The notes beneath the pieces were generated by a model. That model was not told the origin of the DNA and ran no database searches. It worked only from the letters and a program-made list of their open reading frames with translations. A program made the translations under genes and the position numbers. Source: Bacillota bacterium (GTDB lineage Bacteria; Bacillota_I; Bacilli_A; ML615J-28; CAG-313). From it: a DNA stretch of 64,000 nt. Where the stretch lies: contig CAVJDT010000003.1 of the NCBI GenBank assembly GCA_963648435.1, positions 14,582 to 78,581 of the forward strand, in the 5' to 3' direction. Below are positions 1 through 64,000 of the stretch, one piece after another (position 1 is the first letter of the stretch; each line of letters starts with the position of its first letter).

Positions 1-920
1 TTGCTATTTTAGGTAATGGTCAAACCAAATCAACTATAACGGTTGCGCTTAAAGAATTAAAGATCAACCAATATGAAATTTTCGCAAGACACCCAAAAAG
101 TGATGAAAAGTTAATTTTTGCCATCTATGATTATGACCCTGATGTCATTATCAATACCACTAGTTATAATGTTTTTCCAAATCTTGAATTAGAACCGCTC
201 GTTGATATGGATAATCTTCAAAGAGTAAGACTAATCATTGATATTAATTATAATCCTTCTCGTTCAGTTTTAGGCCTTAATCCTAATATTAAATACTATA
301 ATGGTCTTTTTATGCTAGTTGCCCAAGCTGAAGAAACCGAGGCAATAATTGATGCCTTTTATAAACGAAAACGAAATTCTACAACTTATGCACACATCAT
401 TGAAAAGGTCCTTGCAAACCAAAAAAACATCATTCTCGTTGGCATGCCTTATGCGGGGAAAACCACCGTGGGAAAAATACTTGCAAAAATTATCAACCGT
501 CCTCATTATGATACCGATGAAATTTTAACAAAGCAAAATAAAAGCCTACCAGATATTTTAAAAAAGGGAGGCAGTGAAGAAACCTTTCGAATTTATGAAG
601 CAGATTTAATTAAAAAACTTTCAACTTGTACAGGTTCTGTAATTTCAACAGGAGCAGGTGCAATAAATAATTCTAAAAGTATGACATTTCTCTTTCAAAA
701 TGGTATAATAATATATCTAGATCCCCCACTTGAAGTTTTAAAATCACGCATCGATGACACGAGACCTTTAGTTAAAGATGCTAGTGACATTGACAAACTT
801 TATAAAGCAAGAAATGACAACTACATAAAATTCGCAGATGTTATCATAAAAACAAGTGATATCAATGAAATTATTAAAGCAATAAAGGAATGCATTAAAT
901 ATGAAGCTTCTAATTATTAA
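1..920 (+). CDS. bifunctional shikimate 5-dehydrogenase / shikimate kinase (AroE-AroK fusion); 5' end lies outside the window
   Basis: Frame 3 has no stop from nt 3 to 920. The part before the track's Met207 (ILGNGQTKS..DVIINTTSY..LIIDINYNP..GLFMLVAQAEE) looks like the AroE C-terminal NAD-binding half. It runs without a stop into the shikimate-kinase P-loop GMPYAGKTTVG and a DTDE motif. The track ORF 207..920 is only the first in-frame Met. Confidence 0.7.
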   Translation, partial: AILGNGQTKSTITVALKELKINQYEIFARHPKSDEKLIFAIYDYDPDVIINTTSYNVFPNLELEPLVDMDNLQRVRLIIDINYNPSRSVLGLNPNIKYYNGLFMLVAQAEETEAIIDAFYKRKRNSTTYAHIIEKVLANQKNIILVGMPYAGKTTVGKILAKIINRPHYDTDEILTKQNKSLPDILKKGGSEETFRIYEADLIKKLSTCTGSVISTGAGAINNSKSMTFLFQNGIIIYLDPPLEVLKSRIDDTRPLVKDASDIDKLYKARNDNYIKFADVIIKTSDINEIIKAIKECIKYEASNY

Positions 921-1359
921 TGGTCCTAACTTAAATATGTTAGGAATTAGAGAACCCGAAATTTATGGGACTAAAAGTTACTATGAATTAACTCAAGAAC
1001 TAAAATTATATGCAAATGAATTTCACATTCAATTAATTATTAAACAAACTAACTATGAAGGTAAAATTATTGATTTAATCCATCATGCTTACTTTAAAAG
1101 ATTTGATGGAATCATCATCAATCCCGGAGCCTTAACTCATTACTCCTATGCCATTCATGATGCTATTTCAAGTGTAACGATTCCCGTTATTGAAGTGCAT
1201 CTTTCCGATTTAACAACTCGCGAATCATTCCGTCAAAAATCAGTCATTAGTGATGTTTGCATCAAAACAATTATGGGCAAATCCTATGAAGGATATTTTG
1301 AAGCCATTGACTATTTCATGAAAGGAGAACAACCAAATGTCAAATCATCCCTTAATTGA
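901..1359 (+). CDS. aroQ: 3-dehydroquinate dehydratase, type II
   Basis: MKLLIINGPNLNMLGIREPEIYG..IEVHLSD, ~150 aa; overlaps the upstream gene by 20 nt (operon). Confidence 0.9.
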   Translation: MKLLIINGPNLNMLGIREPEIYGTKSYYELTQELKLYANEFHIQLIIKQTNYEGKIIDLIHHAYFKRFDGIIINPGALTHYSYAIHDAISSVTIPVIEVHLSDLTTRESFRQKSVISDVCIKTIMGKSYEGYFEAIDYFMKGEQPNVKSSLN

Positions 1360-2128
1360 TCAATTAGACTCCCATGTTTTAGCATCATTAGGCTTAATGA
1401 AAAATGAAAAATTAGTGATTGCTGGGCCATGTGCTGTAGAAAGTTATGAACAAATGCAAAAAATTGCCAAAGAACTAATTAAAAATAACATTAAATTTTT
1501 AAGGGCTGGAGCTTTCAAGCCTAGAACTTCTGCTTATGATTTTCAAGGTTTAGAACTTGAAGGTCTAAACATTCTTAAAAGAATTAAAAATGAATATAAT
1601 CTAAAAATTGTAAGTGAAATTCCTGCACCAGAATATCTTCAAGCCTTCATTGAGGTAGTTGATATTATTCAAGTGGGTGCCCGTAATATGCAAAACTTTT
1701 ATTTACTTAAGGCTTTAAGTAAAAGTAATAAACCCATTTTATTAAAACGAGGTTTCGCCAACACCTTAGAAGAATGGTTATGTGCAGCTGAATACTTGCT
1801 AATTGGTGGCAATAATCAAGTTATTCTTTGTGAACGAGGAATTAGGACATTTGAAACAAATACGCGAAATACCCTTGATTTAGGAAGTGTCGTTACCATT
1901 AAACAAAATTACCATCTTCCGGTTATTGTTGATCCCTCACATGCTTGTGGTAATAATCAATTAATCCTTCCGCTTGCCCTTGCAAGTTTGGTTGCGGGGG
2001 GGGATGGCTTAATAGTAGAAATTCACCCTAACCCTAAAGCCTCTCTTAGTGATAGCGCCCAAGCCTTATCTTTTGATGAGTTTGATGACCTCGTTAAAGC
2101 AATCAACAAATTAAATAAATTTTTATAG
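1337..2128 (+). CDS. 3-deoxy-7-phosphoheptulonate (DAHP) synthase, class I-beta (KDO8PS-like); no fused chorismate-mutase domain
   Basis: VIAGPCAVES..FLRAGAFKPRTSAYDFQGLELEGL..DPSHA motifs; overlaps aroQ by 23 nt. Confidence 0.85.
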   Translation: MSNHPLIDQLDSHVLASLGLMKNEKLVIAGPCAVESYEQMQKIAKELIKNNIKFLRAGAFKPRTSAYDFQGLELEGLNILKRIKNEYNLKIVSEIPAPEYLQAFIEVVDIIQVGARNMQNFYLLKALSKSNKPILLKRGFANTLEEWLCAAEYLLIGGNNQVILCERGIRTFETNTRNTLDLGSVVTIKQNYHLPVIVDPSHACGNNQLILPLALASLVAGGDGLIVEIHPNPKASLSDSAQALSFDEFDDLVKAINKLNKFL

Positions 2129-2130
2129 TT

Positions 2131-2160
2131 AAAAAGTTAGAGCGATAACTCTAACTTTTT
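2131..2160. terminator. bidirectional rho-independent terminator between the aro operon and the convergent pilus operon
   Basis: AAAAGTTAGAG-cgat-AACTCTAACTTTTTTT: 8-bp stem flanked by an A-run and a T-run. Confidence 0.7.
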
Positions 2161-2724
2161 TTATAAATTAACCGTAACGCTTACCCCATCATTACTAGTA
2201 TATGTAAAACCATTAATCCATAATTTATCATATGCCCCTGTCGCCGCATTCTTAACTCTACAATGAAGTATGACAACTCCTTTTGAAGATTTATAAGTTA
2301 TGTCATTTTCAATAATTTCAGCACATGTCGTAAATTTAACTGGTTGGTATTCGAAAGTACCATTTTCAAAACCTGAAACTGCGTTAAATGCATCTGCGAG
2401 AAACCTTCGGCAGAAAAGATCATAATTAATATCATCATCTTCATGCCCTGAAATGCTTGGAGTAGTAGCCATAACTGGATAAGATAGAAAGAAATAATCA
2501 CCATTATCCGAAATTAAAATTATATCATTTATCTCATTGATACGTTTACATAAACTATATTGAAGCAAGGTTACATCATCTATTTTACTTGCCTGTTTTA
2601 CTTTTTCGCTTAAACCTTTAAAACTTTTAAAACTAATAAGCGAAATAGATGAAATTACCAAAATTACAAGCAAACATTCAATTACACTAAAACCTTTTTC
2701 ATTTTGTCTATTTAACATTTCCAA
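2161..2724 (-). CDS. type IV pilin-like protein (minor pseudopilin); last gene of the pilus operon
   Basis: N-terminus NEKGFSVIECLLVILVISSISLI: class III prepilin signal (G|FxxxE) followed by a hydrophobic helix. Confidence 0.55.
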   Translation of the reverse strand: MEMLNRQNEKGFSVIECLLVILVISSISLISFKSFKGLSEKVKQASKIDDVTLLQYSLCKRINEINDIILISDNGDYFFLSYPVMATTPSISGHEDDDINYDLFCRRFLADAFNAVSGFENGTFEYQPVKFTTCAEIIENDITYKSSKGVVILHCRVKNAATGAYDKLWINGFTYTSNDGVSVTVNL

Positions 2725-3096
2725 CTACTTACTATAAGCATATTTGGCCGATTTACCATTATTGGAATAAGTTATTTCTTTATCATCGATTGTAAGAGTA
2801 GATGTAGCTGGTAATAAATTTCCTGATAATGTTTCAAATGCCTTTTTAACATCCTTTAAACCTTTAATATCCGTATAACTTACAATTGTAGTTCCATCAA
2901 CTTGTGAATTTTCCATAATTGCAACTTCAAATGTTTTTATAATTTCAGTTAATTGTTCTTCAACAACTACTTGTTTACTTTTATCAACATACTTTGTGTA
3001 ATTAGTAACTAATAAAGTTCCAAGTACCCCCATAATTGTAATAACAACTAATAATTCAACTAACGTAAAACCTTTTTCTTTCTTATTTGTAAACAT
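2725..3096 (-). CDS. type IV major pilin / ComGC-like pseudopilin
   Basis: Canonical KGFTLVELLVVITIMGVLG prepilin N-terminus. The start was moved to the internal Met (MFTNKKEKGF) because the track ORF extends into pilB. Confidence 0.75.
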   Translation of the reverse strand: MFTNKKEKGFTLVELLVVITIMGVLGTLLVTNYTKYVDKSKQVVVEEQLTEIIKTFEVAIMENSQVDGTTIVSYTDIKGLKDVKKAFETLSGNLLPATSTLTIDDKEITYSNNGKSAKYAYSK

Positions 3097-3109
3097 TTTA
3101 TATCCCTCC

Positions 3110-4588
3110 CTAAATTTCTTCGATTGAAGTGATTCCCTCAATCACTGCTTTTTTATGTTTTTCACTTAAAAGAATCATTTTATTTTTCTTAGCATATTGT
3201 TCTATTTTCTTTTCACTTGTTTCAGATAAAATCATTTCTTTAATTTTATCATCAACTTCTAAAACTTCACTAAGTAAAAGTCGACCCTTGTATCCAGTAT
3301 TGAAACAATATTGACACCCCCTTTTCTTGTATAATTTTACATCATCGTTTATTTCAAGCTTTTGCCTAATATCGAAAGTTAGTTTTCTTTCTTCCTTACA
3401 TTTTGGACAAAGTACTTCAACTAAACGTTGACATATAACCACCCTTAAAGCACTACTAACTAAATATTTGGGAATCCCCATATCTAATAACCTTGTAATT
3501 GCCCCAATACTTGATGTTGTATGAAGTGTTGAAATTACTAAATGACCACTAAGAGCCGCTCTCATCGCAATTGAGGCGGTTTCTTCGTCTCTAATTTCAC
3601 CAATCATAATAACATTAGGGTCTTGACGTAAAATACTCCGTAATGCACTCGCAAAGGTTAAACCTGCTTGTTGATTAACCTGAATTTGGTTAATACCATC
3701 AATGGTATATTCAACCGGATCTTCAATTGTCACAATATTACTATCTTGCTTGTTTAATTCATTTAAAAAAGTATACATAGTCGTTGTTTTTCCACATCCA
3801 GTTGGACCCGTAACAAGAATCATTCCTGACTTTTCACTTAATAATGATTTAATGATTTTTTCCTCATTATTTGTATAATTTAAATTATTAAAATTAGCAT
3901 ATAATCGCATTTTATCTAAGACTCTAATAACAATTTTTTCACCTAAAACTGTAGGAACTGCACTAACCCGGAGGTCATAATCTTTATCTTTGATTTGATA
4001 TTTTAGTTTACCATCTTGTGGTAACATCTTTTTAGTAATATCAAGAGATGCCATAATCTTGATTCTTGCTAAAACTTCTTCATATAAATCTTTTCTAATT
4101 TTATCCATCTCGGTTAATTTGCCATCAAGTCTAATTCTAATAACTGATTCACCAGCATGAGGTTCAATATGGATGTCACTAGCCCCAAGTACTATGGCTT
4201 TTTCAATCCAAATATTAACCATTTGAACCACCGGGGAAGTATCGATTTCTTGATATTCAATTTTAGGTTCTTCATTTAATACTTTGGGTTCTAATTTTTC
4301 ACTATATTTTGAATAATTATAACGTTCTTTTCCCATTAGTTTTAAAAGTTCATATTTTTTAACCCATTCATCTTTACTTAATAAATAAACATGAAATTCA
4401 CTTGTCGATGTGACAAACAATTCACTACATGTATAATAAGCAAATTCCTCATAAATTAAAGCAATCAACTGAAAACAATCTTCATATATTAAACAACCAT
4501 GTTCATACATCCAATCTAATGATACTTCATTCCAAATTTTATCTAAATTTAAGTGATAATTATAGGGAATTAGTTTTCCATTATTCAT
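3110..4588 (-). CDS. pilB: type IV pilus assembly ATPase (PilB/GspE family) with a ~120-aa N-terminal extension
   Basis: Walker A VTGPTGCGKTT; the Asp and His boxes are present. A C-terminal tetracysteine motif is present (CPKC..CQYC). At 492 aa it is longer than ComGA. Confidence 0.9.
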   Translation of the reverse strand: MNNGKLIPYNYHLNLDKIWNEVSLDWMYEHGCLIYEDCFQLIALIYEEFAYYTCSELFVTSTSEFHVYLLSKDEWVKKYELLKLMGKERYNYSKYSEKLEPKVLNEEPKIEYQEIDTSPVVQMVNIWIEKAIVLGASDIHIEPHAGESVIRIRLDGKLTEMDKIRKDLYEEVLARIKIMASLDITKKMLPQDGKLKYQIKDKDYDLRVSAVPTVLGEKIVIRVLDKMRLYANFNNLNYTNNEEKIIKSLLSEKSGMILVTGPTGCGKTTTMYTFLNELNKQDSNIVTIEDPVEYTIDGINQIQVNQQAGLTFASALRSILRQDPNVIMIGEIRDEETASIAMRAALSGHLVISTLHTTSSIGAITRLLDMGIPKYLVSSALRVVICQRLVEVLCPKCKEERKLTFDIRQKLEINDDVKLYKKRGCQYCFNTGYKGRLLLSEVLEVDDKIKEMILSETSEKKIEQYAKKNKMILLSEKHKKAVIEGITSIEEI

Positions 4589-4589
4589 T

Positions 4590-5816
4590 TTACACCTCCA
4601 TCATTTCATTCATAATTTTAAATAAAGGTAAGAATACTGCGATAACAACTAATGTCACAATTAAAGCCATTAAAACAATAATCGCAGGTTCAATAATTTT
4701 AGTTAATTTTGAGGTTTTATTATCAGCTTCATTATCATAATAATCAGCCGTACTTTTTAAAACATTATCTAAATTATTTGATTCTTCCCCAATTTTAATC
4801 ATTTCAATCATCATAATTGGAAAATATCCAACTATACTTAACGCACTAGATAAATTTTGACCTTGATATACCCTTGTATTTACAATTTCTAGTTTTTTTC
4901 TTAAATATTTATTATCAATTAAACTTATAGTTTTAGATAAGGCCGTAAATAATGGAATTCCACTACCATACATCATGGCAAGTGATCTTGTGAAATTAGA
5001 AGTAATTAACCACTTCTGAATTTTACCATAAATTAAGCTCTTCGTCTTTAAATAATCTATTGTATAATTCCCCTTAGCCCGGCTAATCATTTTAATAATT
5101 AAATATCCAAATAAAATTCCAAGGAGCACAAATATAGCATTTTTTTGAAAAAAACTAGATACTTTAAAAATGATTATTGTTATTTTAGGCATTTCTTTCA
5201 AATTTAAATTAACAAAAATTTCCTTAAATTTTGGTATTATAAAAAAGAACAAAACCCCAATAATTAATATCGTTATTCCAAGTAGTAGACAAGGATAAAT
5301 TAATGCACTTTTTACTTTTTGTTTTAACAAATGGTCTTTATAATAATAATTCTTTAAATACACTAACACATCAATTAATTTATTTGCCTCTTCTCCTGTT
5401 TTAATCATCATAATAAAAAGACTAGGAAAATACTGTTTAAAGGATTCTAAACTTGATGAAAACGACATTCCTGCTTGAAGGTTTCGAATTATTTTTTTGA
5501 TTATATTATTAAGCAAATAATGATGATAATTTTCATTAAAAGCTTTTAGTGCATTAACTAAAGATACTCCGGACTTTAACATAACCACTAAGTTTTCACA
5601 AAAATTAGAAATCACAATGCTTTTAATTTTAGTATTCATTAAATTTGTGTAATTTCTTACCTTCTTGCATCTAATAAGTTTAAGGTTTGAACTTGCTAAA
5701 AAGTCTTTAAGTTCTTCTTTACTACTCGCATATCCACTATTTTTAATTTTTTGATGTTGGGCATTTAAGACAACATAATTATATTTATTATCCATGCTTT
5801 CCTCTCCATTCTTCAA
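4590..5816 (-). CDS. pilC: type IV pilus inner-membrane platform protein (PilC/GspF family)
   Basis: Two GspF repeats and three TM segments; GSGIPLFTAL.. motif; abuts pilB with a 1-nt gap. Confidence 0.85.
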   Translation of the reverse strand: MKNGEESMDNKYNYVVLNAQHQKIKNSGYASSKEELKDFLASSNLKLIRCKKVRNYTNLMNTKIKSIVISNFCENLVVMLKSGVSLVNALKAFNENYHHYLLNNIIKKIIRNLQAGMSFSSSLESFKQYFPSLFIMMIKTGEEANKLIDVLVYLKNYYYKDHLLKQKVKSALIYPCLLLGITILIIGVLFFFIIPKFKEIFVNLNLKEMPKITIIIFKVSSFFQKNAIFVLLGILFGYLIIKMISRAKGNYTIDYLKTKSLIYGKIQKWLITSNFTRSLAMMYGSGIPLFTALSKTISLIDNKYLRKKLEIVNTRVYQGQNLSSALSIVGYFPIMMIEMIKIGEESNNLDNVLKSTADYYDNEADNKTSKLTKIIEPAIIVLMALIVTLVVIAVFLPLFKIMNEMMEV

Positions 5817-6195
5817 TTACAATTTTATCATCAACTACCGAACAATAAATCAGCAAACCATATCCCCGCTTGTACAAGACAGCTTGATTTAAAAGAATAC
5901 TAATACAATATTTATTTGAATTCTTATCAATAAGATTGCACCCGCCTCCAATATACGCATTAGCATTAAAAAAATATTCATGATAGGTACTTCGTTTCGG
6001 CTTTTTATCGTTTAGTTCTTCTAGCAATCTATGGCCAATATTTTCTATTAATGATCGGCAATAACAATCACTAAAATAAGCATTATCTAAATATTGAACA
6101 CTAACATTGCGAATGATTATCGTTGTAAGACTTGCTAGAATAACAATCATTAATAAAAGATTATAATAAGCTAAAAATCCTTTTTCTTTAGACAT
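5788..6195 (-). CDS. pilin-like protein (atypical: no Glu at +5)
   Basis: MSKEKGFLAYYNLLLMIVILASL: KG|F followed by a hydrophobic helix, but position +5 is Tyr. Overlaps neighbours on both sides. Confidence 0.5.
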   Translation of the reverse strand: MSKEKGFLAYYNLLLMIVILASLTTIIIRNVSVQYLDNAYFSDCYCRSLIENIGHRLLEELNDKKPKRSTYHEYFFNANAYIGGGCNLIDKNSNKYCISILLNQAVLYKRGYGLLIYCSVVDDKIVIEEWRGKHG

Positions 6196-6592
6196 AATGC
6201 CACCTCATTAATTCCAAATCTCGAAAATAGCGTAGTGATAAGTTTTTAAGCTTTTCTGGAAATTCAATTTTCAAAAGATATCGATGAATATTTTTTTCAA
6301 TTTCTTCACTATATGTAAGTTTAATTGCATATTCTTTGTTATCATAAGTCAAAATAACCTGATTATCTTGATAATTAAACATTTTCTTAATGTCATCTTC
6401 AAAATTATTCTTAGAATTATAAAATATTTCTGTTATTTTGACATAATTAATTGTCATATACTGTTGAATAGTATATTCCGTAATAGTTTGTTTACCCGCA
6501 AGGGATAAATACGTAATTCCAATAATTAAACTTAAAATTAACAACATCGACCAAGATGCTTCAATAATTGTAAATCCATTTTCCTTTTTCAT
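6188..6592 (-). CDS. type IV pilin-like protein (minor pilin)
   Basis: KENGFTIIEASWSMLLILSLIIG; the start was placed at the internal Met (MKKENGF) directly downstream of the previous stop. Confidence 0.6.
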   Translation of the reverse strand: MKKENGFTIIEASWSMLLILSLIIGITYLSLAGKQTITEYTIQQYMTINYVKITEIFYNSKNNFEDDIKKMFNYQDNQVILTYDNKEYAIKLTYSEEIEKNIHRYLLKIEFPEKLKNLSLRYFRDLELMRWHYV

Positions 6593-6593
6593 C

Positions 6594-7262
6594 TTATACC
6601 ACACTAGCCACACGACTATGGTGTAAACCATCAATCTTTAAAGATTTTTTATCAGAAAGCACCAATATTTTAGAAATAGTATAATCATTTTTATCAAGCA
6701 ATTGCATAATCTTAGTATCTACTTTATCATCATCAATAGTAATTATTTGTTTTAATCCAACTTCATCATAAAGCATTCCCACTAACATTTCATCTAAATA
6801 GATAAAAACTAAGTCATGACATTCATCTTTATATTTTTGTTCAATATATAAAGATAATAACATTCCTTGTTTTAATTTTTGATTAAACATTTTAAAAAAT
6901 TCTTTTACTTCCATATATTGTAATTTATTTAAACACCATATTTTTAAATAATTCCACTTTTTTTGCTTTACTTCTTTTTTAATTGTCACAATTTTGTCAA
7001 CATTGTAATTAAACTTTAATAAAATTTCATTTTTAATATTATTTTTCTTATTACTTTCACTCCTGATATAAGCTTGATTATAGAAGTGAAATAACCAAAT
7101 TATCTTGGTTTTATTTTGATAATAAATTAATAAATTACGCATAACCTCATCATATAATGAAATTAAATCATCATTTTCCAAACAACATTGATTATTTTGA
7201 CTAATTATCCTAACTTCCCACTTTACTCTATTTCTAATAACCACAACATAAACTTCACTCAT
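6594..7262 (-). CDS. hypothetical soluble protein encoded within the pilus operon
   Basis: 222-aa ORF tightly packed between pilin genes (8-nt overlap upstream). No motif I recognise and no TM segment. Confidence 0.4.
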   Translation of the reverse strand: MSEVYVVVIRNRVKWEVRIISQNNQCCLENDDLISLYDEVMRNLLIYYQNKTKIIWLFHFYNQAYIRSESNKKNNIKNEILLKFNYNVDKIVTIKKEVKQKKWNYLKIWCLNKLQYMEVKEFFKMFNQKLKQGMLLSLYIEQKYKDECHDLVFIYLDEMLVGMLYDEVGLKQIITIDDDKVDTKIMQLLDKNDYTISKILVLSDKKSLKIDGLHHSRVASVV

Positions 7263-7677
7263 ATATCCACCTCACAAATAAATTATCTTGACCATTAATC
7301 CCATCAAACATTAATACTAAATAATTATTTTCAATTTTACATGAAAAATTATAAATTAATTTAAATTCATATTCCGCACCAAAGTAATTTTCACAAATTG
7401 CATTATTTTTCACCCACAAAGCTAACTTATCATCAACATATACTTCATATTGTTCATTTCCATATTTAAGAACTTTATTGTCGGTTTTTATATTATCGAC
7501 AGTCATTAATAAATGATAGGCTTTTATCAGTTCATTATAATAAGCCCGATCTTTTTCATATTTACCATCATAAGTATTATAAAGGCTTATAACCTTAATC
7601 ACCATCGTGCTAGCTAAACTAATCATTAAGATTGCTAGTATGACCTCTAAAATAGTGATTCCTTTTTCTTTTTTCAT
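7255..7677 (-). CDS. type IV pilin-like protein; first gene of the pilus operon
   Basis: MKKEKGITILEVILAILMISLAS: prepilin signal G|ITILE. RBS GGTGATG lies 4 nt upstream of the ATG. Confidence 0.6.
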   Translation of the reverse strand: MKKEKGITILEVILAILMISLASTMVIKVISLYNTYDGKYEKDRAYYNELIKAYHLLMTVDNIKTDNKVLKYGNEQYEVYVDDKLALWVKNNAICENYFGAEYEFKLIYNFSCKIENNYLVLMFDGINGQDNLFVRWIYE

Positions 7678-7726
7678 TTAACATCACCAACCTTATATTA
7701 CGTTAATATTTTAATTTTTCCATTTT

Positions 7727-7873
7727 AAAAAACGTATTTCCGTTAGGAAAAAACGTATTTCCGTTAGGAAAAAACGTATTTCCGTTAGGAAAAAACGTAT
7801 TTCCGTTAGGAAAAAACGTATTTCCGTTAGGAAAAAACGTATTTCCGTTAGGAAAAAACGTATTTCCGTTAGG
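7727..7873. repeat. seven perfect tandem copies of a 21-bp unit, AAAAAACGTATTTCCGTTAGG
   Basis: Read directly from the sequence. Each unit contains AACG-N6-CGTT partial dyad symmetry. The array lies between the regulator gene stop and the pilus operon start, about 49 nt from the ATG at 7677. Confidence 0.95.
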
Positions 7874-7882
7874 AAATACGTT
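7853..7882 (-). terminator. rho-independent terminator of the LuxR-type gene, built from the last repeat unit
   Basis: Minus strand reads AACGTATTTCC-taac-GGAAATACGTT followed by TTTTTT (11-bp perfect stem). The 3' arm plus T-tract is the repeat unit itself. Confidence 0.7.
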
Positions 7883-9353
7883 ATTTATTAACATCACCAT
7901 ACTTTAAGATTAATTCAATTTTTGAATTAACCCCTAATTTTCGGTAAATATTTTTATAATGAAAATTAACTGAATCATACTTCATACTAAGTTCCCCCGC
8001 AATCTGCCTTAAAGTAAGACCTTCAATCAAAAAGTCAAATACAATCTTTTCTTTGGGGGTTAAAACCTCATTAGGGTCGATAATTACATCTTTGGTTTTT
8101 ATTTTATCAATGCTTTCAGGGGTACCACTTTTAATCTTTAAAACATTGATATATCCAAGAACATTGATAATAATTAAAATAACACCGATTAATGCATTCA
8201 TAATCATCATTGTAATCGCTATGGCTCTAGTATCAATATTCATTAAATATTTGCATAAAAAGACACTTGAAAAAGTAAAACAAATAGCACATAGTGATAC
8301 ATATAAAAGATTAAACTTTGATGCTTTATCATCTAGGACTTTAGCAATCAACATAAAAATAATGATATAACCTAAAGAACTTGAAAAGCCATATGCCAAA
8401 TCCGCGGCGTAACGCCAAAATGCTAAATTACTATCATAAGCAATATTGAATATTGTTAATTGATGAGCACCAAATAGTGACATAAAGTAAACAATAATAA
8501 GTAAAATTATAGCTTTTTTAGAATATAAGAAAGCAATAACCGTTACTAAACAACAAATTAAAAATCCAATATAATAGGTAGTAGAATAATATGATTTTGT
8601 TGCTTGAATGCCCCGCGTATGAACACTTAATTCAATGGCCCCCACAAAAGCTTGGTTCATGCAAACTACAAATAACATTCCAACTAACAATATCAATGAA
8701 TAATTTGGAACTTTTTCACTTTTATCGATTATTACAAAATAATCACTACAAAAAATAAATAATAAGTAAACAATTAAGGCTAAAAAAGAAGGCATATAAA
8801 TTCTTATAACTACTTCATTGGTAATTGCATTAAAATAAAAAGAATAACTAAAAAATAATAAGATAAGGATTAAACTAAATATTAATCGTTCACTCATTCC
8901 AAATGAATATAAAAATAAATTAACAATTAATCCAAAAATAAGGCCATAACCAAAGCCAAGTAACACTGAGCCTATAGTTAAACTTAAATTATTAAAGGAA
9001 TAATAACTAAATAAAATTCCCACAATTGCTAAGGGAGCAGAAATAAACTTAAAATATCTTAAAACTATTTGTTTAGAAACAACAACCACGATGATAATTG
9101 CAAACATTACCCCTAAAGCAATCCCAAATAATTGATAAATGTTTTCCGTAACATTTACATTTTCATAATCAAATAGTTTCATAAATCTAAAAATAAAATC
9201 AACTACTAGTAGTGATGAAAAGATTGATAAAAATATCGATTTTAAGGAAGGTTTAGTAAAATAAACCTTACTAGATTCCTTTTTACGATTAGCTAAAATT
9301 ACACTTAATTTCGAAAATACTTTCGTTATTTTCTTCTCTTTTTTAGTGTCCAT
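7881..9353 (-). CDS. polytopic membrane protein with a C-terminal LuxR/GerE-type HTH (membrane-embedded one-component regulator)
   Basis: About 12 predicted TM helices over the first ~400 aa. The C-terminus LTPKEKIVFDFLIEGLTLRQIAGELSMKYDSVNFHYKNIYRKLGVNSKIELI matches the LuxR HTH signature. Confidence 0.7.
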   Translation of the reverse strand: MDTKKEKKITKVFSKLSVILANRKKESSKVYFTKPSLKSIFLSIFSSLLVVDFIFRFMKLFDYENVNVTENIYQLFGIALGVMFAIIIVVVVSKQIVLRYFKFISAPLAIVGILFSYYSFNNLSLTIGSVLLGFGYGLIFGLIVNLFLYSFGMSERLIFSLILILLFFSYSFYFNAITNEVVIRIYMPSFLALIVYLLFIFCSDYFVIIDKSEKVPNYSLILLVGMLFVVCMNQAFVGAIELSVHTRGIQATKSYYSTTYYIGFLICCLVTVIAFLYSKKAIILLIIVYFMSLFGAHQLTIFNIAYDSNLAFWRYAADLAYGFSSSLGYIIIFMLIAKVLDDKASKFNLLYVSLCAICFTFSSVFLCKYLMNIDTRAIAITMMIMNALIGVILIIINVLGYINVLKIKSGTPESIDKIKTKDVIIDPNEVLTPKEKIVFDFLIEGLTLRQIAGELSMKYDSVNFHYKNIYRKLGVNSKIELILKYGDVNK

Positions 9354-9509
9354 AATCTCCCTCCAACTTATTTATTATACCATATTTTGACATATTATTA
9401 AAGCAAAACACAACCTAAATACTGAAGGACAAATATTGAACCATAAAATTATACAACTCTTCATTAATATTGCCTATTTACCCACTAATTTGCCTTAAAT
9501 ACGAAAATA

Positions 9510-9818
9510 TTACTCACTTATTAGTGATAACATCCTTTCATATCTACAAAAATATGGTAAACATTTAACTTTCATATTTTGTTCAAGTAAGTAAATATCC
9601 CCAAATAAACTAACGTTTAGTCTATTATTCTTTAAATACTTTTCAAACTCCTCTTTTTCCATCATTCCATAACCCGTTAGTTTTTCACTTACAATTCTTG
9701 AAGTTAATACTTCTGAGATTTGAGCTAAGTAATTAAATTTTGTTACAACTCGGATAATTACTTTTTTTCTTTTCTTAATTAAATCATTTAACTCTTCACA
9801 ATTAATTATTTTATGCAT
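9510..9818 (-). CDS. hypothetical small protein
   Basis: 102-aa ORF with a GGAGGT RBS 5 nt upstream of the ATG; divergent from tmcAL; no motif I can name. Confidence 0.4.
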   Translation of the reverse strand: MHKIINCEELNDLIKKRKKVIIRVVTKFNYLAQISEVLTSRIVSEKLTGYGMMEKEEFEKYLKNNRLNVSLFGDIYLLEQNMKVKCLPYFCRYERMLSLISE

Positions 9819-9855
9819 AATATACCTCCATTTCGTAAATTATAGCATAAATGAA

Positions 9856-9884
9856 TTGCGAAAAAATGCATTTTTTGGTATAAT
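9856..9884 (+). promoter_or_regulatory. sigma-A-type promoter for tmcAL-mrp
   Basis: TTGCGA, 17-nt spacer, then TGgTATAAT (extended -10). AAAGGAGAA RBS before the ATG at 9918. Confidence 0.55.
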
Positions 9885-9917
9885 AACTATAAGTATTTAA
9901 AAAGAAAGGAGAACCTT

Positions 9918-11075
9918 ATGCCAGTAGTTGGTTTAATTTTTGAAGCAAATCCTTTTCATAACGGTCATAAACACCTAATTACAAATGCAAAAAATCTTTT
10001 TCCTGATTCTCCTTTAATTTGCATTACCTCTACTTCCTTTACCATGCGTGGTGAAATTTCTATTATCAATAAATTTGATAAAATTCAAATTTTACAAAAT
10101 GAAAACATTGATATTATTCTTGAACTTCCGGTTAGTTACACCCTCCAAAGTGCCGATTACTTTGCATGGAGCACCGTTTCCATTTTAAACCAAATCGGAG
10201 TAACTGATATTGTAATTGGATGTGAAACTACCGATCTTAAAAAATTTGAAAGATTTTATGAAATAATTAATTCAAATGAATTCTTAAAAACCTTTAAAAA
10301 TAATTCTACTAAAACTAGTCACAAAAAAAATTTTACTGAAGTTTTAACAAAAATGAAAATTGAAGCATCAGAAATTGAGGAATTTAATAAACCCAATTTT
10401 ACTTTAGGCTTTCAGTATTACCGGGTAATTAGAGATCAAAACCTAAGCATTAACCTTCATTTAATTAAAAGAACTAGTGATTATTACCAAAAGGAATGTT
10501 CAAATTCTAACATTGCAAGTGCGTCTTATATTCGAGAATCCTTTCAAAAAAATGAAGATATCGATAAATATTTGCCTTATAAACCTAATTTTATCGACCC
10601 TAGAGCGGCTGAAAATAATTTACTTAAAATAATTACTTTTCAAACTCTCCAATTTCCATTTACTGATCCTTTCAAAAAAATAAATGGTAATAGCGAAGGT
10701 TTAGGCAACTATATCATGAAAAATGGGGACTTCACAAAGACTTATTCTAACCTACTTGATTCCTTAAAAAATAAAAAGTACTCAGTTAATCGCCTTAGAA
10801 GGATCCTAATTTCTCTTCTTATTCAGTTAAAGATGGTTGACCTTTCAAACATAAATTACTTAAGAATCTTAGGTATCAATAAAACAGGCCTTAATTATCT
10901 CAATTCTTTAAATAAAACAACGAAAAAAATGATTTTTTCATCACCTAATGAATTAGCAAAAATTCCTGAAACATTACGTTATGAAATTATCGCCACTAAA
11001 TTATATGGAATCTTAACAAATAATCCTAAGATTTATCTAAGTGAATATAAATTACCAATTAGAAAGAAGGAATAA
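9918..11075 (+). CDS. tmcAL: tRNA(Met) cytidine acetate ligase (YlbM/UPF0348 nucleotidyltransferase)
   Basis: N-terminal GLIFEANPFHNGHKHLI (HxGH nucleotidyltransferase motif characteristic of YlbM/TmcAL). Confidence 0.7.
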   Translation: MPVVGLIFEANPFHNGHKHLITNAKNLFPDSPLICITSTSFTMRGEISIINKFDKIQILQNENIDIILELPVSYTLQSADYFAWSTVSILNQIGVTDIVIGCETTDLKKFERFYEIINSNEFLKTFKNNSTKTSHKKNFTEVLTKMKIEASEIEEFNKPNFTLGFQYYRVIRDQNLSINLHLIKRTSDYYQKECSNSNIASASYIRESFQKNEDIDKYLPYKPNFIDPRAAENNLLKIITFQTLQFPFTDPFKKINGNSEGLGNYIMKNGDFTKTYSNLLDSLKNKKYSVNRLRRILISLLIQLKMVDLSNINYLRILGINKTGLNYLNSLNKTTKKMIFSSPNELAKIPETLRYEIIATKLYGILTNNPKIYLSEYKLPIRKKE

Positions 11076-11076
11076 A

Positions 11077-12090
11077 ATGACAATACATGAACTTAGACAA
11101 TTACTAGATGGAGTTATCGATCCTAGTAATGGTAATACTTTAAAGGAAAATAACGCCATTAAGCACCTTGCTTACAATGATGATAACGACCTTATTACTT
11201 TAATTGTATCAATGCATAATAACGATAAAGTTTACGAAAAAATCCTTAAAAGAGAAATCGCAAAAATAGTTAAAATAACGGCTGGTTATAAAGGACTTCG
11301 CCTTGAAATAGAACAAGAAAAAGGCCTTAACTCATCGGTTAATAAACAAATTACCTATATTGGGGTTATTAGTGGTAAAGGTGGAGTCGGCAAAAGTAGT
11401 GTCGCCGCGAACATCGCTTACCGGATGGTAAAACGCAATTTTAAAGTTGGTGTAATTGACGCGGACATATATGGAGCCAGCCTACCTACCATTTTAGGAT
11501 TTGAACATCAATATCCAAGATACGATGAAAACAAAAAAATAATCCCTATTAAAGCTGGAAACCTAGAGATAATTTCCACTGAATTTTTCACTGAACCATC
11601 CCAACCCGTAATTTGGAGAGGTGGTATGCTTAATAGTATGCTAAATCACTTCTTCTATGATGTTAAATGGGCAGATGACACTGATTTTATCATTATTGAT
11701 TTTCCACCAGGAACTGGTGATATTACCTTAGACATTAAAAACATTGTGCCTGAATGCAAAATGATTCTAGTTACCACCCCTCATCCATCAGCATCCCATG
11801 TCGCGGTAAAAGCCGGACACGCCGCTACTAAATTAGGACATGAAATTTTAGGGGTGATTGAAAATATGTCATATTATGAAAATCCAATCAATCATGAAAA
11901 AGAATACATTTTTGGTGATGGTGGTGGAGAACAAGTTGCAAAAGAACTTAATACCGAACTTATTGCGAAAATTCCTATCGCAAGACCTGCAAATGGTACT
12001 GACCTTTTTGAAATTGATGAAACAAATGGTAAAATATATGATGATATCTTAGATTATATTTTAATTACCCTTCATAAAAATGAAAACTAA
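11077..12090 (+). CDS. mrp: Mrp/ApbC/NBP35-family Fe-S cluster carrier ATPase with N-terminal DUF59
   Basis: GKGGVGKSSVAANIA deviant Walker A. The start was moved to MTIHELRQ because the track start overlaps the tmcAL end. Confidence 0.85.
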   Translation: MTIHELRQLLDGVIDPSNGNTLKENNAIKHLAYNDDNDLITLIVSMHNNDKVYEKILKREIAKIVKITAGYKGLRLEIEQEKGLNSSVNKQITYIGVISGKGGVGKSSVAANIAYRMVKRNFKVGVIDADIYGASLPTILGFEHQYPRYDENKKIIPIKAGNLEIISTEFFTEPSQPVIWRGGMLNSMLNHFFYDVKWADDTDFIIIDFPPGTGDITLDIKNIVPECKMILVTTPHPSASHVAVKAGHAATKLGHEILGVIENMSYYENPINHEKEYIFGDGGGEQVAKELNTELIAKIPIARPANGTDLFEIDETNGKIYDDILDYILITLHKNEN

Positions 12091-12120
12091 AAACCATACC
12101 GATTTAGTATGGTTTTTTCT
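12091..12120. terminator. bidirectional rho-independent terminator
   Basis: AAAAACCATAC-cgatttag-TATGGTTTTTTC directly after the mrp stop. Confidence 0.7.
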
Positions 12121-12127
12121 TATTAAT

Positions 12128-12499
12128 TTATTCTTCATGATGATGACAACAACAATGATGTTCTTCACATTCACATTCATCATCACATTCACATTCGCCA
12201 TCACATTCTTCATCCATTTGGGCTTCATAGTCAGCAACAGCATCTTCAATTAATGACCATTCTTCGTCAGTTTCAATTTCACTTAATTCACCACTGCCAT
12301 CTTCACCTTCTGTGAATGAAGCCGCCATTAATTGAATTTGTTCAGAATCATCATCATTTAGTGCTTCAATGGGATAGAAAACAACATATTTCTTGTTAAA
12401 TTCTTCTGATTCTAATGTAAATAAAATTTGACATAATTTTTCATTGCCTTCAGCATCAATTACCGTTAATTGACCATCAGTTGGTTTGATTTCACTCAT
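12128..12499 (-). CDS. DUF1292 (YrzB-like) protein with an extra Cys/His/acidic C-terminal tail
   Basis: Position downstream of ruvX and the core EGNEKLCQILFTLESEEFNKKYVVFYPIE resemble YrzB. The tail is DEECDGECECDDECECEEHHCCCHHHEE. Confidence 0.6.
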   Translation of the reverse strand: MSEIKPTDGQLTVIDAEGNEKLCQILFTLESEEFNKKYVVFYPIEALNDDDSEQIQLMAASFTEGEDGSGELSEIETDEEWSLIEDAVADYEAQMDEECDGECECDDECECEEHHCCCHHHEE

Positions 12500-12513
12500 T
12501 TTAATATTCTCCT

Positions 12514-12936
12514 TTAATTCATTTTTTTACTGTCTAAATAAGATTGTAAAATTAATGTCGCAGCTAAAGTATCAACTTTCTTTTTGCGTTTAGCCCTACT
12601 CAAATCAGCGGAAATCATTAAGTTATTAACCTCAACTGAAGTAAGCCTTTCATCATATAAGATAACTTCTAAATTAGTGCTTTTTTCTAACATTGCCTTG
12701 AATTCATAAACATATTCAGCTTGTGGCCCAATTGTTCCATTCATATTAATGGGATGTCCAAGCACAATCTTATCTACTTTTTTTTCAGCAATTAACATTA
12801 TAACACATTCTAAACATTTTTGCAAATCTTTCTCTCTAAAACGTATCGTATCATATGATGTAGCTATCGTTTCCGATAAATCACTGAAAGCAACCCCACA
12901 TGTACGATTACCTAAATCAAGTCCCATAATTCTCAT
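12514..12936 (-). CDS. ruvX: Holliday-junction resolvase-like / pre-16S rRNA nuclease YqgF
   Basis: MRIMGLDLGNRTCGVAFSD..ILYDERLTS; the start overlaps the alaS stop. Confidence 0.9.
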   Translation of the reverse strand: MRIMGLDLGNRTCGVAFSDLSETIATSYDTIRFREKDLQKCLECVIMLIAEKKVDKIVLGHPINMNGTIGPQAEYVYEFKAMLEKSTNLEVILYDERLTSVEVNNLMISADLSRAKRKKKVDTLAATLILQSYLDSKKMN

Positions 12937-15638
12937 TATTTGATCATTTCCTTTACTTTTGCAAGGGCTTCATCAATTTTATTTACATCTTTACCCCCTG
13001 CTTGGGCAAAATCGGGTCTACCACCACCATTACCACCAGTTATGATGGCAGCAGTTTTAACTAAATCCCCAGAGCGATTGTTATTGCCTTTTGATTTAGC
13101 AATGAAAACTATTTTTCCATGACTTACACTTGCGATAAACACAACACAATTTGCCATAGTAGCACTAATCTTATCAATAATATCCTTTACAACATCAATT
13201 TCATAGTCTTCAAGTTTTGTAATCACCACATCAATACCATTAATTTGATATTTATTATTAATTAAAGATTCATAATTAGAAGATTTATGTGCTCGATAAA
13301 TATTATCAAATTCCTTATCTAGTTCTTTTATTTCATTTCTAGCCTTAATTAACGCCTCACGATAATTTAAAATATCTTGATAACTACTAGTAAAACGAGG
13401 TAAAATAATCGGACTTGATACAAGAGTAATCTTTTCATCATTAGCTTTAGCCATAATAGCTTTACGCTTTGCTTCTAAATTTTTCAAATCTTCAATTATT
13501 CCACTTAATTTTTCTTGTTCTGATGCTATTATATTATTTTTAGTAGCAGCTTCAATTCTAAAAATACCAGATCCTTTAGATTCAACCCCTAAAATGGCAA
13601 ATTTTTCAATTTCCATGGTATTTTTAACATGCGTACCACCACAAAGTTCCTTACTATAAGCCATTTCCACTAATCTAACCTTAGAACCATACTTTTCACC
13701 AAACACAGCTTGAGCCCCAAGAGCTTTAGCCTTATCAATGGTTGTAATTGTTGTTGTCACAATATTATTTTCTTTAATTGCTTTATTAACAATTTGTTCA
13801 ATTTCCAAAATTTGTTTTGAAGTTAAATTCTCATAATTATTAAAATCAAACCTTAAACCTTCATTTGTTACTTGACTACCTTGTTGAATAACATGTTTAC
13901 CTAAAACCATTCTTAAAGCCTCATTTAATAAATGGGTTGCGGAATGGTTAGAAGCAGTATCTGCTCTAAAGGCTTCGTCTACTTCAAGAAAAACTGCATC
14001 CCCTTCATGAAGAATTGCATCTTTCATATTTACGATATGAGCAGATTGACCATTTGGAAATTTCATTGTATTTAAAATATTGAAAGTTTCATTATTAATT
14101 ATTAAATGTCCTTGGTCACCATTTTGACCACCACTTTCACCATAAAAAGGCGTTTTATCAAATAGTACAATAACTTCACCATTGGCTTCTTTTACTTCAT
14201 GACCATTTTTAAAGATTCCTATTACTTTAGCATCACAATTTAAAGTATCATAGCCAACAAATAATGATTCTTTTTTAAAATTTATATATTCTTCATTTTG
14301 CGTATTCATTGATTGTTCACTATTACGGGCTTTACGAGCTCTTTCTTTTTGTTTTTGAAGTTCATTATTAAAAGCATCAATATCAACCGTAAAACCTTTA
14401 TCTTCGGCAGCTTCCACCGTTAATTCAATCGGAAAGCCGAAAGTGTCATATAGTAAAAAAGCATCACTACCACTAATTATCTTACTTTTAGCATTTTCAA
14501 TAATATCATTAAGTTTCTTTTCGCCTGATTCTAAAGTTTTTAAGAAATTTTCTTCTTCTATTTTAACTAATTTAGTAATAATGGTTTCTTTTTCAACTAA
14601 ATATGAATAAAAACTCTTCATATTTTCAATTACAACTGAAACAATTTTATATAAGAAAGGTTCATTTATACCTAAACGTTTTCCCATTCTAACCGCACGT
14701 CTTAAGATTCTTCTTAATACATAGCCACGACCCTCATTTGATAAAATGGCCCCATCAGCAAGAGCGAAAACAACACTTCTAATATGATCAACAATAACTC
14801 TAAATGCCATCTTTTGAGACTGTGAACATTCACCATATTTAATGCCGGATAACGTCTCAACATATTTAATCATTGGCATAAATAAGTCCGTTTCATAATT
14901 AGTTTCAACTCCCTGAAAAACACAAGCAAATCTTTCAAGTCCACCACCTGTATCAATATTTTTACTAGGTAATTCCGGATAATCCTCACGCTTTAAACCT
15001 GGAGTTGAATTAAATTGACTAAACACAATATTCCAAATTTCAATATAACGATCATTCTCAATATCTTCCGCAAGTAATTTAATACCTAAACCATTAGGGT
15101 CATATTTTTCACCACGGTCAAAGAAAATTTCCGTATCAGGTCCACAAGGTCCTTCTCCTATTTCCCAGAAGTTATCAGCAATCGGAACTAAATGCGCAGG
15201 ATTAACACCTAAACTAACCCATTTATTGTAAGTATCTTTATCATCTGGATAATAAGTAATATAAATTAAATCCCGAGGAATTCCAAACCACTTTTCATCA
15301 AATAATAACTCACTTGCAAATTCCAAAGCTTCATTTCTAAAATAATCACCAATTGAAAAATTACCTAACATTTCAAAAAAGGTATGATGACGAGCTGTTT
15401 TTCCAACATTTTCAATATCATTAGTACGTAATGACTTTTGAGCATTACATAAACGAGGATTTTCAGGCTTCTCACGACCATCAAAATATTTTTTAAGCGG
15501 GGCAACCCCTGCATTAATCCAAAGTAAAGTAGGATCATCAATTGGAATTAGCGATGCACTTGGTACAATTTTATGACCTTTACTGGCAAAAAAATCAAGC
15601 CACATTTGTCTAATTTCATAACTTTTTAAATTTTTCAT
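12936..15638 (-). CDS. alaS: alanine--tRNA ligase
   Basis: 900 aa: class II catalytic core, editing domain (HxxxH..CGGTH) and C-terminal DHHA1 (GGGRPDFAQAGG). Confidence 0.95.
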   Translation of the reverse strand: MKNLKSYEIRQMWLDFFASKGHKIVPSASLIPIDDPTLLWINAGVAPLKKYFDGREKPENPRLCNAQKSLRTNDIENVGKTARHHTFFEMLGNFSIGDYFRNEALEFASELLFDEKWFGIPRDLIYITYYPDDKDTYNKWVSLGVNPAHLVPIADNFWEIGEGPCGPDTEIFFDRGEKYDPNGLGIKLLAEDIENDRYIEIWNIVFSQFNSTPGLKREDYPELPSKNIDTGGGLERFACVFQGVETNYETDLFMPMIKYVETLSGIKYGECSQSQKMAFRVIVDHIRSVVFALADGAILSNEGRGYVLRRILRRAVRMGKRLGINEPFLYKIVSVVIENMKSFYSYLVEKETIITKLVKIEEENFLKTLESGEKKLNDIIENAKSKIISGSDAFLLYDTFGFPIELTVEAAEDKGFTVDIDAFNNELQKQKERARKARNSEQSMNTQNEEYINFKKESLFVGYDTLNCDAKVIGIFKNGHEVKEANGEVIVLFDKTPFYGESGGQNGDQGHLIINNETFNILNTMKFPNGQSAHIVNMKDAILHEGDAVFLEVDEAFRADTASNHSATHLLNEALRMVLGKHVIQQGSQVTNEGLRFDFNNYENLTSKQILEIEQIVNKAIKENNIVTTTITTIDKAKALGAQAVFGEKYGSKVRLVEMAYSKELCGGTHVKNTMEIEKFAILGVESKGSGIFRIEAATKNNIIASEQEKLSGIIEDLKNLEAKRKAIMAKANDEKITLVSSPIILPRFTSSYQDILNYREALIKARNEIKELDKEFDNIYRAHKSSNYESLINNKYQINGIDVVITKLEDYEIDVVKDIIDKISATMANCVVFIASVSHGKIVFIAKSKGNNNRSGDLVKTAAIITGGNGGGRPDFAQAGGKDVNKIDEALAKVKEMIK

Positions 15639-15878
15639 ATTATCTTTTTCCCTTCATTGCTTAAAAAAAGTTCCCATGCCTAAGCATAGGAACGAATAAA
15701 TCGCGGTACCATCCTAATTTGTAGTTACATAACCACACACTTAATTAGTTATAACGTAACTACCGGGAATTGTTAATTCCTCTCAAAAGGAGCTTCAATA
15801 CGAGTAATCTAGTTTTTCACCAACCAACTAGTCTCTAAAATTTACTCTATATTTACTAATCTTTATCATCGATTTGTA
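15639..15878 (-). promoter_or_regulatory. T-box riboswitch leader of alaS
   Basis: Minus strand carries the T-box AATTAGGATGGTACCGCG (~15703-15720) with the UGGU bulge. The terminator is GTTCCtatgcttaggcatGGGAAC plus seven T's (~15664-15694). Stem I has AGAGA motifs, and a GCU triplet sits in GAAGCUCC (~15792). Confidence 0.7.
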
Positions 15879-18800
15879 TTATGCTGCTTGTTCTTCTTTA
15901 GAAACTGCGGCAGCTTTTTCTTTTTCAGCAGCTTTTTGTTTAGCTAGTTTTTCTTTTTCAAGAGCTTTTTGTTTAGCTAACTTTTCTTTTTCTTTTTCAG
16001 CAGCTTTTTGTTTAGCTAGTTTTTCTTTTTCAAGAGCTTTTTGTTTAGCTAACTTTTCTTTTTCTTTTTCAGCAGCTTTTTGTTTAGCTAGTTTTTCTTT
16101 TTCAAGAGCTTTTTGTTTAGCTAACTTTTCTTTTTCTTTTTCAGCAGCTTTTTGTTTAGCTAGTTTTTCTTTTTCAAGAGCTTTTTGTTTAGCTAACTTT
16201 TCTTTTTCTTTTTCAGCAGCTTTTTGTTTTGCAAGTTTTTCTTTTTCAAGAGCTAACGCGGCATCTTTACGAGCTTTTTCTTCAGCTGCGGCTTGTAATT
16301 TAGCTTCTTTTTCAGCTTGAGCTGCTGCCATTTCAGCTTGTTTACGAGCTTTTTCTTCTTCAACTGCTTTTTGTTTTTCAGCTTTAATTGCATCTTTTTC
16401 AGCTTGTTTACGAGCTTTTTCTTCTTCAATTAATCTTTGCTTTTCAGCATCTAATTCTTCATAGTATGCAATTGAATTCTTAATAATGTTCTTAACTAGT
16501 TTTTCATCTAATTCGCCTTTATTAACTAATCTAAACCATTGTTCGCCCTTAGGACTAGTAGCTTTAACAATTGTTCCAGGATATTCAACAATTAGAGGGA
16601 AAGCTTTTTCTTGATTACTACAGAAAGTAATACGATAATCATTATTAGTTGACATAGTAATTAAGAATAATCTCTTACCAAAGAAATATCTACTAATGTT
16701 GCCTTTTGCATTTGGAACAACTTTAATTTCTTTATTAGGAATAGTTGATGCATATTTAACAACTTTTTCATATGAAGGTTTAAATACTTTTTTCTTCTTT
16801 AATTTTTCACGAGCTTCTTTTTCTTTTTCTTTAGCTATTCTTTCAGCTTCTCTTTCAGCTTCAGCTTTTCTAAGTGAATCAAGTTCTTCTAATTCTTTAG
16901 CAACTCTTGCATCTTCTGCTGCTTTTGCTTCTTCTGCCACTTTTGCTTCTTCTGCCGCTTTTGCTTCTTCTGCTAGTCTTGCTTCTTCTGCCGCTTTTGC
17001 AATTTCAGCTTGTCTTGCTTCTTCAGCTAGTCTTGCTTCTTCTGCCGCTTTTGCTTCTTCTTCAAGTCTTGCAAGTTCAGCTTGATGGGCAGCTTCTACT
17101 GCTTTTGCTTCTTCTTCAAGTCTTGCAAGTTCAGCCGCATGATCAGCACGACGTTTTTCCTCAGCTTCTCTTAATGTTGCAAGTTCTTCTTTTTCAGCTT
17201 GACGTTCAGCTTCTACTACTTTTGCCTCTTCTTCAAGTCTTGCTACTTCTGCTTGATGAGTTTCTTCAGTAGTTTTTGCAACTTCTTCAAGTCTTGCTAC
17301 TTCTGCTTGATGAGCTTCTTTTTCAGCCTTTGCAACTTCTTCAAGTCTTGCAATTTCAGCTTGATGAGTTTCTTCAGTAGTTTTTGCAACTTCTTCAAGT
17401 CTTGCTACTTCTGCTTGATGAGCTTCTTTTTCAGCCTTTGCAACTTCTTCAAGTCTTGCAATTTCAGCTTGATGAGTTTCTTCAGTAGTTTTTGCAACTT
17501 CTTCAAGTCTTGCTACTTCTGCTTGATGAGCTTCTTTTTCAGCCTTTGCAACTTCTTCAAGTCTTGCAATTTCAGCTTGATGAGTTTCTTCAGTAGTTTT
17601 TGCAACTTCTTCAAGTCTTGCTACTTCTGCTTGATGATTAGCTTCTGCAGCTTTAGCTTCTTCAAATAGTCTTGTTACTTCTGCTTGATGATTAGCTTCT
17701 GCAGCTTTTGCTTCTTCAGATAGTCTTGCACATTCTGCTTGATGAGCTTCTTTTTCAGCTTTAGCTTCTTCAGATAATCTTGCTACTTCTGCTTGATGAT
17801 TAGCTTCTGCAGCTTTTGCTTCTTCCTCAAGTCTTGCGCATTCTGCTTGATGAACTTCTTTTTCAGTTTTAGCTTCTTCAGATAGTCTTGCAAGTTCAAC
17901 TTCATAAGCTTTTTTAGCTTCACGTAATTTTTCAAGTTCAATGTGTTCTGCAATACGCTCAGCTTCTGCTCTTCTTAAAGCATCAAGTTCAGCACGGTCT
18001 GCACGACGTTCAGCTTCAGAAGTTCTTAAATATTCAAGTTCAGCATGTTCAACGCGATGTTTTTCTTCAGCTTTTCTTAAAGCATCAAGTTCAGCTTTAC
18101 TTTCTGGGCTCATTACTTCAACTACTTTTTCAATTACTTCAGGAACATATTCAGCTTTTTCTTTTGCAAAAGCAATTTTTTCCGCATTCAATGTTGCTTT
18201 TTCATTTTCAAGTGTATTTCTTTCTTCAGTAACTTTATTTTGTTCACTAACATATTCTAATTGCATTTGAGCAAGTAAAACTTGTAAATGAGCTAATTTA
18301 TCTTGTAGTGCAACTACTCTAGCATCTAATACCGGAGGTTTTTCTTGTTCTTCAGCGATACTCTTCTTTAATTCTTCGATTTCTATTTCAAGTGCTGTTT
18401 TCATGCTTTCAATCACCTCAATTTCATGTCTTAAAGTTTCTAATTCATCGTTTTCTAAACCACATAATCCTAATTGGTCTCTTGTATAAGTAAATAATTG
18501 TTCAAGAATATGTTGTTCAGCTTTATCATATTCTTTCTTATGAGCTTCAATAAAATCTTTAATTAAACGTGTTCTTGATTCAACTGAATATTCAGGATTT
18601 AATTTATATAATTTAACCATTGATAATACATGTAAACCAGTAATTAAACCACCAAATACAATTGGAATAATCAAGAAAAATACCGATGAATTAAAGGTTG
18701 TGCTTCCTTTAACTAAAGCAACATATTTATTTCCCATATCATTCATATAGAATAATAATCCTATGAATACGAGTGCAACAACTGTATCAATTAGCATCAT

Positions 18801-19214
18801 TTCATTTTTACTAAATGTTACCACAAACTTATATAATTGATGAGATACAACTACAATACTAACAAATAATAATGAGCAAACCATCACATTAATAATCCAA
18901 TGGGTTGTCGTATAAGGATCAGTTGATCTCACAAGCATCATTAAACCATCAAATAACAACGCAGCCATTGTAGTAAAAATCGGCATATAACAAGCTACTG
19001 TTGTATAACGTAATGATGGACGATAATTACGATATTTAGTTGATAAATTTATTAAAAATAAAACTAATGAAATAATTGGTAAAACTATTGCTTTTAAAAT
19101 TATTTCAACACGAGGTACTCCACTTAATCCCCAAGGAATGCAAATTGCAAAAGCAATAGCAACGGAAATCATACTATTTATAAACATTACTTTCTTTTCT
19201 CTACTATTTAACAT
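15879..19214 (-). CDS. large membrane-anchored coiled-coil repeat protein (N-terminal polytopic domain, two tandem-repeat arrays, central globular domain)
   Basis: Residues 1-300 form ~8 TM helices. Residues ~440-740 are 18-aa ARLEEVAK(T/A)..HQAE(V/I) repeats. Residues ~770-880 are a non-repetitive domain (..ISRYFFGKRLFLITMSTNNDYRITFCSNQ..). Residues ~990-1100 are 24-aa EKEKEKLAKQKALEKEKLAKQKAA repeats. Confidence 0.6.
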   Translation of the reverse strand: MLNSREKKVMFINSMISVAIAFAICIPWGLSGVPRVEIILKAIVLPIISLVLFLINLSTKYRNYRPSLRYTTVACYMPIFTTMAALLFDGLMMLVRSTDPYTTTHWIINVMVCSLLFVSIVVVSHQLYKFVVTFSKNEMMLIDTVVALVFIGLLFYMNDMGNKYVALVKGSTTFNSSVFFLIIPIVFGGLITGLHVLSMVKLYKLNPEYSVESRTRLIKDFIEAHKKEYDKAEQHILEQLFTYTRDQLGLCGLENDELETLRHEIEVIESMKTALEIEIEELKKSIAEEQEKPPVLDARVVALQDKLAHLQVLLAQMQLEYVSEQNKVTEERNTLENEKATLNAEKIAFAKEKAEYVPEVIEKVVEVMSPESKAELDALRKAEEKHRVEHAELEYLRTSEAERRADRAELDALRRAEAERIAEHIELEKLREAKKAYEVELARLSEEAKTEKEVHQAECARLEEEAKAAEANHQAEVARLSEEAKAEKEAHQAECARLSEEAKAAEANHQAEVTRLFEEAKAAEANHQAEVARLEEVAKTTEETHQAEIARLEEVAKAEKEAHQAEVARLEEVAKTTEETHQAEIARLEEVAKAEKEAHQAEVARLEEVAKTTEETHQAEIARLEEVAKAEKEAHQAEVARLEEVAKTTEETHQAEVARLEEEAKVVEAERQAEKEELATLREAEEKRRADHAAELARLEEEAKAVEAAHQAELARLEEEAKAAEEARLAEEARQAEIAKAAEEARLAEEAKAAEEAKVAEEAKAAEDARVAKELEELDSLRKAEAEREAERIAKEKEKEAREKLKKKKVFKPSYEKVVKYASTIPNKEIKVVPNAKGNISRYFFGKRLFLITMSTNNDYRITFCSNQEKAFPLIVEYPGTIVKATSPKGEQWFRLVNKGELDEKLVKNIIKNSIAYYEELDAEKQRLIEEEKARKQAEKDAIKAEKQKAVEEEKARKQAEMAAAQAEKEAKLQAAAEEKARKDAALALEKEKLAKQKAAEKEKEKLAKQKALEKEKLAKQKAAEKEKEKLAKQKALEKEKLAKQKAAEKEKEKLAKQKALEKEKLAKQKAAEKEKEKLAKQKALEKEKLAKQKAAEKEKAAAVSKEEQAA
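15935..16230. repeat. about four tandem copies of a 72-bp intragenic repeat (encodes the C-terminal EKEKLAKQKA array)
   Basis: Unit AGCAGCTTTTTGTTTAGCTAGTTTTTCTTTTTCAAGAGCTTTTTGTTTAGCTAACTTTTCTTTTTCTTTTTC repeats near-perfectly. Confidence 0.85.
16990..17900. repeat. intragenic tandem array of 54/108-bp units (encodes the ARLEE..HQAE coiled-coil repeats)
   Basis: TTCTTCAAGTCTTGC(T/A)A(C/T)TTC(T/A)GCTTGATGAG(C/T)TTCTT..TTTGCAAC repeats ~3.5 times with near-perfect identity between ~17280 and 17640. More degenerate copies flank it. Confidence 0.8.
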
Positions 19215-19235
19215 AATATTTTTCCTTTCTACTAC

Positions 19236-20222
19236 TTATTCTTGAGATGACTCAGTAGATTCAACGTTTTCTTTATTTTCTGCTTCGGATTCTTCTACTT
19301 TTATTTCAATTTTAGCACCACAGTTTGGGCAGAACTCATTTCCTGAAGTTAATTCAGCACCACATTTAGGGCAATGTTCTAAAGTATTTCCTTCTTTTAC
19401 TTCAGGCTTTTTTCCTTTTGGATCAAACTCATCTTCAAAATGTTGTTTGAAATAAATTTCAAAATCATCCATAATGTCATTGTAAGCACGATTATATTCT
19501 CTTTTTACAATACGATCATAATCTCTTTCAAGTGCTTCATCACATACATAAATACTACGATTATCTTTTTTGAAAATTCTTGCAAGTTTTGCGCAAATAA
19601 CAATGAATGAAATTACTGTAATAATGTATAGGAAGAATAGAATTGGATCACCATGTCCAACAAACGCTTCTTCTGCTTTAAATACATCAAGGTAATTTAC
19701 ATCAACTCTCCATGCAACTATAACAAAGCACACTGTTACTGCTAAAATAACACAGTCTAAAATTATAGTTGTAGTAATACTTAACTTAAATAATAAATTG
19801 GAAAAACAATGGAATCCAACAACCACAAAAGCTAAATATAAGATTAGTAATACCATTATTACAGCCCATGGACCAAATCCAAGAGGTTCACAACTATAAG
19901 CTAATGTGTGAATAACAAACACTAAAATAGCAGCCAAGTAAGAAACAATTGGGAAATAGCTCATTACGTTTACTACTTTAGATCTATCTAAACACTCTTG
20001 TAAGTCACGATATTTTTTTACATTTGCGTAAATAGATAATAAAATAATTACAACAGGTATAATTACAAATTTGATTAGCATTTCTGCTTTCATAACAGTT
20101 TCTACATTTTCCATCTTGCACAAAAATGGTAATGTTCTAAATGGAATAAAGACAATAATTCCAATCAACATTGACAAAATTGCACTAATGTACATGTAAA
20201 CTTTTTGACCTTTTGATAACAT
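19236..20222 (-). CDS. polytopic membrane protein with a C-terminal zinc ribbon; paralog of the N-terminal domain of the adjacent 1111-aa protein
   Basis: The N-terminal pattern ML..K..M.IS..I....IP and the KYR after TM2 are shared with 15879..19214. The C-terminus is CPKCGAELTSGNEFCPNCGAKIE followed by an acidic tail. Confidence 0.55.
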   Translation of the reverse strand: MLSKGQKVYMYISAILSMLIGIIVFIPFRTLPFLCKMENVETVMKAEMLIKFVIIPVVIILLSIYANVKKYRDLQECLDRSKVVNVMSYFPIVSYLAAILVFVIHTLAYSCEPLGFGPWAVIMVLLILYLAFVVVGFHCFSNLLFKLSITTTIILDCVILAVTVCFVIVAWRVDVNYLDVFKAEEAFVGHGDPILFFLYIITVISFIVICAKLARIFKKDNRSIYVCDEALERDYDRIVKREYNRAYNDIMDDFEIYFKQHFEDEFDPKGKKPEVKEGNTLEHCPKCGAELTSGNEFCPNCGAKIEIKVEESEAENKENVESTESSQE

Positions 20223-20347
20223 ACATTCACTCCCTTGAAAAAATCAACCGATTTTACTATATTTTTTAGCATTTTATACATCTATTATATCATAAACCAA
20301 AAATATTGTAAAATGATTAATACTTTTTTTTACAATTTTTCTTTATT

Positions 20348-21361
20348 TTAGTTTGATTTTTGCCATTTTATGGTAGCTTGTAAAACTGATAAAATTGGTA
20401 CAGCAAGTAACATGCCAATAACCCCTAACATTTCGCTAAAAAGCATCATAAATAGAATAACAATTATTGGGTGTGTATTAACAGTTTTACTTTCAACCGC
20501 CGGGGTAATAAAATTGCTTTCAATTAGTTGTAGCACTACAACCACAAGGATTACATATAATAATTTACTAGGACTTGACCCAAGTGTGAATAATCCCACG
20601 ATAAAACCACCAATATAGGGTCCAACATAGGGAATCACATTAGTTAAACCAATAATAATGCCCCAAAGAATTGGCAGTTCAATTCCAAGCATCACAAAAC
20701 ATAATGTACTTGCAATTGATAAAATAATTATTACAAAAACAACCCCTTTAAAATACGCATACATCGTTTTATTTAGTTCACGCAATAAAAAAAGTACATT
20801 TTCTTTACCTTTTAAAACTAAATAATCCTTTAATTTCGTAATAATTTTATGATAATCAATTAAAAAATATAACGATAAAACAAATCCAATAATTACTAAA
20901 ATAATATAGGAAAAAGTAGATTGAATAATTTTACCAAAATATTTTAAAACAATAGGAAAATATTCTTTCTTAAAATCAACTTCAACTTGCATTTTTAAAA
21001 TTTTACCACCTAGTTTGTTAACCAAATCTTTCACATTTTGAACATATATAGGAAGATTATTAAGCACTTTATTTCCTTCTTCTACTACGCTTGGAGTAAT
21101 AAAAATAATAATACTAAAAATTAAAATCATGATACCAATTACCAAAACACATGATGTAGCCTTTCGATTACAGCCTTTCATTTCTAATTTATCAACTAAA
21201 GGATTTAATAAAAAAGCAATCGTAAAGCCTAAAATAAACGGTAATAAAAAGTTAATTACAACCTTTAATAATGTTATTAATTCTTGATAAATATTAAAAA
21301 CTACCCATATAATTAGTAACAATAATAAAATTTTAAGTAATTTATTCAGTTTCTTATCCAT
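20348..21361 (-). CDS. AI-2E family transporter (PerM/YhhT, UPF0118)
   Basis: 337 aa, ~8 TM, with the conserved GPYIGGFIVGL region. Confidence 0.75.
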   Translation of the reverse strand: MDKKLNKLLKILLLLLIIWVVFNIYQELITLLKVVINFLLPFILGFTIAFLLNPLVDKLEMKGCNRKATSCVLVIGIMILIFSIIIFITPSVVEEGNKVLNNLPIYVQNVKDLVNKLGGKILKMQVEVDFKKEYFPIVLKYFGKIIQSTFSYIILVIIGFVLSLYFLIDYHKIITKLKDYLVLKGKENVLFLLRELNKTMYAYFKGVVFVIIILSIASTLCFVMLGIELPILWGIIIGLTNVIPYVGPYIGGFIVGLFTLGSSPSKLLYVILVVVVLQLIESNFITPAVESKTVNTHPIIVILFMMLFSEMLGVIGMLLAVPILSVLQATIKWQKSN

Positions 21362-21421
21362 ATTTTTATGCCTTTCATAAGTTAAATCTATTTATATTTT
21401 ATGGAAAAAACTGAAAAATAA

Positions 21422-21449
21422 ACAAAAAAGGCTGAAATTATCAACCTTT
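21422..21449 (-). terminator. rho-independent terminator of gap
   Basis: Minus strand reads AAGGTTGataatttCAGCCTT followed by TTTTGTTTATTTTT. Confidence 0.5.
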
Positions 21450-21462
21450 CTTATTTTTTGAT

Positions 21463-22470
21463 TTATTTAGAAATTAAATATTTTGCGGTACGAACCATTT
21501 GAGCAGTATAACTCATTTCATTATCATACCAAGTGATGATCTTAACTAATTGCTTGCCATCAACGTTCATAATCTTTGTGCACTTAGCATCAAATAAAGT
21601 ACCACAAGTTTGACCAATAACGTCAGATGAAACGATAGGATCTTCAGTATAATAAATAGTTTCGCTTACAGCTTCTTTAACAGCAGCGTTAACTTCTTCA
21701 ACGGTAACAGGACGAGCAGGTTCCCAAACTAGGTCAACAACTGAACCAGTGATTGTAGGAACACGTAGTGCCATACCATCAAGTTTGCCTTTTAATTCAG
21801 GTAAAACTTCACCAACAGCAACAGCAGCACCAGTTGTAGTAGGTACGATGTTCGCTGCAGCAGCTCTAGCACGACGAGATTGAATACCTTTTTTATGAGG
21901 AGCATCAAGAACATTTTGGTCACCAGTATAAGCGTGAACAGTTGTCATGAAGCCTTTAACGATACCAAATTTGTCGTTTAAAACTTTAGCAATTGGAGCT
22001 AAACAGTTAGTTGTGCATGAAGCAGCTGAAATAACTTGTTCATTACCAGTTAATTTAGTGTGGTTAACATTGTAAACAACAGTCATATCAACACCTTTTG
22101 CAGGAGCAGAAATGATAACTTTCTTCGCACCAGCATTGATGTGAGCCATTGATTTTTCTTTACTTACATAAAAACCAGTACATTCGATTACTACATCAAC
22201 ATTTAATTCTTTCCAAGGACATTCATTAGCATCTTTAATAGCATAAACTTCAATTTCATGACCATCAACAATAATTGAATGATCAGTACTACTTACTTCG
22301 TGGTCTTTATAACGACCTTGTGCAGTATCATACTTTAATAAATAAGCAAGGTCTGCAGCACCAGTTAAGTCATTGATTGCTACGATATCAAAGTCTTCTT
22401 GTCCAAACATTTGGCGGAATGCTAGACGTCCAATTCTACCAAATCCATTAATTGCAATTCTTACAGCCAT
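21463..22470 (-). CDS. gap: glyceraldehyde-3-phosphate dehydrogenase (type I)
   Basis: [25 protein letters not shown] active-site Cys. Confidence 0.95.
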
Positions 22471-22555
22471 TTTATAATCCTCCTAAATTTCTGTCGAATT
22501 TTTACCATATTATTTTACCACTTTTTTCATAATATTACAACTATTTTGATATAGA

Positions 22556-23305
22556 TTATTTATCATTTGATTGTTTTAAGTATAACAATAATCTAAATAT
22601 TTCAATAAATAGCCATTCAATATTTAATAATATTCCAAAAGCCGCATACCATTCATATTTTTTATCACAGCCACTTAGAACTATTTGAGTTGCATTATCT
22701 AAACTAATAACAACATATAAGCCAGCTACAATAATCATAATAACAGATATAATAATTCCTAATTCATTAGAAAATAATAATGTGTAAATTGAAGAATTAA
22801 ATATGCCAATAATACTAATTACAAGTGATGAAATCATAATTCCTAGTAAAACCGAGAACATAAAACCCCTAAAGAAATGACCAGCTTTAATTACCCCAGT
22901 TGTATAAAGAATTGTTGCGGCAAGGAATATAGCGATTGTTAAAATTAATGCAAGTCCCGCAAGTTGAAAACCTTCGCCTGGCATTACAAGTTCAACAATT
23001 CCAATAATTGTACCAAGCATTAAACCTTCAAAAATCGAATAGGGTATTGAAAGTATTCTTGTAGATGATGGAACAAAGCAAATTATAAATTGTAAAACAA
23101 AATTAATAATTGCAACTCCAATATAAATGTATAAGGCATAAACACCAAATCTATAAAAATTAGACATCATAAAGACGGTTGAAACAATCATTATGAAAAC
23201 TAACAATAAAGTTTTAAGTCCTATTCCTTTAATACTAGCCGTCGTACTTGATGTATTTTCGGCTTTCATTGCATTTTTAAATGCAAAATTATTTCCAAAT
23301 TTCAT
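22556..23305 (-). CDS. Bax-inhibitor-1/YccA-family membrane protein (probable)
   Basis: 249 aa, 7 TM, C-terminal charged tail KQSNDK. Family assignment rests on topology and length only. Confidence 0.45.
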   Translation of the reverse strand: MKFGNNFAFKNAMKAENTSSTTASIKGIGLKTLLLVFIMIVSTVFMMSNFYRFGVYALYIYIGVAIINFVLQFIICFVPSSTRILSIPYSIFEGLMLGTIIGIVELVMPGEGFQLAGLALILTIAIFLAATILYTTGVIKAGHFFRGFMFSVLLGIMISSLVISIIGIFNSSIYTLLFSNELGIIISVIMIIVAGLYVVISLDNATQIVLSGCDKKYEWYAAFGILLNIEWLFIEIFRLLLYLKQSNDK

Positions 23306-23356
23306 TTTAATATCCTCCTTTATATTTTATCATTATTTATTAAAACAATACCTTTT

Positions 23357-26300
23357 TTATAATAATGTATCATTTTCTGGTAAATTATCCAAAACCCCTA
23401 AAGTTTTTAATCTTGCATATTGCTTTTTATTTACTGATGTCCGATATTCAAAATCAGCTTTTGAAGTAAACTGATGTTTATGGCGAGCTTCAATAATTGA
23501 TTTTGCCACAGCATCACCTAATGAATCAACACTAATAAATGGTAAATATAAAGATTTTTTATCATCCGCAATCACAAAATCCGTAGCTTCTGATTTTTCA
23601 ATATCAATTTGTCGGAAATAATAACCACGAAGTACCATTTCTAAAGCAATATATAATACTCCTAATAAATCACTTTCTTTATTAGTAAGTTCTTCTTTTT
23701 TGGAAAGTTTTGTTTCAAATTCAGTAATTTTATTACGAATAGCATTACGACCATTAGCTAATATTTCTGGATCAAACTCCTTAGCTCGTTTAGAGAAAAA
23801 TGCTGCGTAATAATAAATTGGACGATGAACCTTAAACCAACCAATTCTTAAGGCCATAATAACGTATGCGGTCGCATGGGCTTTTGGGAACATGTATTTT
23901 ATTCGTTTACAACTATAAATATACCAATCTGGAACATTATACTTAATCATTAAAGCCTCTTGTTCTGGTTTTAAGCCTTTTCCTTTTCTTACACCTTCCA
24001 TAATTGTGAAAGCATCATGAGCAGGAAGGTTCTTTTCCAATAAATAAAGCATAATGTCATCACGACATCCTATAACTTCCTTAAATTCAACCTTTGGATA
24101 TAAAGGATTAGATCCCGTTACTAATTCTTCCGCATTACGGTTCCAAACATCGGTTCCATGAGAAAGTCCGGATACTTTAATAATATCTTCATAACTTTTT
24201 GGTTTAATAGTTTCGAGCATTCCTCTAACAAAGTTAGTACCAAATTCCGGAATTCCTTTCGTACCACTTGAGAAACGGTCCATATCATCACCATTTATTT
24301 TTAAAGCCTCTTTTGAACTAAATAATGAAAGCACATCATCATCAACATAAGGAATTCCTTCAACTGTACTAAAAGGAAAGACCTCAGGTTCCGCATGTAC
24401 AAAATCCATTAGTTGTTTAATAACAGTTGGATCATCATGTCCTAGAATATCCATCTTAAGTAAATTACTTTCAAAACTATGATAATCATAATGTGAAGTC
24501 CGCCAATTTTGATTTTCTAATTCAGAACTATCAACTGGTGGATATTGAACAGGGATAATATCAGTATATTCAATATCATCAGGAACAATAACAATACCAC
24601 CTGGATGTTGTCCTGTTGTTTTTTTAGACCCCGCAATAAAATTAGCAATTCGTTCAATTTCCGTTTTTCTAATTTCAATATTCTTGTTTCGGTAATAATC
24701 TCTCGTGTAAGCAAAGGCAGTTTTTTCCATAACCGTTGAGACAGTACCTGCCCTAAAAGCATTATCAATACCAAATGTATCTTGGCAGAATAAATGAGCT
24801 TTAGCTTGATATTCTCCTGAAAAATTCAAGTCAATATCGGGAACTTTATCACCTTTAAATCCCAAAAATGTTTCAAAAGCAATATCAACACCATCTTTAT
24901 TTAATTTTTCACCACAAACTGGACAATATGCATCTTCAAGGTCCATACCTACACCAACTTTTTTGAGTTTAGTATCAAGTTCCGTAGGTACATTCATATG
25001 GTATTTTTCTTTTTCTTCATCACTTAGTTTAAAAGCACTAAATTTACATTTTGGACACACATAATGTGGTTTTAAAGGATTTACTTCGGTAATTCCCATC
25101 ATTGTAGCCACAAAACTACTACCTACTGAACCCCTACTTCCAACAATATAACCAGCTTCATTGGAGTTTTTAACAAGTAAGTGGGAAATAAAATATACGG
25201 AAAAATAACCATGACCAATTATTGCTTCTAATTCTTTTTCTAAACGTTCTTGTACATATAGAGGTAATACTTCTCCATATTTTTTTCTAGTCGTGGCAAA
25301 AGAAATATCATAAACAGCTTCTTTCATTGAAGGAACGCCAATTTTACTCATAAAATCATCACGAGGAACGTATAGTTTGTTTGGAAATAATGGATATTCT
25401 TCAATCATTTCATTAATTTTTTTCGTATTAGTAACGACTAAATCATAGGCCTCATTAGATGGTAAGAAACTAAAATCATCAAGCATTTCCGTAGTACTTC
25501 TAAAATGCATATTTAATGGAGCATACCTTGATAAAGGATGTGGTCCTCCACCATTTGGTCTTGCAACCGATAGATAAATACTTCGGTATTTACTATCTTC
25601 TTTTAATAATTGATGAACATCTCCAGTTGCAACTACAAGCACATTTTTCTCATAACCTGCAGAAATGATTTTTTTAATAATATCTTGAATGATTGGAAGC
25701 CGCTCTTCATCTGACATATTTTCAAATATCCAGTTATAACATTCAGGAGGTTGGACTTCCAAATAGTCATAATAACTTACTTTATCTAATAGTTCTTCAT
25801 ATGACTTTTCATAAGCAGTTTCAAAAATATCACCATTAGCACAACCACTACCTACTAATAAACCTTCACGATACTTTTCAAGAACTGACTTATAAACGCA
25901 AGCATCACGGTTAAAATGCGTCGTATGAGCATCTGATATAATCTTATAAAAGTTTTTAAGTCCTACTTTATTTCGTACTAAAATACATAAATGAGTAGGT
26001 CTTTTCGTTTTCGCAAGTTGTTCAGGTTTAATCAATGAATCAATCATCTTATATTTGGTGATTCCCATATTAAATAAATCAACAAGCATTCGGTTAAACA
26101 CATTAGTTGTGGTTCTTGCATCATGGATTGCACGGTGTTGTTGTTCAATTTCAACTTTCAAGTATTTAGCAATAGTTTCAAGTTTATAGTTTTTTAATCC
26201 TTCAGGATATAAAGTACGAGCTAAATCAAGCGTATCAATACAAGGATAACGAGTAACTTCAATTTTTTGATTACGCATTGTTTGATATAAAAAGCCTGTA

Positions 26301-27859
26301 TCAAAATCTGCATTTTGGGCAACAAGCACACTACCTTTAATAAAGGCTAAAAAGTCTTTAAAGATATTTTCAATCGATGGGGCATTTGCGACCATTTCAT
26401 TAGTAATACTTGTAAGTTCAGTTATAAAACTAGAAATTACGTTTTTAGGTTTAACAAAGCTTGAAAATGAATCAATAATCATTCCATCTTTTACTTTGAC
26501 TGCTCCTATTTCAATTATTTCATTGTAATTAACACTTAATCCCGTTGTTTCAAGGTCAAAAACCACATATGTGGCTTTTTTAAGATCAATATCTTCATCA
26601 TATGGATGAACAATTCTTAAATTAGTATCATCCACAAAATAAGCTTCAACCCCCGCAATCGGTTTAATATCATTCTTTTTACATAATGCAAAAAACTCAG
26701 GTAAAACATGACAATTAGCATGGTCGGTTACACCAAGAGCCTTATGACCAAATCTTTTTGCTTGTTCCACATATTCATCAACATTTAAAATACTGTCAAG
26801 AACTGACATTTTAGTATGGGCATGAAGTTCAACCCGTTTTTCTAAATTACTATCAAAGCGTTGTCTTGAAGCATCCACCCCACACACCGTAATTCGGTCA
26901 CACATAATGACAACATCTTTCGCAAAATCATCCCATTGAATATTACCTTGAAGCACAACCCGTTTATTAGGCTTAATATCTTCTTCAAAAATTTTAGCAT
27001 CACTTTCCCGGTAAAATCTTTTTATGATAATTGAATCTTGAAAATCTGTAATAACTCCTTCAAATAATCTTAAAGTTCTACCATCTTTGGCTTTTAATTC
27101 CCGAATTGAAGCTTTAACCACAATACCAGTAGTTTCAACTTTATTAGTTCCATTGATTTGTCTGAATTCTTCTACCTCCATGCTTGTCATCGGAACTTCA
27201 TGAAGAACAATTGTTAAAACGCGGTTAAAGTTGCTTCGATAAAAGGTTGATTCTTCTTTTCCTTCTGCTACTTCAGCTTTCTTTTGTTGATATAGTTCAA
27301 CACTTTTAGCTTCATTTTGATCTTCCATTCGCACAATTGATTCATGATGTAAATCTCCTTTCGAAACCTCATCAATATCAATTGAACTACTCACCTTAAT
27401 ATGGCCAATTCCATAATTAACAAAAAAGGCTTGAATTAGAGGTAAATGTTCATCAACAACATTTTGGTTATCAATCGTTGGAACTTTAAGAATTAAGTTA
27501 TTTTCTTTAATTTGACAAGGAAATTCCGCAAGTAAAATGGTTGTAGCTTTAATCTTTTTACATACTTCCACTCCTGCCTTAAAGTAAGTAATTAAATCAT
27601 CACTTGTTATAGTTGGATCTAACCATCTAATTGTAAATAATACTTTTGAAACATTGTATTTAGCAATAAATGCATTTTTAATTTTTTCAAACATGTCAGA
27701 AAGTTCATCCCATGGAAGCACTCTTCCTAAAGTTATATAGATACGCCAGGAATTATCGCTTTGCTTTACTTTAACTGATGTAATTTCACCATTTATAATA
27801 TCATCATTAACTTCAACATTTGAAAGTTTTAATGTTTCAAGCCACTTTGCATTACTCAT
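23357..27859 (-). CDS. polC: DNA polymerase III PolC-type (with 3'-5' exonuclease domain)
   Basis: 1500 aa; exonuclease motifs VVFDLETTGL and HRAIHDARTT; PHP domain; Zn-finger CPKC..CPVC. Confidence 0.95.
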   Translation of the reverse strand: MSNAKWLETLKLSNVEVNDDIINGEITSVKVKQSDNSWRIYITLGRVLPWDELSDMFEKIKNAFIAKYNVSKVLFTIRWLDPTITSDDLITYFKAGVEVCKKIKATTILLAEFPCQIKENNLILKVPTIDNQNVVDEHLPLIQAFFVNYGIGHIKVSSSIDIDEVSKGDLHHESIVRMEDQNEAKSVELYQQKKAEVAEGKEESTFYRSNFNRVLTIVLHEVPMTSMEVEEFRQINGTNKVETTGIVVKASIRELKAKDGRTLRLFEGVITDFQDSIIIKRFYRESDAKIFEEDIKPNKRVVLQGNIQWDDFAKDVVIMCDRITVCGVDASRQRFDSNLEKRVELHAHTKMSVLDSILNVDEYVEQAKRFGHKALGVTDHANCHVLPEFFALCKKNDIKPIAGVEAYFVDDTNLRIVHPYDEDIDLKKATYVVFDLETTGLSVNYNEIIEIGAVKVKDGMIIDSFSSFVKPKNVISSFITELTSITNEMVANAPSIENIFKDFLAFIKGSVLVAQNADFDTGFLYQTMRNQKIEVTRYPCIDTLDLARTLYPEGLKNYKLETIAKYLKVEIEQQHRAIHDARTTTNVFNRMLVDLFNMGITKYKMIDSLIKPEQLAKTKRPTHLCILVRNKVGLKNFYKIISDAHTTHFNRDACVYKSVLEKYREGLLVGSGCANGDIFETAYEKSYEELLDKVSYYDYLEVQPPECYNWIFENMSDEERLPIIQDIIKKIISAGYEKNVLVVATGDVHQLLKEDSKYRSIYLSVARPNGGGPHPLSRYAPLNMHFRSTTEMLDDFSFLPSNEAYDLVVTNTKKINEMIEEYPLFPNKLYVPRDDFMSKIGVPSMKEAVYDISFATTRKKYGEVLPLYVQERLEKELEAIIGHGYFSVYFISHLLVKNSNEAGYIVGSRGSVGSSFVATMMGITEVNPLKPHYVCPKCKFSAFKLSDEEKEKYHMNVPTELDTKLKKVGVGMDLEDAYCPVCGEKLNKDGVDIAFETFLGFKGDKVPDIDLNFSGEYQAKAHLFCQDTFGIDNAFRAGTVSTVMEKTAFAYTRDYYRNKNIEIRKTEIERIANFIAGSKKTTGQHPGGIVIVPDDIEYTDIIPVQYPPVDSSELENQNWRTSHYDYHSFESNLLKMDILGHDDPTVIKQLMDFVHAEPEVFPFSTVEGIPYVDDDVLSLFSSKEALKINGDDMDRFSSGTKGIPEFGTNFVRGMLETIKPKSYEDIIKVSGLSHGTDVWNRNAEELVTGSNPLYPKVEFKEVIGCRDDIMLYLLEKNLPAHDAFTIMEGVRKGKGLKPEQEALMIKYNVPDWYIYSCKRIKYMFPKAHATAYVIMALRIGWFKVHRPIYYYAAFFSKRAKEFDPEILANGRNAIRNKITEFETKLSKKEELTNKESDLLGVLYIALEMVLRGYYFRQIDIEKSEATDFVIADDKKSLYLPFISVDSLGDAVAKSIIEARHKHQFTSKADFEYRTSVNKKQYARLKTLGVLDNLPENDTLL

Positions 27860-28328
27860 ATTTTTTCCTTTCTAAGTCATTAACATCAATTATTTCGATA
27901 AATCCTTCTTCAAGCGTTGGTTTAATAATTTTTTCACCATATGAATAGACAACTTCAACTGGTAAATAAAGCTCATTAGCCATTTGATTACGACATTCAA
28001 CCCGGCTTGCACAAATACTAGGTAAAGTATCAAAATAATAAGCGATAACTTCAAATTCTTCAAAATGTTTATTTACTTCATCTCTAAATCGTTTTCTAAC
28101 TTTGGGGGTAATATTGGTCGCATCAAAAATGACATCAATTCCATTTTTTAAGTGTTCTGCGGTTAAACGATAAACTTCTGGCCAAATTAGGGATTCTTCC
28201 CAATCATGGTGCAACATTCTAATAACATCAGTTGAAACTATCATATAGCCTTTTTCTTGATGCAATTGTTTTGCATATGTACTTTTACCACTTCCAGGAA
28301 TTCCTACCATCATATGTACACGTACCAT
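27852..28328 (-). CDS. P-loop NTPase / predicted kinase (AAA_33-like) co-transcribed upstream of polC
   Basis: MMVGIPGSGKSTYAKQL Walker A; small (~150 aa); 8-nt overlap with the polC start; the true start may be Met6. Confidence 0.6.
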   Translation of the reverse strand: MVRVHMMVGIPGSGKSTYAKQLHQEKGYMIVSTDVIRMLHHDWEESLIWPEVYRLTAEHLKNGIDVIFDATNITPKVRKRFRDEVNKHFEEFEVIAYYFDTLPSICASRVECRNQMANELYLPVEVVYSYGEKIIKPTLEEGFIEIIDVNDLERKKYE

Positions 28329-28401
28329 AAATTATCCTCCTTTTTTCTTATTATATATTTTATCAAAATATGTTTTTTTTATCAAACATATCACTATAAT
28401 T

Positions 28402-29955
28402 TTAGAGTAACAAATCTTCAATATTGTATATTCTTGTGGCAAGACGTTCAATAAAATCCTTTTCATGACTTGCAAAAATAACCGTTCCTTGATATTTTTT
28501 AAGATATTCTAGTAGTTCTTCTTTAGCAATTTTATCTAAATGATTAGTAGGTTCATCAAGGATAAGAACATTAGCCTTTTTCATCATAATTTTACATAAT
28601 TTTAACTTTGCTTGTTCACCACCACTTAAAGTTTTTATCGGTTGAAGGGCTAAATTACCTACAAGTCCACATCTTGCAAGTCTTGTTCTAACATCTTTTT
28701 CATCCATTAAAGGATAAAGATTGGAAATTTCTTGCATCGGTGTATACTCTGGATGGATAAAATTATGTTCTTGTTCAAAATAAGCAATTAAAGCATCATC
28801 AACAAACTTAAAACTTCCATCAATGGGTTTTAATTCGCCAACAAGGGTCTTTAATAAAGTTGTTTTACCAATTCCATTAAATCCCGTAATTGCAAGTTTT
28901 TCACCACTTGGTATCGTAAAGTTCATAGCAGGAAGTAAGGATTTATAATAGCCAATTTCCAAATCTTTTACTTCTAATAATTTACGAGAATAAATGGGTT
29001 TATAATTAAATGATAGATTTAAATGGATATCTCCACTTTTAGGTTTTTCCATTACTTCAATTTTTTCAAGTTTTTTCTCTCTACTTTTTGCCATTTTCGC
29101 AGTTGATGCTCTAACTTTATTTTTAGCGATATAATCATTTAATTGTTTAATTTCCCGCTGTTGGGATAGATACTCCCGTTCATAGTTTTCAACTTGCATC
29201 GCTTTTTTTATTTTATAAGTCTCATAATTACCCTTATACCTAGTAATCTTACCAAACTCTAATTCCATAATAACATTTACAACATCATTTAAAAATTCTT
29301 GATTATGAGAAACAATAAAAAAATTCCCTTTATATTCTTTCAAATATTTAACAAGCCATTCCACATGAACAGTATCTAAAAAATTAGTTGGTTCATCTAA
29401 AATCAGTAAATCCGGCTGTTCTAGTAATAACTTTGTTAAAATTACTTTCATTTTTTGACCACCTGATAAATGCTCCATCACCGTATTCATCCCATAATTA
29501 ACCACTCCAAGTCCCGTAGCAATTCTTGCAATTTTGGAATTTAAAGCATAAAAGTCTTTACTTTCTAATTCTTCTCTAATGCGACTTGTATTTCTAACAT
29601 AACGGTCAATTAAAGTATGGTCAGTCATGGTTTTCATTTCATCAAGCATTGCATTCATTACTTGTTCTTCTTGATATAATTCTTTGAATGCTTCCTTTAA
29701 ATATGCTTCAATCGTAAGTTTCTTATTAATATGCATATATTGATCTAAGTAACCTACTTTAATATTTTTTTCATAAGTGATAGTCCCACTATCTGGTAAT
29801 ACCTTTCCACATAGTACTTGAATTAAGGTTGACTTACCAACCCCATTATTACCTATTACCCCAATTTTTTCATTTTCAAGGATTCTAAAACTAGCATTAT
29901 TAAATATTCTTTTTTTATCATATGTTAAATTTAAGTTTTCAACAGTTACTAACAT
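28402..29955 (-). CDS. ABC-F family ATPase (two tandem ABC domains, no TMD)
   Basis: Two Walker A motifs (GNNGVGKST, GFNGIGKTT), two LSGG signatures and an inter-domain linker of ~60 aa. Confidence 0.85.
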   Translation of the reverse strand: MLVTVENLNLTYDKKRIFNNASFRILENEKIGVIGNNGVGKSTLIQVLCGKVLPDSGTITYEKNIKVGYLDQYMHINKKLTIEAYLKEAFKELYQEEQVMNAMLDEMKTMTDHTLIDRYVRNTSRIREELESKDFYALNSKIARIATGLGVVNYGMNTVMEHLSGGQKMKVILTKLLLEQPDLLILDEPTNFLDTVHVEWLVKYLKEYKGNFFIVSHNQEFLNDVVNVIMELEFGKITRYKGNYETYKIKKAMQVENYEREYLSQQREIKQLNDYIAKNKVRASTAKMAKSREKKLEKIEVMEKPKSGDIHLNLSFNYKPIYSRKLLEVKDLEIGYYKSLLPAMNFTIPSGEKLAITGFNGIGKTTLLKTLVGELKPIDGSFKFVDDALIAYFEQEHNFIHPEYTPMQEISNLYPLMDEKDVRTRLARCGLVGNLALQPIKTLSGGEQAKLKLCKIMMKKANVLILDEPTNHLDKIAKEELLEYLKKYQGTVIFASHEKDFIERLATRIYNIEDLLL

Positions 29956-30086
29956 AAGTTTACCTCTAATATTACTACATTATAGTATACCATATTTTGA
30001 CTACTTTTTGCAATAATTTTTCCCTATTAAATAAGAAAAAAACTTAAATAATGCTTATCTTACATTATTCAAGTTTAATTTTAATT

Positions 30087-31313
30087 TTACGCTTTTAAAA
30101 CAATATTAGTTTCTACAACTTTGTTTTCAGAACGGTCATAATAAGTAATTTTAACAGTTGTTCCTACTTCATAATCAGTTAAAGTATTTAACATTGCGGA
30201 AAGAGTAGACATATTTTTTAGTTTGACACCATCAAATGTTAAAAGAATATCATCAGCACTTATCTTGGTACTTGACATTGTTCCACCTTTCGTTACATCA
30301 CGAACATAAATTCCATAAGATGCTTCATTTGCTTCATAAATTGATGTAGGAATGCTCTTTAAACCTAATTGTGAAATAGTAGCTGGAGTTAAATCTTTTA
30401 CATTTGTACCCGTAATACCTAATCTTGGTCTTACAATCTTGATATTTTTTTCAAGATATTCTGTCACAACAAGTTTTACTTCATTTGATGGAATTGCAAA
30501 TCCCATATTATCAACATTATTAGATGAAATTTTTAAAGTATTAATACCTATCAACTTACCATCTAAAGTAAATAGACCACCACCACTGTTTCCAGGATTA
30601 ATTGATGCATCATGTTGAATGTATTTACCATAAAAATCTTGAGTACCATCACCATCAGTATCTGCCGAAATATAACGTAATGGACCACTAACAACTCCAA
30701 AAGTTACCGAACCATAATAATCGAAACCTTCAGGATTTCCCACCGCAATTACAAAGGAACCTTTTTTAATTTCATCACTGTTAGCAAATTCAACAGGTTG
30801 AATGAAAACCGTTGAATCAAAAGTAATACAAGCTAAATCATCTTTATCATCATAAGCTATTACTTTGGCTTCTAATTCTAAATCATAAGCACCAAGATAT
30901 ACATAAACTTTACTTTCGCCTTTTAACTTTCCATCTTCATCAATTACAACATGACGATTAGTAATGGCATAATAAGTATAACCTGTTAGAGCCTCACCAT
31001 CATAGTTTTCAACTTGCTTATAGATAACCCCACTACCTAAGCCATAATTATCTTCAGATGTTTCATTAAAACCTACGGTACTTACTTGTTTTAAAATAAC
31101 CCCAACAACCGCGTTTTCAACTCTATTTACGGCTTCTTCAACGGCGTTTTCCAAATCAGTAATTTTAATATCTTCATAATTAACAACTTTGTTAGTAATT
31201 TCATTGGTTATATTATTGGTAATATTATTAGTTGTTAATCCATTATCACGACATCCAACTAAACAAAATACCATAACAACACATAATACGATTGATAAAA
31301 TTTTTTTCTTCAT
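30087..31313 (-). CDS. htrA: HtrA/DegP-family serine protease lipoprotein with a PDZ domain
   Basis: GNSGGGLF catalytic Ser motif plus a C-terminal PDZ domain. The start was set at MKKKILSIVLCVVMVFCLVGC (lipobox) rather than the overlapping upstream Met. Confidence 0.85.
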   Translation of the reverse strand: MKKKILSIVLCVVMVFCLVGCRDNGLTTNNITNNITNEITNKVVNYEDIKITDLENAVEEAVNRVENAVVGVILKQVSTVGFNETSEDNYGLGSGVIYKQVENYDGEALTGYTYYAITNRHVVIDEDGKLKGESKVYVYLGAYDLELEAKVIAYDDKDDLACITFDSTVFIQPVEFANSDEIKKGSFVIAVGNPEGFDYYGSVTFGVVSGPLRYISADTDGDGTQDFYGKYIQHDASINPGNSGGGLFTLDGKLIGINTLKISSNNVDNMGFAIPSNEVKLVVTEYLEKNIKIVRPRLGITGTNVKDLTPATISQLGLKSIPTSIYEANEASYGIYVRDVTKGGTMSSTKISADDILLTFDGVKLKNMSTLSAMLNTLTDYEVGTTVKITYYDRSENKVVETNIVLKA

Positions 31314-31344
31314 TTTCTTTTTTCCTTTCTTATTATTATAATTT

Positions 31345-32841
31345 TTATTTTTCAATTGGAGCTTCAAACCAAAAAGTACTACCTTTATTTTCAATTGAAG
31401 TTACTCCATATTTAAATTCATGATAATCTAAAATACCTTTAATAATTGATAAACCTAATCCACTTCCTTGCGTTGAACGTTGATGGCCTTTATCTACCCG
31501 GTAATACCGTTGCCATACATACTCTAGTTCTTCTTTTTTAATGCCAATACCATAGTCTTTAACTTCTATTCTAACTATTTTATCCTTAATAACTTGGTTA
31601 ATCTCAATTGTTTTTGAAGTACCACTATAATTAACGGCGTTACTAATAAAATTATAAATTACTTGTTCAATTTTACTGCTATCTGCCACAATATAAACCT
31701 GTTCATCAAAATTAAATATTAATTTAAATGACTCTACTTCTAAAAATTTTTGTTGTCTTGAGACAATAGTTTCAATTAAAGCTGTTAAGTCAAATTTTGT
31801 TTTATTTAAAGGTTCAGTTCGAGCTGAAATTCTTGATAAGACAAGAAGGTCAGAAACTAGATTTTTGAGGCGAGTTGCCTCATCAATGATAATTTGAACA
31901 TTAGCATTTTGATCTTCATTAGGAAAATCCCTAATCATTTCAGCATACCCCGTAATAAGGGTTAAAGGAGTTCTTAAATCATGCGATATATTGGCTAATA
32001 ATTCCCGGTTTAGAGTCTCAGTTTTTTTTAATTCTTCAACCGCATAATTCAAAGTATCATTTAACTCTGATATTTCCTTATATCCTTTGGCGTTAAAGAC
32101 TAAATTTTCATAATCACCTTCACCTAAATAAGATGCGGCAGTGGTAAGTTCAATAATCGGTTTTGATATAACCCTAGACATGAGTAAAGCAATGCAAATG
32201 GATAAGGCTACGACAATTAAAGTAATATAAAGTAACTGCGTTTTTAAAGTATCAATTGCAGGCTGAACTGGAGTAACCCGAGCATACATGACAATCATAT
32301 AATCACTATGGTTATCCGCAAGTTTAACTCTTTCACAATAAATAATTGCATTATTCGCAATAACATCATCTTTATCCGTAATTACTTGTTGAAACTCAGG
32401 CCTTGCATCATCTTTAATGACCACAAACTTAGGTTGACCGACTTTTTCAATCCCTTGATACACTTTATTTAACTGGTCAACACTTAAAATTTTACTATTA
32501 AAATCACTATCTCCATATATTATAGGATATTCAACAATTCCTAAAAGGGGATTTGTAACAACTTGTTTAACTAAATAAACACTTGCTTCAGCATCTTTTA
32601 AAAGATTGTTTATTTTTTTTACTTCTTCGGAATTGTTATTCGCATAGGTAGTAACATTACTACCATCAATGGTTGTATAAATTTCTTGCATCAAGGTTTT
32701 GGTTTGTTTAATTTTAGTAGAACGATAAACTTTATCTAGTAACAAAATTTGAAAGACACAAAAAATTAAAATAACAATCGCTGAGAAAAATAAAATATAG
32801 AGAAATAGTTTCCATTTTAAGCTCATTTTATTTAGTTTCAA
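31345..32841 (-). CDS. sensor histidine kinase (two TM, HAMP-like, HisKA, HATPase_c)
   Basis: H-box LANISHDLRTPLT; N, G1 and G2 boxes present (GSGLGLSI). Confidence 0.9.
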   Translation of the reverse strand: MKLNKMSLKWKLFLYILFFSAIVILIFCVFQILLLDKVYRSTKIKQTKTLMQEIYTTIDGSNVTTYANNNSEEVKKINNLLKDAEASVYLVKQVVTNPLLGIVEYPIIYGDSDFNSKILSVDQLNKVYQGIEKVGQPKFVVIKDDARPEFQQVITDKDDVIANNAIIYCERVKLADNHSDYMIVMYARVTPVQPAIDTLKTQLLYITLIVVALSICIALLMSRVISKPIIELTTAASYLGEGDYENLVFNAKGYKEISELNDTLNYAVEELKKTETLNRELLANISHDLRTPLTLITGYAEMIRDFPNEDQNANVQIIIDEATRLKNLVSDLLVLSRISARTEPLNKTKFDLTALIETIVSRQQKFLEVESFKLIFNFDEQVYIVADSSKIEQVIYNFISNAVNYSGTSKTIEINQVIKDKIVRIEVKDYGIGIKKEELEYVWQRYYRVDKGHQRSTQGSGLGLSIIKGILDYHEFKYGVTSIENKGSTFWFEAPIEK

Positions 32842-33508
32842 AGCGATATCCGACCCTTCTTATGGTTATAATATTATTAGAATACTTTCCAATCTTTTTT
32901 CTGAGTGATTTCATATGTGTATCTAAAGTCCTATCATCACCATAATAGCCATATCCCCAAACTTTTTCTAGTAATTGTTCTCTTGTAACGGCTACATTAG
33001 CATTATTAACAAGATATAACAATAACTCATACTCTTTGTTTGTTAAGTCTATTTTGGCATCATCAACATAAACAATGTGGGCACTAAGATCAATTTTTAA
33101 GGAACCAAATGATAATATTTTAGGTTCTTCTTTTAAAGATTCTTGAGAATGATATCGCATTAATACGGCGTTAATTCGCATCATTAACTCTTTTGGTGAA
33201 AAAGGTTTAGTTACATAATCATCAATACCTAAATCAAAACCATATAACTTATCATATTCTTCCCCCCGAGCTGAAAGCATAATAATGGGAATTTGACTAG
33301 TTTTTCTTATTTCTTTAACCGCCGAATAACCATCTAGTTCTGGCATCATCACATCCATAATAATAATATCAGGTTTTTTTTCGCTTACTTTTGTTAAAGC
33401 CTCTAAGCCATTACATGCCTCACTTACCTCGTAACCTTCAAATTGGGCATATTTTTTCACCAATTCACGGATTTGCATTTCATCATCAACTATTAATATT
33501 TGATACAT
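32828..33508 (-). CDS. OmpR-family response regulator
   Basis: MYQILIVDDE..D52 receiver domain; winged-helix C-terminus ..ITIRRVGYRF. Confidence 0.9.
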   Translation of the reverse strand: MYQILIVDDEMQIRELVKKYAQFEGYEVSEACNGLEALTKVSEKKPDIIIMDVMMPELDGYSAVKEIRKTSQIPIIMLSARGEEYDKLYGFDLGIDDYVTKPFSPKELMMRINAVLMRYHSQESLKEEPKILSFGSLKIDLSAHIVYVDDAKIDLTNKEYELLLYLVNNANVAVTREQLLEKVWGYGYYGDDRTLDTHMKSLRKKIGKYSNNIITIRRVGYRFETK

Positions 33509-33792
33509 AATTCACCCCCTAGTGTGATATTACGATAACATTATACCACATTTTTTCAAAAATTAGGTGAAATTATACTGAATTTACGCTTAAATAGAAC
33601 TAAAAAGTGGAGATTTCTCCACTATATGTAATTTTTTATTAAATACTTGTAACAATTCAATCCCCTTCTTTCATGTTTTTTACCTTTTATACACTTATTA
33701 TATCCTAACTTTTTTATCTTTATACGTTTTATAAATGTAATTCAATAGAAATTTAATTGTTTTTTTAGTATAATAGAATATGCAAATAATTT

Positions 33793-33866
33793 GCCCCTTT
33801 AGTTCAATGGTAGAATATATCAATGGTAATGATAAGATGCTAGTTCAATTCTGGCATGGGGCACCA
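33793..33866 (+). tRNA. tRNA-Thr(GGU) candidate, 74 nt with encoded CCA
   Basis: Cloverleaf folds: acceptor GCCCCTT/ATGGGGC (one T-T mismatch); D-arm GTTC-AATGGTA-GAAT; anticodon arm TATCA-AT GGT AA-TGATA; 4-nt variable loop; T-arm GCTAG-TTCAATT-CTGGC; then ACCA. A TATAAT box lies ~12 nt upstream. Confidence 0.6.
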
Positions 33867-33888
33867 TTTTGAAAATAGGAGGGATATT

Positions 33889-35127
33889 ATGAAACCCTTA
33901 GCATATACAATGCGACCTGAAAGTTATGAACACATTGTCGGTCAAGATCATTTAGTTGGTGAGACAGGCATCCTTACTAAAATGATAAAGACGAAAAGTC
34001 TTTTTTCTTTTATCCTCTATGGTAATCCCGGATGTGGAAAAACAACTATAGCTGAGGCAACTTGTAAAATGAGTGGATTTAAATGGTTTCGTTTTAATGC
34101 ATCTACAGATAATAAAGACACTTTAAGACAAATAATTACGGAATCCCGCTTTTACAGTGATTCAATTATCATCATCGATGAAATCCATCGAATGAAAAAA
34201 GATATCCAAGATTATCTACTACCATATGTGGAAAATGGAACCATTATTATGATTGGTCTTACTACCGTTAATCCCTATCACGCAGTTAACCCCGCTATTA
34301 GATCACGCTCCCACATTTACAAATTAAATGATTTAACTAGTGCTGATTTACGAAAAGTACTAGACCGTGCTTATTCATTAATCGGTGAAGGTTATGAAAT
34401 TGATAGTGATGTTTATGATTATTTAATAAATATGGCCAACCTTGAAATTAGAACTCTAATTAATAGTTTTGAAACACTCATTAAAACATCATCAACTAAA
34501 CATATAACATTAAATGATGCCATTAACACCATCCAAAAAGCAAACGTTAGTATGGATGCAAATGGTGATAGTTACTATGATACTTTAAGTGGCCTTCACA
34601 AATCAATTAGAGGTAGTGATGTCGATGCGGCCCTACACTATTTATCTAGACTAATTGTTGCGGATGACCTTCAAAGTTTATGTAGGCGACTTCTTTGCAT
34701 AGCCTATGAAGATATTGGACTTGCTAACCCTACAATTGGGCCACGCGTTGTTGCGGCATGTCAAGCCGCAAGAGAACTTGGAAATCCTGAAGCAAGACTT
34801 CCACTTTCCGTAATTGTTATTGAAATGGCCTTATCGCCAAAATCTAACAGTGCGATGCTTGCGGTAGATAAAGCTTTACAAGATGTTAATGATGGAAAAA
34901 GTGGCAGTATTCCTCTTCACCTTAAAAATACTTACTCTTTTAATCCGGCCCAAACTCCTTATAAGTATCCCCATGACTACCCTAATGCTTGGGTATATCA
35001 ACAATATTTGCCAGATGTTTTAAAAGATGCAAAATACTATACCCCAAAACCTAGTTCCAAAATTGAAGTTGGACTTATGGAGCGATATAATCAAATTGAA
35101 GAAATGAAAAAGAAATATCAAAAGTGA
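33889..35127 (+). CDS. rarA: recombination factor RarA/MgsA (AAA+ ATPase)
   Basis: ILYGNPGCGKTTIAEA Walker A. The start was moved to MKPLAYTMRP (AGGAGGGA RBS) because the track start lies inside the tRNA. Confidence 0.9.
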   Translation: MKPLAYTMRPESYEHIVGQDHLVGETGILTKMIKTKSLFSFILYGNPGCGKTTIAEATCKMSGFKWFRFNASTDNKDTLRQIITESRFYSDSIIIIDEIHRMKKDIQDYLLPYVENGTIIMIGLTTVNPYHAVNPAIRSRSHIYKLNDLTSADLRKVLDRAYSLIGEGYEIDSDVYDYLINMANLEIRTLINSFETLIKTSSTKHITLNDAINTIQKANVSMDANGDSYYDTLSGLHKSIRGSDVDAALHYLSRLIVADDLQSLCRRLLCIAYEDIGLANPTIGPRVVAACQAARELGNPEARLPLSVIVIEMALSPKSNSAMLAVDKALQDVNDGKSGSIPLHLKNTYSFNPAQTPYKYPHDYPNAWVYQQYLPDVLKDAKYYTPKPSSKIEVGLMERYNQIEEMKKKYQK

Positions 35128-35150
35128 AAGCCAAAACTTTCACTTTTTTA
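35125..35150. terminator. bidirectional rho-independent terminator
   Basis: AGTGAAAG-ccaaaa-CTTTCACTTTTTTAA overlapping the rarA stop. Confidence 0.65.
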
Positions 35151-36813
35151 ATTTATCTAGTTCTTCTTTTGTAAGCATTAATAAACTTATTCGGATTAAT
35201 AAATCCCGATATTTTAAAAATCCTTCAATTTTATTATTAATACTCATCATCATATGGTGATTAACATAACTACATGCACTATTAAAATTATTGCCTAAAA
35301 AAATGCGATAAGCAAAATTTTTCATTAAACTATCTAAATTAATTTCACTAGTAACCCCACCAATAAATTTATATCCAATATTACCACCCGTAATTAATAA
35401 ATATTCTAATATTTGATTATATTCAAAATTATCAATTATTTTTTCAATTCCGTTTATATAAACAATCGTCTTTTTCAATTTTTCAGGACTATGCTTATTG
35501 TATTCATCAATATTATTAGTATTATTATTGTTTAATATTTCTAGTTTTTCATCCATTTTAGCTTTAACTTTTTTCAAAAAATCCAAAGTAGTACTAGACT
35601 CAATTCCTAAATTTTCAAATAAACCTAAATTATTATTTAAATCAAGCAAATAAATTTCATACTCATTAATGTTTTTTTGAAATTTGGGATAAAAAAGCAG
35701 TGATATCAAATAATTACGATATACACTACCATCATTTGATACAATTAATAAATTTTCATCACATCTAACATATTCATTTCGGTCATCTTTTCCAATCACT
35801 ATTTCCAAGTTATCAGATGATGAATGCATTAAAGCTTCTTTCATCCTTAATGAATTACCAACTAAATTATTTACTTCAATTACAATTAAATCATGATTCT
35901 TATCATATCTTATTAAAAAAGGTTCATTCAAGATTTTACAAAGTGATATTTTAAATACTTCATAATTAACTTGTTGATAAGTTTTTATAAAAATAACACT
36001 AATATGATTACAAATAATATAACTTATATCTTGATAAAAAATACTTAAATGACTTAATTCTTTTTTTATATTCATTATGTAGGCTAACATTATTTTATTT
36101 TCTTTAGTAGTATCTATAATCTCATTGCTAAGTTTTCTTAAAGATAGTGGTTTAGTAGCTTTATCTTTAATTATATAATCATCATTAAACTGTTTCAATT
36201 TACTACCTACTTTTCGTGAGTATTTAAAGGCTCTTCCAAAACATTTCTTTAAACCGTTTTTCACCATTTTAAAAAACTCAAATACAGTTTTTTTACAAAT
36301 AAAAACAATGCCAACAAAAATCACCACCACACAAAATATAATAGTACCAACTTTAGAAAACAATAAAAAGAGAAGATAAAAAAGAATACAACCAACTAGA
36401 CCTCCCCCAATCATCATATCATTACGTCCATTTTTGAAATAATCAAAATATAAAAGAATTGTATTTTTAAAACTATTTCCTTCATATTTACTTACAAAAT
36501 TATGCATGGCAAAATGACTTAAAGTAATTATTGCAAGTACAACCATGACAATTCCTAAATATCTAATGTTTTTTATCGTAAAACGATGATGCACAAACAG
36601 AAAATAAATACCTAAAGCACCTAATAATAGTAAAAAAATAAAATACCAATCTCCAAAAAATAAACGAAATGTTAACATTCCATATTTTCCAACAATTCCT
36701 AGTCTTGCAATTGAAATTAAAGAAAATAATAAACAAACAATTCCTGCAACTTCATAAACAAAAATAAATTGTTTGGTCTTTTGTTCATATTCTGATAACT
36801 TTTCTTTTGCCAT
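35140..36813 (-). CDS. FtsK/SpoIIIE-like membrane protein with degenerate Walker A/B (putative pseudo-ATPase)
   Basis: N-terminal ~220 aa have 5-6 TM. The C-terminal domain aligns to the SpoIIIE motor: IVIGKDDRNEYVRCDENLLIVSNDGSVYRN versus IALGKDISGE..PHLLVAGATGSGKS. The Walker B region reads TIVYINGIEKI in place of the hhhhDE motif. The aligned domain is ~330 aa. Confidence 0.5.
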   Translation of the reverse strand: MAKEKLSEYEQKTKQFIFVYEVAGIVCLLFSLISIARLGIVGKYGMLTFRLFFGDWYFIFLLLLGALGIYFLFVHHRFTIKNIRYLGIVMVVLAIITLSHFAMHNFVSKYEGNSFKNTILLYFDYFKNGRNDMMIGGGLVGCILFYLLFLLFSKVGTIIFCVVVIFVGIVFICKKTVFEFFKMVKNGLKKCFGRAFKYSRKVGSKLKQFNDDYIIKDKATKPLSLRKLSNEIIDTTKENKIMLAYIMNIKKELSHLSIFYQDISYIICNHISVIFIKTYQQVNYEVFKISLCKILNEPFLIRYDKNHDLIVIEVNNLVGNSLRMKEALMHSSSDNLEIVIGKDDRNEYVRCDENLLIVSNDGSVYRNYLISLLFYPKFQKNINEYEIYLLDLNNNLGLFENLGIESSTTLDFLKKVKAKMDEKLEILNNNNTNNIDEYNKHSPEKLKKTIVYINGIEKIIDNFEYNQILEYLLITGGNIGYKFIGGVTSEINLDSLMKNFAYRIFLGNNFNSACSYVNHHMMMSINNKIEGFLKYRDLLIRISLLMLTKEELDKLKK

Positions 36814-36910
36814 AATATCACCTACATAATATTAAACACTATTTAAAGTGAAAAATTTGTAAAAAAAAGACAAAGCGAAAAAAAATCCATCAATGATGGA
36901 TTTCAATTTA

Positions 36911-37066
36911 CTACTTTTTATTCTTTTCCTTATGAATAGTAGCTTTTTTACAACGTGGGCAATATTTCTTTTGTTCTAAACGATCTGGAGTGTTTCGTTT
37001 ATTTTTTTGAGTAAGGTAATTTTCTTCGCCACATTCTGTACATTTTAATAAAACATTAATACGCAT
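36911..37066 (-). CDS. rpmG: 50S ribosomal protein L33
   Basis: Hand translation gives [51 protein letters not shown] (51 aa), which has the L33 zinc-ribbon signature. TAGGAGGTAA RBS. Absent from the ORF track because it is under 60 aa. Confidence 0.85.
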
Positions 37067-37197
37067 AATGTTACCTCCTAAATTCCATAATATTATACTA
37101 CATTATGAAAAAAATAGCAAGCAATTAAAAACTTTTTTTACTAACATTCTACATTACTAGAAAAAAGGTCAAGAATAGTTACATAATACGTTAAATT

Positions 37198-37548
37198 TTA
37201 GACTAATACATTGCCATTTTTAATGCCTATTGAAAGGAATAAATAAACAATTCCAACAAATGCCCATACAATTGACATTGTTAAAGCCATTTTACCACAA
37301 ACTTTACTGCGATTTGACCATTTATCTTGCCATAATATGTATAGTACAAATCCTACGGGAGGAAGTACAAAACTGATTAGTTTCCAGATAAAAAGGGGGA
37401 CAGGATCATCAATAATTGTTGTGTTACTTGAAACAACTACTTCACCTTCTTGTTTTTTAACGTGAAATTCAAATCCACATTGTTCGCATTTTTCAGCATC
37501 AATTTTTTGTTCTTTCATACATTTAGGGCATACTTTAGTTTTTTCCAT
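37198..37548 (-). CDS. small membrane protein with an N-terminal zinc ribbon
   Basis: CPKCMKEQKIDAEKCEQCGF followed by two TM helices; function unknown. Confidence 0.5.
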   Translation of the reverse strand: MEKTKVCPKCMKEQKIDAEKCEQCGFEFHVKKQEGEVVVSSNTTIIDDPVPLFIWKLISFVLPPVGFVLYILWQDKWSNRSKVCGKMALTMSIVWAFVGIVYLFLSIGIKNGNVLV

Positions 37549-37619
37549 ATTATTAATCCTTTCTTATTTCACGTATCTATGATTATTTTACCATAAATAA
37601 GTTTTATTGTCAAATACTA

Positions 37620-38192
37620 CTATTTATTTTCATCATTTTTTTCTTGATTTTTTAATAAATCTCTAATTTCTGTTAATAATACAATATCTGCAGGAATTGG
37701 TTCAGGTGCAGCTTCAGGTGCTGGAGCAGGTTCTTCCTCTTCTTTTTTACGTAATCTTTCAGCTGCTTCTTTGGCATGTTTTGCAAGAGAAGAACAAACT
37801 TTTATAATTAAGAATAAAATTATTGCAATTAGTAAAAAGTCAATAATTGCTTGAATTAATGCACCCCATGAAATTACAATATCATTAACTGGAACTTGTA
37901 GTTGATCACCAACATTTGTAGCAAGCCCATTCGCAACATCAGTAGCGGTTGCTTTATCATGGCTTTTTAAAACTGTAATTAAGGAATTGCTTAAATCAGT
38001 ATCGCCAATAACCCAAGCAATAAGTGGTGAAATAATATTAACATTGATTGCGGTCACAATTTTACTGAAAGCTCCACCAATAATAACACCTATTGCAAGA
38101 GCTAAAGCATTACCTTTATTTATAAAAGCAACAAATTCTTTTAATAATCCTTGTCTTTTTTCATTTCTTTCTTTTTTAGTCCTTTTTTCCAT
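37620..38192 (-). CDS. mscL: large-conductance mechanosensitive channel with an extended charged Pro/Ala-rich C-terminal tail
   Basis: LLKEFVAFINKGNALALAIGVIIGGAFSKIV. The start was set at MEKRTKK (AAGGAGG RBS 7 nt upstream); the track start is a TTG further upstream. Confidence 0.85.
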   Translation of the reverse strand: MEKRTKKERNEKRQGLLKEFVAFINKGNALALAIGVIIGGAFSKIVTAINVNIISPLIAWVIGDTDLSNSLITVLKSHDKATATDVANGLATNVGDQLQVPVNDIVISWGALIQAIIDFLLIAIILFLIIKVCSSLAKHAKEAAERLRKKEEEEPAPAPEAAPEPIPADIVLLTEIRDLLKNQEKNDENK

Positions 38193-38193
38193 T

Positions 38194-39375
38194 TTAATTT
38201 CCTCCTTTAGCAATTCTAAATATTTCCATTATATCTGCTTTATTTAATTGTCTAATACCCGGTATTTTAACAGTATCATTTTTCGTTAATCGATTAGCCA
38301 TATTTTCTAATTCTTTCATATCAATGTTTAAATCATATAAAGTAATTGGCATATTAAGCTTTTTAAAGTATGATTCTAAAAATAAGATTCCTTTTAAGGC
38401 AGCAGTTGATGGTTCTACTGACTTATCTATTTCAAACGCGCCATAGGCAAGTTTACTAAATAAAGGGATAAAATCTTTATAAACATATTTTGCCCAAGCT
38501 AAAAATAAGACTGATAAACCAGCACCATGTGCAACATGATCAAAAGTTCCGCTAATTTCATGTTCAAGTTTATGAACTGTAAAATACATTTTACTGCCAA
38601 GTCCTGTTAAACCATTATGCGAAAAACTACTTGCAATCATTAAAGTTGCTCTTGCATCATAATTTTCAGGTTCTTCTATGGCAATTTTGCCAGCACTAAT
38701 AACTGCTTTTAACAGTCCTTCAGCAATTCTAGATGCAAACTCATTATTTCCAACATTGGTTAAATATCTTTCTAGAGTATGCATCATAATATCAACAATT
38801 CCACAACCTGTTTGATAACGAGAAACCGTAAAGGTAAGTTCTGGATTCATAATGCTAAATAGTGGTCTAATAATATCACTATTAAAGCCATTTTTTACTT
38901 TTGTTTCATCATTAGTAATAACACAAGAATTACTTAGTTCACTACCCGCAGCACTTATTGTTAGAATAACTCCTATTGGTAAAGCTTTCGTTGGCTTAAT
39001 TTCATGAGCATTAAGTAACCAAGGATCACAGTTTAAATAATATCCACAAGAAATTGCTTTACTTGAATCAATTACTGATCCCCCTCCAACTGCGAGAATT
39101 AATTCCACTTGATTTTCTCTTGCAAGTCTTATTCCTTCTTTTACTAATGATACTTTAGGATTAGCTTCAACTCCCCCAAGTTCAATTACTTTAATTCCTT
39201 CTTGTTTAAGTGCCTCCATAATACGTCCATAAAGTCCACTTTTTTTGATTGAACCTTTGCCATAATGAAGTAAGATTTTACTATAACCATATTCTTTTAT
39301 GATTTTTCCTACTTCTAATTCACGAAGAGAACCAAAATATATTTTAGTAGGGGAATAAAAATCAAAATTCAACAT
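38194..39375 (-). CDS. iron-containing alcohol dehydrogenase family protein
   Basis: GGGSVIDSSKAI and HxxxH metal-binding motifs (HGLTGL..H); 393 aa. Confidence 0.8.
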   Translation of the reverse strand: MLNFDFYSPTKIYFGSLRELEVGKIIKEYGYSKILLHYGKGSIKKSGLYGRIMEALKQEGIKVIELGGVEANPKVSLVKEGIRLARENQVELILAVGGGSVIDSSKAISCGYYLNCDPWLLNAHEIKPTKALPIGVILTISAAGSELSNSCVITNDETKVKNGFNSDIIRPLFSIMNPELTFTVSRYQTGCGIVDIMMHTLERYLTNVGNNEFASRIAEGLLKAVISAGKIAIEEPENYDARATLMIASSFSHNGLTGLGSKMYFTVHKLEHEISGTFDHVAHGAGLSVLFLAWAKYVYKDFIPLFSKLAYGAFEIDKSVEPSTAALKGILFLESYFKKLNMPITLYDLNIDMKELENMANRLTKNDTVKIPGIRQLNKADIMEIFRIAKGGN

Positions 39376-39387
39376 CTTCCATTCTCC

Positions 39388-39897
39388 TTATTCTATTTCC
39401 TTAATATCAATAATTTTAACATCAAAAGTTGGAAAATCACTAAATCCACCTCCAACATTCATAGTAGGAACACTTGCAATTTTTAAGATAACTTCATTAC
39501 TTGCCTCATCAATAGTACGACCAAATGCGGCATACTCACCATCTAGCCAACTTGCAGTTCCGGCACAAATAAAAAATTGGGAAGTTGCGCTATTTGGATC
39601 AGAGGTTCTTGCCATTGAAATAACCCCTAATTCATGTTTTAAGTCATTTTTAAAGCCATTACTTGCAAATTCACCATTAATAGTAGGTGTATCACCAAGT
39701 TCAAGTAAAGTGTTATTTTCAATTTTGTATCCACCAGTTTGAATCATAAAACCTTTAATGATTCGATGAAAAACCGTATTTTCATAATATCCATTTCTAA
39801 CTAATTTAATGAAATTATCCACGGTTTTAGGGGCAATTTCAGGATATAATTCAAGATTAATTAGGTCTTCAGTGTTTAATTTAATTTGTATTTTCAT
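39388..39897 (-). CDS. ppiB: peptidyl-prolyl cis-trans isomerase, cyclophilin type
   Basis: FHRIIKGFMIQTGG..SMAR. Confidence 0.9.
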   Translation of the reverse strand: MKIQIKLNTEDLINLELYPEIAPKTVDNFIKLVRNGYYENTVFHRIIKGFMIQTGGYKIENNTLLELGDTPTINGEFASNGFKNDLKHELGVISMARTSDPNSATSQFFICAGTASWLDGEYAAFGRTIDEASNEVILKIASVPTMNVGGGFSDFPTFDVKIIDIKEIE

Positions 39898-39960
39898 TTT
39901 GTTACCTCGATATCGGAATAATTATACCACATTTTGTTTATTTTGATTAAATTTTTACTT

Positions 39961-39995
39961 AAAAAAAAGAATTGTGACTAATATTTGCACAATTC
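39961..39995 (-). terminator. rho-independent terminator abutting the recO stop
   Basis: Minus strand reads GAATTGTG-loop-CACAATTC followed by TTTTTTTT. Confidence 0.6.
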
Positions 39996-40730
39996 TTACA
40001 TGATTTCTCTAGTTACTTCTTTAGCTTTACTAATAAAATCTAAATGTTTTTGATAATATAAATCTAAAACATTTAATATTTTAGAAACATCATCTTTAAC
40101 CACTTTTTCAAATGCTTTATCAACTTTATTAAGTTTTACAAAATATAACAACTGAAGGATTTTCGTTTCATCAACATTTAAATCAAAACTATCAGTTGCA
40201 CAGTTTAAACAGTATATCCCCCCATCATAAATACTAAAAACCGCATCTTGAACTTTTTTCCCACATTTTAAGCAAGATTTTAACTCTGGTGAAATTCCAA
40301 TTAAATAAGTTAATTTAGTCTCAAATAAAGCAAGGACAACTTTTTCATCAATATTTCCCTTTAAAAGGTCTAAAATATCAATTACAAATTGATAAAAAGT
40401 ATCAATACTAGTAACTTGTTGTGTAAAAACAATTATCTTTTCTAAAATAGGATAAAAGCATAACATTTTATTAATGTTTTGCTTAATAGGCAAATAACTA
40501 TCTAAAATTGTACCTTCCGTTAAGGTATCTAATCCATCACTAGATGTTGCCAAAAAACTAATTTTTGTTAAGGGTTCTGCAAGTAACCTAGTTCCCCCAC
40601 TAATTTTTTTTGCGCCTCTAATAATATAATTCTTTTTTCCAACTTTGGTTAGGATTTCCGCAAGAACAGCTTGTTCTTTATACTCTACTACCTTCAGTAC
40701 GATACCTTCGGTTTGGATGATTTGCTTCAT
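39996..40730 (-). CDS. recO: DNA repair protein RecO
   Basis: MKQIIQTEGIVLKVVEYKE.. OB-fold N-terminus; C-terminal zinc motif CLKCGKK..CLNCA. Confidence 0.85.
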   Translation of the reverse strand: MKQIIQTEGIVLKVVEYKEQAVLAEILTKVGKKNYIIRGAKKISGGTRLLAEPLTKISFLATSSDGLDTLTEGTILDSYLPIKQNINKMLCFYPILEKIIVFTQQVTSIDTFYQFVIDILDLLKGNIDEKVVLALFETKLTYLIGISPELKSCLKCGKKVQDAVFSIYDGGIYCLNCATDSFDLNVDETKILQLLYFVKLNKVDKAFEKVVKDDVSKILNVLDLYYQKHLDFISKAKEVTREIM

Positions 40731-40836
40731 TTTCTAGTTCTTCTTTCTTTCTAATATAAAATTTGTAGTTTAAATAATCATCAATTTTACCACTTTTTAA
40801 AAACTTATTCCATAGTGACTCTTCAAATTTACTCAT
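40678..40836 (-). CDS. YqzL-like small protein (52 aa) overlapping the recO start
   Basis: Hand translation gives MSKFEESLWNKFLKSGKIDDYLNYKFYIRKKEELENEANHPNRRYRTEGSRV. It has a strong RBS (TTAGGAGGAATACA-ATG). Synteny era-yqzL-recO matches Bacillus. The reading frame continues ~50 nt into recO. Confidence 0.5.
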   Translation of the reverse strand: MSKFEESLWNKFLKSGKIDDYLNYKFYIRKKEELENEANHPNRRYRTEGSRV

Positions 40837-40876
40837 TGTATTCCTCCTAAAATTAGGATGAATCTTTTTTTATTTT

Positions 40877-41785
40877 TTATACATCTTTGGTATATCCAAA
40901 ATTTGAGAGTTGTGATTTATGATTTCGCCAATTTTCTTCAACTTTTACAAATAATTCCAAATAGACTTTACTACCTAATAATTTAGCAATATCCTGTCTT
41001 GCAAGAATCCCAATTTCCTTAATTTTTTGACCTTTTGAACCGATAATAATCTTTTTTTGTGATTGTCTTTCCACCACAATAACCGCATGAATTTCTACAA
41101 GTCCAGGTTTGTTCGGATTTTCCTTAAAACTTTCAATTTCCACCGCAACACTATGAGGAACTTCATCATCTGTTTTTAGAAGAATTTTTTCTCTAATGAT
41201 TTCTGACACAACAAATCTTTCTGGTTGATCTAATAATTGATCTTCAGGATAATACATTGGACCATTTTTTAGATTGTTTTTGATTAATTTAATCAGTTCA
41301 TCAACTTGATAATTGTTAGAAGCACTTATGGCAATTCCTTGAACAAAAGGAAAGATAGTTCGATAAGCTTCCATATTTGTAACTAATTCATTTTGGTCTT
41401 TAATTAAATCAACTTTATTACCAACTAAAATTGTTGGAATTTTTGTTTTTAATAATTCACTAATCATTTTTTGATCATCTTCCGTTATTTTTTTAGTTAC
41501 ATCACACATTAATAATACAACATCCACCCCCGCAAGCGCACTACTTACATATTCATTCATTATTTTACCAAGTTCAGTTTTAGGCTTATGAAATCCAGGA
41601 GTATCAATAAAAATAATTTGGGATTCATTATCCGTATAAATACCTTGAATTTTATTTCTAGTAGTTTGGGATTTAGGTGAAACAATGACAATCTTTTGTT
41701 TTAAAAACTGATTAAGGAGTGTACTTTTACCAACATTGGGACGGCCAATTATCGCCACAAATCCTGATTTAAAATCTTTATTCAT
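40877..41785 (-). CDS. era: GTPase Era
   Basis: AIIGRPNVGKSTLLN G1 motif; DTPG; NKVD; C-terminal KH domain. Confidence 0.95.
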   Translation of the reverse strand: MNKDFKSGFVAIIGRPNVGKSTLLNQFLKQKIVIVSPKSQTTRNKIQGIYTDNESQIIFIDTPGFHKPKTELGKIMNEYVSSALAGVDVVLLMCDVTKKITEDDQKMISELLKTKIPTILVGNKVDLIKDQNELVTNMEAYRTIFPFVQGIAISASNNYQVDELIKLIKNNLKNGPMYYPEDQLLDQPERFVVSEIIREKILLKTDDEVPHSVAVEIESFKENPNKPGLVEIHAVIVVERQSQKKIIIGSKGQKIKEIGILARQDIAKLLGSKVYLELFVKVEENWRNHKSQLSNFGYTKDV

Positions 41786-42182
41786 TTAAGTCACTCTCAC
41801 CAAAAGCAAATGGTAATAATTCTTCAACCGTAAAACTCTTCGTTTTCTTATCTAAATTTATTAATGTTACTATGGCCTCTTTATTCATTAATTCACTAAT
41901 TACTTGGCGACATGCCCCACATGGAAAAATTAAATTATCACTTTTTCCCATAATCACTAATTCTTCGATATCATCTTTGCGATAACCTTTTGCATAGGTT
42001 GCAAAAAGAGCAGTTCTTTCAGCACAGTTACTTAAGCCATATGAAGCATTTTCAACATTTGAGCCAATTACATAATTACCATCTTTTAAAATTACTAATG
42101 CGCCGACTTGAAAATGAGAATACTTTGCATATGCATTATCATATCCAATATGTACTAATCGATATTTTTCTTCAAAATTCAT
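41778..42182 (-). CDS. cdd: cytidine deaminase
   Basis: CAERTAL..PCGACRQ zinc-binding motifs; 134 aa. Confidence 0.9.
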   Translation of the reverse strand: MNFEEKYRLVHIGYDNAYAKYSHFQVGALVILKDGNYVIGSNVENASYGLSNCAERTALFATYAKGYRKDDIEELVIMGKSDNLIFPCGACRQVISELMNKEAIVTLINLDKKTKSFTVEELLPFAFGESDLNE

Positions 42183-42184
42183 CT

Positions 42185-42655
42185 TTATTGTCTCCTTATA
42201 TCTAGTTTATTTAATATTTCATCTTGTAATTCAAACATAACTTTTTCATCTTCTTTAGTTTGGTGATCATACCCTAAACTATGTAATGCGCCATGGATAA
42301 CTAAAAATGCAAATTCTCTAAGTTTGTTGTGACCATAATCAAGAGCTTGCGATGCAACCTTCTCATAACTTATAAAAATATCACCTAATTCTTCAGGAAT
42401 TATTCCAGGTTTTTCATCATCAATGGATGCAAAAGTTATAACATCAGTTGGTCGGTCAATTCCCCGATACTTTAAATTAATTTTATGAATTTCTTCATTA
42501 TCTACGATAATATAACTTATAATATGATTTCCTTTTATATCTAAACATGTTGATACTTCATGAAGAATTTTCCTTATTAATTCTTGAGGTGCACTAACCC
42601 CAAGTTCACTAATTTTACCTTCTAAATTAAATTTAATCATGAGTACCACCCTCAT
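42185..42655 (-). CDS. ybeY: rRNA maturation endoribonuclease YbeY
   Basis: HGALHSLGYDH metal-binding motif. Confidence 0.9.
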   Translation of the reverse strand: MRVVLMIKFNLEGKISELGVSAPQELIRKILHEVSTCLDIKGNHIISYIIVDNEEIHKINLKYRGIDRPTDVITFASIDDEKPGIIPEELGDIFISYEKVASQALDYGHNKLREFAFLVIHGALHSLGYDHQTKEDEKVMFELQDEILNKLDIRRQ

Positions 42656-43613
42656 ATCTAGAAATAATTTTAGATACTAGGGGATGACGCATTACATCAA
42701 AACGATTAAATGAAATAATTGAAACTCCATCTAAATGTTGGAGTAACTCAGTTGCTTCAATTAAACCTGATTTTTCCCGATTTGGTAAATCAATTTGCGT
42801 AACATCACCCGTAATAATCATTTTTGAATTAAAACCTAAACGCGTAACAAACATTTTCATTTGGTTAGTTGTCGTATTTTGGGCTTCATCTAAAATAATA
42901 ACGGCACTATCTAGAGTTCTACCGCGCATATAGGCAAGAGGGGCAATTTCAATGGTTCCTTTTTCAATATACCTTTCGGTTTGTTCTTTACCAATAAAAT
43001 CATATAAGGCATCATAAATAGGAATCAAATAAGGGTCAACCTTTTCTTTTAAATCACCCGGCAAAAAACCAAGTTTTTCTCCCGCTTCAACCACAGGTCT
43101 AGTAATAATAATTCTTCTAATTTGATTTTTCTTAAGTAAGCTTATCGCAAAAGCCACTGCTAAGTAAGTTTTTCCACTACCTGCTGATCCTTTCGCAAAA
43201 ATGATACTATTTTTTTGCATTGCCTCTAAATAAATCATTTGATTTATGGTTTTAGGGTATACTTTTTGGCCTTCCCGAGTATGAACGATAATTTTTTTGT
43301 TAAGGTAAAAATTCTTAATCCCCGCATGAGTTATTTCATAATCTTTACTATCTTTAAAGCACTGAATAATGTATATTAAATCTCTTTCTTGCCAAGTAAT
43401 ATTTTCCTCTATTAATTCACTTAGCATTGTAATTATTTCTTTAAGTAATGGTTCTACTTTTCGATTTGTATCATTTTCTTCCATTAATAGTCGATTATTA
43501 ATATGATCTATTTTAACATTAAGTTCCATTTCTAAAAGATTAATATTCTTATTTAAGGGTCCAATTAATATTTGTTCAGCATGTAAATCATTAAATGTCC
43601 ATAATTCAAACAT
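42633..43613 (-). CDS. phoH: PhoH-like ATPase (YbeZ)
   Basis: GSAGSGKTYLAVAFAI Walker A. The start was set at MFELWTF (GAGGTGAT RBS) rather than the upstream extension in the track. Confidence 0.85.
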   Translation of the reverse strand: MFELWTFNDLHAEQILIGPLNKNINLLEMELNVKIDHINNRLLMEENDTNRKVEPLLKEIITMLSELIEENITWQERDLIYIIQCFKDSKDYEITHAGIKNFYLNKKIIVHTREGQKVYPKTINQMIYLEAMQKNSIIFAKGSAGSGKTYLAVAFAISLLKKNQIRRIIITRPVVEAGEKLGFLPGDLKEKVDPYLIPIYDALYDFIGKEQTERYIEKGTIEIAPLAYMRGRTLDSAVIILDEAQNTTTNQMKMFVTRLGFNSKMIITGDVTQIDLPNREKSGLIEATELLQHLDGVSIISFNRFDVMRHPLVSKIISRYEGGTHD

Positions 43614-43719
43614 TGCCACTTTATCACCTCTACTCTTATTATACCATATTTTTAATTTTTTGAAAGAAAAAAAGAAAGATAAAACAAAAAAAGAAAGATA
43701 AAACAAAAATATGTATTAT

Positions 43720-44397
43720 CTATTCTTTAGATATTCGTTCTAATACTTTAATATGTTCAAAATTATTTAATAATTGAAAACGGTCAAAAGAAAAACGTAA
43801 GAGTTTAGTATGGCATGGAATCTGTAAATTTTTATTTTTTTCATAATATAAATAAATAATTTCACTATCATCATATACATTTTTTAAAGGCTTTGATGAA
43901 TTAATTAAATATACTTTATTATTATCATAAATAACTAAATCAACAAGTTCCTTTGTCTTTTCTTTTTGAATTACTCCTCGTAAAAATATTTCAATATTAC
44001 TATATTCATCTTTAAGCATGTAATAGCAACATACTGCCATCCATAAATTCTTTTTTTCCAAAATTTCTTTGGTTTTAAGGGTGTGAAAATGAACTATTAT
44101 ATATTCACGCTTATAAAGAATTCGTTTTAATAAGTTATTCTTTAAATAAGCTTTTAATATCTCAAATAAGATTTTTACTTGTGATAATTCTAAGTTCAAT
44201 AAATTGATAATCATTGTCGTATCTTTAAAGTATGTTACTTCCTTATTACCAATTATTTTATTAATAAACTCATACCATTTGAAGGGATAAGTAGTCCCTA
44301 ACTCATATGTTTTTTTAATAAATTGTTCTTCAATCATTGAATAATCATAATAATTAATATTAAAAGATTGACTTATTAAATAGTTCATTATCATCAC
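43720..44397 (-). CDS. hypothetical protein
   Basis: 225-aa ORF leading the phoH-ybeY-cdd-era block; no recognisable motif. Confidence 0.4.
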   Translation of the reverse strand: MMIMNYLISQSFNINYYDYSMIEEQFIKKTYELGTTYPFKWYEFINKIIGNKEVTYFKDTTMIINLLNLELSQVKILFEILKAYLKNNLLKRILYKREYIIVHFHTLKTKEILEKKNLWMAVCCYYMLKDEYSNIEIFLRGVIQKEKTKELVDLVIYDNNKVYLINSSKPLKNVYDDSEIIYLYYEKNKNLQIPCHTKLLRFSFDRFQLLNNFEHIKVLERISKE

Positions 44398-44444
44398 CTA
44401 TGTAAGTATATGATAATCACCCTTAAATAATGTCAATCTAATTT

Positions 44445-46130
44445 TTAATTTTTACCTTTAAGGTTGTTAATTTCAATGGGAACAAAAACAATTAAAGGTT
44501 TATGTTTAGTCATTCGAAAGATTAATCTCGTAATCTCATCAGTGATTTTCTTTTCTGCTTCTTCTAAAGAATAATTTCTACGCCATAATGAGTTTTCAAA
44601 AATACTTTTTGAAAGGTCACAAACTTTTTTAGTTAATTCCACATCTTCCATTTTTCCAACAATTCCTTTAGATATTACATTAGTTTTTTTAACGACCTTT
44701 CTTTGTCTAATATCATAATACATTGTTATAATTAAAGCTCCATCAGTTGATAGGGTTTCACGGTCTTTTATTACTTCTTCATTGACATCACCAATTAAAG
44801 AACCATCCACAAAAACATCACCAACTTTGACCTTACTACGCTCAACTGGTTTACCATCTTTAAAGTTTAAAATTTCCCCATTATCCGTTAAAAGAACTTT
44901 ACTGCGTTCATATCCAAAATCAAGAGCCACTAACAATTGTTCATACATATGACGGTACTCACCTTTAATCGGAATAATATATTTTGGTTTCAAAACACTA
45001 TACATTAATTTTAAATCATCACCAGTTGCATGAGATGGTCTTAAGATGGTACGATCATATACTGTTAAATCCATATCATAACGGTATAAAGTGTTAATTG
45101 CATTAGTTGCTAATTTTTCTGTTCCAGAAACAGGTGGACACATAACAATTATATGGTCCTTAGGAGTAAGATGAATATATTTATCTTCACCTAAAACCAT
45201 CTTTATAAGCATTGAATAAGCTTCTTCTCTTTTTCCATGAACAATTACAACTAAATTATCACTATCATTATCATTTGTTTCTGAATAAGGCTTTAAAGTT
45301 ACTAAATTTTGTTCAGGTACCTTTAAATAATTATTAAGGATTGCGGTTTCAACAAATTTAACTCCTTTATAACCGACAAATGCAATTTTACGATTTTCAA
45401 CAATTGATAAATTAATAATCTTTTGTATCCGTATTAAATCAGTTGAATAAGCAGCCACAATGATTCGACCTTTATTATGGGTCAAAATATTATTAAAATT
45501 ATGTTCTAACATCACATCGTTGTTAACTCTTCCAATCGCAGTCGTACCCACACTTTCACTCATAAGTGCTAATACTTTTCCTTTACCAAGATCAGAAATT
45601 TTACTGAAACTTGTAGTATAATGTTCATCGCTTGTAGGAGCAAAATTAAAGTCCGTAGCATAAATAATGGTACCATCTAGAGTGTGAATTGCCACTCCTA
45701 TTGATTCAGGAAGACTATGAGTAGTATTGAAAAACTCTACTTTAGTTCCTTTAAAGTTTAAAACTTTATTTTCATTAATTCGGTATAAGCGAAATTGCTT
45801 AATATCCATTTTATTATCTGTTAATAAAGTTTCAATTAAACTAATCGTAAAGTGGGTACCATACACATTAATAGGTAAATTTCTTAATAAATAAGGAATT
45901 GCCCCAATATTATCTTCATGACCATGTGATACAAATATCCCCGCAATCTTATTTTTTCTTTTCATCAAATAACTAATATCAGGTATCACCGCGTCAACCC
46001 CATACATGTCAATATCTGGATACCTTAATCCCGCATCTAAAATAAAAATGCATTCATCATTTTCTACAATATAAAGATTTTTACCATCTTCACCAAGTCC
46101 GCCTAAAGCCATTATCTTTAAATTTGCCAT
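44445..46130 (-). CDS. rnj: ribonuclease J (metallo-beta-lactamase/beta-CASP)
   Basis: MANLKIMALGGLGE.. and a beta-CASP domain. Motif II reads HGHEDN instead of the usual HGHEDH. Confidence 0.85.
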   Translation of the reverse strand: MANLKIMALGGLGEDGKNLYIVENDECIFILDAGLRYPDIDMYGVDAVIPDISYLMKRKNKIAGIFVSHGHEDNIGAIPYLLRNLPINVYGTHFTISLIETLLTDNKMDIKQFRLYRINENKVLNFKGTKVEFFNTTHSLPESIGVAIHTLDGTIIYATDFNFAPTSDEHYTTSFSKISDLGKGKVLALMSESVGTTAIGRVNNDVMLEHNFNNILTHNKGRIIVAAYSTDLIRIQKIINLSIVENRKIAFVGYKGVKFVETAILNNYLKVPEQNLVTLKPYSETNDNDSDNLVVIVHGKREEAYSMLIKMVLGEDKYIHLTPKDHIIVMCPPVSGTEKLATNAINTLYRYDMDLTVYDRTILRPSHATGDDLKLMYSVLKPKYIIPIKGEYRHMYEQLLVALDFGYERSKVLLTDNGEILNFKDGKPVERSKVKVGDVFVDGSLIGDVNEEVIKDRETLSTDGALIITMYYDIRQRKVVKKTNVISKGIVGKMEDVELTKKVCDLSKSIFENSLWRRNYSLEEAEKKITDEITRLIFRMTKHKPLIVFVPIEINNLKGKN

Positions 46131-46278
46131 TTTGGTTCCTCCTTTCTTTTTATATTTCTATATTTATTACTATAATAGACTAGATGTAATTATACCATTT
46201 TTCCAACTTTTTTTCAATTAAAGCGATTAGGAGGATTTAAGAAAAATATTTGAAAAAGAAAAACCAAGCACCAAAAAT

Positions 46279-47679
46279 CTAGTGTTTAGTTTTTTCTTTA
46301 TGTTTATAAGGAATTCTAAATAGTTGTTTAAACAAATCTTTAACATTAAAGGGAATAAAGGGATAAAGATAAGGCCGATTAAAACTTTTAAGACAGGCAA
46401 GATAGATAATAAGTAAAATGGTTCCACCAATAAAACCAGGTAATTTAAAAAAATATACACATAATAATAAAAATATATTAGCCATCTTATTAGCTAACGA
46501 TAACTCATAACTAGGTGTTATGTAAGACCCTATCGCCGAAATAGCCGCTAAAATAACAATTTGTTCTGTAAATAATCCCACCTTTATCGCAACATCACCA
46601 ATAATTAGGCCTGAAACCAGTCCCATTGATGTAGATAGAGCATTGGGGGTATGAATTGAAGCCATTCTAATTAATTCAATTCCAATTAAAACCGTAATCA
46701 GTTGTAAAAAAAGAATATTATGATTATGATTACTTGGAATGAATAACTGTAAGTTAGGTAAATTATAATCAGTTAAAGCATACCATAAAGGGATACAAAA
46801 GAAAGCCATAACAATTCCCAATATTCTAATTAACCTTAAATACGACCCCGCAACAACTGTTTGTCTAAATTCTTCGGCATGTTGTAAATGATCAAAAACA
46901 CTAACCGGGCCTAAAATAGCACTTGGTGAGGTATCAACAATCAAGCCAAACATTCCTTGATATAAATGAATAGCAAGCGTATCTGGTCTTTCTGTATATT
47001 TTACTAAAGGATAGGGACTATACCGATGATTAACTAATAATTCTTCAAGGGCTTTATCACTCATTGTTAATTCTTTAACTTTTATATTATCAAGTTTTTC
47101 CATAATTGTTTTTAAAATATTAGGTTTAATAACATCTTTTAAATAAACTAAAGCAACCTTAGTTTTACTAATTGTTCCAATTTCCCAAATTTTCATTCCG
47201 AGTTTACCTGTTTTAATTCTTCTTCTAATTAATCCAATATTGGTGGCAAAATTCTCAGTAAATCCGTCTCTACTTCCTCTTACTACTTTTTCACCATCTG
47301 GTTCACTAATTGAGCGAGATGGATATTGTTTAGTTTCACTGATAAACATTAAGTTTTTACTACACGTTACCACTAAATCGCCATTAAACACCGCATCACT
47401 TGCCATATTTAAATCAGTGGTAAATTCCAAATTTAAAGAAGTAAGATTATTAGCTATTACCTCTTTGATATTATTTTGATTAATTTGATCTTTTATTTTT
47501 ATAAAGCTTGTCATTAATCTTGAAATAGCAAGACTATTTGCGAGAAACGAATCATAATAAAAAGTAAAAGTTAAATTATTACCATTAGTTATTGTTCTTT
47601 TAGTAATATCAAAGGTTATATTTAGTCCTAATATTTCATCTAGAGTTTGATTGTTTGGTTCTTTATTCATTTTAGCCAC
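46279..47679 (-). CDS. spoVAF: stage V sporulation protein AF (GerA-family germination protein paralog)
   Basis: GerA-family core GSRDGFTENFATNIGLIRRRI..PYPL and C-terminal TM helices; last gene of the spoVA cluster. Confidence 0.75.
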   Translation of the reverse strand: MAKMNKEPNNQTLDEILGLNITFDITKRTITNGNNLTFTFYYDSFLANSLAISRLMTSFIKIKDQINQNNIKEVIANNLTSLNLEFTTDLNMASDAVFNGDLVVTCSKNLMFISETKQYPSRSISEPDGEKVVRGSRDGFTENFATNIGLIRRRIKTGKLGMKIWEIGTISKTKVALVYLKDVIKPNILKTIMEKLDNIKVKELTMSDKALEELLVNHRYSPYPLVKYTERPDTLAIHLYQGMFGLIVDTSPSAILGPVSVFDHLQHAEEFRQTVVAGSYLRLIRILGIVMAFFCIPLWYALTDYNLPNLQLFIPSNHNHNILFLQLITVLIGIELIRMASIHTPNALSTSMGLVSGLIIGDVAIKVGLFTEQIVILAAISAIGSYITPSYELSLANKMANIFLLLCVYFFKLPGFIGGTILLIIYLACLKSFNRPYLYPFIPFNVKDLFKQLFRIPYKHKEKTKH

Positions 47680-48022
47680 GCGGTTTAAAAATTAAAGCAA
47701 CAATAAATGATGAAAAAATGGCGGTGGAAATACCACTAGATGTTATATCAAAAATACCAGTAAAAAGTCCCATTATGCCGCTTTCTTCAGCTGCTTTTAG
47801 GGCCGCATGCGTTAAGGAATGTCCAAAAGATGAAATGGGGACAAGAGCTCCCCCACCAGCTACTTTAATTAATTTATCATATAGACCAAAACATTCTAAA
47901 AATGAACCAAGCATAACGTATATAACTGTTAAATGAATAGGAAGTAATTTAGCTAAATCCATGATTAACTGAGCAATCATACAAATTAATCCACACACTA
48001 AAAATGCTAGTAAAAACTTCAT
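47672..48022 (-). CDS. spoVAEb: stage V sporulation protein AEb
   Basis: 116 aa, multi-TM; sits between spoVAD and spoVAF as in Bacillus. Confidence 0.75.
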   Translation of the reverse strand: MKFLLAFLVCGLICMIAQLIMDLAKLLPIHLTVIYVMLGSFLECFGLYDKLIKVAGGGALVPISSFGHSLTHAALKAAEESGIMGLFTGIFDITSSGISTAIFSSFIVALIFKPRG

Positions 48023-49030
48023 TTAATCCCACCTTTCTAAACATATTGCATGACTAATGCAAGGAATAGTATCTTTTTGCGCAACCATTACTGGGTTTAA
48101 TAAAGCACCAGTTGCGAGAATTAATACCTTTTTATATGTTCCTTTTTTTAATTCTTCAACAATATAACTGAGTAGATAAGCCGTTATACAGCCACATCCA
48201 CTCCCCCCCGCAAACACTTTTTGCTTTTTAATATTATACAAATTTTTCCCCGCATCTTTATGCTTATCTTTTAATAAAATTCCATTTTCCTTGCAACATT
48301 TAATAAATAATTCACTACCATAAATTGATAAATCACCAGTAACAATAACATCATAATCATCAACAGTTTCATTAAAATTACTTAAATGATCAAAAAGTGT
48401 TTCAGCAGCACTTGGAGCCATTATGCGTCCCATATCTTGAGCATCTTTTTGATTTACATCAATAATCTTACCAATAGTTCCGGATTTTACACAAATACGT
48501 GTAGGTGTACTTCCTAATAAACATATCCCCGCCGCGGTAGTAGTGAAAGTCATAGAAGTAGGCTTTTGTCCCCCATATTCTGTTGGATAACGAAATTGTC
48601 TTTCACTAGTCGCATTATGACTAGAACTTGCAACTAAAACCTTCGCATTTTTGATACTATCAACATAAATACTTCCTAAAATCATATTTTCTGTAATTGT
48701 TGAACATGCGGCAAAAGTCCCCAAAAAAGGAATAAAAGTATTACGCATTGCATAAGTACTAGCCACAATTTGATTATTTAAATCTCCCGAAAACATAACA
48801 TCAATATCATTTGGACATAATTTTTCTTTTTGACAAATTATTTCAAAAGCTTTTTTAACTAGTGCAATTTCAGCTTTTTCCCAAGTTTTTTCATTACAAT
48901 AATTGTTATCATAACTATAATCAAAATAATTACCATAAGGACCATTTTTTTCTTTTGGCCCTGTCACGACTGCGGTATTTTCAACAAAAACACTATCAAA
49001 ACTTAAACTATTTCGACCAACTTTTTTCAT
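48023..49030 (-). CDS. spoVAD: stage V sporulation protein AD (thiolase-like fold, DPA uptake)
   Basis: 335 aa; condensing-enzyme-like fold (..GGSGCGC..), matching SpoVAD length and synteny. Confidence 0.8.
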   Translation of the reverse strand: MKKVGRNSLSFDSVFVENTAVVTGPKEKNGPYGNYFDYSYDNNYCNEKTWEKAEIALVKKAFEIICQKEKLCPNDIDVMFSGDLNNQIVASTYAMRNTFIPFLGTFAACSTITENMILGSIYVDSIKNAKVLVASSSHNATSERQFRYPTEYGGQKPTSMTFTTTAAGICLLGSTPTRICVKSGTIGKIIDVNQKDAQDMGRIMAPSAAETLFDHLSNFNETVDDYDVIVTGDLSIYGSELFIKCCKENGILLKDKHKDAGKNLYNIKKQKVFAGGSGCGCITAYLLSYIVEELKKGTYKKVLILATGALLNPVMVAQKDTIPCISHAICLERWD

Positions 49031-49031
49031 A

Positions 49032-49484
49032 CTATCTAATTAAATAAATAATGGTGGCACTAATAAATGAACTAACAACTCCCGCAACAATTACCGTCCC
49101 TGCTAATTTAAACATATTACTCATAATACCAAGAACGACCCCTTCACTTTTCCCTTCTAAAGCAGCTGAAGTCATTGAATTTGCAAAACCAGTAATTGGA
49201 ATAAAAGTTCCCGCCCCCGCAAGTTGTCCAATTTTATCAAATACCCCAATTCCTGTTAAAATGGAAGTTATAACAACAATACTCATTGACATCAACCCAT
49301 TTGCCATTAATTCTTCAATTTTAAACACCATAACATATAAAGTTATCAGTCCTTCTGCGATAATTCCAATCACTCCTCCGATTAAAAACGCAAATAGCAA
49401 ATTTTTTATAATTGGTCTTTTTACAGGTTTTTCTTTAATAATTGATTGATATTTTTGTAATCTCTTATTTTCCATATTAATCAC
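49032..49484 (-). CDS. spoVAC: stage V sporulation protein AC
   Basis: 150 aa, 4 TM; KNLLFAFLIGGVIGIIAEGL typical of SpoVAC. Confidence 0.8.
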   Translation of the reverse strand: MINMENKRLQKYQSIIKEKPVKRPIIKNLLFAFLIGGVIGIIAEGLITLYVMVFKIEELMANGLMSMSIVVITSILTGIGVFDKIGQLAGAGTFIPITGFANSMTSAALEGKSEGVVLGIMSNMFKLAGTVIVAGVVSSFISATIIYLIR

Positions 49485-49577
49485 TCCTTTTAGATTATTT
49501 TTCCATTTTTATTTGAAAATATACCTAATTTGTGAAAAAAGCCTTTAAAGCAAAATTACCTTAAAGACATATTTTTT

Positions 49578-50903
49578 TTATTTAACAGTTTGAATTTCAC
49601 CAGCTTTAGTTAAAGCAATTTTAGTAATAACTGGTCCAATTAATTCATAAAACAATGTTGCACAAAGGACAACCGCCGTAATGGTCGAAGCCATATTAGC
49701 TAAATAATTATAACCACTTTCATTAACCACTTTTAAGCTTTCCGTTGCAAAACTTCTAAATGTACTTGATGAACTTCGGGCCATACCAATTGCCACCCCT
49801 GCTTGAGGAAGCAAAGTTAAACCTAAATATTTTTTGACAGTTCCTCCAGTATGTGCCATCGTACAACCAAGTCTTGCCCCAAAATATTTACCAAGTGATC
49901 TAGCAAGTAAATAAACAGCACAAATACCAATAACTGTCCAACTTCCCATAACACTAAAATCTAGTTCAGCTCCAGATAAAATAAAGAATAACATAAATAA
50001 AGCCGGAGTCCAACGTTCAATACCATCTAAAATGTTTATAGCATCTCTTTCCATATTACAGAAAATTGCACCAATCATCATACAAGTAAGTAATGATGAT
50101 AGTTCCATATTGAATTTTTCTGCGAATAATTCACAGAGTCCTACTCCTAAAATTACTGATGCAAGCATGCAAATTAAACGATTAGCTCGAGATTTAAAAA
50201 ATTTCATCGCAAAAGTTAAAATAAAACCAAGGGTTGCCCCAATTGCAAGTGACAAAAAAATCTCACAAAGTGGCATTAAAAGAATATTTTTAATACTGAT
50301 GGTCGCACCATCCACCCCCGCATATTGTTTTGCTAGAACTTGAGCTACAGAAAAAGAAATAGAAAATAAGATTAAGCCAATTGCATCATCAAAGGCAACT
50401 ACTGGTAACAAAATATCCGTAACAGGACCTCTTGCTTTATATTGTTTAACAACCATTAAGGTTGCGGCAGGAGCCGTGGCGGTAGCGATAGCACCAAGAG
50501 TTAAAATTAATGGTAAATTAGCTTCTAAATTTCCAACAATTAAACAAGTAATTACTAAAAATACATCAACAGCCACTAAAGCCATACACGATTGCATGAT
50601 TGTAATTGTAATAACCCCTTTACCAATCTTTTTAATACTTGATAGTTTAAATTCACTACCAATCGAAAAAGCAATAAAACCTAAAGCTAAATCAACAATA
50701 ATTCCAAAAGCCGAAACCATTTCTTTATTAATGACTCCATCAAGTTTGGAATTAAATAAACTAAATAAATAAGGTCCTAATAAAATACCAACAATCAAAT
50801 AAGCTGTAACATTAGGTAAATGAACTAACTTTATAAGTCGATTGGAAATAAGTCCTGCAACTAAAGCAATACCTATTCCTAATAATATATACGCTGAGGT
50901 CAT
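49578..50903 (-). CDS. CPA2-family monovalent cation:proton antiporter, membrane domain only (no fused RCK/KTN domain)
   Basis: 441 aa, ~12 TM; N-terminal ILLGIGIALVAGLI..VTAYLIVGILLGPY typical of KefB/NapA-like exchangers. Confidence 0.75.
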   Translation of the reverse strand: MTSAYILLGIGIALVAGLISNRLIKLVHLPNVTAYLIVGILLGPYLFSLFNSKLDGVINKEMVSAFGIIVDLALGFIAFSIGSEFKLSSIKKIGKGVITITIMQSCMALVAVDVFLVITCLIVGNLEANLPLILTLGAIATATAPAATLMVVKQYKARGPVTDILLPVVAFDDAIGLILFSISFSVAQVLAKQYAGVDGATISIKNILLMPLCEIFLSLAIGATLGFILTFAMKFFKSRANRLICMLASVILGVGLCELFAEKFNMELSSLLTCMMIGAIFCNMERDAINILDGIERWTPALFMLFFILSGAELDFSVMGSWTVIGICAVYLLARSLGKYFGARLGCTMAHTGGTVKKYLGLTLLPQAGVAIGMARSSSSTFRSFATESLKVVNESGYNYLANMASTITAVVLCATLFYELIGPVITKIALTKAGEIQTVK

Positions 50904-51235
50904 TATTCGTCAAGTCCTTCCAAATAACTTATCGGTAATGAATACATAAATCCTTTACCTTTAATTCCTCCTACTACTTCTTTGACAAGTTCACTTAATT
51001 TTTTAATTTCTTCATCTTTCTTTACAACCACAAAAATCATTGGACGGGCAACTTCTTTGCCTTCAACAACTTTAGTAAGACCACCAAAATAAGGTTCAGG
51101 TTCTATTGAATCCATTAATGCATGCCTAATACTTCTAGTTGAAAGCACAGTTCCATGATAATTATTGTCAGAAAACTTCTTTAATATTGAAGACACATAA
51201 ACATCTTCTGTTAATACTACAATAAATAATTGCAT
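50903..51235 (-). CDS. PII-like small signalling protein (DarA/PstA- or DUF190-like), translationally coupled to the antiporter
   Basis: 110 aa. The pattern MQLFIVVLTEDVYVSSILKKF..GTVLSTRS..MIFVVVKKDEEI..L matches the PII beta-alpha-beta fold (compare DarA KLIVAVVQDQD..GYRATKL). Its TAA stop overlaps the downstream ATG (TAATG). Confidence 0.45.
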   Translation of the reverse strand: MQLFIVVLTEDVYVSSILKKFSDNNYHGTVLSTRSIRHALMDSIEPEPYFGGLTKVVEGKEVARPMIFVVVKKDEEIKKLSELVKEVVGGIKGKGFMYSLPISYLEGLDE

Positions 51236-51309
51236 ATAATACCTCCATAAATTCTAAACTATTATACCACTTTTGATTTGCAAATGTTCAAAAAAAGCAT
51301 TAGGAAACC

Positions 51310-53784
51310 CTAATACTTTTTTGCTTTTTTAATAATTCGAAGGGTATTTAAGATTGCAAGCAAACATAAACCTACATCTGATAATACTCCAATTAACATA
51401 CCATATGAACCAAGGAGTTGGAAGGTACTTAAAACAAGCACTCCTACTTTAACTAATATAGCCACAATTATATTTTCATAAATAATTCTCATGGTTTTTT
51501 TAGAAATAGCAATAGCATCAATTATCTTACCAATATCATCATTCATAATAACAACATCTGCTGCGGTTTTCGCAATATCACTACCTTTAGCCCCCATTGC
51601 AATTCCAACCGTTGCCATTTTTAAGCTTGGAGTATCATTAATCCCATCACCAACATAAACAATTGATTTATTATTTTTTAATTTTTCACTTAAAACATCA
51701 AGTTTTTCATTTGGTAATAACTTAGCATAAGCTTCATCAACCCCTAATTTCTTTTTAACGCTACTAACAATTTTTTCACTATCGCCACTTAATATCGTAG
51801 TAGTAATATTTTGAGAGCGTAAATATTCAATAGTTTCTTTAGCTCGGGGTTTTAGTTCATCAATGACAACAATACTACCAACAAATTTTCCATCAATCGC
51901 AATATAAACAACCGATCCAGGACATGTTTCTAAAACATAGTCAATATTGTTTTCTTTCATTAAACGTTCATTACCAATTAAAACCTTCTTGTTTTCAAAA
52001 TTTGCAGATAAACCGAACCCCGCAAGTTCTTGAAGATTTGAAACTCTATCTTGATTAATATCCCCATGATATGCCGATACAATGGATTTTGCGATTGGGT
52101 GATTTGAAAATGATTCAATGGTTGCGGTTAACTCTAATAATTCATCATAAGTATAACCATCAAATACATTAATTTCATCAACCACAAAGTTACCCTCAGA
52201 TAATGTTCCAGTTTTATCAAAAACAAATGCTTTTGTTTTGCTTAAATATTCTAAATAATTTCCACCTTTAACTAAAATACCATCACTTGAAGCTCGGCCA
52301 ATCCCACTAAAGAAACCAAGAGGAACTGAAATTACAAGGGCACAAGGACAAGATACAGTTAAGAAAACTAAAACCGTATTAATTGTTTCCGCATTAGAAA
52401 TACCTAAGGCAAATTTCATTACAAGGCCTGTAACAACAGCTGATGCAAGAATAATTGGAGTATAGACTCTTGCAAATTTTGTAATAAACTTTTCAGTTTT
52501 TGATTTTTTATTACTTGCTTCATCAATTAATTTAACCACCTTACTAATTGTGGAATCACTTTCAACAGTTGTAACTCTAATTTTAATTACTTTAGTTAAA
52601 TTAATACAACCTGATAATACTTCATCACCAATATTAATTTCACTAGGCAAAGATTCACCAGTCAAACACTTAGTATCAAGACTGGTACTACCATCAATTA
52701 TAACCCCATCAAGAGGGATTTTTTCTCCAACCTTAACAACAATGATATCACCAATATGAACATCTTTAAGTTCTACTACATCACCATTTTCAAGAGTTGC
52801 CTTATCAACTTTTAATTCCATAAGACCTTGAATTGATTTTGTAGATTTATCAATGGCACGAGATTGAATTTTTTCACCAATACGATATAAAAGAATAACC
52901 ATAATCGCTTCAATTGGTTCTTTGTTAATAAATGCTCCAACTGAGGCGATTAACATTAGAAAGTTTTCATCAAATATTTGTCCATGAATAATATTTTTGA
53001 ATGATTCATATAGTACTTTATATCCAATTAAGAAATAAATAACCCCAAATATAATATACATATAGAAACTTTCATCTTTACCAATAATCCAGTATAATGA
53101 AGATGCCACAAAAAGTGTAACTGATATAATAAATAAGATAAAACTTACTTTAGATTTTTTTGATTTTTCTGTCTTATTCTTTAAAACAATAGCTTCACTT
53201 TCAATTTTTTTAACTTCCTTACATACCGTTTCATATACTTCAACATTATTACGGTGGGTAATAATAATTTTTTTATTAACAAAGTTAACTTTAGCATCAA
53301 TAATATCATTACATTTATTTAAAGCTCTTTCAACTTTTAAGGCACAATTAGGACAGTCAATGTTTTCAAACATATACTCATCAACCGCCATATTTGGTCC
53401 TAGCTCTTTATTTTTAGAATTTATGTGTTCATGGTCATGGTCGTGATCATGTTCACAGCAGTCACAATGCCCATGGTCATGTTCATGATCGTGGTCACAA
53501 TGTTCATGGTCGTGATCACAATGTTCATGCTCATGATGCTTTGCTTTTTTGGAAGTTACAACTTTACCATTTTGATGAAACGGGCATTTACTTAAGTTTA
53601 TAACTGTTGCTAAAATCATCTTAACTTCATCTTCTGTTAAATTTCTACGGCCTTCAATTGATACTTTTTTACGGTCATAATTAATATTTACTTCTTTAAT
53701 ATACTCGATTTTTTGCAAGTTTGTGGCTAATATTTTTGCACAATCCGGGCATTTAAGTTCTTTAACTTTAAATGTATACTGCAT
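51310..53784 (-). CDS. cadA: Cd2+/Zn2+-type heavy-metal P1B-ATPase
   Basis: Two HMA domains (CPDCAKIL, CPNCALKV) and a His/Cys/Asp-rich stretch. Also carries the CPC transmembrane motif, DKTGTLS and GDGINDTPSL. Confidence 0.9.
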   Translation of the reverse strand: MQYTFKVKELKCPDCAKILATNLQKIEYIKEVNINYDRKKVSIEGRRNLTEDEVKMILATVINLSKCPFHQNGKVVTSKKAKHHEHEHCDHDHEHCDHDHEHDHGHCDCCEHDHDHDHEHINSKNKELGPNMAVDEYMFENIDCPNCALKVERALNKCNDIIDAKVNFVNKKIIITHRNNVEVYETVCKEVKKIESEAIVLKNKTEKSKKSKVSFILFIISVTLFVASSLYWIIGKDESFYMYIIFGVIYFLIGYKVLYESFKNIIHGQIFDENFLMLIASVGAFINKEPIEAIMVILLYRIGEKIQSRAIDKSTKSIQGLMELKVDKATLENGDVVELKDVHIGDIIVVKVGEKIPLDGVIIDGSTSLDTKCLTGESLPSEINIGDEVLSGCINLTKVIKIRVTTVESDSTISKVVKLIDEASNKKSKTEKFITKFARVYTPIILASAVVTGLVMKFALGISNAETINTVLVFLTVSCPCALVISVPLGFFSGIGRASSDGILVKGGNYLEYLSKTKAFVFDKTGTLSEGNFVVDEINVFDGYTYDELLELTATIESFSNHPIAKSIVSAYHGDINQDRVSNLQELAGFGLSANFENKKVLIGNERLMKENNIDYVLETCPGSVVYIAIDGKFVGSIVVIDELKPRAKETIEYLRSQNITTTILSGDSEKIVSSVKKKLGVDEAYAKLLPNEKLDVLSEKLKNNKSIVYVGDGINDTPSLKMATVGIAMGAKGSDIAKTAADVVIMNDDIGKIIDAIAISKKTMRIIYENIIVAILVKVGVLVLSTFQLLGSYGMLIGVLSDVGLCLLAILNTLRIIKKAKKY

Positions 53785-53793
53785 AACTTACTC

Positions 53794-54093
53794 CTATAAA
53801 TGTTCTAAATGTTCAATAGTAATTTCTAGTATTTGTAAAACATGTTCATCAACAATTGAATAAAATATCATCTTGCCATCTCTTCTTGTTTTAACAAGTC
53901 GAGCATGACGTAATATTCGTAATTGATATGAAACAGCCGTTTGGCTCATGTCAACATCTTTTGCAATATCTTGTACACATTTTTCCCCTTTTAATAATGA
54001 TGTAATAATTTTTACTCGTGAAAAATCAGATAAATTCTTATAAAACTCTGATAATTCATAAATATCATTTTCATTTAGTGTGTTTTTATTCAT
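53794..54093 (-). CDS. cadC: ArsR/SmtB-family metalloregulator (CadC-like)
   Basis: HTH ..VQDIAKDVDMSQTAVSYQLRILRHARLV; start set at MNKNTLNE; directly upstream of cadA. Confidence 0.8.
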   Translation of the reverse strand: MNKNTLNENDIYELSEFYKNLSDFSRVKIITSLLKGEKCVQDIAKDVDMSQTAVSYQLRILRHARLVKTRRDGKMIFYSIVDEHVLQILEITIEHLEHL

Positions 54094-54166
54094 GTTACAC
54101 CTCACATATGAATATATACACATATATTATACATAATTATATAAATAAATCAACACATATGCTGTA

Positions 54167-54712
54167 TTATTTAGTAATCGCAATTTTTTCACGCATTTCT
54201 TTAAGCATTCTACTAACTTTGCTTTGACTTATGGAAAGTTCCTTTGCTATTTCAACTTGACTATACCTGTTTTCTAAACGAAGTTTTAATAGTTCTTTTT
54301 CCATAGCTGTAAAATTAAACGCATCTAAATTTAAATAATTTCCCTCTATATCATTCATATCTTCTTTTAGTTCTACTTGATAATATTCTTTCGCAACTAA
54401 ACTATCAGTTTGATCAATTGTTTTTTCTTTTGATGAAGTTAAATTTTTATAGTATTTACTAGTTTTAATTAAACTGCGTTTCTCAAGTTCATCTTTGATA
54501 GCCCCAATAATATAGTAAGTAGCATAAGTTGAAAACTTCGCTCCTTTCGTAACATCATACTTTTTCGCCGCGTTAAATAGTCCCATCATTCCAGCTTGTA
54601 CTAAATCATCATAATCAAATGGACTTACCTTAAAACGCCTAGCGATTTTATAAACTAAACGTTGATTAGATTCAACTAAAAACTCATATTGACTAGTATT
54701 CACCTTGTTCAT
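54167..54712 (-). CDS. sigF: compact sporulation-type sigma factor (regions 2 and 4 only) in the sigF position
   Basis: Region 2 (DLVQAGMMGLFNAAKKYD..FSTYATYYIIGAIKDEL) and a region 4 HTH (SQVEIAKELSISQSKVSRM) are present. At 181 aa it is far shorter than the 255-aa B. subtilis SigF. It follows spoIIAA-spoIIAB and dacF. Confidence 0.55.
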   Translation of the reverse strand: MNKVNTSQYEFLVESNQRLVYKIARRFKVSPFDYDDLVQAGMMGLFNAAKKYDVTKGAKFSTYATYYIIGAIKDELEKRSLIKTSKYYKNLTSSKEKTIDQTDSLVAKEYYQVELKEDMNDIEGNYLNLDAFNFTAMEKELLKLRLENRYSQVEIAKELSISQSKVSRMLKEMREKIAITK

Positions 54713-55127
54713 GATATTTTTTTACCATTAATACCTTAGTGCCCTCATTAACACGTGATGTAACATCTAGTTTATCAGTGAATACTTCCATTATTGTAAA
54801 GCCAAGGCCTGCCCTTTCTTCATCTATTTTTGTACTAAATAATGGTTCTTTTGCTTTTTCAATATCTTTTATGCCAATTCCATAGTCAACTACTTCAATA
54901 TAAATATTTTCTAAATCAAAGCGAAGATTTAATTCTACTTTTTTTGAACTATCATTCAAATATCCGTGAACAATCGCATTAGTTACAGCTTCTGATACAA
55001 TTGTTTTAATTTCATTAACTGTGCTAATTGGTAAATTTAATTCAACCAAAAAAGCCGTGGTAATGGTTCTAGCAAGTAAAACATTTTCATTACGTGCTAA
55101 AAAGCTTGTTTTTAATTCATTATACAT
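54693..55127 (-). CDS. spoIIAB: anti-sigma F factor (serine kinase, HATPase_c)
   Basis: ..SEAVTNAIVHGY..GLGF; 145 aa after the start is moved to MYNELKT, which overlaps the spoIIAA stop by 1 nt. Confidence 0.8.
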   Translation of the reverse strand: MYNELKTSFLARNENVLLARTITTAFLVELNLPISTVNEIKTIVSEAVTNAIVHGYLNDSSKKVELNLRFDLENIYIEVVDYGIGIKDIEKAKEPLFSTKIDEERAGLGFTIMEVFTDKLDVTSRVNEGTKVLMVKKYHEQGEY

Positions 55128-55477
55128 TATGCTACCTCCAAATAATTTTCCGCTTCTTGTTCGTTTGAAGCAATTATACAAATTTTTTTAAGGCCTGACA
55201 AAGCCACAATCCTACTTATTATTTCATTCATTGAACAAATTACAATTTTTCCATTTCTTTTTCTAATTTGTGAAAATCGACCAATAATAAACCCAATTCC
55301 ACTACTATCCATAAAAGTTACTTTCTCAAAATTGATAATTAAATGTTTAATCATATATTTATCGATAATTTCACTTACCCGAATCTTTAAATTTTCGGTT
55401 ACTGATTGATCAAGTTCACCATTTAGTCTAATGAATAAGCGATTTTTTCTAATTGCCATTTGCATATTTAATGCCAT
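55127..55477 (-). CDS. spoIIAA: anti-sigma F factor antagonist (STAS domain)
   Basis: 116 aa; phosphorylatable Ser in DSSGIGFIIGR. Confidence 0.8.
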   Translation of the reverse strand: MALNMQMAIRKNRLFIRLNGELDQSVTENLKIRVSEIIDKYMIKHLIINFEKVTFMDSSGIGFIIGRFSQIRKRNGKIVICSMNEIISRIVALSGLKKICIIASNEQEAENYLEVA

Positions 55478-55655
55478 TTTTACACCCCCTTAAATATTGT
55501 ACCAAACAATATACCAAGATTCAATAACAATTATTTAATCTATTATTTTATGACATAATTCGAACCATCATACTTTGTCAAATAACATAAAAAATAAAAA
55601 AACAAACCAACTTTATCAATTAGTTTGTTACATTTAACTTAAAATTAAAATAAAA

Positions 55656-56825
55656 TCAAAAAATTTGTTTAATTATTAACCTTAAGACATTAATAAAGGA
55701 ATTTTTCTTTGGCTTTTTTTCTAGTTCTAATGGTACTTCACCTATTAATTTATCATCAACATATACTTTCAATTTACCAATGTTATATTGATTTAAATTA
55801 TTAATTTTTTCAATATCATATTCAATTTCAATTCTTGGATTATTTAGTTTAGTATTTTTCTTTATAACTTTAACAACACTATTACTTGTAATAATATTAT
55901 AAGTTGAAGGGTCAAGTAATATATTCTTATCCTTTTTTACTTCTGTATTTTTAGGAACAATAACCATTTTCTCATATGTTGCAAACCCATAATTTAAAAG
56001 TGCTAAAGTATCTTCACTACGGTGAGGCACCGTATCAACATTCATCACTACTGAAATTAAACGCATACCGTCTTTTTTCTTGGTACAAGTCAAACAGTAA
56101 CCTGCACTTTCGGTCCATCCAGTCTTTAAACCATCAACTCCTTCGGCATGTTTAATGAGTTTATTGGTATTAACAAGCCAAAAAGGTTTATCAGTATCTT
56201 CTCTTACATAATCTTCATATTTACTAGTATATGGAATAATTTCATCTTCATATTTAATTAATAGATTACGAGCAATCATGGCCATATCATAACTTGAACT
56301 ATAATGATTATTTGTAGGAAGACCGGTAACATTACTAAAATGGGTATTTTTAAGTCCTAATTTTTTTACTTCATCATTCATTTGAGCCACAAAAAACTCT
56401 TCACTTCCACTTATTCCTTCCGAAAGAGATGTTGCGGCATCGTTTGCAGATGCAATAACCATGGCTTTAAATAAGTCTTCAACCTTCATTTTTTCGCCAA
56501 CTTCTAAAAATATCTGGGTACCACCTTTACTTTTGGCATTTTCACTAGTTGATAACATTTGATTTTTTTCAATTCTTTTAGAAGCTATGGCATCTAACAC
56601 TAGTTTCATAGTCATTATTTTAGTCATACTAGCTGGTTCATATCTTTCATGAGCATTATATTCATATAAAACCGTACCTGTTTCTACTTCTACTAAAATA
56701 GCACTTTTGGCATATTTAACAAGTTCTTCATCTGCTTTTATATGTTTTATATTTTTTATAAATAATAAGCCAACAACAACTAATCCAAATATCATATTTT
56801 TAATAATAAATTTTATTTTTCTCAT
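55656..56825 (-). CDS. dacF: D-alanyl-D-alanine carboxypeptidase (S11 family), sporulation-associated
   Basis: Signal peptide; SMTK (SxxK), SAN and KTG boxes. Located immediately upstream of spoIIAA, as Bacillus dacF is. Confidence 0.8.
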   Translation of the reverse strand: MRKIKFIIKNMIFGLVVVGLLFIKNIKHIKADEELVKYAKSAILVEVETGTVLYEYNAHERYEPASMTKIMTMKLVLDAIASKRIEKNQMLSTSENAKSKGGTQIFLEVGEKMKVEDLFKAMVIASANDAATSLSEGISGSEEFFVAQMNDEVKKLGLKNTHFSNVTGLPTNNHYSSSYDMAMIARNLLIKYEDEIIPYTSKYEDYVREDTDKPFWLVNTNKLIKHAEGVDGLKTGWTESAGYCLTCTKKKDGMRLISVVMNVDTVPHRSEDTLALLNYGFATYEKMVIVPKNTEVKKDKNILLDPSTYNIITSNSVVKVIKKNTKLNNPRIEIEYDIEKINNLNQYNIGKLKVYVDDKLIGEVPLELEKKPKKNSFINVLRLIIKQIF

Positions 56826-56917
56826 ATCATTACCTCAACAAATTATATGAGAAATCTTTTAAAATAATGCAAAAAAAACACCAAATTAGGGTTGTTCTAT
56901 AAGGCTTTTACGTGAAA

Positions 56918-56952
56918 AAACCATACCTATGAAGATATGGCTTTTTCTTTAC
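56918..56952. terminator. bidirectional rho-independent terminator
   Basis: AAAAAACCATAcctatgaagaTATGGCTTTTTC, flanked by an A-run and a T-run. Confidence 0.6.
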
Positions 56953-57267
56953 ATCATAAAGCTTTTCTTATATAATAAATTTGCTCAAAAATACCAAAAA
57001 GAAGATTTATGACTAGTTATGATTGTATACCACAACTACTAAAAAATCAAGGGAGATACTTGATAAAAGCATTGAAATATACACTAAAATATCTCCAAAA
57101 GACGAAGAATATGATTGAACTAATTGTGGTTTCACAAACAACCATATTCATAGCTATTACATCAAAAAAAATTAAATATTCTAACTTTTACTTTAACCAT
57201 GTAATTATTTTTTATATCATTATTATGCCATCTTTTATATCAAAAGAGCATAACTTGAAACTATATT

Positions 57268-58194
57268 TTATTTTGTTCCTTTCGGAAATACAAACCTTAT
57301 TGCATTAGGGATACTTTCAATTTCGATTTTATTCATATGGAAAGTTTCACCGTCTAAGCACAAGCAAAGCAAATCATCACTTTCAATTGTAACTTTTGAA
57401 CTTTTTCCATAAGTAATAAACTTTTTAAATTTAGGATTATCAAGATGCTCACCAGCCTTATAGTATTTAATAAGTCTAGCAAATGTTAAAATACTAACTT
57501 TTTTTACGACCACAATATCAAGTAGTCCATCATCACATAAAGCATAAGGTGCACACCTAAAACCACCGCCATAATACTGGCCATTAGCCACAACAATCAA
57601 TAATGCTTTTTTATGAAATAAAATCTCATCATTATCAATTGTTATTTTAACCATATCACCAAGTGGTCTTAAAACATTTCTAATTATCGCATGATTATAG
57701 GATTGTTTAACTGTTTTATATTTATATCTAAAACGAACACAATCATAATTAACCTTAGCATCATAACCAATGTTAGCAACATTTAGTGAGTAACGGTCAT
57801 TAACTTTTAAAACATCTATTGTCTTTTCTTCACCATCTATTAAATTTTCAATATTAAAAAAGTCATGCTCAGGATAACTTTTTAAAAAATCATTACAAGA
57901 ACCAACTGGTACAATGGTCATACGAGAATGAGGATATCCAACGATTCCATTAACTGCTTCAAAACAAGTTCCATCGCCACCACAAATGTAAAAAGTAATA
58001 TCTTCTGGTTTTTCTTTTGTTTCATTTGCAATCGAGCGCCTTTTTATTTCCATAGTCGCATCATTAGGACCCGTAGTTACATAAATTTCGTAAGTATCAT
58101 TTCTTTTTTCAAATATTTTTTCCAGTTTTTCTTCTAAATTTTTAGTGGAATCATGTCTCCCCGCAAAAGGATTTATTATGAAGCAATGTTTCAT
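57268..58194 (-). CDS. diacylglycerol-kinase-catalytic-domain lipid kinase (DagK/YegS family)
   Basis: Begins MKHCFIINPFAGRHD and contains a GGDGT motif. The start was set at this Met (GAGGAG RBS) rather than the track's upstream Met. Confidence 0.8.
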   Translation of the reverse strand: MKHCFIINPFAGRHDSTKNLEEKLEKIFEKRNDTYEIYVTTGPNDATMEIKRRSIANETKEKPEDITFYICGGDGTCFEAVNGIVGYPHSRMTIVPVGSCNDFLKSYPEHDFFNIENLIDGEEKTIDVLKVNDRYSLNVANIGYDAKVNYDCVRFRYKYKTVKQSYNHAIIRNVLRPLGDMVKITIDNDEILFHKKALLIVVANGQYYGGGFRCAPYALCDDGLLDIVVVKKVSILTFARLIKYYKAGEHLDNPKFKKFITYGKSSKVTIESDDLLCLCLDGETFHMNKIEIESIPNAIRFVFPKGTK

Positions 58195-58276
58195 TGATAT
58201 CAACTCCTCGTTATATTGTACCATAAAATGACAAAAAATGCTACAATTAAACAATATTAAGAGGTAAGTTAACTAC

Positions 58277-59230
58277 TTATTTATTTTTTGATTCATATTT
58301 ATAACAAAAATCAATCACTTTATTGACATATGCATCACGATCAGTACGATAACTTTTCGCATGGGCAGCTCCTTTTACAATCATTAATTCCTTTGGCCCA
58401 TCATATGATTCATAATTTTTAAGGGTCATCCAAGTAGGTACATAATTATCGCTATCACCATGAATAAATAAAATAGGTATTTTTGTATGGGTTAAAGCCT
58501 CTATTGTATTTTCCCTTTTGCAATCATATTTGACAATTAGTTTTACATATAGTCTAACAATCGGAATTAAAACAAAACCAGGAATATGAAAATTAGTTTT
58601 ACAAACATGACACATTTGTTCATAACCACTTGTAAAGCCACAATCTTCAATAATTCCTTTTACCGATTCATCAAGTCCATATTTTGGTGCCATCATAACT
58701 GCGTTTGCCCCCATGGATACACCATGAAGGTAAATATCATATTGATGAGGCCATCTTCTATTAACTTCATCAACCCATAATTTAAGATTATGTCCATCTA
58801 AAGCTCCAAATCCAATGTTACTTCCTTCACTTGGGTAATGACCCCTATGGGTAACTACTAATATATCAAAATCATCACGTTCAAAATAAAATCTGGAATA
58901 TAAAACACAATCCCTTAATGCTTGGCCTTGCCAGCCATGACTAAGAATCACAAGTTTAGTATTATTTTGTTTACGTTTATAAAAATAACCAGTTACTTTA
59001 AGTCCATCACATCCTGTTATGCTAAGTGTTTCATGAGGCATACTCCTTAACATATCTCTTACTTCAATGCATTCAGGATCTCTTATTCTTATTTTTTCAT
59101 CATAATCATCAATTTTATCATCAGGGAAACGTTTATAGCAATATCTAAAAACAATGATTGCACCTACAAATAATATTAAAATTAATGCTAAAAGAGCAAT
59201 TCCTACAATTATAAGTATAGTCTTTACCAT
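58277..59230 (-). CDS. alpha/beta-hydrolase family protein with an N-terminal TM anchor
   Basis: GxSxG nucleophile elbow (HGVSMGA); Asp/His downstream (..HGDSD..AAHA). Confidence 0.65.
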   Translation of the reverse strand: MVKTILIIVGIALLALILILFVGAIIVFRYCYKRFPDDKIDDYDEKIRIRDPECIEVRDMLRSMPHETLSITGCDGLKVTGYFYKRKQNNTKLVILSHGWQGQALRDCVLYSRFYFERDDFDILVVTHRGHYPSEGSNIGFGALDGHNLKLWVDEVNRRWPHQYDIYLHGVSMGANAVMMAPKYGLDESVKGIIEDCGFTSGYEQMCHVCKTNFHIPGFVLIPIVRLYVKLIVKYDCKRENTIEALTHTKIPILFIHGDSDNYVPTWMTLKNYESYDGPKELMIVKGAAHAKSYRTDRDAYVNKVIDFCYKYESKNK

Positions 59231-59237
59231 TTTTCAC

Positions 59238-60698
59238 CTATCTAAAATACTTTTCTGTTAATTTTTTGATTTTTTCAATTACTTCAAATGTCAGTAATTC
59301 CTTTTTTACGCGCCATTTCCAGTTACATCCAACGGTTGATGGGGTATTAATTCTTGATGATTCATCTAAACCTAAATAATCTTGAAGAGGAATAATTGCC
59401 GTAGAAGCAATACTACTTAAAGCAGCTTCAACTAAAGCAATTGGAATTTCATCTTCATCTTCTAAATTAAAATAAGTGATAATTTGATCAATTTGGTCAA
59501 TACTTAAGGTTTTAACCCAACCAACAAGGGGAAGGTTATCGTGAGTACCAGTATAAACAACCGTCTTTTCAACATAATTATGTGGTAAATAATTATTGTC
59601 TTTTCTACCATCAAAAGCAAACTCCAAAACTCTCATTCCCGGAAAACCAGTGCGATTAAGCAGGCGATAAACCTCAGGGGTGAGATAACCTAAATCTTCC
59701 ATAATCATCTTAAGGTGTTTGTGTTCTTTAAAAAGTTCAGCGAAAATATCAAAATTTGGGCCTTTTTCCCAGTGTCCGTTTTTCGCAGTTTTATCAGTTG
59801 AAGGAATCGCAAAATAAGCCTCAAATCCTCTAAAATGATCAATCCTTAATACATCAAACATTTTTAAACAATGATTTAAACGCCGCATCCACCATTTATA
59901 ATTATTCTTTTTCATTTCTTGATAATTATAAAGTGGATTACCCCAAAGTTGACCGTCTTTACAAAAACTATCAGGTGGACATCCTGCTACCATTGTTGGT
60001 TTTAAATTTTCATCTAATTGAAATTCCTCAGGATTTTGCCACACATCACTACTATCATAAGCTACATAAATTGGTAAATCACCAATTATTTGAATACCTT
60101 TTTGATGTGCATAATTCTTAAGTTTTTCATAGTTTGTATAAAACATATATTGAATGAATAAATGAAGATTTACATCATCTTTGATGTTATTATTTATTTC
60201 TTCACTTATATTTCCTTTAATTACATCACTTGGCCATTCATTAAAACTTTTTTCATGAAAATATGTTTTTAAGGCCCTAAACTTGGCATAGCCAATTACC
60301 CATTCACTTTCTCTTTCAATGAATTCATCATATTTTTGAGGTGGATTTTTAAAGAATTTTAAGGAAGCTTTTTTATATAAATTCATTCTTGAAACTTTTA
60401 AATTATCATAATTGACAAAATCAATCGTTGTTTGTTGAAACTCTAAATCTTTTTTAGTTATTAATTTTTCTAAGTATAAATATTCCAAATCTAAGTATAA
60501 GCCACTACCAGCAAACGTACTATAGGTTTGATATGGGGAATCTCCATATGTGGTTGGTCCAAGTGGTAATATTTGCCAATAGGTTTGTTTGGCATCACTT
60601 AAAAAATCAATAAACGCATAGGCTTCTTCACCTAATGTGCCAATTCCATATTTTCCTGGTAAACTACTAATTGGTAATAATATTCCTGCAGCTCTCAT
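59238..60698 (-). CDS. malQ: 4-alpha-glucanotransferase (amylomaltase, GH77)
   Basis: AGILLPISSLPGKYGIG N-terminus; RIDHFRGF; catalytic-region motifs. The start was set at MRAAG (AGGAGGA RBS). Confidence 0.85.
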   Translation of the reverse strand: MRAAGILLPISSLPGKYGIGTLGEEAYAFIDFLSDAKQTYWQILPLGPTTYGDSPYQTYSTFAGSGLYLDLEYLYLEKLITKKDLEFQQTTIDFVNYDNLKVSRMNLYKKASLKFFKNPPQKYDEFIERESEWVIGYAKFRALKTYFHEKSFNEWPSDVIKGNISEEINNNIKDDVNLHLFIQYMFYTNYEKLKNYAHQKGIQIIGDLPIYVAYDSSDVWQNPEEFQLDENLKPTMVAGCPPDSFCKDGQLWGNPLYNYQEMKKNNYKWWMRRLNHCLKMFDVLRIDHFRGFEAYFAIPSTDKTAKNGHWEKGPNFDIFAELFKEHKHLKMIMEDLGYLTPEVYRLLNRTGFPGMRVLEFAFDGRKDNNYLPHNYVEKTVVYTGTHDNLPLVGWVKTLSIDQIDQIITYFNLEDEDEIPIALVEAALSSIASTAIIPLQDYLGLDESSRINTPSTVGCNWKWRVKKELLTFEVIEKIKKLTEKYFR

Positions 60699-60708
60699 AA
60701 GTTTCCTC

Positions 60709-61716
60709 CTATAATAATTTAATATTTTTGTGATTAAGCTCATCAATTATTTCTTTGGGCCAAACCGAAACTTGAACTTCACCAATATGAGCTTTTTGTA
60801 ACATAAACATACAAAGTCTAGATTGGCCAATTCCCCCACCAATAGTAAGGGGTAAAACTTTATTAATAATGTTTTGACAATACTCATTTTTTAATTTTTC
60901 CATTTCCTTTTTTTCAGCTAATTGTTTTACTAAACTAGTATCATCTACTCTTATTCCCATTGATGAAAGTTCAAATGCACATTGAATAACCTCATTCCAA
61001 ACAAGAATATCCCCATTTAAATTCCAATCATCATAATCGGCAGCTCTCCCATCATGGGATTTACCATTTGCAAGAGGCCATCCAATTCGATAAAGAAAAA
61101 CGGCTTTATATTCCTTAACAACTTCATCTTCTCTTTCTTTAGTTGTTAAATTAGGATATTTATCAAGAAGTTCGGTTGTACTTATAAACTTAATATCAGA
61201 TGGAAGATTTGTGGTAAGCGTTAAAAACTTATTTTTTACTAAAGTATTAACTTTTTTAATTACCTCATAAATGGTTCTAACCGTTTGAAAAAGATACTCA
61301 AGATTACGGTCACCATCATCAATAATTTTTTCCCAGTCCCACTGGTCAACATAAATGGAATGAATGGCATCAAGATCTTCATCTTTTCTAATTGCATTCA
61401 TATCCGTATAAATACCAAATCCTGGTTTCATATTATATTTTTTTAATGCATTTCGTTTCCACTTTGCAAGAGACTGAACAATTTCAACTTTTTCATTTAT
61501 GGTTTTAACATCAAAATTTACAACTCGCTCATAGCCGTTTAAGTAATCATTTAACCCACTTTGAGCAAGCACAAATAAAGGGGCGGAAACTCTCATTAAA
61601 TTTAAACCTTTAGCAAGTTCTTTTTCAAAAGTATCTTTCACAAATTTAATTGCAATTTCTGTTTCCTTTAAATCAAGTTTAGGGTTATAATTTTCAATTT
61701 TGTCAATGTATTTCAT
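60709..61716 (-). CDS. asnA: aspartate--ammonia ligase (asparagine synthetase A)
   Basis: ..RVSAPLFV..SLAKWKR..; class II aaRS-like fold; start set at MKYIDK. Confidence 0.8.
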   Translation of the reverse strand: MKYIDKIENYNPKLDLKETEIAIKFVKDTFEKELAKGLNLMRVSAPLFVLAQSGLNDYLNGYERVVNFDVKTINEKVEIVQSLAKWKRNALKKYNMKPGFGIYTDMNAIRKDEDLDAIHSIYVDQWDWEKIIDDGDRNLEYLFQTVRTIYEVIKKVNTLVKNKFLTLTTNLPSDIKFISTTELLDKYPNLTTKEREDEVVKEYKAVFLYRIGWPLANGKSHDGRAADYDDWNLNGDILVWNEVIQCAFELSSMGIRVDDTSLVKQLAEKKEMEKLKNEYCQNIINKVLPLTIGGGIGQSRLCMFMLQKAHIGEVQVSVWPKEIIDELNHKNIKLL

Positions 61717-61851
61717 ATAATCACCTTTTTTCATTAACAATTATACAATATTTTCATTTTTTTTACTTATAAATAGCGTTAGAACATCTATCATTATATT
61801 GTTTTTACGAAATAATATTTTTATACAAACATCAAGAAAAAACTCTAAAAG

Positions 61852-63690
61852 TTAGAGTTCTTTTTTAAGATAGTATTTAGTACTAATATGTTGATAATAA
61901 CTTAAAAGCGTTTGGATGGTACTTGAATTTTCCATTTCTACTAATTCATCATAATTACTTACTAAAGTCTTTCCATATTCAGTTAAATTATCATACATTG
62001 TTCTAACATAACCTATGGTAGTTGATGTGATATTAGCCTTTTCAGTAGTTAAATTATAAATATATACTTCTACTTTAGATGCATTATCAATACTTTGTTG
62101 AATCTCATCTTTTGCCCATTTGGCATATAAAATTACTTTTTGACCTGGTTTTACCGATTTAACTGGTTCACCCTCATAATTAGGATTATCATACCAACCA
62201 ATAAACGAATATCCTCTTAGTTTAAGGCTAGTTGGAAGAATTACTTCTCCTTTTAATAAAGTTGGAAGTTCACCATAAACAACTGATGAAGTAAAATTGT
62301 AACAATCTTTCATTCGGTCAGTTTTAACATAGCAAGTATCAACTGTATAATAGAAGAATTTACAAGTATCAACAAGTGCAGCCCAAGCCTCAGCATATAA
62401 ATCCGCTCCATAATTGTCTTTTTTTGCATAGCCTTCATCAATACGCCAATAAGCAAAAAAACGACTTAAAAAATCAATAAAATCACGATGTTTATTATTT
62501 TCAAGACAATATCCAATAAAAGTACTAGCCGACTGATTTTCCATAATACCATTAATATCACGTGTTAAATAGTACTCAGCGAACTCATCACCAATAGCTC
62601 GCATTTGACCTCGCCCCGCATTATAATCACTTGCATAATCTAAAAAGTCTTGACAAGTTTTAATGTTTCTTGTTTCAAGAGTAACACTGCCAAAATTAGC
62701 ATTAATAAAGTAGTAATAATCACTCATAAAAGCAATAAATAATTCTTCACGGGATGTGTAAATACTACTACCTAAAACATAGGTAATTTGATTAGGGCTT
62801 TTTTCAATATCATCAATTGCTTGAAGAGCATTTTCTAGTTTATAATAAAGATTAACATATTTTTTTGCATCGAGTCTTAAATTATCATATGCATCCTTTA
62901 CTTCATAAATATAAGTTTTATCAGAATATGAAACAATACTTGGAATTTTCGCAATCATTACATTCATTGCTTTAGCATCACTATACCTTTGATTTAATAT
63001 GTATGATTCTAATTTTTTCATACTATCTGTTAGTTTGTCATAATTAGTTACATATGGTCTTGAGGCTTTAGCTAATGCATCATATGCGGCTTTCGCATTA
63101 TTGATGTTTTCTTCTTCATTTTCATCAATTGTTTCACCAATTTTATCAATTAAATCAACTACTGTTTGGGCTTCTTTTTTGTATCTTTCTGTTTGTTTTA
63201 AGGAAGAAAGATATAATTCTGCATTTCCAAGATATGAATAGTTAGTTATTAAACTTTTTTCATCAATGTTTAATTCATCATATAGTGTTCTTGCATAAAT
63301 AATTTGTTCTTCATCTTCAAGTGATATTATTTTAATTAGTGCATTGATGGCATCTTTTGTATTTGCTACTTTATCATAATCAATGATAATTTCCCATTTG
63401 GCATATAAAGTAACTTTTTCAGTTTTTGTTGCTTCATAATTAAAATAGGCTTCACCTGAAAAATCTTCTTGTTTAAACCAACCTAGAAATTTGTAATTAT
63501 CACGAGTTGGCATATAAAGTCCTGATATCATCCCTACTTCAATGTTATGTGTCGTTACTTCAATGTTTCCACCATTTGCAACATAGGTAATTTCTACTAC
63601 ACCTTTATTATTAGTTTTCTTACAACTTGTAAATGTTAGCACAAGGCAAATTAGACTCAAAACAAGAGTAAATTGTATTACTTTTTTCAT
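61852..63690 (-). CDS. surface lipoprotein with Listeria-Bacteroides (Flg_new) repeat modules at both ends
   Basis: Lipobox LVLTFTSC. N- and C-terminal ~70-aa modules end in ..F.GW(F/Y)..........V.LYAKW. The central ~400 aa are unassigned. Confidence 0.5.
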   Translation of the reverse strand: MKKVIQFTLVLSLICLVLTFTSCKKTNNKGVVEITYVANGGNIEVTTHNIEVGMISGLYMPTRDNYKFLGWFKQEDFSGEAYFNYEATKTEKVTLYAKWEIIIDYDKVANTKDAINALIKIISLEDEEQIIYARTLYDELNIDEKSLITNYSYLGNAELYLSSLKQTERYKKEAQTVVDLIDKIGETIDENEEENINNAKAAYDALAKASRPYVTNYDKLTDSMKKLESYILNQRYSDAKAMNVMIAKIPSIVSYSDKTYIYEVKDAYDNLRLDAKKYVNLYYKLENALQAIDDIEKSPNQITYVLGSSIYTSREELFIAFMSDYYYFINANFGSVTLETRNIKTCQDFLDYASDYNAGRGQMRAIGDEFAEYYLTRDINGIMENQSASTFIGYCLENNKHRDFIDFLSRFFAYWRIDEGYAKKDNYGADLYAEAWAALVDTCKFFYYTVDTCYVKTDRMKDCYNFTSSVVYGELPTLLKGEVILPTSLKLRGYSFIGWYDNPNYEGEPVKSVKPGQKVILYAKWAKDEIQQSIDNASKVEVYIYNLTTEKANITSTTIGYVRTMYDNLTEYGKTLVSNYDELVEMENSSTIQTLLSYYQHISTKYYLKKEL

Positions 63691-63693
63691 TTA

Positions 63694-64000
63694 TTACTTT
63701 CCTCTTATTACTTTTAATATTATATTATTGGGTTTAACTTCATCACTTGATAATACATAAGCATCTAAAATTAAATCTATGGCTGCTTTAGTACCTTTAC
63801 CATTAGTGTATATTTTAGCAAGGACATCACCTTTTGATACTTTATCACCAATTTTCTTTAAGACTTTTACCCCTACCGCCTCATCAATGACATCTTCTTT
63901 AGTTGCACGACCTGCTCCAAGTAGCATTGCGGCCTCACCAATTTTTAAAGCATCAATTTCTGAAATATAAGCATCAATATCCTCTAAATATTCTAAATTA
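63694..64000 (-). CDS. pdp: pyrimidine-nucleoside (thymidine) phosphorylase, C-terminal part; 5' end outside the window
   Basis: The frame is open to the window end. ..KIGEAAMLLGAGRATKEDVIDEAVGVKV..GDVLAKIY matches the Pdp/DeoA C-terminal domain. Confidence 0.75.
   Translation of the reverse strand, partial: NLEYLEDIDAYISEIDALKIGEAAMLLGAGRATKEDVIDEAVGVKVLKKIGDKVSKGDVLAKIYTNGKGTKAAIDLILDAYVLSSDEVKPNNIILKVIRGK

Follow-up and report, generated by a model that had tools for sequence, protein, structure and literature searches.

The window, i.e. the whole 64-kb stretch of DNA that was analysed, encodes on its minus strand a 557-residue homologue of FtsK and SpoIIIE. The initial annotation had placed this open reading frame exactly, and the two peptides it quoted are both present in the protein: IVIGKDDRNEYVRCDENLLIVSNDGSVYRN occupies residues 338-367 and TIVYINGIEKI residues 449-459. 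In databases the members of the family are called 'hypothetical', save for one record named 'DNA translocase SpoIIIE'. The gene and its parts are arranged as follows:

35140..36813, minus strand: coding sequence of the 557-residue homologue, gamma-less and predicted to be catalytically dead (list of open reading frames, stop codon included).
36274..36813, minus strand: FtsK-type membrane anchor at the N terminus, residues 1-180, with four long helices (hhalign, Pfam, conservation, dN/dS).
36064..36273, minus strand: variable cytoplasmic linker, residues 181-250 (lowest conservation; low pLDDT at residues 190-220).
35809..36063, minus strand: equivalent of the FtsK alpha domain, residues 251-335, predicted beta-beta-alpha-beta-beta (hhalign and Foldseek coverage).
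35143..35808, minus strand: remnant of the RecA-like beta domain (putative pseudo-ATPase), residues 336-557, stopping at the would-be start of gamma.
35776..35793, minus strand: family-specific motif G-K-D-D-R-N, residues 341-346 (family alignment: G341 invariant, N346 97%).
35716..35739, minus strand: former Walker A, SNDGSVYR, residues 359-366, replacing GTTGSGKS (alignments with true-FtsK controls).
35437..35469, minus strand: former Walker B, TIVYINGIEKI, residues 449-459 (alignments with true-FtsK controls).

Searches of Pfam, NCBIfam and the PDB with the single sequence gave sub-threshold matches only, and the homology rests on profile and structure methods. Pfam found the FtsK_4TM domain (PF13491) at E=0.0075, with 16.4 bits against a cut-off of 23.1 bits, and neither the PF01580 nor the PF17854 HMM matched the protein at E<=10. 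The initial annotation held that the lack of a significant FtsK-family profile hit would refute it. This is what plain Pfam returns, but the verdict is overturned because hhalign, hmmsearch and structure comparison match FtsK and establish the homology. The profile-to-sequence alignment (hhalign) with a genuine FtsK, P0043, has a probability of 99% (E=2.3e-18) and 551 colinear columns, spanning FtsK residues 1-641, which include the 4TM anchor and both motor domains, alpha and beta. An exhaustive hmmsearch ranks genuine FtsKs directly after the family members. The AF2 model of the protein (pLDDT 86) retains the polytopic N-terminal anchor, with four long membrane helices in a region colinear with the FtsK 4TM domain. 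Compared with Foldseek, this model matches the FtsK motors 6t8g, 2iut and 2ius (E~1e-14, TM 0.62-0.72, ~390 columns), and the top 11 matches are all FtsK motors, with E ~1e-13 to 1e-14. Precomputed matches to PF13491 exist for the family members P0027, P0030 and P0033, and to PF01580 for more distant members of the clade; tblastn with genuine FtsK finds the anchor region at E=5e-10.

Anchor, linker, alpha domain and RecA-like beta domain thus follow each other as in FtsK/SpoIIIE (PF13491, PF17854, PF01580 and PF09397), with the same fold and, as chromosomal context, division and sporulation genes. The residues common to both groups include the GGG of the anchor, G341, the D of 'DPK', the Y-N of 'GYN', G480, the acidic residue of 'GD' and R541 of 'PIR'. 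Identity between the motor of the family and that of genuine FtsK is ~13-25%.

We mapped the catalytic residues by realignment through P0043, for which true-FtsK controls gave K/S/D/E/R at the expected columns. The realignment bore out the degeneracy of both Walker motifs. In PaFtsK numbering, K472 of Walker A has become Y365 and the Ser has become R366, the loop reading SNDGSVYR rather than GxxGxGK[ST], and D595/E596 of Walker B have become N454/G455. The trans-acting arginine finger R620 corresponds to G477, in a column that is variable across the family, and the DNA-contacting pore-loop residues R632, K643 and R661 (PMC7321959), all basic, correspond to S489, M497 and C514. The TQRP motif is gone as well. 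None of the 27 genome loci and 64 full-length representatives has an intact Walker A, Walker B Asp-Glu or TQRP at the aligned positions. The gamma domain (PF09397; reading of KOPS/SRS and activation of XerD) is absent from all clade members, including the window protein, whose alignment stops at residue 641 of the 747 of FtsK. The alpha and beta region counts ~308 aa versus ~352 aa in FtsK, the beta domain being ~25-45 aa shorter than that of FtsK/SpoIIIE; the aligned domain is indeed shorter than a functional motor. Judging from the loss of Walker A and B, arginine finger and pore-loop residues, the protein is almost certainly unable to hydrolyse ATP or to pump DNA. Such motif loss may be compatible with residual nucleotide binding, as in some degenerate domains of EssC/EccC. 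With its fold kept, its catalytic residues lost and purifying selection acting on it, the protein is a pseudoenzyme, and we regard its descent from FtsK as a pseudo-ATPase as very probable.

The wider clade shows how the motifs were lost. A deviant P-loop, G-x-x-x-S-G-[IV]-[KR]-[TS], in which the basic residue is shifted by one position, is found in 23 of the 64 representatives, among the more distant members, and this subfamily alone has an invariant Arg adjoining the R632 column. The commonest replacement of the Walker B Asp across the clade is Asn. In the window's own subfamily the SNDGSVYR loop lacks the glycine-rich signature and the column varies among members. The P-loop and pore-loop Arg kept in distant members show that motif loss was stepwise. 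Two seeming intact relatives were set aside: P0259, apparently a 560-aa form with intact Walker A, is a truncated genuine FtsK, and P0400 is an ordinary FtsK.

The window protein belongs to a conserved and so far unnamed family of uncultured spore-forming gut Bacilli, the hosts being uncultured Bacilli labelled Mollicutes, Acholeplasmatales or Bacilli. The full-length protein forms 42 clusters at 90% identity and has ~80 representatives at 50% identity, most of them 530-630 aa long, and full-length reading frames are retained down to ~23% identity. The ratio dN/dS is 0.05-0.14 overall, 0.03-0.13 in the beta domain and 0.03-0.07 in the membrane anchor. The anchor is the best-conserved part (mean top-residue frequency 0.68). 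Besides the FtsK-like G136-G137-G138, it carries invariant polar residues that the membrane domain of FtsK/SpoIIIE does not have, namely D55, H75, R84, H104, Y122 and K127; D55 is part of the equally invariant and family-specific D55-W56-Y57 (FGDWYF). No Walker-less membrane paralogue of FtsK turned up in searches of the literature, and the supplement of PMC10868615 has no entry for K03466, spoIIIE or ftsK.

The family gene occupies a conserved chromosomal slot, RNase J … L33 – family gene – rarA, near sporulation genes, in 28 genomes. Its neighbours in the window are:

33856..35127, plus strand: rarA/mgsA, AAA+ recombination factor, convergent neighbour (NCBIfam; conserved in 26 of 28 loci).
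35120..35147, no strand assigned: bidirectional terminator-like hairpin where the family gene and rarA converge.
36882..36904, minus strand: terminator-like hairpin 3' of rpmG, its stem kept by differing sequences in other lineages.
36911..37066, minus strand: rpmG (ribosomal protein L33), next to the family gene on its upstream side in nearly every locus.
44445..46130, minus strand: RNase J, conserved upstream neighbour (Pfam, synteny).

By tblastn, the L33 of locus L029 matches the window at the place of rpmG and also matches the family loci. The rpmG hairpin is followed by a conserved leader of ~45 nt and an AGGTGA ribosome-binding site; the best sigma-70-like match in the conserved upstream segment is doubtful given its spacing to this site. 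In more basal loci RNase J adjoins c7-L33-family gene, and in the window a phoH-ybeY-cdd-era-recO-ppi-adh-mscL block (NCBIfam) is inserted between RNase J and the family gene. The gene rarA is also present in locus L039. The window encodes dacF-spoIIAA-spoIIAB-sigF and spoVAC/D/Eb/F, in line with the sporulation programme that had been proposed for this genome. A sister assembly, GCA_963648405.1, contains ~5 kb of further sequence with purine and nucleoside genes.

In B. subtilis the gene order is spoVFA/B...rnjB-tepA-ylzJ-spoIIIE. RNase J lies upstream of the family gene, as does a dpaA-like gene in L039. An order RNase J - TepA - SpoIIIE is only partly matched: the intervening 225-aa gene is not ClpP/TepA-like, and no homologue of it was detectable. 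A 564-aa protein of L039 was considered as EzrA and rejected. L039 and L043 are so distant (RelA 36% identical) that they permit no synteny argument. The neighbourhood may reflect simple inherited synteny devoid of functional meaning.

FtsK and SpoIIIE have two jobs that are hard to separate genetically, the building and closing of the septum by the membrane domain and the pumping of DNA by the motor. We propose that the window protein is an FtsK/SpoIIIE-derived pseudo-ATPase of a conserved clade, acting as a non-catalytic membrane scaffold, probably septal, and we put the probability of this reading at roughly 0.6; for the scaffold function taken by itself, the odds are slightly under even. 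The primary function would reside in the anchor, by analogy with the N-terminal domain of FtsK, whose role in division does not depend on the translocase; the pseudo-motor would be a module for oligomerisation or docking. We infer the scaffold from an anchor that is the most conserved part and has invariant polar residues of its own, together with a dead motor that is under purifying selection. The strong conservation of the pseudo-motor could also reflect an activity more specific than docking. There are two precedents for division functions without DNA pumping such as the one proposed here: the N-domain of E. coli FtsK is required for division (PMC3870252), and in S. aureus a peptidoglycan (cell-wall) hydrolase is regulated by FtsK (PMC10233372). 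These two proteins carry an active motor on the same polypeptide, whereas that of the window protein appears dead, so that only a non-motor function could remain.

The scaffold reading implies a division of labour with an intact FtsK, and this is an assumption. Bacillus, with its soluble second FtsK paralogue SftA, is an example of Firmicutes in which two FtsK-family proteins share out the work. SftA is an active ATPase, has a gamma domain and lacks a membrane anchor, while the window family seems to be the reverse: anchored, inactive and gamma-less.

If the assumption is wrong, the protein might be the sole FtsK/SpoIIIE descendant of Bacilli with reduced genomes. The motor and gamma domain would then have been lost and a division or membrane role kept, and chromosomes, including that of the forespore, would be segregated either with no FtsK-type pump at all or by some unrelated motor. 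We consider this possible, if on balance improbable. The tblastn searches with genuine FtsK are consistent with it: no intact FtsK was found in the 64-kb window, nor in 27 other genome loci (27+ family loci) within ~10 kb of the family gene, where only the anchor of the family gene was matched. The position after RNase J, and after the dpaA-like gene in L039, recalls the order around B. subtilis spoIIIE. L33 is found upstream both of the family gene and, in related lineages, of intact FtsK. In the N-terminal domain, similarity between the family and the intact FtsK clade can be detected (shared MAK-K-K starts, E21, H100 and GGG), with FGDWY in the former and FGTWY in the latter. Furthermore, some Mollicutes lack ftsK entirely (PMC3139596). 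Yet, the intact FtsKs of five related lineages occupy another and consistent slot, ftsK-PNP_UDP-M16-M16. No PNP or M16 gene was found in the family loci, and no RNase J or rarA in those of intact FtsK, which fits two separate loci. By NCBI accession blocks, no MAG was common to the family records MBQ8293135, MBQ2891947 and MBR2891847 and the intact FtsK records MBR1936300, MBQ9019409 and MBQ6323645. The near-universality, to our knowledge, of FtsK in walled bacteria also speaks against a sole descendant. So does sporulation: in its canonical form, making an endospore requires that DNA be pumped across the septum, and sigF, spoIIAA/AB and spoVA are encoded in the window. Still more doubtful is the full version of this scenario, in which the dead protein would be the only membrane FtsK/SpoIIIE descendant and a septal or membrane-fission scaffold, no intact FtsK-type translocase would exist, and asymmetric division and forespore chromosome capture would dispense with a septal DNA pump or rely on an unrelated motor.

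If an intact FtsK/SpoIIIE is present, the protein could be a regulatory subunit. It would co-assemble with the intact protein, in mixed rings or paired septal channels, and dead, finger-less subunits would tune or gate the pump. The alpha/beta fold, potentially with its ring interfaces, is retained under purifying selection, the same type of anchor would bring both proteins together, and the genes around are those of sporulation and division. There is also a precedent. In the multi-domain EssC/EccC, degenerate FtsK-like modules regulate an active one, and the relationship with these proteins shows in the PDB matches 4lya, 4nh0 and 4n1a. Nevertheless, no intact partner was found in the window or around the family gene in the 27 other loci, an identity of only ~13-25% with the motor of genuine FtsK makes the conservation of interfaces doubtful, and a subunit lacking both finger and P-loop is expected to poison, not to tune, a hexamer that fires sequentially. 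We find co-assembly unlikely.

It is very unlikely that the degenerate site still binds nucleotide and makes of the protein a nucleotide-dependent switch instead of a pure scaffold. This idea draws on the third of the wider clade that keeps the glycine-rich deviant loop, with its basic residue one position later, and on the Walker B Asp, most often changed to Asn; such a change is conservative and typical of binding-competent, hydrolysis-dead mutants. The window subfamily is at odds with it, since its SNDGSVYR loop has neither the glycine-rich signature nor a constant column, and there is no arginine finger.

A component of type VII secretion (EssC/YukB-like) or a conjugative coupling protein (TcpA/TraB-like) was suggested by the best sequence-profile matches among solved structures. 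These are D2-D3 of EssC (4lya, E=1.5e-6), EssC (5fv0), YukB (9qks) and TcpA, and they rank ahead of E. coli FtsK (E=3.7e-3). NCBIfam also gave a weak EssC match (TIGR03928, E=1.3e-4, 19.7 bits against a cut-off of 778 bits). The D2/D3 domains of EssC/EccC/YukB (4lya, 4nh0, 4n1a, 6tv1) and the window protein are all FtsK-family RecA-like domains with impaired catalytic motifs, D2/D3 being regulatory or docking modules, which in the profile searches come first (E~1e-6). In EssC/EccC/YukB, however, they share their polypeptide chain with an active D1, with FHA domains and with two TM helices, are encoded in type VII secretion loci, and generally keep the P-loop and bind nucleotide. Typical of these ATPases are also three or more FtsK-like modules in tandem and linkage to WXG100/EssB/EsaA genes. 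The window protein, in contrast, consists of one module on its own, anchored by an FtsK-type 4TM domain, and its surroundings contain no secretion genes. TraB-TcpA coupling proteins have active Walker A and B motifs and come from plasmids or ICEs with relaxase and transfer genes, whereas the window locus is chromosomal and its motifs are lost. The colinearity with FtsK runs the full length, including the 4TM anchor and the alpha domain; the best structural matches are FtsK, with TcpA secondary; there is a single motor module and no FHA domain. The annotated neighbours include no type VII secretion, conjugation or mobile-element genes, and the neighbourhood of housekeeping and sporulation genes is conserved in 28 genomes. 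FtsK colinearity, structure matches and neighbourhood effectively refute such an identity.

Finally, the initial annotation had offered a decaying paralogue as an alternative, and every catalytic motif is lost. This idea of a pseudogene or relic is refuted by the selection analysis, dN/dS being 0.05-0.14 in every domain. Intact reading frames of constant length in ~80 divergent representatives (42 clusters at 90% identity), family-specific invariant residues and conserved synteny also speak against it. Three other points of that interpretation hold, namely an FtsK-derived membrane protein, a destroyed ATPase site and a genome with sporulation genes; a partnership with the true DNA translocases, also raised there, is a candidate role.

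With motor, arginine finger, gamma domain and the loops that grip DNA all erased, this strongly conserved clade is a natural separation-of-function allele of FtsK/SpoIIIE. That the anchor is more conserved while the motor was erased points to a translocase-independent role kept over long evolutionary time. The series from intact FtsK to a deviant P-loop and then to no P-loop documents a ring ATPase becoming a pseudoenzyme. In practice, the label 'DNA translocase SpoIIIE' on a member of the family could misguide sporulation-gene censuses of uncultured Bacilli. And if these spore-formers truly lack any intact FtsK, they would challenge the need of a SpoIIIE-type pump for endospore formation.

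The gene at 35140-36813 lies where the initial annotation had placed it, but on the minus strand, and encodes a product of 557 aa; both peptides quoted from it were recovered, at residues 338-367 and 449-459. Searched as a single sequence, this window protein gave one sub-threshold Pfam match, to FtsK_4TM (E=0.0075), with PF01580 absent, a faint NCBIfam match to EssC and no relevant match with phmmer against PDB sequences. The initial annotation had named the lack of a significant FtsK-family profile hit as an outcome that would refute its reading. Taken literally, this is what single-sequence searches return, but profile and structure comparisons overturn it. A word-indexed search yielded 42 full-length relatives (545-615 aa, 25-100% identity), nearly all unnamed, with two genuine FtsKs among its weak matches. 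Compared by hhalign with P0043, a genuine intact FtsK of 747 aa, an alignment of 38 relatives (A1) gave a probability of 99% (E=2.3e-18) over 551 colinear columns, from residue 1 of the N-terminal 4TM anchor to FtsK residue 641. Since colinearity stops there, at the end of the beta domain, the family lacks the gamma domain. For the AlphaFold2 model (mean pLDDT 86), FtsK alpha-beta motors (6t8g, 2iut, 2ius, 6t8b, 6t8o; E ~1e-13 to 1e-14, target TM 0.62-0.72, ~390 columns) take the first 11 places among Foldseek matches in the PDB, with TcpA and EssC/EccC modules ranking next. These comparisons establish both the FtsK ancestry and the FtsK fold of the protein.

In P. aeruginosa FtsK (PaFtsK), R620 is the arginine finger and R632, K643, K657 and R661 contact DNA (PMC7321959). 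PaFtsK residues were mapped through P0043, and the four genuine FtsKs included in the alignment as controls showed the expected residues.

PaFtsK residues, their role and the corresponding residues of the window protein
K472, S473: Walker A; Y365, R366
D595, E596: Walker B; N454, G455
R620: arginine finger; G477
Q631, R632: TQRP / loop II; T488, S489
K643: loop II; M497
R661: loop I; C514

The degenerate Walker A and Walker B proposed initially are thus borne out (K472 to Y365, D595/E596 to N454/G455), and the loss extends to all ATPase and DNA-contact residues and to the gamma domain. The positions common to FtsK and the window protein are structural: G341, D391 ('DPK'), Y438-N439 ('GYN'), G480, E530 ('GD') and R541 ('PIR'). 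From this pattern of replacement, we predict that the protein can neither hydrolyse ATP nor grip DNA within a central pore in the manner of FtsK.

The window protein is not an isolated case. When 1.84 billion cluster representatives were searched exhaustively with the family profile (hmmsearch), 106 proteins reached E<1e-30, about 80 of them gamma-less family members, most full-length at 530-630 aa; next down the list come genuine FtsKs of 720-950 aa. GxxGxGK[ST], TQRP and the aligned Walker B Asp-Glu are each absent from all 64 full-length family representatives; among matches longer than 680 aa, Walker A is intact in all, and hhhDE and TQRP in all but one. Every domain is under purifying selection, the anchor most strongly. 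By the Nei-Gojobori method, comparison of the window gene with its relatives gave an overall dN/dS of 0.07-0.14, with 0.03-0.07 for the anchor and 0.09-0.13 for the dead beta domain. For one further pair the overall value was 0.05 and that of the beta domain 0.03. The anchor is also the best-conserved region (mean top-residue frequency 0.68, vs 0.48 in the beta domain), with invariants that have no counterpart in genuine FtsKs: D55-W56-Y57 ('FGDWYF'), H75, R84, H104, Y122 and K127. The earlier suggestion of a decaying paralog is refuted by the size of the family, its dN/dS of 0.05-0.14 and these anchor-specific invariants.

Degeneration was stepwise. In 23/64 full-length representatives we found a deviant glycine-rich loop, G-x-x-x-S-G-[IV]-[KR]-[TS], with a hydrophobic residue at the lysine position and the basic residue shifted by one. 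In these members, which precomputed Pfam annotation detects with PF01580, the 'GD' motif of FtsK persists, as does an invariant Arg adjoining the R632 position; the Walker B Asp-Glu is missing here as well, the Asp being replaced most often by Asn. In the window subfamily, recognisable by FGDWYF, G-K/I-DDRN, IDEYN, ING.E and EGF...R, the deviant loop is gone as well. The motifs form a series that starts with intact FtsK, passes through the deviant P-loop and ends with its complete loss. Degenerate FtsK-like modules are already known within EssC/EccC, where they are parts of a larger protein, whereas this family is stand-alone, 4TM-anchored and gamma-less. We found no description of such a clade in the searchable literature.

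The window subfamily occurs in 27 MAGs (species-representative genomes), labelled 'uncultured Mollicutes bacterium' (UMGS75, 89% identical), 'Bacilli bacterium', 'Anaeroplasma', 'Acholeplasmataceae', 'Staphylococcaceae' or 'Bacillales bacterium UBA1427'; more distant members are labelled Anaeroplasmataceae, Acholeplasmatales or Tenericutes. No cultured organism was found among family carriers. They match the monophyletic Mycoplasmatales-related Bacilli orders RF39, RFN20, ML615J-28, Acholeplasmatales and Erysipelotrichales, for which mixtures of walled sporulators and wall-less non-sporulators were predicted in a study that does not discuss ftsK or spoIIIE (PMC10868615).

Features of the window
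54167-56825, minus: dacF-spoIIAA-spoIIAB-sigF
46279-49484, minus: spoVAC-spoVAD-spoVAEb-GerA/SpoVAF
43720-44397, minus: c7, orphan soluble protein, 225 aa
37198-37548, minus: zinc-ribbon protein, 116 aa, two C-terminal TM helices
36882-37066, minus: hairpin/terminator and rpmG (L33), upstream of the family gene
33856-35127, plus: rarA/mgsA, convergent to the family gene
15879-19214, minus: 1111-aa ORF, polytopic membrane N-terminus and Glu/Ala/Lys-rich repeats

The sporulation programme mentioned initially is real, as the sigF cluster and spoVA genes attest; their relative order is that of B. subtilis. The organism makes peptidoglycan and is a walled, probably spore-forming member of the Bacilli, so that the label of its nearest public record, 'uncultured Mollicutes bacterium', is misleading. 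The minus strand runs from the sigF cluster through a P-type ATPase, a Na/H exchanger, the spoVA genes, RNase J, c7, phoH-ybeY-cdd-era-recO, PPIase, Fe-ADH, mscL, the zinc-ribbon membrane protein and rpmG to the family gene; beyond rarA lie a two-component system, HtrA, an ABC-F protein and PolC. The family gene has its own ribosome-binding site and conserved leader behind the terminator that follows rpmG. Different sequences preserve the stem of this hairpin in two other loci (L004, L005), as expected of a real terminator. Between the family gene and rarA lies a bidirectional terminator. The zinc-ribbon protein, with weak matches to the TcaA N-terminal ribbon, is kept just upstream of rpmG and the family gene in eight related loci. 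The 1111-aa ORF has no Pfam match; near-perfect tandem repeats (e.g. EEAKAAEANHQAEVARL, KEKLAKQKAAEKE), for which a coiled coil is predicted, extend over several hundred of its residues. This ORF explains a local GC rise and AT skew of -0.42.

A core order, RNase J - c7 - L33 - family gene - rarA(<-) - RR - HK - HtrA - ABC-F, is strongly conserved in the 28 loci compared, and basal lineages have spoVA genes directly upstream. Division, sporulation and housekeeping genes surround this conserved slot. RNase J upstream of the family gene recalls the spoIIIE locus of B. subtilis, whose order is spoVFA-spoVFB-asd-dapG-dapA-rnjB-tepA-ylzJ-spoIIIE; c7 sits at the position of tepA/ylzJ, but is not TepA/ClpP-like. 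In 15 loci a conserved c7 separates RNase J from L33 and the family gene, with P37, T60, K95, E97, I100 and W118 invariant and no similarity in Pfam, NCBIfam or PDB sequences. P0257, a deviant-P-loop member, is encoded in this slot too (dpaA-like - RNase J - gene - rarA(<-)). Another, P0391 (L046 7806-11713, contig ERZ27298558:k141_667114), directly follows spoIIGA-sigE-sigG, 57 nt downstream, beside murG-murB-ftsZ and adjoining ponA-recU-mgtE, which also flank P0257; it is a dead FtsK homologue at the centre of a cluster for division and sporulation. Essentially every locus has L33 as the immediate upstream neighbour of the family gene. The convergent neighbour is rarA/mgsA in 26/28 family loci and in the distant locus L039, and in E. 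coli (L047, NC_000913.3 933224-939337) rarA is two genes downstream of ftsK (ftsK-lolA-rarA-serS). This recurrence in two distant phyla may be chance or a functional segregation/fork-rescue link.

We propose that the window protein acts without catalysis in the membrane, probably at the septum; its anchor would perform the selected function and the pseudo-motor would serve oligomerisation or partner docking. Parallels would be the role in division that the N-domain of E. coli FtsK plays independently of the motor (PMC3870252) and the regulation of a hydrolase by S. aureus FtsK (PMC10233372). Mixed rings that include intact FtsK, and residual binding of nucleotide, are possible but less likely alternatives for the window subfamily.

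Is the family gene a paralogue or the only ftsK of its lineage? In the anchor, intact FtsKs of related lineages (P0043, P0160, P0093, P0273) share 26-31% identity with the family. All have a slot that is consistent among them and differs from that of the family, (L33-efp or ezrA)-ftsK-PNP_UDP-M16-M16; L33 is also upstream there, as L33-efp-ftsK in L031. PNP and M16 are absent from every family locus, and RNase J and rarA from every intact-FtsK locus. Such clean separation suggests two distinct loci, hence paralogues that probably co-exist. Some Mollicutes lack ftsK altogether (PMC3139596), which lends some plausibility to a lineage whose only FtsK is degenerate, but given the separate slots we consider this unlikely, and spore-formers of this group devoid of any FtsK-type pump improbable. 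Type VII secretion could be invoked from the beta domain, nearest at the profile level to EssC D2-type modules (4lya, E=1.5e-6) ahead of E. coli FtsK (E=3.7e-3), but full-length architecture, anchor, alpha domain and neighbourhood are all FtsK-like, no secretion or conjugation genes lie near the family gene, and we treat this match as a sign of shared degeneracy.

Hence, the window protein has the architectural features of FtsK/SpoIIIE translocases but lacks Walker A, Walker B, arginine finger, pore loops and gamma domain, and on these motifs should be filed as a predicted FtsK-derived pseudo-ATPase, not as a DNA translocase. All family records are named 'hypothetical protein' but one, P0357 (locus L013, Tenericutes bacterium ADurb.Bin140, NCBI), called 'DNA translocase SpoIIIE'; with all motor residues lost, this name is probably wrong, and it could inflate the sporulation-gene counts of MAG surveys.

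Follow-up and report, generated by a model that had tools for sequence, protein, structure and literature searches.

A conserved operon pairs a divergent PII-superfamily protein with a CPA2-type cation/proton antiporter

The locus described here raises the question of what is made by a small gene that immediately precedes the gene of a cation/proton antiporter without a regulatory domain, and whether its product controls the transporter. The pair lies in a window of 64,000 nucleotides from a Bacillota bacterium (GCA_963648435.1 CAVJDT010000003.1:14582-78581), the whole stretch of DNA that was analysed and to which all coordinates refer. Both genes are on the minus strand, at the coordinates given in a preliminary description of this DNA: the first (50903..51235, -) encodes a PII-like protein of 110 amino acids that belongs to no Pfam or NCBIfam family, and the second (49578..50903, -) encodes a CPA-fold cation/proton antiporter of 441 amino acids that has a CPA2-type ion-binding site and no soluble domain. 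The stop/start overlap (TAATG) that had been reported between them was confirmed by reading the junction at 50901..50905 (-), which has the sequence GAC GAA TAA TG, so that a single A is common to the TAA stop codon of the small ORF and the ATG of the antiporter. Expression signals could be read on both sides of the pair. A GGAGG ribosome-binding site (51242..51246, -) is positioned 6 nt 5' of the small-ORF ATG, and farther upstream a candidate sigma-70-like promoter (51261..51290, -) is composed of TGAACA, an 18 nt spacer and a TG-extended TATAAT; it agrees with the consensus at 10 of 12 positions, and is a consensus match only, the regional count of such sites being not above shuffled expectation. 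Ten nt past the antiporter stop codon, a sequence scan located a terminator-like hairpin followed by a T-run (49541..49568, -), with three terminator-like sites found as compared to 0.6 expected from shuffles. Flanked by the promoter-like site and the terminator-like hairpin, the pair has the appearance of a two-gene transcription unit that is complete in itself.

The small ORF represents a genuine gene, as it has 70 homologues of 109-112 amino acids (52-96% identity) whose alignment contains 17 invariant columns. All of these homologues are unnamed or labelled 'hypothetical', and no homologue turned up in the plasmid collection that was searched. Scans of the protein against Pfam and NCBIfam returned no significant match; specifically, neither PF06153 nor DUF190 (PF02641) was matched in the Pfam scan, and PF00543, which has a gathering score of 25 bits, was not reached even at E<=1. 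An AlphaFold2 model built on the family alignment (pLDDT 77, pTM 0.68) has a beta-alpha-beta, loop, beta-alpha-beta topology with the ferredoxin-like core of the PII superfamily, in which the predicted elements are strands at residues 2-8, 29-33, 64-71 and 95-101, helices at residues 11-23 and 74-88, and loops at residues 34-63 and 89-94. When this model was compared with the PDB using Foldseek, the best 50 matches were all GlnB, GlnK or GlnZ proteins (E about 5e-6), and canonical PII proteins ranked above CutA in both fold searches. Structure prediction and fold search thus bear out the double beta-alpha-beta, PII-like pattern that the preliminary description had assigned to the protein. Matches to antibody light chains in a PDB sequence search (E about 0.02-0.3) were dismissed as spurious.

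The relationship to PII proteins was traced through the wider family. The family profile was searched against 1.8 billion representative proteins and recovered 199 representative clusters at E<=1e-3, almost all of 108-118 amino acids. When relatives from the wider family were scanned against Pfam, 56 of 108 matched PF00543 (P-II; best 3.8e-9) and five of the 108 gave weak, partial matches to PF06153 (CdAMP_rec), while two longer relatives from the same profile search pass the PF00543 gathering score (25 bits). The wider-family profile aligned over its full length with canonical PII in hhalign (probability 83%, E 9e-6), and in a comparison with PDB sequences it reached PII/GlnK at E about 5e-4. 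The narrow family alone gave no significant hhalign match to canonical PII, and the homology link therefore depends on intermediate sequences and on the predicted structure. We conclude that the small protein belongs to a divergent clade within the PII superfamily, one that lacks a curated family. A relative of 422 amino acids (P0177) was considered as a PII-antiporter fusion and rejected, as its C-terminal P-II domain, which exceeds the Pfam cut-off with 33.5 bits, is apparently joined to a PrmC-type methyltransferase; this fusion is probably a read-through or gene-calling artefact.

The loops of the small protein are laid out as in PII and SbtB, with a T-loop of about 30 residues and a B-loop of about 6. 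The T-loop-equivalent connection between strands beta2 and beta3 (residues 34-63; 51047..51136, -) contains the motif E45-P46-x-P48-x-F50-G51-G52-L53, and the B-loop-equivalent connection between alpha2 and beta4 (residues 89-94; 50954..50971, -) reads G-G-I-K-G-K and is followed by G95. The T-loop is modelled as disordered, with low AlphaFold confidence (pLDDT 47-54), yet it ranks among the best-conserved parts of the protein: residues S35, I36, P46, P48, F50 and G51 are invariant, and the wider family keeps the T-loop motif P48-x-F50-G51-x-L53-[R/S], in addition to the G95...P101 segment and the C-terminal E106-G107 pair. A loop that is conserved but disordered in the model would fit a partner-binding element, and by likeness to GlnK-AmtB the T-loop is the expected contact element. 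The resemblance to that system also includes the double beta-alpha-beta protein, its long T-loop and short B-loop, and its operon with a membrane transporter.

The residues with which PII proteins bind their ligands are replaced in the small protein. In the hhalign alignment with the PII reference sequences, the PII backbone glycines G27, G87 and G89 align with G28, G93 and G95, and the glycine spacing of the B-loop agrees with PII G84/G87/G89. At the ligand positions, in the same alignment, PII R38 corresponds to H38, Q39 to A39, K90 to F96, R101 to G107 and R103 to D109. The segment G93-K94-G95-F96 lies over PII G87-D88-G89-K90, and only the glycines of the B-loop signature and basic ligands are retained; neither the PII signature T-G-x-x-G-D-G-K-I-F nor the ATP/2-OG ligands R38, Q39, K90, R101 and R103 are found in the protein. 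The Tyr51-type modification motif Y-[KR]-G-[AS]-[AE]-Y is likewise missing from the T-loop, which reads DSIEPEPYFGGLTKVVEG. The protein thus differs from GlnK in having no PF00543 match, no TGxxGDGKIF B-loop signature, no R101/R103 pair and no Tyr51-type motif. It differs from SbtB at its C-terminus, which ends in PISYLEGLDE, whereas SbtB has a C-terminal CGPxGC redox loop (R-loop); the small protein contains no Cys at all. By analogy with the PII superfamily, an adenine nucleotide would be the default guess for a ligand, though the canonical phosphate-binding residues are absent. Nucleotide sensing, as put forward in the preliminary description, gained no support for a particular ligand, the PII ATP-binding side chains being replaced.

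The preliminary description also drew a resemblance to DarA/PstA and DUF190 proteins and named c-di-AMP as a possible signal, and it could be argued that the small protein is a c-di-AMP receptor, akin to DarA/PstA or to the c-di-AMP-binding SbtB, that replaces the RCK_C subunits of KhtTU, CpaA and CpeAB. Such a role would be in keeping with the c-di-AMP control of CPA2 K+/H+ antiporters in Firmicutes and Actinobacteria, which is exerted through RCK_C proteins (PMC10117811, PMC7132281), with the binding of c-di-AMP by SbtB, a PII-like protein with a long T-loop (PMC8654305), and with the few wider-family members that weakly match PF06153. However, the PF06153 matches of close out-group relatives span about 30 residues and score 16-22 bits against a cut-off of 27, while the small protein itself matches neither PF06153 nor PF02641. 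Moreover, the T-loop is short and the B-loop long in DarA and PstA, the opposite of PII and of the layout found here (PMC6516651), and no ligand-contact residues were matched. An Rfam scan of positions 48500-52500 gave no match, and hence no riboswitch of the c-di-AMP or any other type. To our knowledge, darA is not paired with any transporter gene. Given the PII-like loop layout, the missing ATP-binding residues and the lack of a riboswitch, c-di-AMP sensing stays speculation, and we regard a receptor of this kind as rather improbable.

The partner protein matches PF00999 over residues 12-417 (E 2.4e-23, 83 bits, cut-off 26.2), and its AlphaFold model (pLDDT 80, pTM 0.79) shows helices throughout residues 4-433 and contains no soluble domain. 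The span of the Pfam match and the all-helical model agree with the earlier reading that no RCK/KTN domain is fused to it, and no RCK gene (TrkA_N/TrkA_C) was found among the neighbours of the pair, so that gating of the Kef/KhtTU type has no counterpart there. The accompanying statement that RCK domains usually gate the CPA2 family was overstated, as the closest solved relatives, NapA, NHA2 and NhaP, have no RCK domain. Foldseek recovered NHA2, SOS1, NapA, PaNhaP and MjNhaP1 (E 2.6e-11 to about 1e-8), and KefC first appeared at rank 30. CPA2 proteins are characterized by an Asp-Asp pair in TM5 and a Lys in TM10, and CPA1 proteins by Asn-Asp and Arg. The invariant D172-D173 of the antiporter (codons at 50385..50390, -), the CPA2 'DD' motif, aligns with VIDDV in NapA, and the invariant K339 aligns with the TM10 lysine K305 of NapA, whereas the CPA1 protein PaNhaP has N-D at the positions of the aspartate pair; the ion-binding site is therefore of the CPA2 type. 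The match to the CPA2 family TIGR00932 is weak (33.5 bits against a cut-off of 238.3), and as that model was apparently trained on Kef-type members, we consider the antiporter to be a divergent CPA2 branch.

Thermus thermophilus NapA and NHA2 are thus close structural counterparts of the antiporter, with full-length fold matches (Foldseek E 2.6e-11 to 4.4e-10) and with the Asp-Asp pair and the TM10 Lys kept; a profile of the partnered antiporters likewise aligns with NapA over its full length. They differ from it in that sequence identity is only 18-20% and in that the antiporter has an extra C-terminal tail motif ending in KAGEI, and we know of no PII-like partner described for either of them. 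The tail (residues 419-437; 49593..49649, -) follows the pattern YE-x-x-GP-x-x-x-K-x-x-L-x-K-AGEI and forms a helical extension past the last transmembrane helix, the NapA alignment ending before it begins. Its motif is kept in all PII-like-partnered antiporters, down to 40% identity. As a speculation, the tail may be a candidate docking site for the small protein. In its overall composition the pair resembles KhtTU, CpeAB and CpaA, in which a NapA-like CPA2 membrane protein without a sensor of its own is combined with a soluble regulatory subunit from the same operon, but there the regulator has an RCK fold (c-di-AMP-binding RCK_C, as a subunit or a domain), whereas here it has a PII-like fold. 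A small subunit similar to KhtS was also considered and is argued against indirectly: CpeC, whose identity to KhtS is reported as 22%, is predicted to be a membrane protein with 3 TM segments, and KhtS-type subunits are therefore probably of a different kind from the soluble small protein.

The two genes are conserved side by side. Loci were scanned using one genome per species, and in all 31 loci the antiporter gene is directly downstream of the small gene, with junctions that range from -11 to +12 nt. The metagenome-assembled genomes that contain these loci are labelled Bacilli, 'Mollicutes', Erysipelotrichaceae, Acholeplasmatales, 'Staphylococcus sp. CAG:324', Christensenellaceae, Clostridia, 'Bacteroidales' (one MAG) and Oscillospiraceae, and the module is frequently met in gut Bacilli, Mollicutes-like lineages and Clostridia. 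The pattern extends to distant relatives of the small protein (19-29% identity), 9 of 10 of which adjoin a PF00999 gene of 385-406 amino acids; in one of them, from a Clostridium sp., the gene order is reversed and the genes overlap. Conservation of the pairing in relatives had been named beforehand among the observations on which the proposal would stand or fall, and it was seen in 31 of 31 loci and in 9 of these 10 distant relatives. In total, the pairing is a strict 1:1 operon arrangement with translational coupling in 40 of the 41 loci examined. Pairwise identities of the two proteins correlate in a mirror-tree comparison (r=0.85), a value that is not independent evidence of contact, as co-inheritance alone would give such a correlation. 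These data bear directly on the possibility that the adjacency is functionally meaningless or that the small ORF was called in error. The ORF is indeed unannotated, but a spurious call would not have 70 homologues with 17 invariant columns, and meaningless adjacency is contradicted by pairing that is kept at 19-29% identity, whichever gene comes first and amid unrelated surrounding genes, so that this explanation is effectively refuted by the conservation data and we assign it a negligible likelihood.

The single exception to the pairing (P0218; L036:4001-4351) adjoins an ATP synthase operon and no antiporter. Its gene precedes the F-type ATP synthase operon (atpI-B-E-F-H-A) by 17 nt and is itself preceded by a ROK/MarR-like gene, and from this context the PII-like clade may have a second, different target. 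The exception also hints that targets can differ, as would be expected if the roles of the two proteins were reversed, with the antiporter acting as a membrane anchor or sensor and the PII-like protein relaying ion or pH status to other cytoplasmic targets. The model for such a reversal is GlnK, which AmtB sequesters and which also acts on other targets, and several targets are typical of PII proteins (PMC8042125). The strictness of the 1:1, translationally coupled pairing argues against this arrangement, as does the outcome of the neighbourhood comparison, in which no third partner gene was found to be conserved near the pair among the loci compared. We therefore consider a reversal of roles unlikely.

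The regions that flank the pair at 46279-49484 (-) and 51310-55181 (-) hold spore and metal genes: one flank contains spoIIAB-sigF together with an ArsR gene and a P-type heavy-metal ATPase gene, and the other contains spoVAC-spoVAD-spoVAE and a GerA-family gene. Among the loci compared, these flanking genes are common only to the three closest, which leaves the pair itself as the conserved unit. The CPA2 antiporters GerN and GerT act in Bacillus germination, and by analogy a spore link of the pair is conceivable; the spoVA neighbourhood, being common only to those three loci, does not belong to the conserved module. Separately, in one of the distant relatives (L045) a GerA-family gene is divergently adjacent. 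In the P-type ATPase (51310-53784, -), a single significant HMA domain was found at residues 139-183, and a CxxC segment near the N-terminus is HMA-like by eye; between the two, at about residues 80-122, lies an unusually long His/Asp/Cys-rich stretch, HEHEHCDHDHEHCDHDHEHDHGHCDCCEHDHDHDHEH, which is presumably a metal-binding region.

The metal genes are also relevant to the idea that the small protein senses no ligand, and serves as an assembly or stability factor or as a CutA-like binder of a metal or cofactor on a PII/ferredoxin-like scaffold. The position of the pair next to a heavy-metal P-type ATPase and its ArsR regulator could be taken in its favour, as could the absence of the canonical nucleotide-binding side chains. 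Against it, the metal-ATPase neighbourhood is restricted to the three closest loci, CutA ranked below canonical PII in both fold searches, and the T- and B-loops of CutA are truncated (PMC6516651), which contrasts with the conserved 30-residue T-loop found here. We judge this explanation to be highly improbable.

That a PII protein can regulate the transporter encoded beside it has been established for GlnK-AmtB and SbtB-SbtA (bioRxiv 10.1101/2023.08.10.552651). From the conserved pairing, and by analogy with these two systems, we think it fairly probable that the small protein acts on the antiporter as a detachable regulatory subunit. The fold and the homology to PII proteins, together with the operon organization and the conservation of the pair, allow a mechanism to be sketched. 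The two-gene operon would supply the soluble PII-superfamily protein first and the NapA/NHA2-like CPA2 antiporter, which has no regulatory domain of its own, second. The small protein, probably a trimer, would bind the cytoplasmic face of the antiporter through its conserved T-loop, and binding would switch the exchange of K+ or Na+ for H+ either on or off, in accordance with a small-molecule ligand held in the clefts between the subunits of the small protein. In this capacity it would fill the role that RCK_C subunits have at KhtU and CpeB. The geometry of such a complex would have to be distinct from that of the known PII-transporter complexes. AmtB is a trimeric channel and SbtA is also a trimer, whereas the partner here belongs to PF00999 and is an antiporter of the dimeric CPA type. 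PII proteins are trimers, whereas no solved CPA antiporter is known to be other than a dimer, and the three-fold 'plug' geometry seen in GlnK-AmtB and SbtB-SbtA is therefore not directly transferable.

Full-text literature searches that combined PII-like proteins with antiporters, CPA2 and gene neighbourhood returned no description of such a pairing. That a PII-like protein is encoded beside a transporter follows a known theme; what is new is an uncurated PII-like clade dedicated to CPA2 antiporters. In its fullest form, the proposal is that a widespread PII-like clade of Firmicutes serves as the dedicated regulatory subunit of NapA-type CPA2 antiporters, with a non-plug geometry and a non-canonical ligand site, and we advance it tentatively, as plausible rather than probable. 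PII and PII-like proteins gate ammonium, bicarbonate and nitrate transporters, and RCK domains gate cation/proton antiporters. The module, which is compact and comprises two genes with their own candidate promoter and terminator, would unite these two themes in a PII-type sensor that controls pH and alkali-cation homeostasis. If the proposal is true, it would present the PII field with a new ligand pocket and with a trimer that has to engage a dimeric target, and it would place cytoplasmic pH and K+/Na+ homeostasis under PII-type control by a metabolite or second messenger.

Follow-up and report, generated by a model that had tools for sequence, protein, structure and literature searches.

The question raised by this locus is whether an unusually short sigma factor, encoded where the forespore factor sigma-F is expected, is a true SigF that has lost its middle domain. 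The window (the whole stretch of 64,000 nucleotides analyzed here) carries a spoIIA-type operon whose last gene encodes a protein of 181 amino acids. The sigma-F/SpoIIAB/SpoIIAA system is the textbook example of a cell-fate switch in the making of endospores, and the 181-aa form would be its natural minimal version. We consider it probable, at about 80%, that the gene is a true and functional sigF of an uncultured Bacilli lineage, in which sigma3 was eroded by internal deletions to leave sigma2, a tether of about 55 residues, and sigma4.

Gene order and candidate regulatory signals

The four open reading frames earlier read as dacF, spoIIAA, spoIIAB, and sigF all lie on the minus strand, and a spoVA block follows downstream. 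The features of the region are, in the direction of transcription:

55656-56825, minus strand: dacF-like S11 D-alanyl-D-alanine carboxypeptidase, 389 aa (Pfam Peptidase_S11, 6e-76, and PBP5_C)
55596-55629, minus strand: candidate dacF terminator, an AT-rich hairpin with a T-run (AACAAAC...GTTTGTT TTTTT), read from the sequence, with an inferred function
55496-55524, minus strand: promoter-like TTGAAT-17-TACAAT with TG, some 20 nt before spoIIAA; motif shared by L001-L004 and L015
55127-55477, minus strand: spoIIAA, anti-anti-sigma STAS protein, 116 aa (TIGR02886, TIGR00377, alignment to 1auz/1th8_B)
54693-55127, minus strand: spoIIAB, anti-sigma-F factor and serine kinase of the GHKL type, 144 aa (TIGR01925, alignment to 1l0o_A/1th8_A)
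54167-54712, minus strand: predicted sigF ortholog, 181 aa, sigma2, eroded sigma3, and sigma4 (Pfam, NCBIfam, PDB match, AlphaFold2, hhalign, and synteny)
49578-54123, minus strand: cassette of an arsR-type repressor, a heavy-metal P-type ATPase, a 110-aa ORF, and a Na+/H+ exchanger, between sigF and spoVA
49032-49484, minus strand: spoVAC (Pfam SpoVAC_SpoVAEB)
48023-49030, minus strand: spoVAD (Pfam SpoVAD)
47672-48022, minus strand: spoVAEb (Pfam SpoVAC_SpoVAEB)
46279-47679, minus strand: spoVAF/GerA-family gene (Pfam GerA)

The length of SpoIIAB is counted from the ATG that is homologous to other starts, the mechanical ORF reaching a TTG at 55181. The stop codon of spoIIAA and the start of spoIIAB overlap by 1 nt (TAATG), and the sigF ATG at 54712 gives an overlap of 20 nt with the end of spoIIAB (stop at 54693-54695); spoIIAA, spoIIAB, and sigF are thus predicted to be translationally coupled.

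The sigma gene is third, after spoIIAA and spoIIAB, with dacF upstream and spoVA downstream, and this placement is kept in the related loci L001-L019. The order dacF-spoIIAA-spoIIAB-sigma-spoVAC-spoVAD-spoVAEb-spoVAF-RNase J was found in all related loci examined; dacF likewise lies upstream of spoIIAA in L001-L006, L009-L012, L015, and L018, and spoVAC follows the sigma gene immediately, with no cassette between, in L009, L011, L015, and L018. The order within the spoVA block (46279-49484) is as in Bacillus and the related loci.

The hairpin after dacF, which with its T-run is conserved in L001-L003, is probably the dacF terminator; it was missed by the terminator scan because it has few G-C pairs. 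In this DNA of 26% GC, promoter-like sites are not enriched in the region (34 versus 26.6 +/- 4.2 in shuffled sequences), so conservation is the sole support for the candidate site upstream of spoIIAA. A sequence of the form GCATT-16-CATATAAT is found upstream of dacF. Perfect Spo0A boxes are present in two of nine spoIIAA upstream regions (0.6 expected), and the spoVAC upstream regions yielded no shared motif.

Retained and lost parts of the sigma factor

The closest solved structure to the 181-aa protein is SigF of G. stearothermophilus (1l0o_C, E 1.4e-14). Comparison by hhalign of its family with a set of canonical SigF proteins, which includes the control P0088 (341 bits with the SigF equivalog model TIGR02885, cutoff 321), gave a probability of 100%, E 1e-39, and 35% identity. 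Over the retained regions the PDB match, the hhalign alignment, and a series of lengths at orthologous loci all point to homology with canonical SigF, and by these comparisons the 181-aa protein is a sigF ortholog. The curated models are missed nonetheless. The protein scores 81.3 bits, in two stretches, against TIGR02885 (full cutoff 321.45), and its relatives score 80-102. Its best specific model is TIGR02980, the SigB/SigF/SigG subfamily (90.4 bits, cutoff 234.35), with the middle of the profile unmatched, and SigF and FliA are the other best specific NCBIfam models. The synteny-based assignment to the forespore sigma-F locus in the sequence-only reading was borne out by the SigF structural match, by the score of SpoIIAB with TIGR01925 (165.6 bits), and by spoVA downstream. 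A phage origin was rejected, the best phage matches being at most 31% identical.

Pfam recognizes Sigma70_r2 on residues 12-80 (71 bits) and Sigma70_r4 on residues 138-176 (26.5 bits), which leaves a spacer of about 50-57 aa. The sole Sigma70_r3 signal (15 bits, cutoff 25.3) falls on residues 153-176; it was rejected as region 3, being below the cutoff and situated on the helix-turn-helix of region 4. The protein can be divided as follows:

54473-54712, minus strand: residues 1-80, sigma2, regions 2.1-2.4 (Pfam; pLDDT 83-93; aligns to 1l0o_C residues 32-101)
54377-54472, minus strand: residues 81-112, sigma3 vestige (hhalign, multiple alignment, AlphaFold2 pLDDT 48-63)
54308-54376, minus strand: residues 113-135, acidic segment LKEDMNDIEGNYLN (hhalign to the start of SigF region 3.2)
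54170-54307, minus strand: residues 136-181, sigma4, regions 4.1-4.2, helix-turn-helix SQSKVSR (Pfam; aligns to SigF 203-240; pLDDT 82-91)

The canonical N-terminal stretch of about 20 aa is absent. Within the rest, the hhalign gaps against canonical SigF amount to about 22 aa in the sigma3 core and about 20 aa in region 3.2/4.1, and the alignment leaves vestiges of the first sigma3 helix (about 81-99, LIKTSKYYKNL) and of the third (102-111, TDSLVAKEYY, with the remnant DQTDSLVA). Residues 81-112 are the least conserved segment (mean top-residue frequency 0.36, with 30% gaps, versus 0.79 in sigma2) and are missing in the 153-aa relatives. The acidic segment that follows is conserved like sigma4 (0.64), is retained even in the 153-aa forms, and is probably the region-3.2 finger or tether, a role suggested by its alignment. 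In the AlphaFold2 model sigma2 and sigma4 are confident, and residues 80-135 (pLDDT 48-63) contain two short helices only. A Foldseek search of this model against the PDB returned only generic sigma-holoenzyme matches with TM about 0.35, since the model sets its two domains in an arbitrary arrangement.

The group-3 architecture of sigma2, sigma3, and sigma4 is therefore incomplete, sigma3 being absent as a domain. By alignment and model, the 181-aa SigF is predicted to have no folded sigma3, with vestiges of only two of its helices. The earlier description, of regions 2 and 4 alone joined by some 55 aa, holds for the spacer and for the missing region-3 domain, with the vestiges as a qualification. 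It had named a region 3 that is present but diverged as evidence that would speak against it; Pfam, AlphaFold2, and hhalign recognize no such domain, and hhalign shows remnants only.

Orthologs of graded length

At orthologous loci the sigma factor forms a series of lengths: about 250 aa in canonical SigF, about 200 aa with a compact sigma3, 177-185 aa in the clade considered here, and 153 aa without any sigma3. Between the end of region 2.4 and the helix-turn-helix of region 4.2 lie 130-138 aa in canonical proteins, 100-120 in the tier of about 200 aa, 89 here, and 58-71 in the shortest forms. P0045 seems to have become short in another way. For a 206-aa sister ortholog (P0048), AlphaFold2 predicts a three-helix sigma3 with pLDDT 77-85. 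The family of the 181-aa protein stays in the same length class down to 47% identity, and relatives down to 50% identity share the overlapping start, the N-terminal MNKVNTSQ, and the short length. A more distant relative of 222 aa (P0074) is labelled 'sigma-70 family RNA polymerase sigma factor [Mycoplasmatota bacterium]'. The alignments indicate that the 181-aa protein marks one stage of a gradual erosion, which spans a whole radiation of Bacilli with reduced genomes and could not be seen from the single sequence.

The anti-sigma and anti-anti-sigma partners

Both regulators of the switch are canonical. SpoIIAB passes the anti-sigma-F equivalog model TIGR01925 (cutoff 135) and scores only 48 bits with the RsbW model. 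Its residues 1-137 align without gaps to 1l0o_A/1th8_A (E 1e-34), with Arg20, the N-box, and the G-boxes intact and the motifs LLARt, EAVTNAIVHGY, DyGiGI, and GLGFTIME kept; the protein is collinear in all lineages examined. SpoIIAA falls just below the cutoff of TIGR02886 (111.5 bits, cutoff 114.75), passes the superfamily model TIGR00377 (90.3, cutoff 53.45), and aligns without gaps to 1auz/1th8_B (E 2e-24), with the phosphorylatable Ser58 in FMDSSG. The sole crystal structure of SpoIIAB with SigF (PDB 1L0O) contains sigma-F domain 3 alone, docked on the anti-sigma factor, and for this reason the question about anti-sigma binding geometry, posed before this analysis, proves apt.

Host lineage, sporulation, and selection

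The closest named genome to this sigF lineage belongs to GTDB o__ML615J-28, f__CAG-313, g__UMGS75. The host, an uncultured bacterium of the gut, belongs to a branch of Bacilli with reduced genomes. According to a genomic survey, about 25 sporulation genes are present in about 90% of CAG-313 genomes, while spoIIE, spoIID, spoIVFB, and yqfD are reduced or absent in ML615J-28/CAG-313. As sporulation in ML615J-28 is disputed, the forespore role of the 181-aa SigF is assigned from orthology alone.

The spoIIA module could be a relic nearing loss, or could have been repurposed for a small non-sporulation regulon of the sigma-B type, in a lineage that makes no endospores. This is suggested by the reports that the order lacks, or often lacks, the four genes just named, by the SpoMAG machine-learning predictor, which places ML615J-28 MAGs at 0% sporulation probability, and by the stepwise deletion of sigma3 across the radiation. 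The sigma factor also diverges faster than its partners (50% identity to the L004 ortholog, versus 80-81% for SpoIIAA and SpoIIAB), which could reflect a relaxed or changed function. Yet strong purifying selection acts on the operon. In comparisons with L001 and L002 (dS 0.5-1.1), sigF has a dN/dS of 0.04-0.06 over its full length and of 0.065-0.08 in its middle segment; the values are 0.013-0.015 for spoIIAA and 0.02-0.07 for spoIIAB, and sigF, spoIIAA, spoIIAB, and dacF together span 0.01-0.08. Outright decay is thereby excluded, and sigF was rejected as a pseudogene. Moreover, the spore-specific genes spoVAC, spoVAD, spoVAEb, and spoVAF of the dipicolinate channel are linked to the operon and intact in all loci. 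The reported gene absences carry less weight, since the failure of the 181-aa SigF with the curated SigF model indicates that absences called by KO or HMM are unreliable in these fast-evolving genomes. Since the generic sigma-70 model is the only one that short SigF proteins pass, predictors based on gene content would count sigF as missing from ML615J-28 and related orders. On balance, we regard a relic or repurposed module as unlikely.

Replacement or artefact

That an unrelated sigma factor of the ECF type (group 4) took the place of the original sigF after spoIIAB is highly improbable. Such a replacement would account for the two-domain architecture and for the generic sigma70-ECF superfamily TIGR02937 (99.5 bits) being the sole NCBIfam model that the protein passes. 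However, the bona fide SigF P0088 also passes TIGR02937 (124 bits), which means that this model does not discriminate SigF from ECF factors. Neither ECF sequence affinity nor a cognate ECF-type anti-sigma factor was found: the best specific models and the best PDB match are those of the SigB/F/G group and SigF, the regulators encoded alongside are a GHKL kinase and a STAS protein, the hhalign alignment to canonical SigF extends over the vestigial sigma3 and region-3.2 segments, and intermediates of about 200 aa with sigma3 occupy the same locus.

An assembly, frameshift, or gene-calling artefact, for which the error-prone nature of MAGs is the only argument found, can be dismissed: two other assemblies (NCBI GCA_963648405.1 and one from Logan) encode exactly the same protein and further ones encode versions at 91-96% identity, which rules out a sequencing or frameshift error; NCBI, ENA, JGI, and Logan together supply over 25 distinct cluster representatives with lengths of 153-185 aa; the overlap of the start with spoIIAB recurs in all loci; the deletions preserve the reading frame and have well-aligned flanks; and the ORF, bounded by a stop upstream, cannot be extended, since it is called from the first start codon after that stop. 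None of the relatives compared restores a product of about 250 aa, and the earlier claim that the gene is no misannotated truncation stands.

Proposed mode of action

If the gene is a functional sigF with an eroded sigma3, the protein would bind core RNA polymerase in the fashion of ECF factors, with sigma2 on the clamp helices reading the -10 element and sigma4 on the flap reading the -35 element. The acidic LKEDxNDIEGNYLN (residues 113-127) could run through the active-site cleft and the RNA exit channel, acting as a shorter version of the region-3.2 finger. Control would still be by partner switching, SpoIIAB sequestering the sigma factor and phosphorylating SpoIIAA on Ser58. With the canonical sigma3 docking domain lost, we propose that SpoIIAB must hold the sigma factor mainly through sigma2 and sigma4. 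The genetically defined SpoIIAB contacts on sigma-F reportedly lie in regions 2.1/2.2 and 4.1, in work attributed to Decatur and Losick, 1996. In the 177-185-aa forms, a vestigial acidic helix (D..D..V) may add to the contact.

More tentatively, and at somewhat less than even odds, the series of 250, 200, 181, and 153 aa may record the stepwise conversion of a group-3 developmental sigma factor into an ECF-like two-domain one, under purifying selection and with an unchanged SpoIIAB/SpoIIAA switch. If so, SpoIIAB can regulate sigma-F through an interface other than the sigma3 one, the only interface known from a structure, and group-3 sigma factors can evolve into group-4-like ones by losing sigma3. 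There may be a connection with the SpoIIE phosphatase, which is reportedly scarce in the order. A sigma-F without sigma3 beside a canonical SpoIIAB under selection raises the testable question of the other ways in which SpoIIAB holds sigma-F. The length series provides a natural deletion set for the contributions of sigma3 and region 3.2 to a group-3 sigma factor, and shows a possible origin of ECF-like architectures.

Comparison with known systems

Literature searches for a described SigF lacking sigma3 found none. The canonical SigF systems of Bacillus, Geobacillus, and Clostridia (1L0O, 1TH8, 1AUZ) share with this locus the order dacF-spoIIAA-spoIIAB-sigF followed by spoVA, SpoIIAB and SpoIIAA proteins collinear with those of the crystal structures (with Arg20, the kinase boxes, and Ser58 preserved), and homologous sigma2 and sigma4. 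They differ in the length of the sigma factor (243-255 aa versus 181), the short form being without the N-terminal 20 or so residues, the sigma3 core, and half of region 3.2/4.1; what is missing here is the very domain that 1L0O shows docked to the anti-sigma factor.

ECF (group 4) sigma factors have a working two-domain architecture and are defined by a spacer of under 50 residues between sigma2 and sigma4. The 181-aa SigF resembles them in joining these two domains by a short spacer, which at about 50-57 aa is of borderline length; the relatives of 153 aa have a spacer of about 25 aa. The 181-aa SigF is distinguished by its affinity to group 3 (SigB/F/G), by regulation through a GHKL kinase and a STAS antagonist rather than a ZAS- or RsiW-type protein, and by an origin traceable to deletion from a three-domain sigma factor.

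Another parallel is the SigH/ComX family of Firmicutes, which is sporulation-linked, has an ECF-like structure, and stands between groups 3 and 4. Its members are more divergent in non-sporulating lineages, where ComX, at about 160 aa, is much shorter. SigH/ComX proteins, however, form a separate orthologous family encoded at another locus, without partner switching of the SpoIIAB type.

Further counterparts are the compact SigF orthologs of about 195-210 aa in sister uncultured Bacilli (for example P0048, P0053, P0055, P0052, and P0057). Their synteny is the same as here, they too have lost the N-terminal extension, and they too miss the curated SigF cutoffs, but they retain a three-helix sigma3 with the motif ..ELA....S.ENV..A.

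The dacF-spoIIA operon

The sigma factor gene is the last of four genes on the minus strand (54167-56825), all of which were found where the sequence-only reading had placed them.

Open reading frames of the operon
55656-56825, minus strand: DacF, S11 D-Ala-D-Ala carboxypeptidase, 389 aa
55127-55477, minus strand: SpoIIAA, STAS protein, 116 aa
54693-55127, minus strand: SpoIIAB, GHKL kinase, 144 aa counted from the homologous ATG
54167-54712, minus strand: sigma-70-family protein, 181 aa

In TAATG, spoIIAB begins before spoIIAA has ended, and the sigma ATG lies 20 nt within spoIIAB; since a stop codon bounds the sigma ORF upstream, 181 aa is its maximum length. Against NCBIfam, SpoIIAB scores 165.6 bits with the anti-sigma-F equivalog (cutoff 135) and only 48 with RsbW, and SpoIIAA scores 111.5 bits (cutoff 114.75). 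The sigma factor reaches 99.5 bits with the generic model TIGR02937 and falls below the cutoffs for SigB/F/G (90 bits, cutoff 234) and SigF (81, cutoff 321), its match to each model being split in two stretches. Its best match among solved structures is G. stearothermophilus SigF (1l0o_C, E 1.4e-14), with residues 11-102 aligned to SigF 32-123 and 138-175 to SigF 203-240. The SpoIIAB equivalog score, the 1l0o_C match, and the spoVA genes downstream confirm the proposed identity of the locus as sigF.

Downstream of the operon lies a group of metal and cation transport genes:

49578-54123, minus strand: cassette between sigF and spoVAC

It comprises, in order from sigF, an arsR repressor, a heavy-metal P-type ATPase, a 110-aa ORF, and a Na+/H+ exchanger, and is followed by spoVAC, spoVAD, spoVAEb, the GerA-family gene spoVAF, and RNase J. 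On related contigs spoVAC-D-Eb-(F)-RNase J directly follows the sigma gene, and sigF abuts spoVAC without a cassette at loci L009, L011, L015, and L018. Thus the cassette is an insertion into the Bacillus-like dacF-spoIIA-spoVA order. The heavy-metal ATPase has a long N-terminal stretch rich in His, Cys, and Asp, and the 110-aa ORF has no Pfam match. In L017 a cation ATPase lies between sigma and spoVA; here and in L013 the ATPase at the junction differs from the window's. Since different ion-transport genes occur at one junction, insertions there seem to be recurrent.

Fate of region 3

Pfam assigns Sigma70_r2 to residues 12-80 of the window sigma and Sigma70_r4 to 138-176, the only r3 signal being sub-threshold and placed on the region-4 helix-turn-helix. 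In a profile-profile alignment, the short sigma family matched 15 canonical relatives of ~240-260 aa, among them P0088, which passes the SigF equivalog, with a probability of 100% (E 1e-39). Residues 7-99 match sigma2 and the first sigma3 helix (LIKTSKYYKNL vs IKVSRSIKEL), and are followed by a gap of ~22 aa, which in SigF is filled by sigma3 helix 2 and the end of helix 1. The third sigma3 helix corresponds to TDSLVAKEYY (residues 102-111) and the start of region 3.2 to QVELKEDMNDIEGN in the same alignment; a second gap, of ~20 aa, takes up what is left of region 3.2 together with the first part of 4.1, after which sigma4 resumes. The N-terminal ~20 aa of canonical SigF are also absent.

The AlphaFold2 model of the window sigma, built with the family alignment, is confident for sigma2 and sigma4 (pLDDT 79-93), and residues 80-135 reach just 48-63, with two short helices. 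In the model of P0048, a 206-aa ortholog from a sister lineage, helices 88-97, 104-110, and 115-125 (pLDDT 77-85) are predicted to form a compact sigma3. Within the family, conservation is lowest at residues 81-112 (0.36, gaps 30%), which are missing in the 153-aa members, whereas residues 113-135, found in all members, match sigma4 in conservation (0.64 vs 0.66). The architecture of the window sigma is sigma2-tether-sigma4. The earlier statement that region 3 is not recognizable therefore holds for a domain, by both Pfam and AlphaFold2, but not for the alignable remnants of the first and third sigma3 helices and the start of region 3.2. Its low equivalog score and its missing sigma3 set the protein apart from SigF as formally defined; being an ortholog, it is classed as a SigF variant without sigma3, and a literature search for such a SigF found no paper describing one.

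Length series and selection

When 1.84 billion representatives were searched exhaustively with a profile, a graded series emerged, measured as the anchor distance between the end of region 2.4 (..IK) and the region-4.2 helix-turn-helix (SQSxVSR).

Length classes of SigF relatives (total length; anchor distance)
Canonical relatives: ~235-260 aa; 130-138 aa
Compact forms with sigma3 kept: ~195-210 aa; 100-120 aa
The window's clade: 177-185 aa; 85-94 aa (89 in the window sigma)
Shortest forms: 150-169 aa; 58-78 aa

Every compact sigma looked up (cluster representatives P0023, P0045, P0048, P0052, P0053, P0055, and P0057) is preceded by spoIIAA-spoIIAB and, except in L004-L006 (P0023) and the short P0057 contigs, followed by spoVA. 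Given this shared context, all of them are SigF orthologs. The 168-aa P0045 (L015, 5001-5507) keeps sigma3-like helices (TSKELSEELLINKEDLILEL) and lacks the region-3.2-like segment retained by every other short form. It seems to have been shortened by another route, which suggests that the deletions were independent in different sublineages.

A search of 5.8 billion proteins for the short form in relatives yielded ~27 cluster representatives of 153-206 aa (identity 47-100%), all lacking a Pfam r3 annotation; P0011 and P0012, both 206 aa long, are extended at the C-terminus only. The nearest genome record is "uncultured Mollicutes bacterium UMGS75" (94%), placed by GTDB in o__ML615J-28, f__CAG-313 (supplement, PMC10868615), followed by MAGs labelled "Bacilli bacterium" (91%) and Staphylococcaceae (69%). 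In comparisons with the two closest relatives (Nei-Gojobori, dS 0.3-1.1), dN/dS is 0.04-0.06 for sigma overall and 0.065-0.08 for its residues 81-135 alone, 0.02-0.07 for spoIIAB, 0.013-0.015 for spoIIAA, and 0.06-0.08 for dacF. The window sigma is an ortholog of SigF, under selection and with intact partner-switch proteins beside it; the gene probably works like SigF.

That the spoIIA module is a relic, or has been repurposed, appears unlikely. The dN/dS values and the intact linked spoVA genes exclude decay but leave some probability to repurposing. Displacement of sigF by an ECF sigma factor is highly improbable, being contradicted by the homology to SigF and by the intermediate forms. An artefactual short sigF can practically be dismissed: the identical 181-aa protein occurs in an NCBI MAG and a Logan assembly and, with the upstream stop, upholds the view that it is no misannotated truncation.

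Anti-sigma docking and sporulation

A specialist in sigma factors or sporulation would be surprised to see SpoIIAB stay as it is when the docking domain known from its structure is lost. Residues 1-137 of SpoIIAB align without gaps to the crystal-structure protein (E 1e-34), with Arg20, the N-box EAVTNAIVHGY, and the G-boxes conserved, and the SpoIIAA alignment is likewise gapless, with Ser58 within FMDSSG. Identity to the 153-aa clade is 80-81% for SpoIIAA and SpoIIAB and 71% for DacF, but only 50% for sigma. Compared within one genome pair (window vs L003/L004), the sigma factor changes far more quickly than the proteins that regulate it; we would expect SigF to be ordinarily among the better-conserved proteins of the operon.

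In 1L0O, the sole SpoIIAB-SigF structure, SigF is represented by just some fifty residues, those of domain 3, and this docking domain is the part eroded in the window sigma. Substitutions in region 2.2 of sigma-F likewise impair SpoIIAB binding, and E156K in sigma-G relieves control by SpoIIAB. Contacts in regions 2.1, 3.1, and 4.1 were reportedly defined by Decatur and Losick in 1996. From these effects and contacts, a SpoIIAB hold via sigma2 and sigma4 is plausible. We suggest that the window sigma would engage core RNA polymerase in the ECF manner, that the conserved acidic segment LKEDxNDIEGNYLN could act as a region-3.2 finger or tether, and that sigma2 and sigma4 would provide SpoIIAB's grip, to which the vestigial D..D..V helix may add in the 177-185-aa forms. 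The natural deletion series makes the docking question testable. At residue 18, two positions ahead of Arg20, SpoIIAB has Phe in Geobacillus and in lineages with a sigma3-keeping SigF, and Leu in the window, L002, L003, L004, and L015, all with an eroded SigF middle region; with nine sequences, L009, L011, and L013 among them, the pattern is anecdotal.

The organisms are uncultured, and we infer the functions of the sigma factor; its forespore role is uncertain. PMC10868615 finds about 25 sporulation genes in ~90% of CAG-313 genomes, but describes spoIIE, spoIID, spoIVFB, and yqfD as reduced or missing in ML615J-28; SpoMAG gives ML615J-28 MAGs a sporulation probability of 0%. Both surveys are annotation-based, sigF fails the curated SigF model, and of ten compact-sigma clusters looked up nine have no source name and one just "sigma-70 family", so reported gene absences should be treated with caution. 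A 225-aa ORF without a Pfam match (43720-44397, minus strand) lies directly upstream of phoH-ybeY...era-recO. The sporulation gene yqfD occupies the matching position in B. subtilis, and since it is among the genes described as reduced or missing in ML615J-28, the ORF may be a yqfD that has diverged or become shorter.

Promoter-like sites and the rest of the window

Upstream of spoIIAA, a TTGAAT-17-TACAAT with a TG extension (55496-55524, minus strand) is conserved and looks sigma-A-like, unlike the sigma-H promoter of B. subtilis spoIIA. GCATT-16-CATATAAT upstream of dacF (56830-56880, minus strand), conserved in L001 and L002, is a candidate that resembles forespore-type promoters. Neither site has statistical support in the AT-rich DNA of the window.

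The remaining window is an ordinary low-GC Bacilli chromosome, encoding PolC, AlaRS, GAPDH, Era, RecO, YbeY, PhoH, and a competence-pilus ATPase and platform. Over the whole window Rfam found nothing beyond two features:

15685-15878, minus strand: T-box leader upstream of alaS, 114 bits
33793-33863, plus strand: single tRNA gene

A 1111-aa ORF (15879-19214, minus strand) without a Pfam match has several N-terminal transmembrane segments, then near-perfect tandem repeats rich in Ala, Glu, and Lys (e.g., HQAEVARLEEVAKTTEET, KEKLAKQKAAEKE) that extend over hundreds of residues and account for the odd composition of 16-18 kb (GC 0.356, AT skew -0.42). Pfam gave no match at E<=1e-6 for a 557-aa ORF (35140-36813, minus strand) and none at E<=1e-3 for ORFs 6594-7262 (222 aa) and 2161-2724 (187 aa), both on the minus strand.

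Comparison with known sigma factors

The closest analogues are ECF sigma factors and the SigH/ComX family. ECF sigma factors are defined by domains 2 and 4 and a joining spacer of <50 residues, and resemble the window sigma in architecture only. The SigH/ComX family, like SigF, is linked to sporulation; it is ECF-like and degenerates in non-sporulating Firmicutes.
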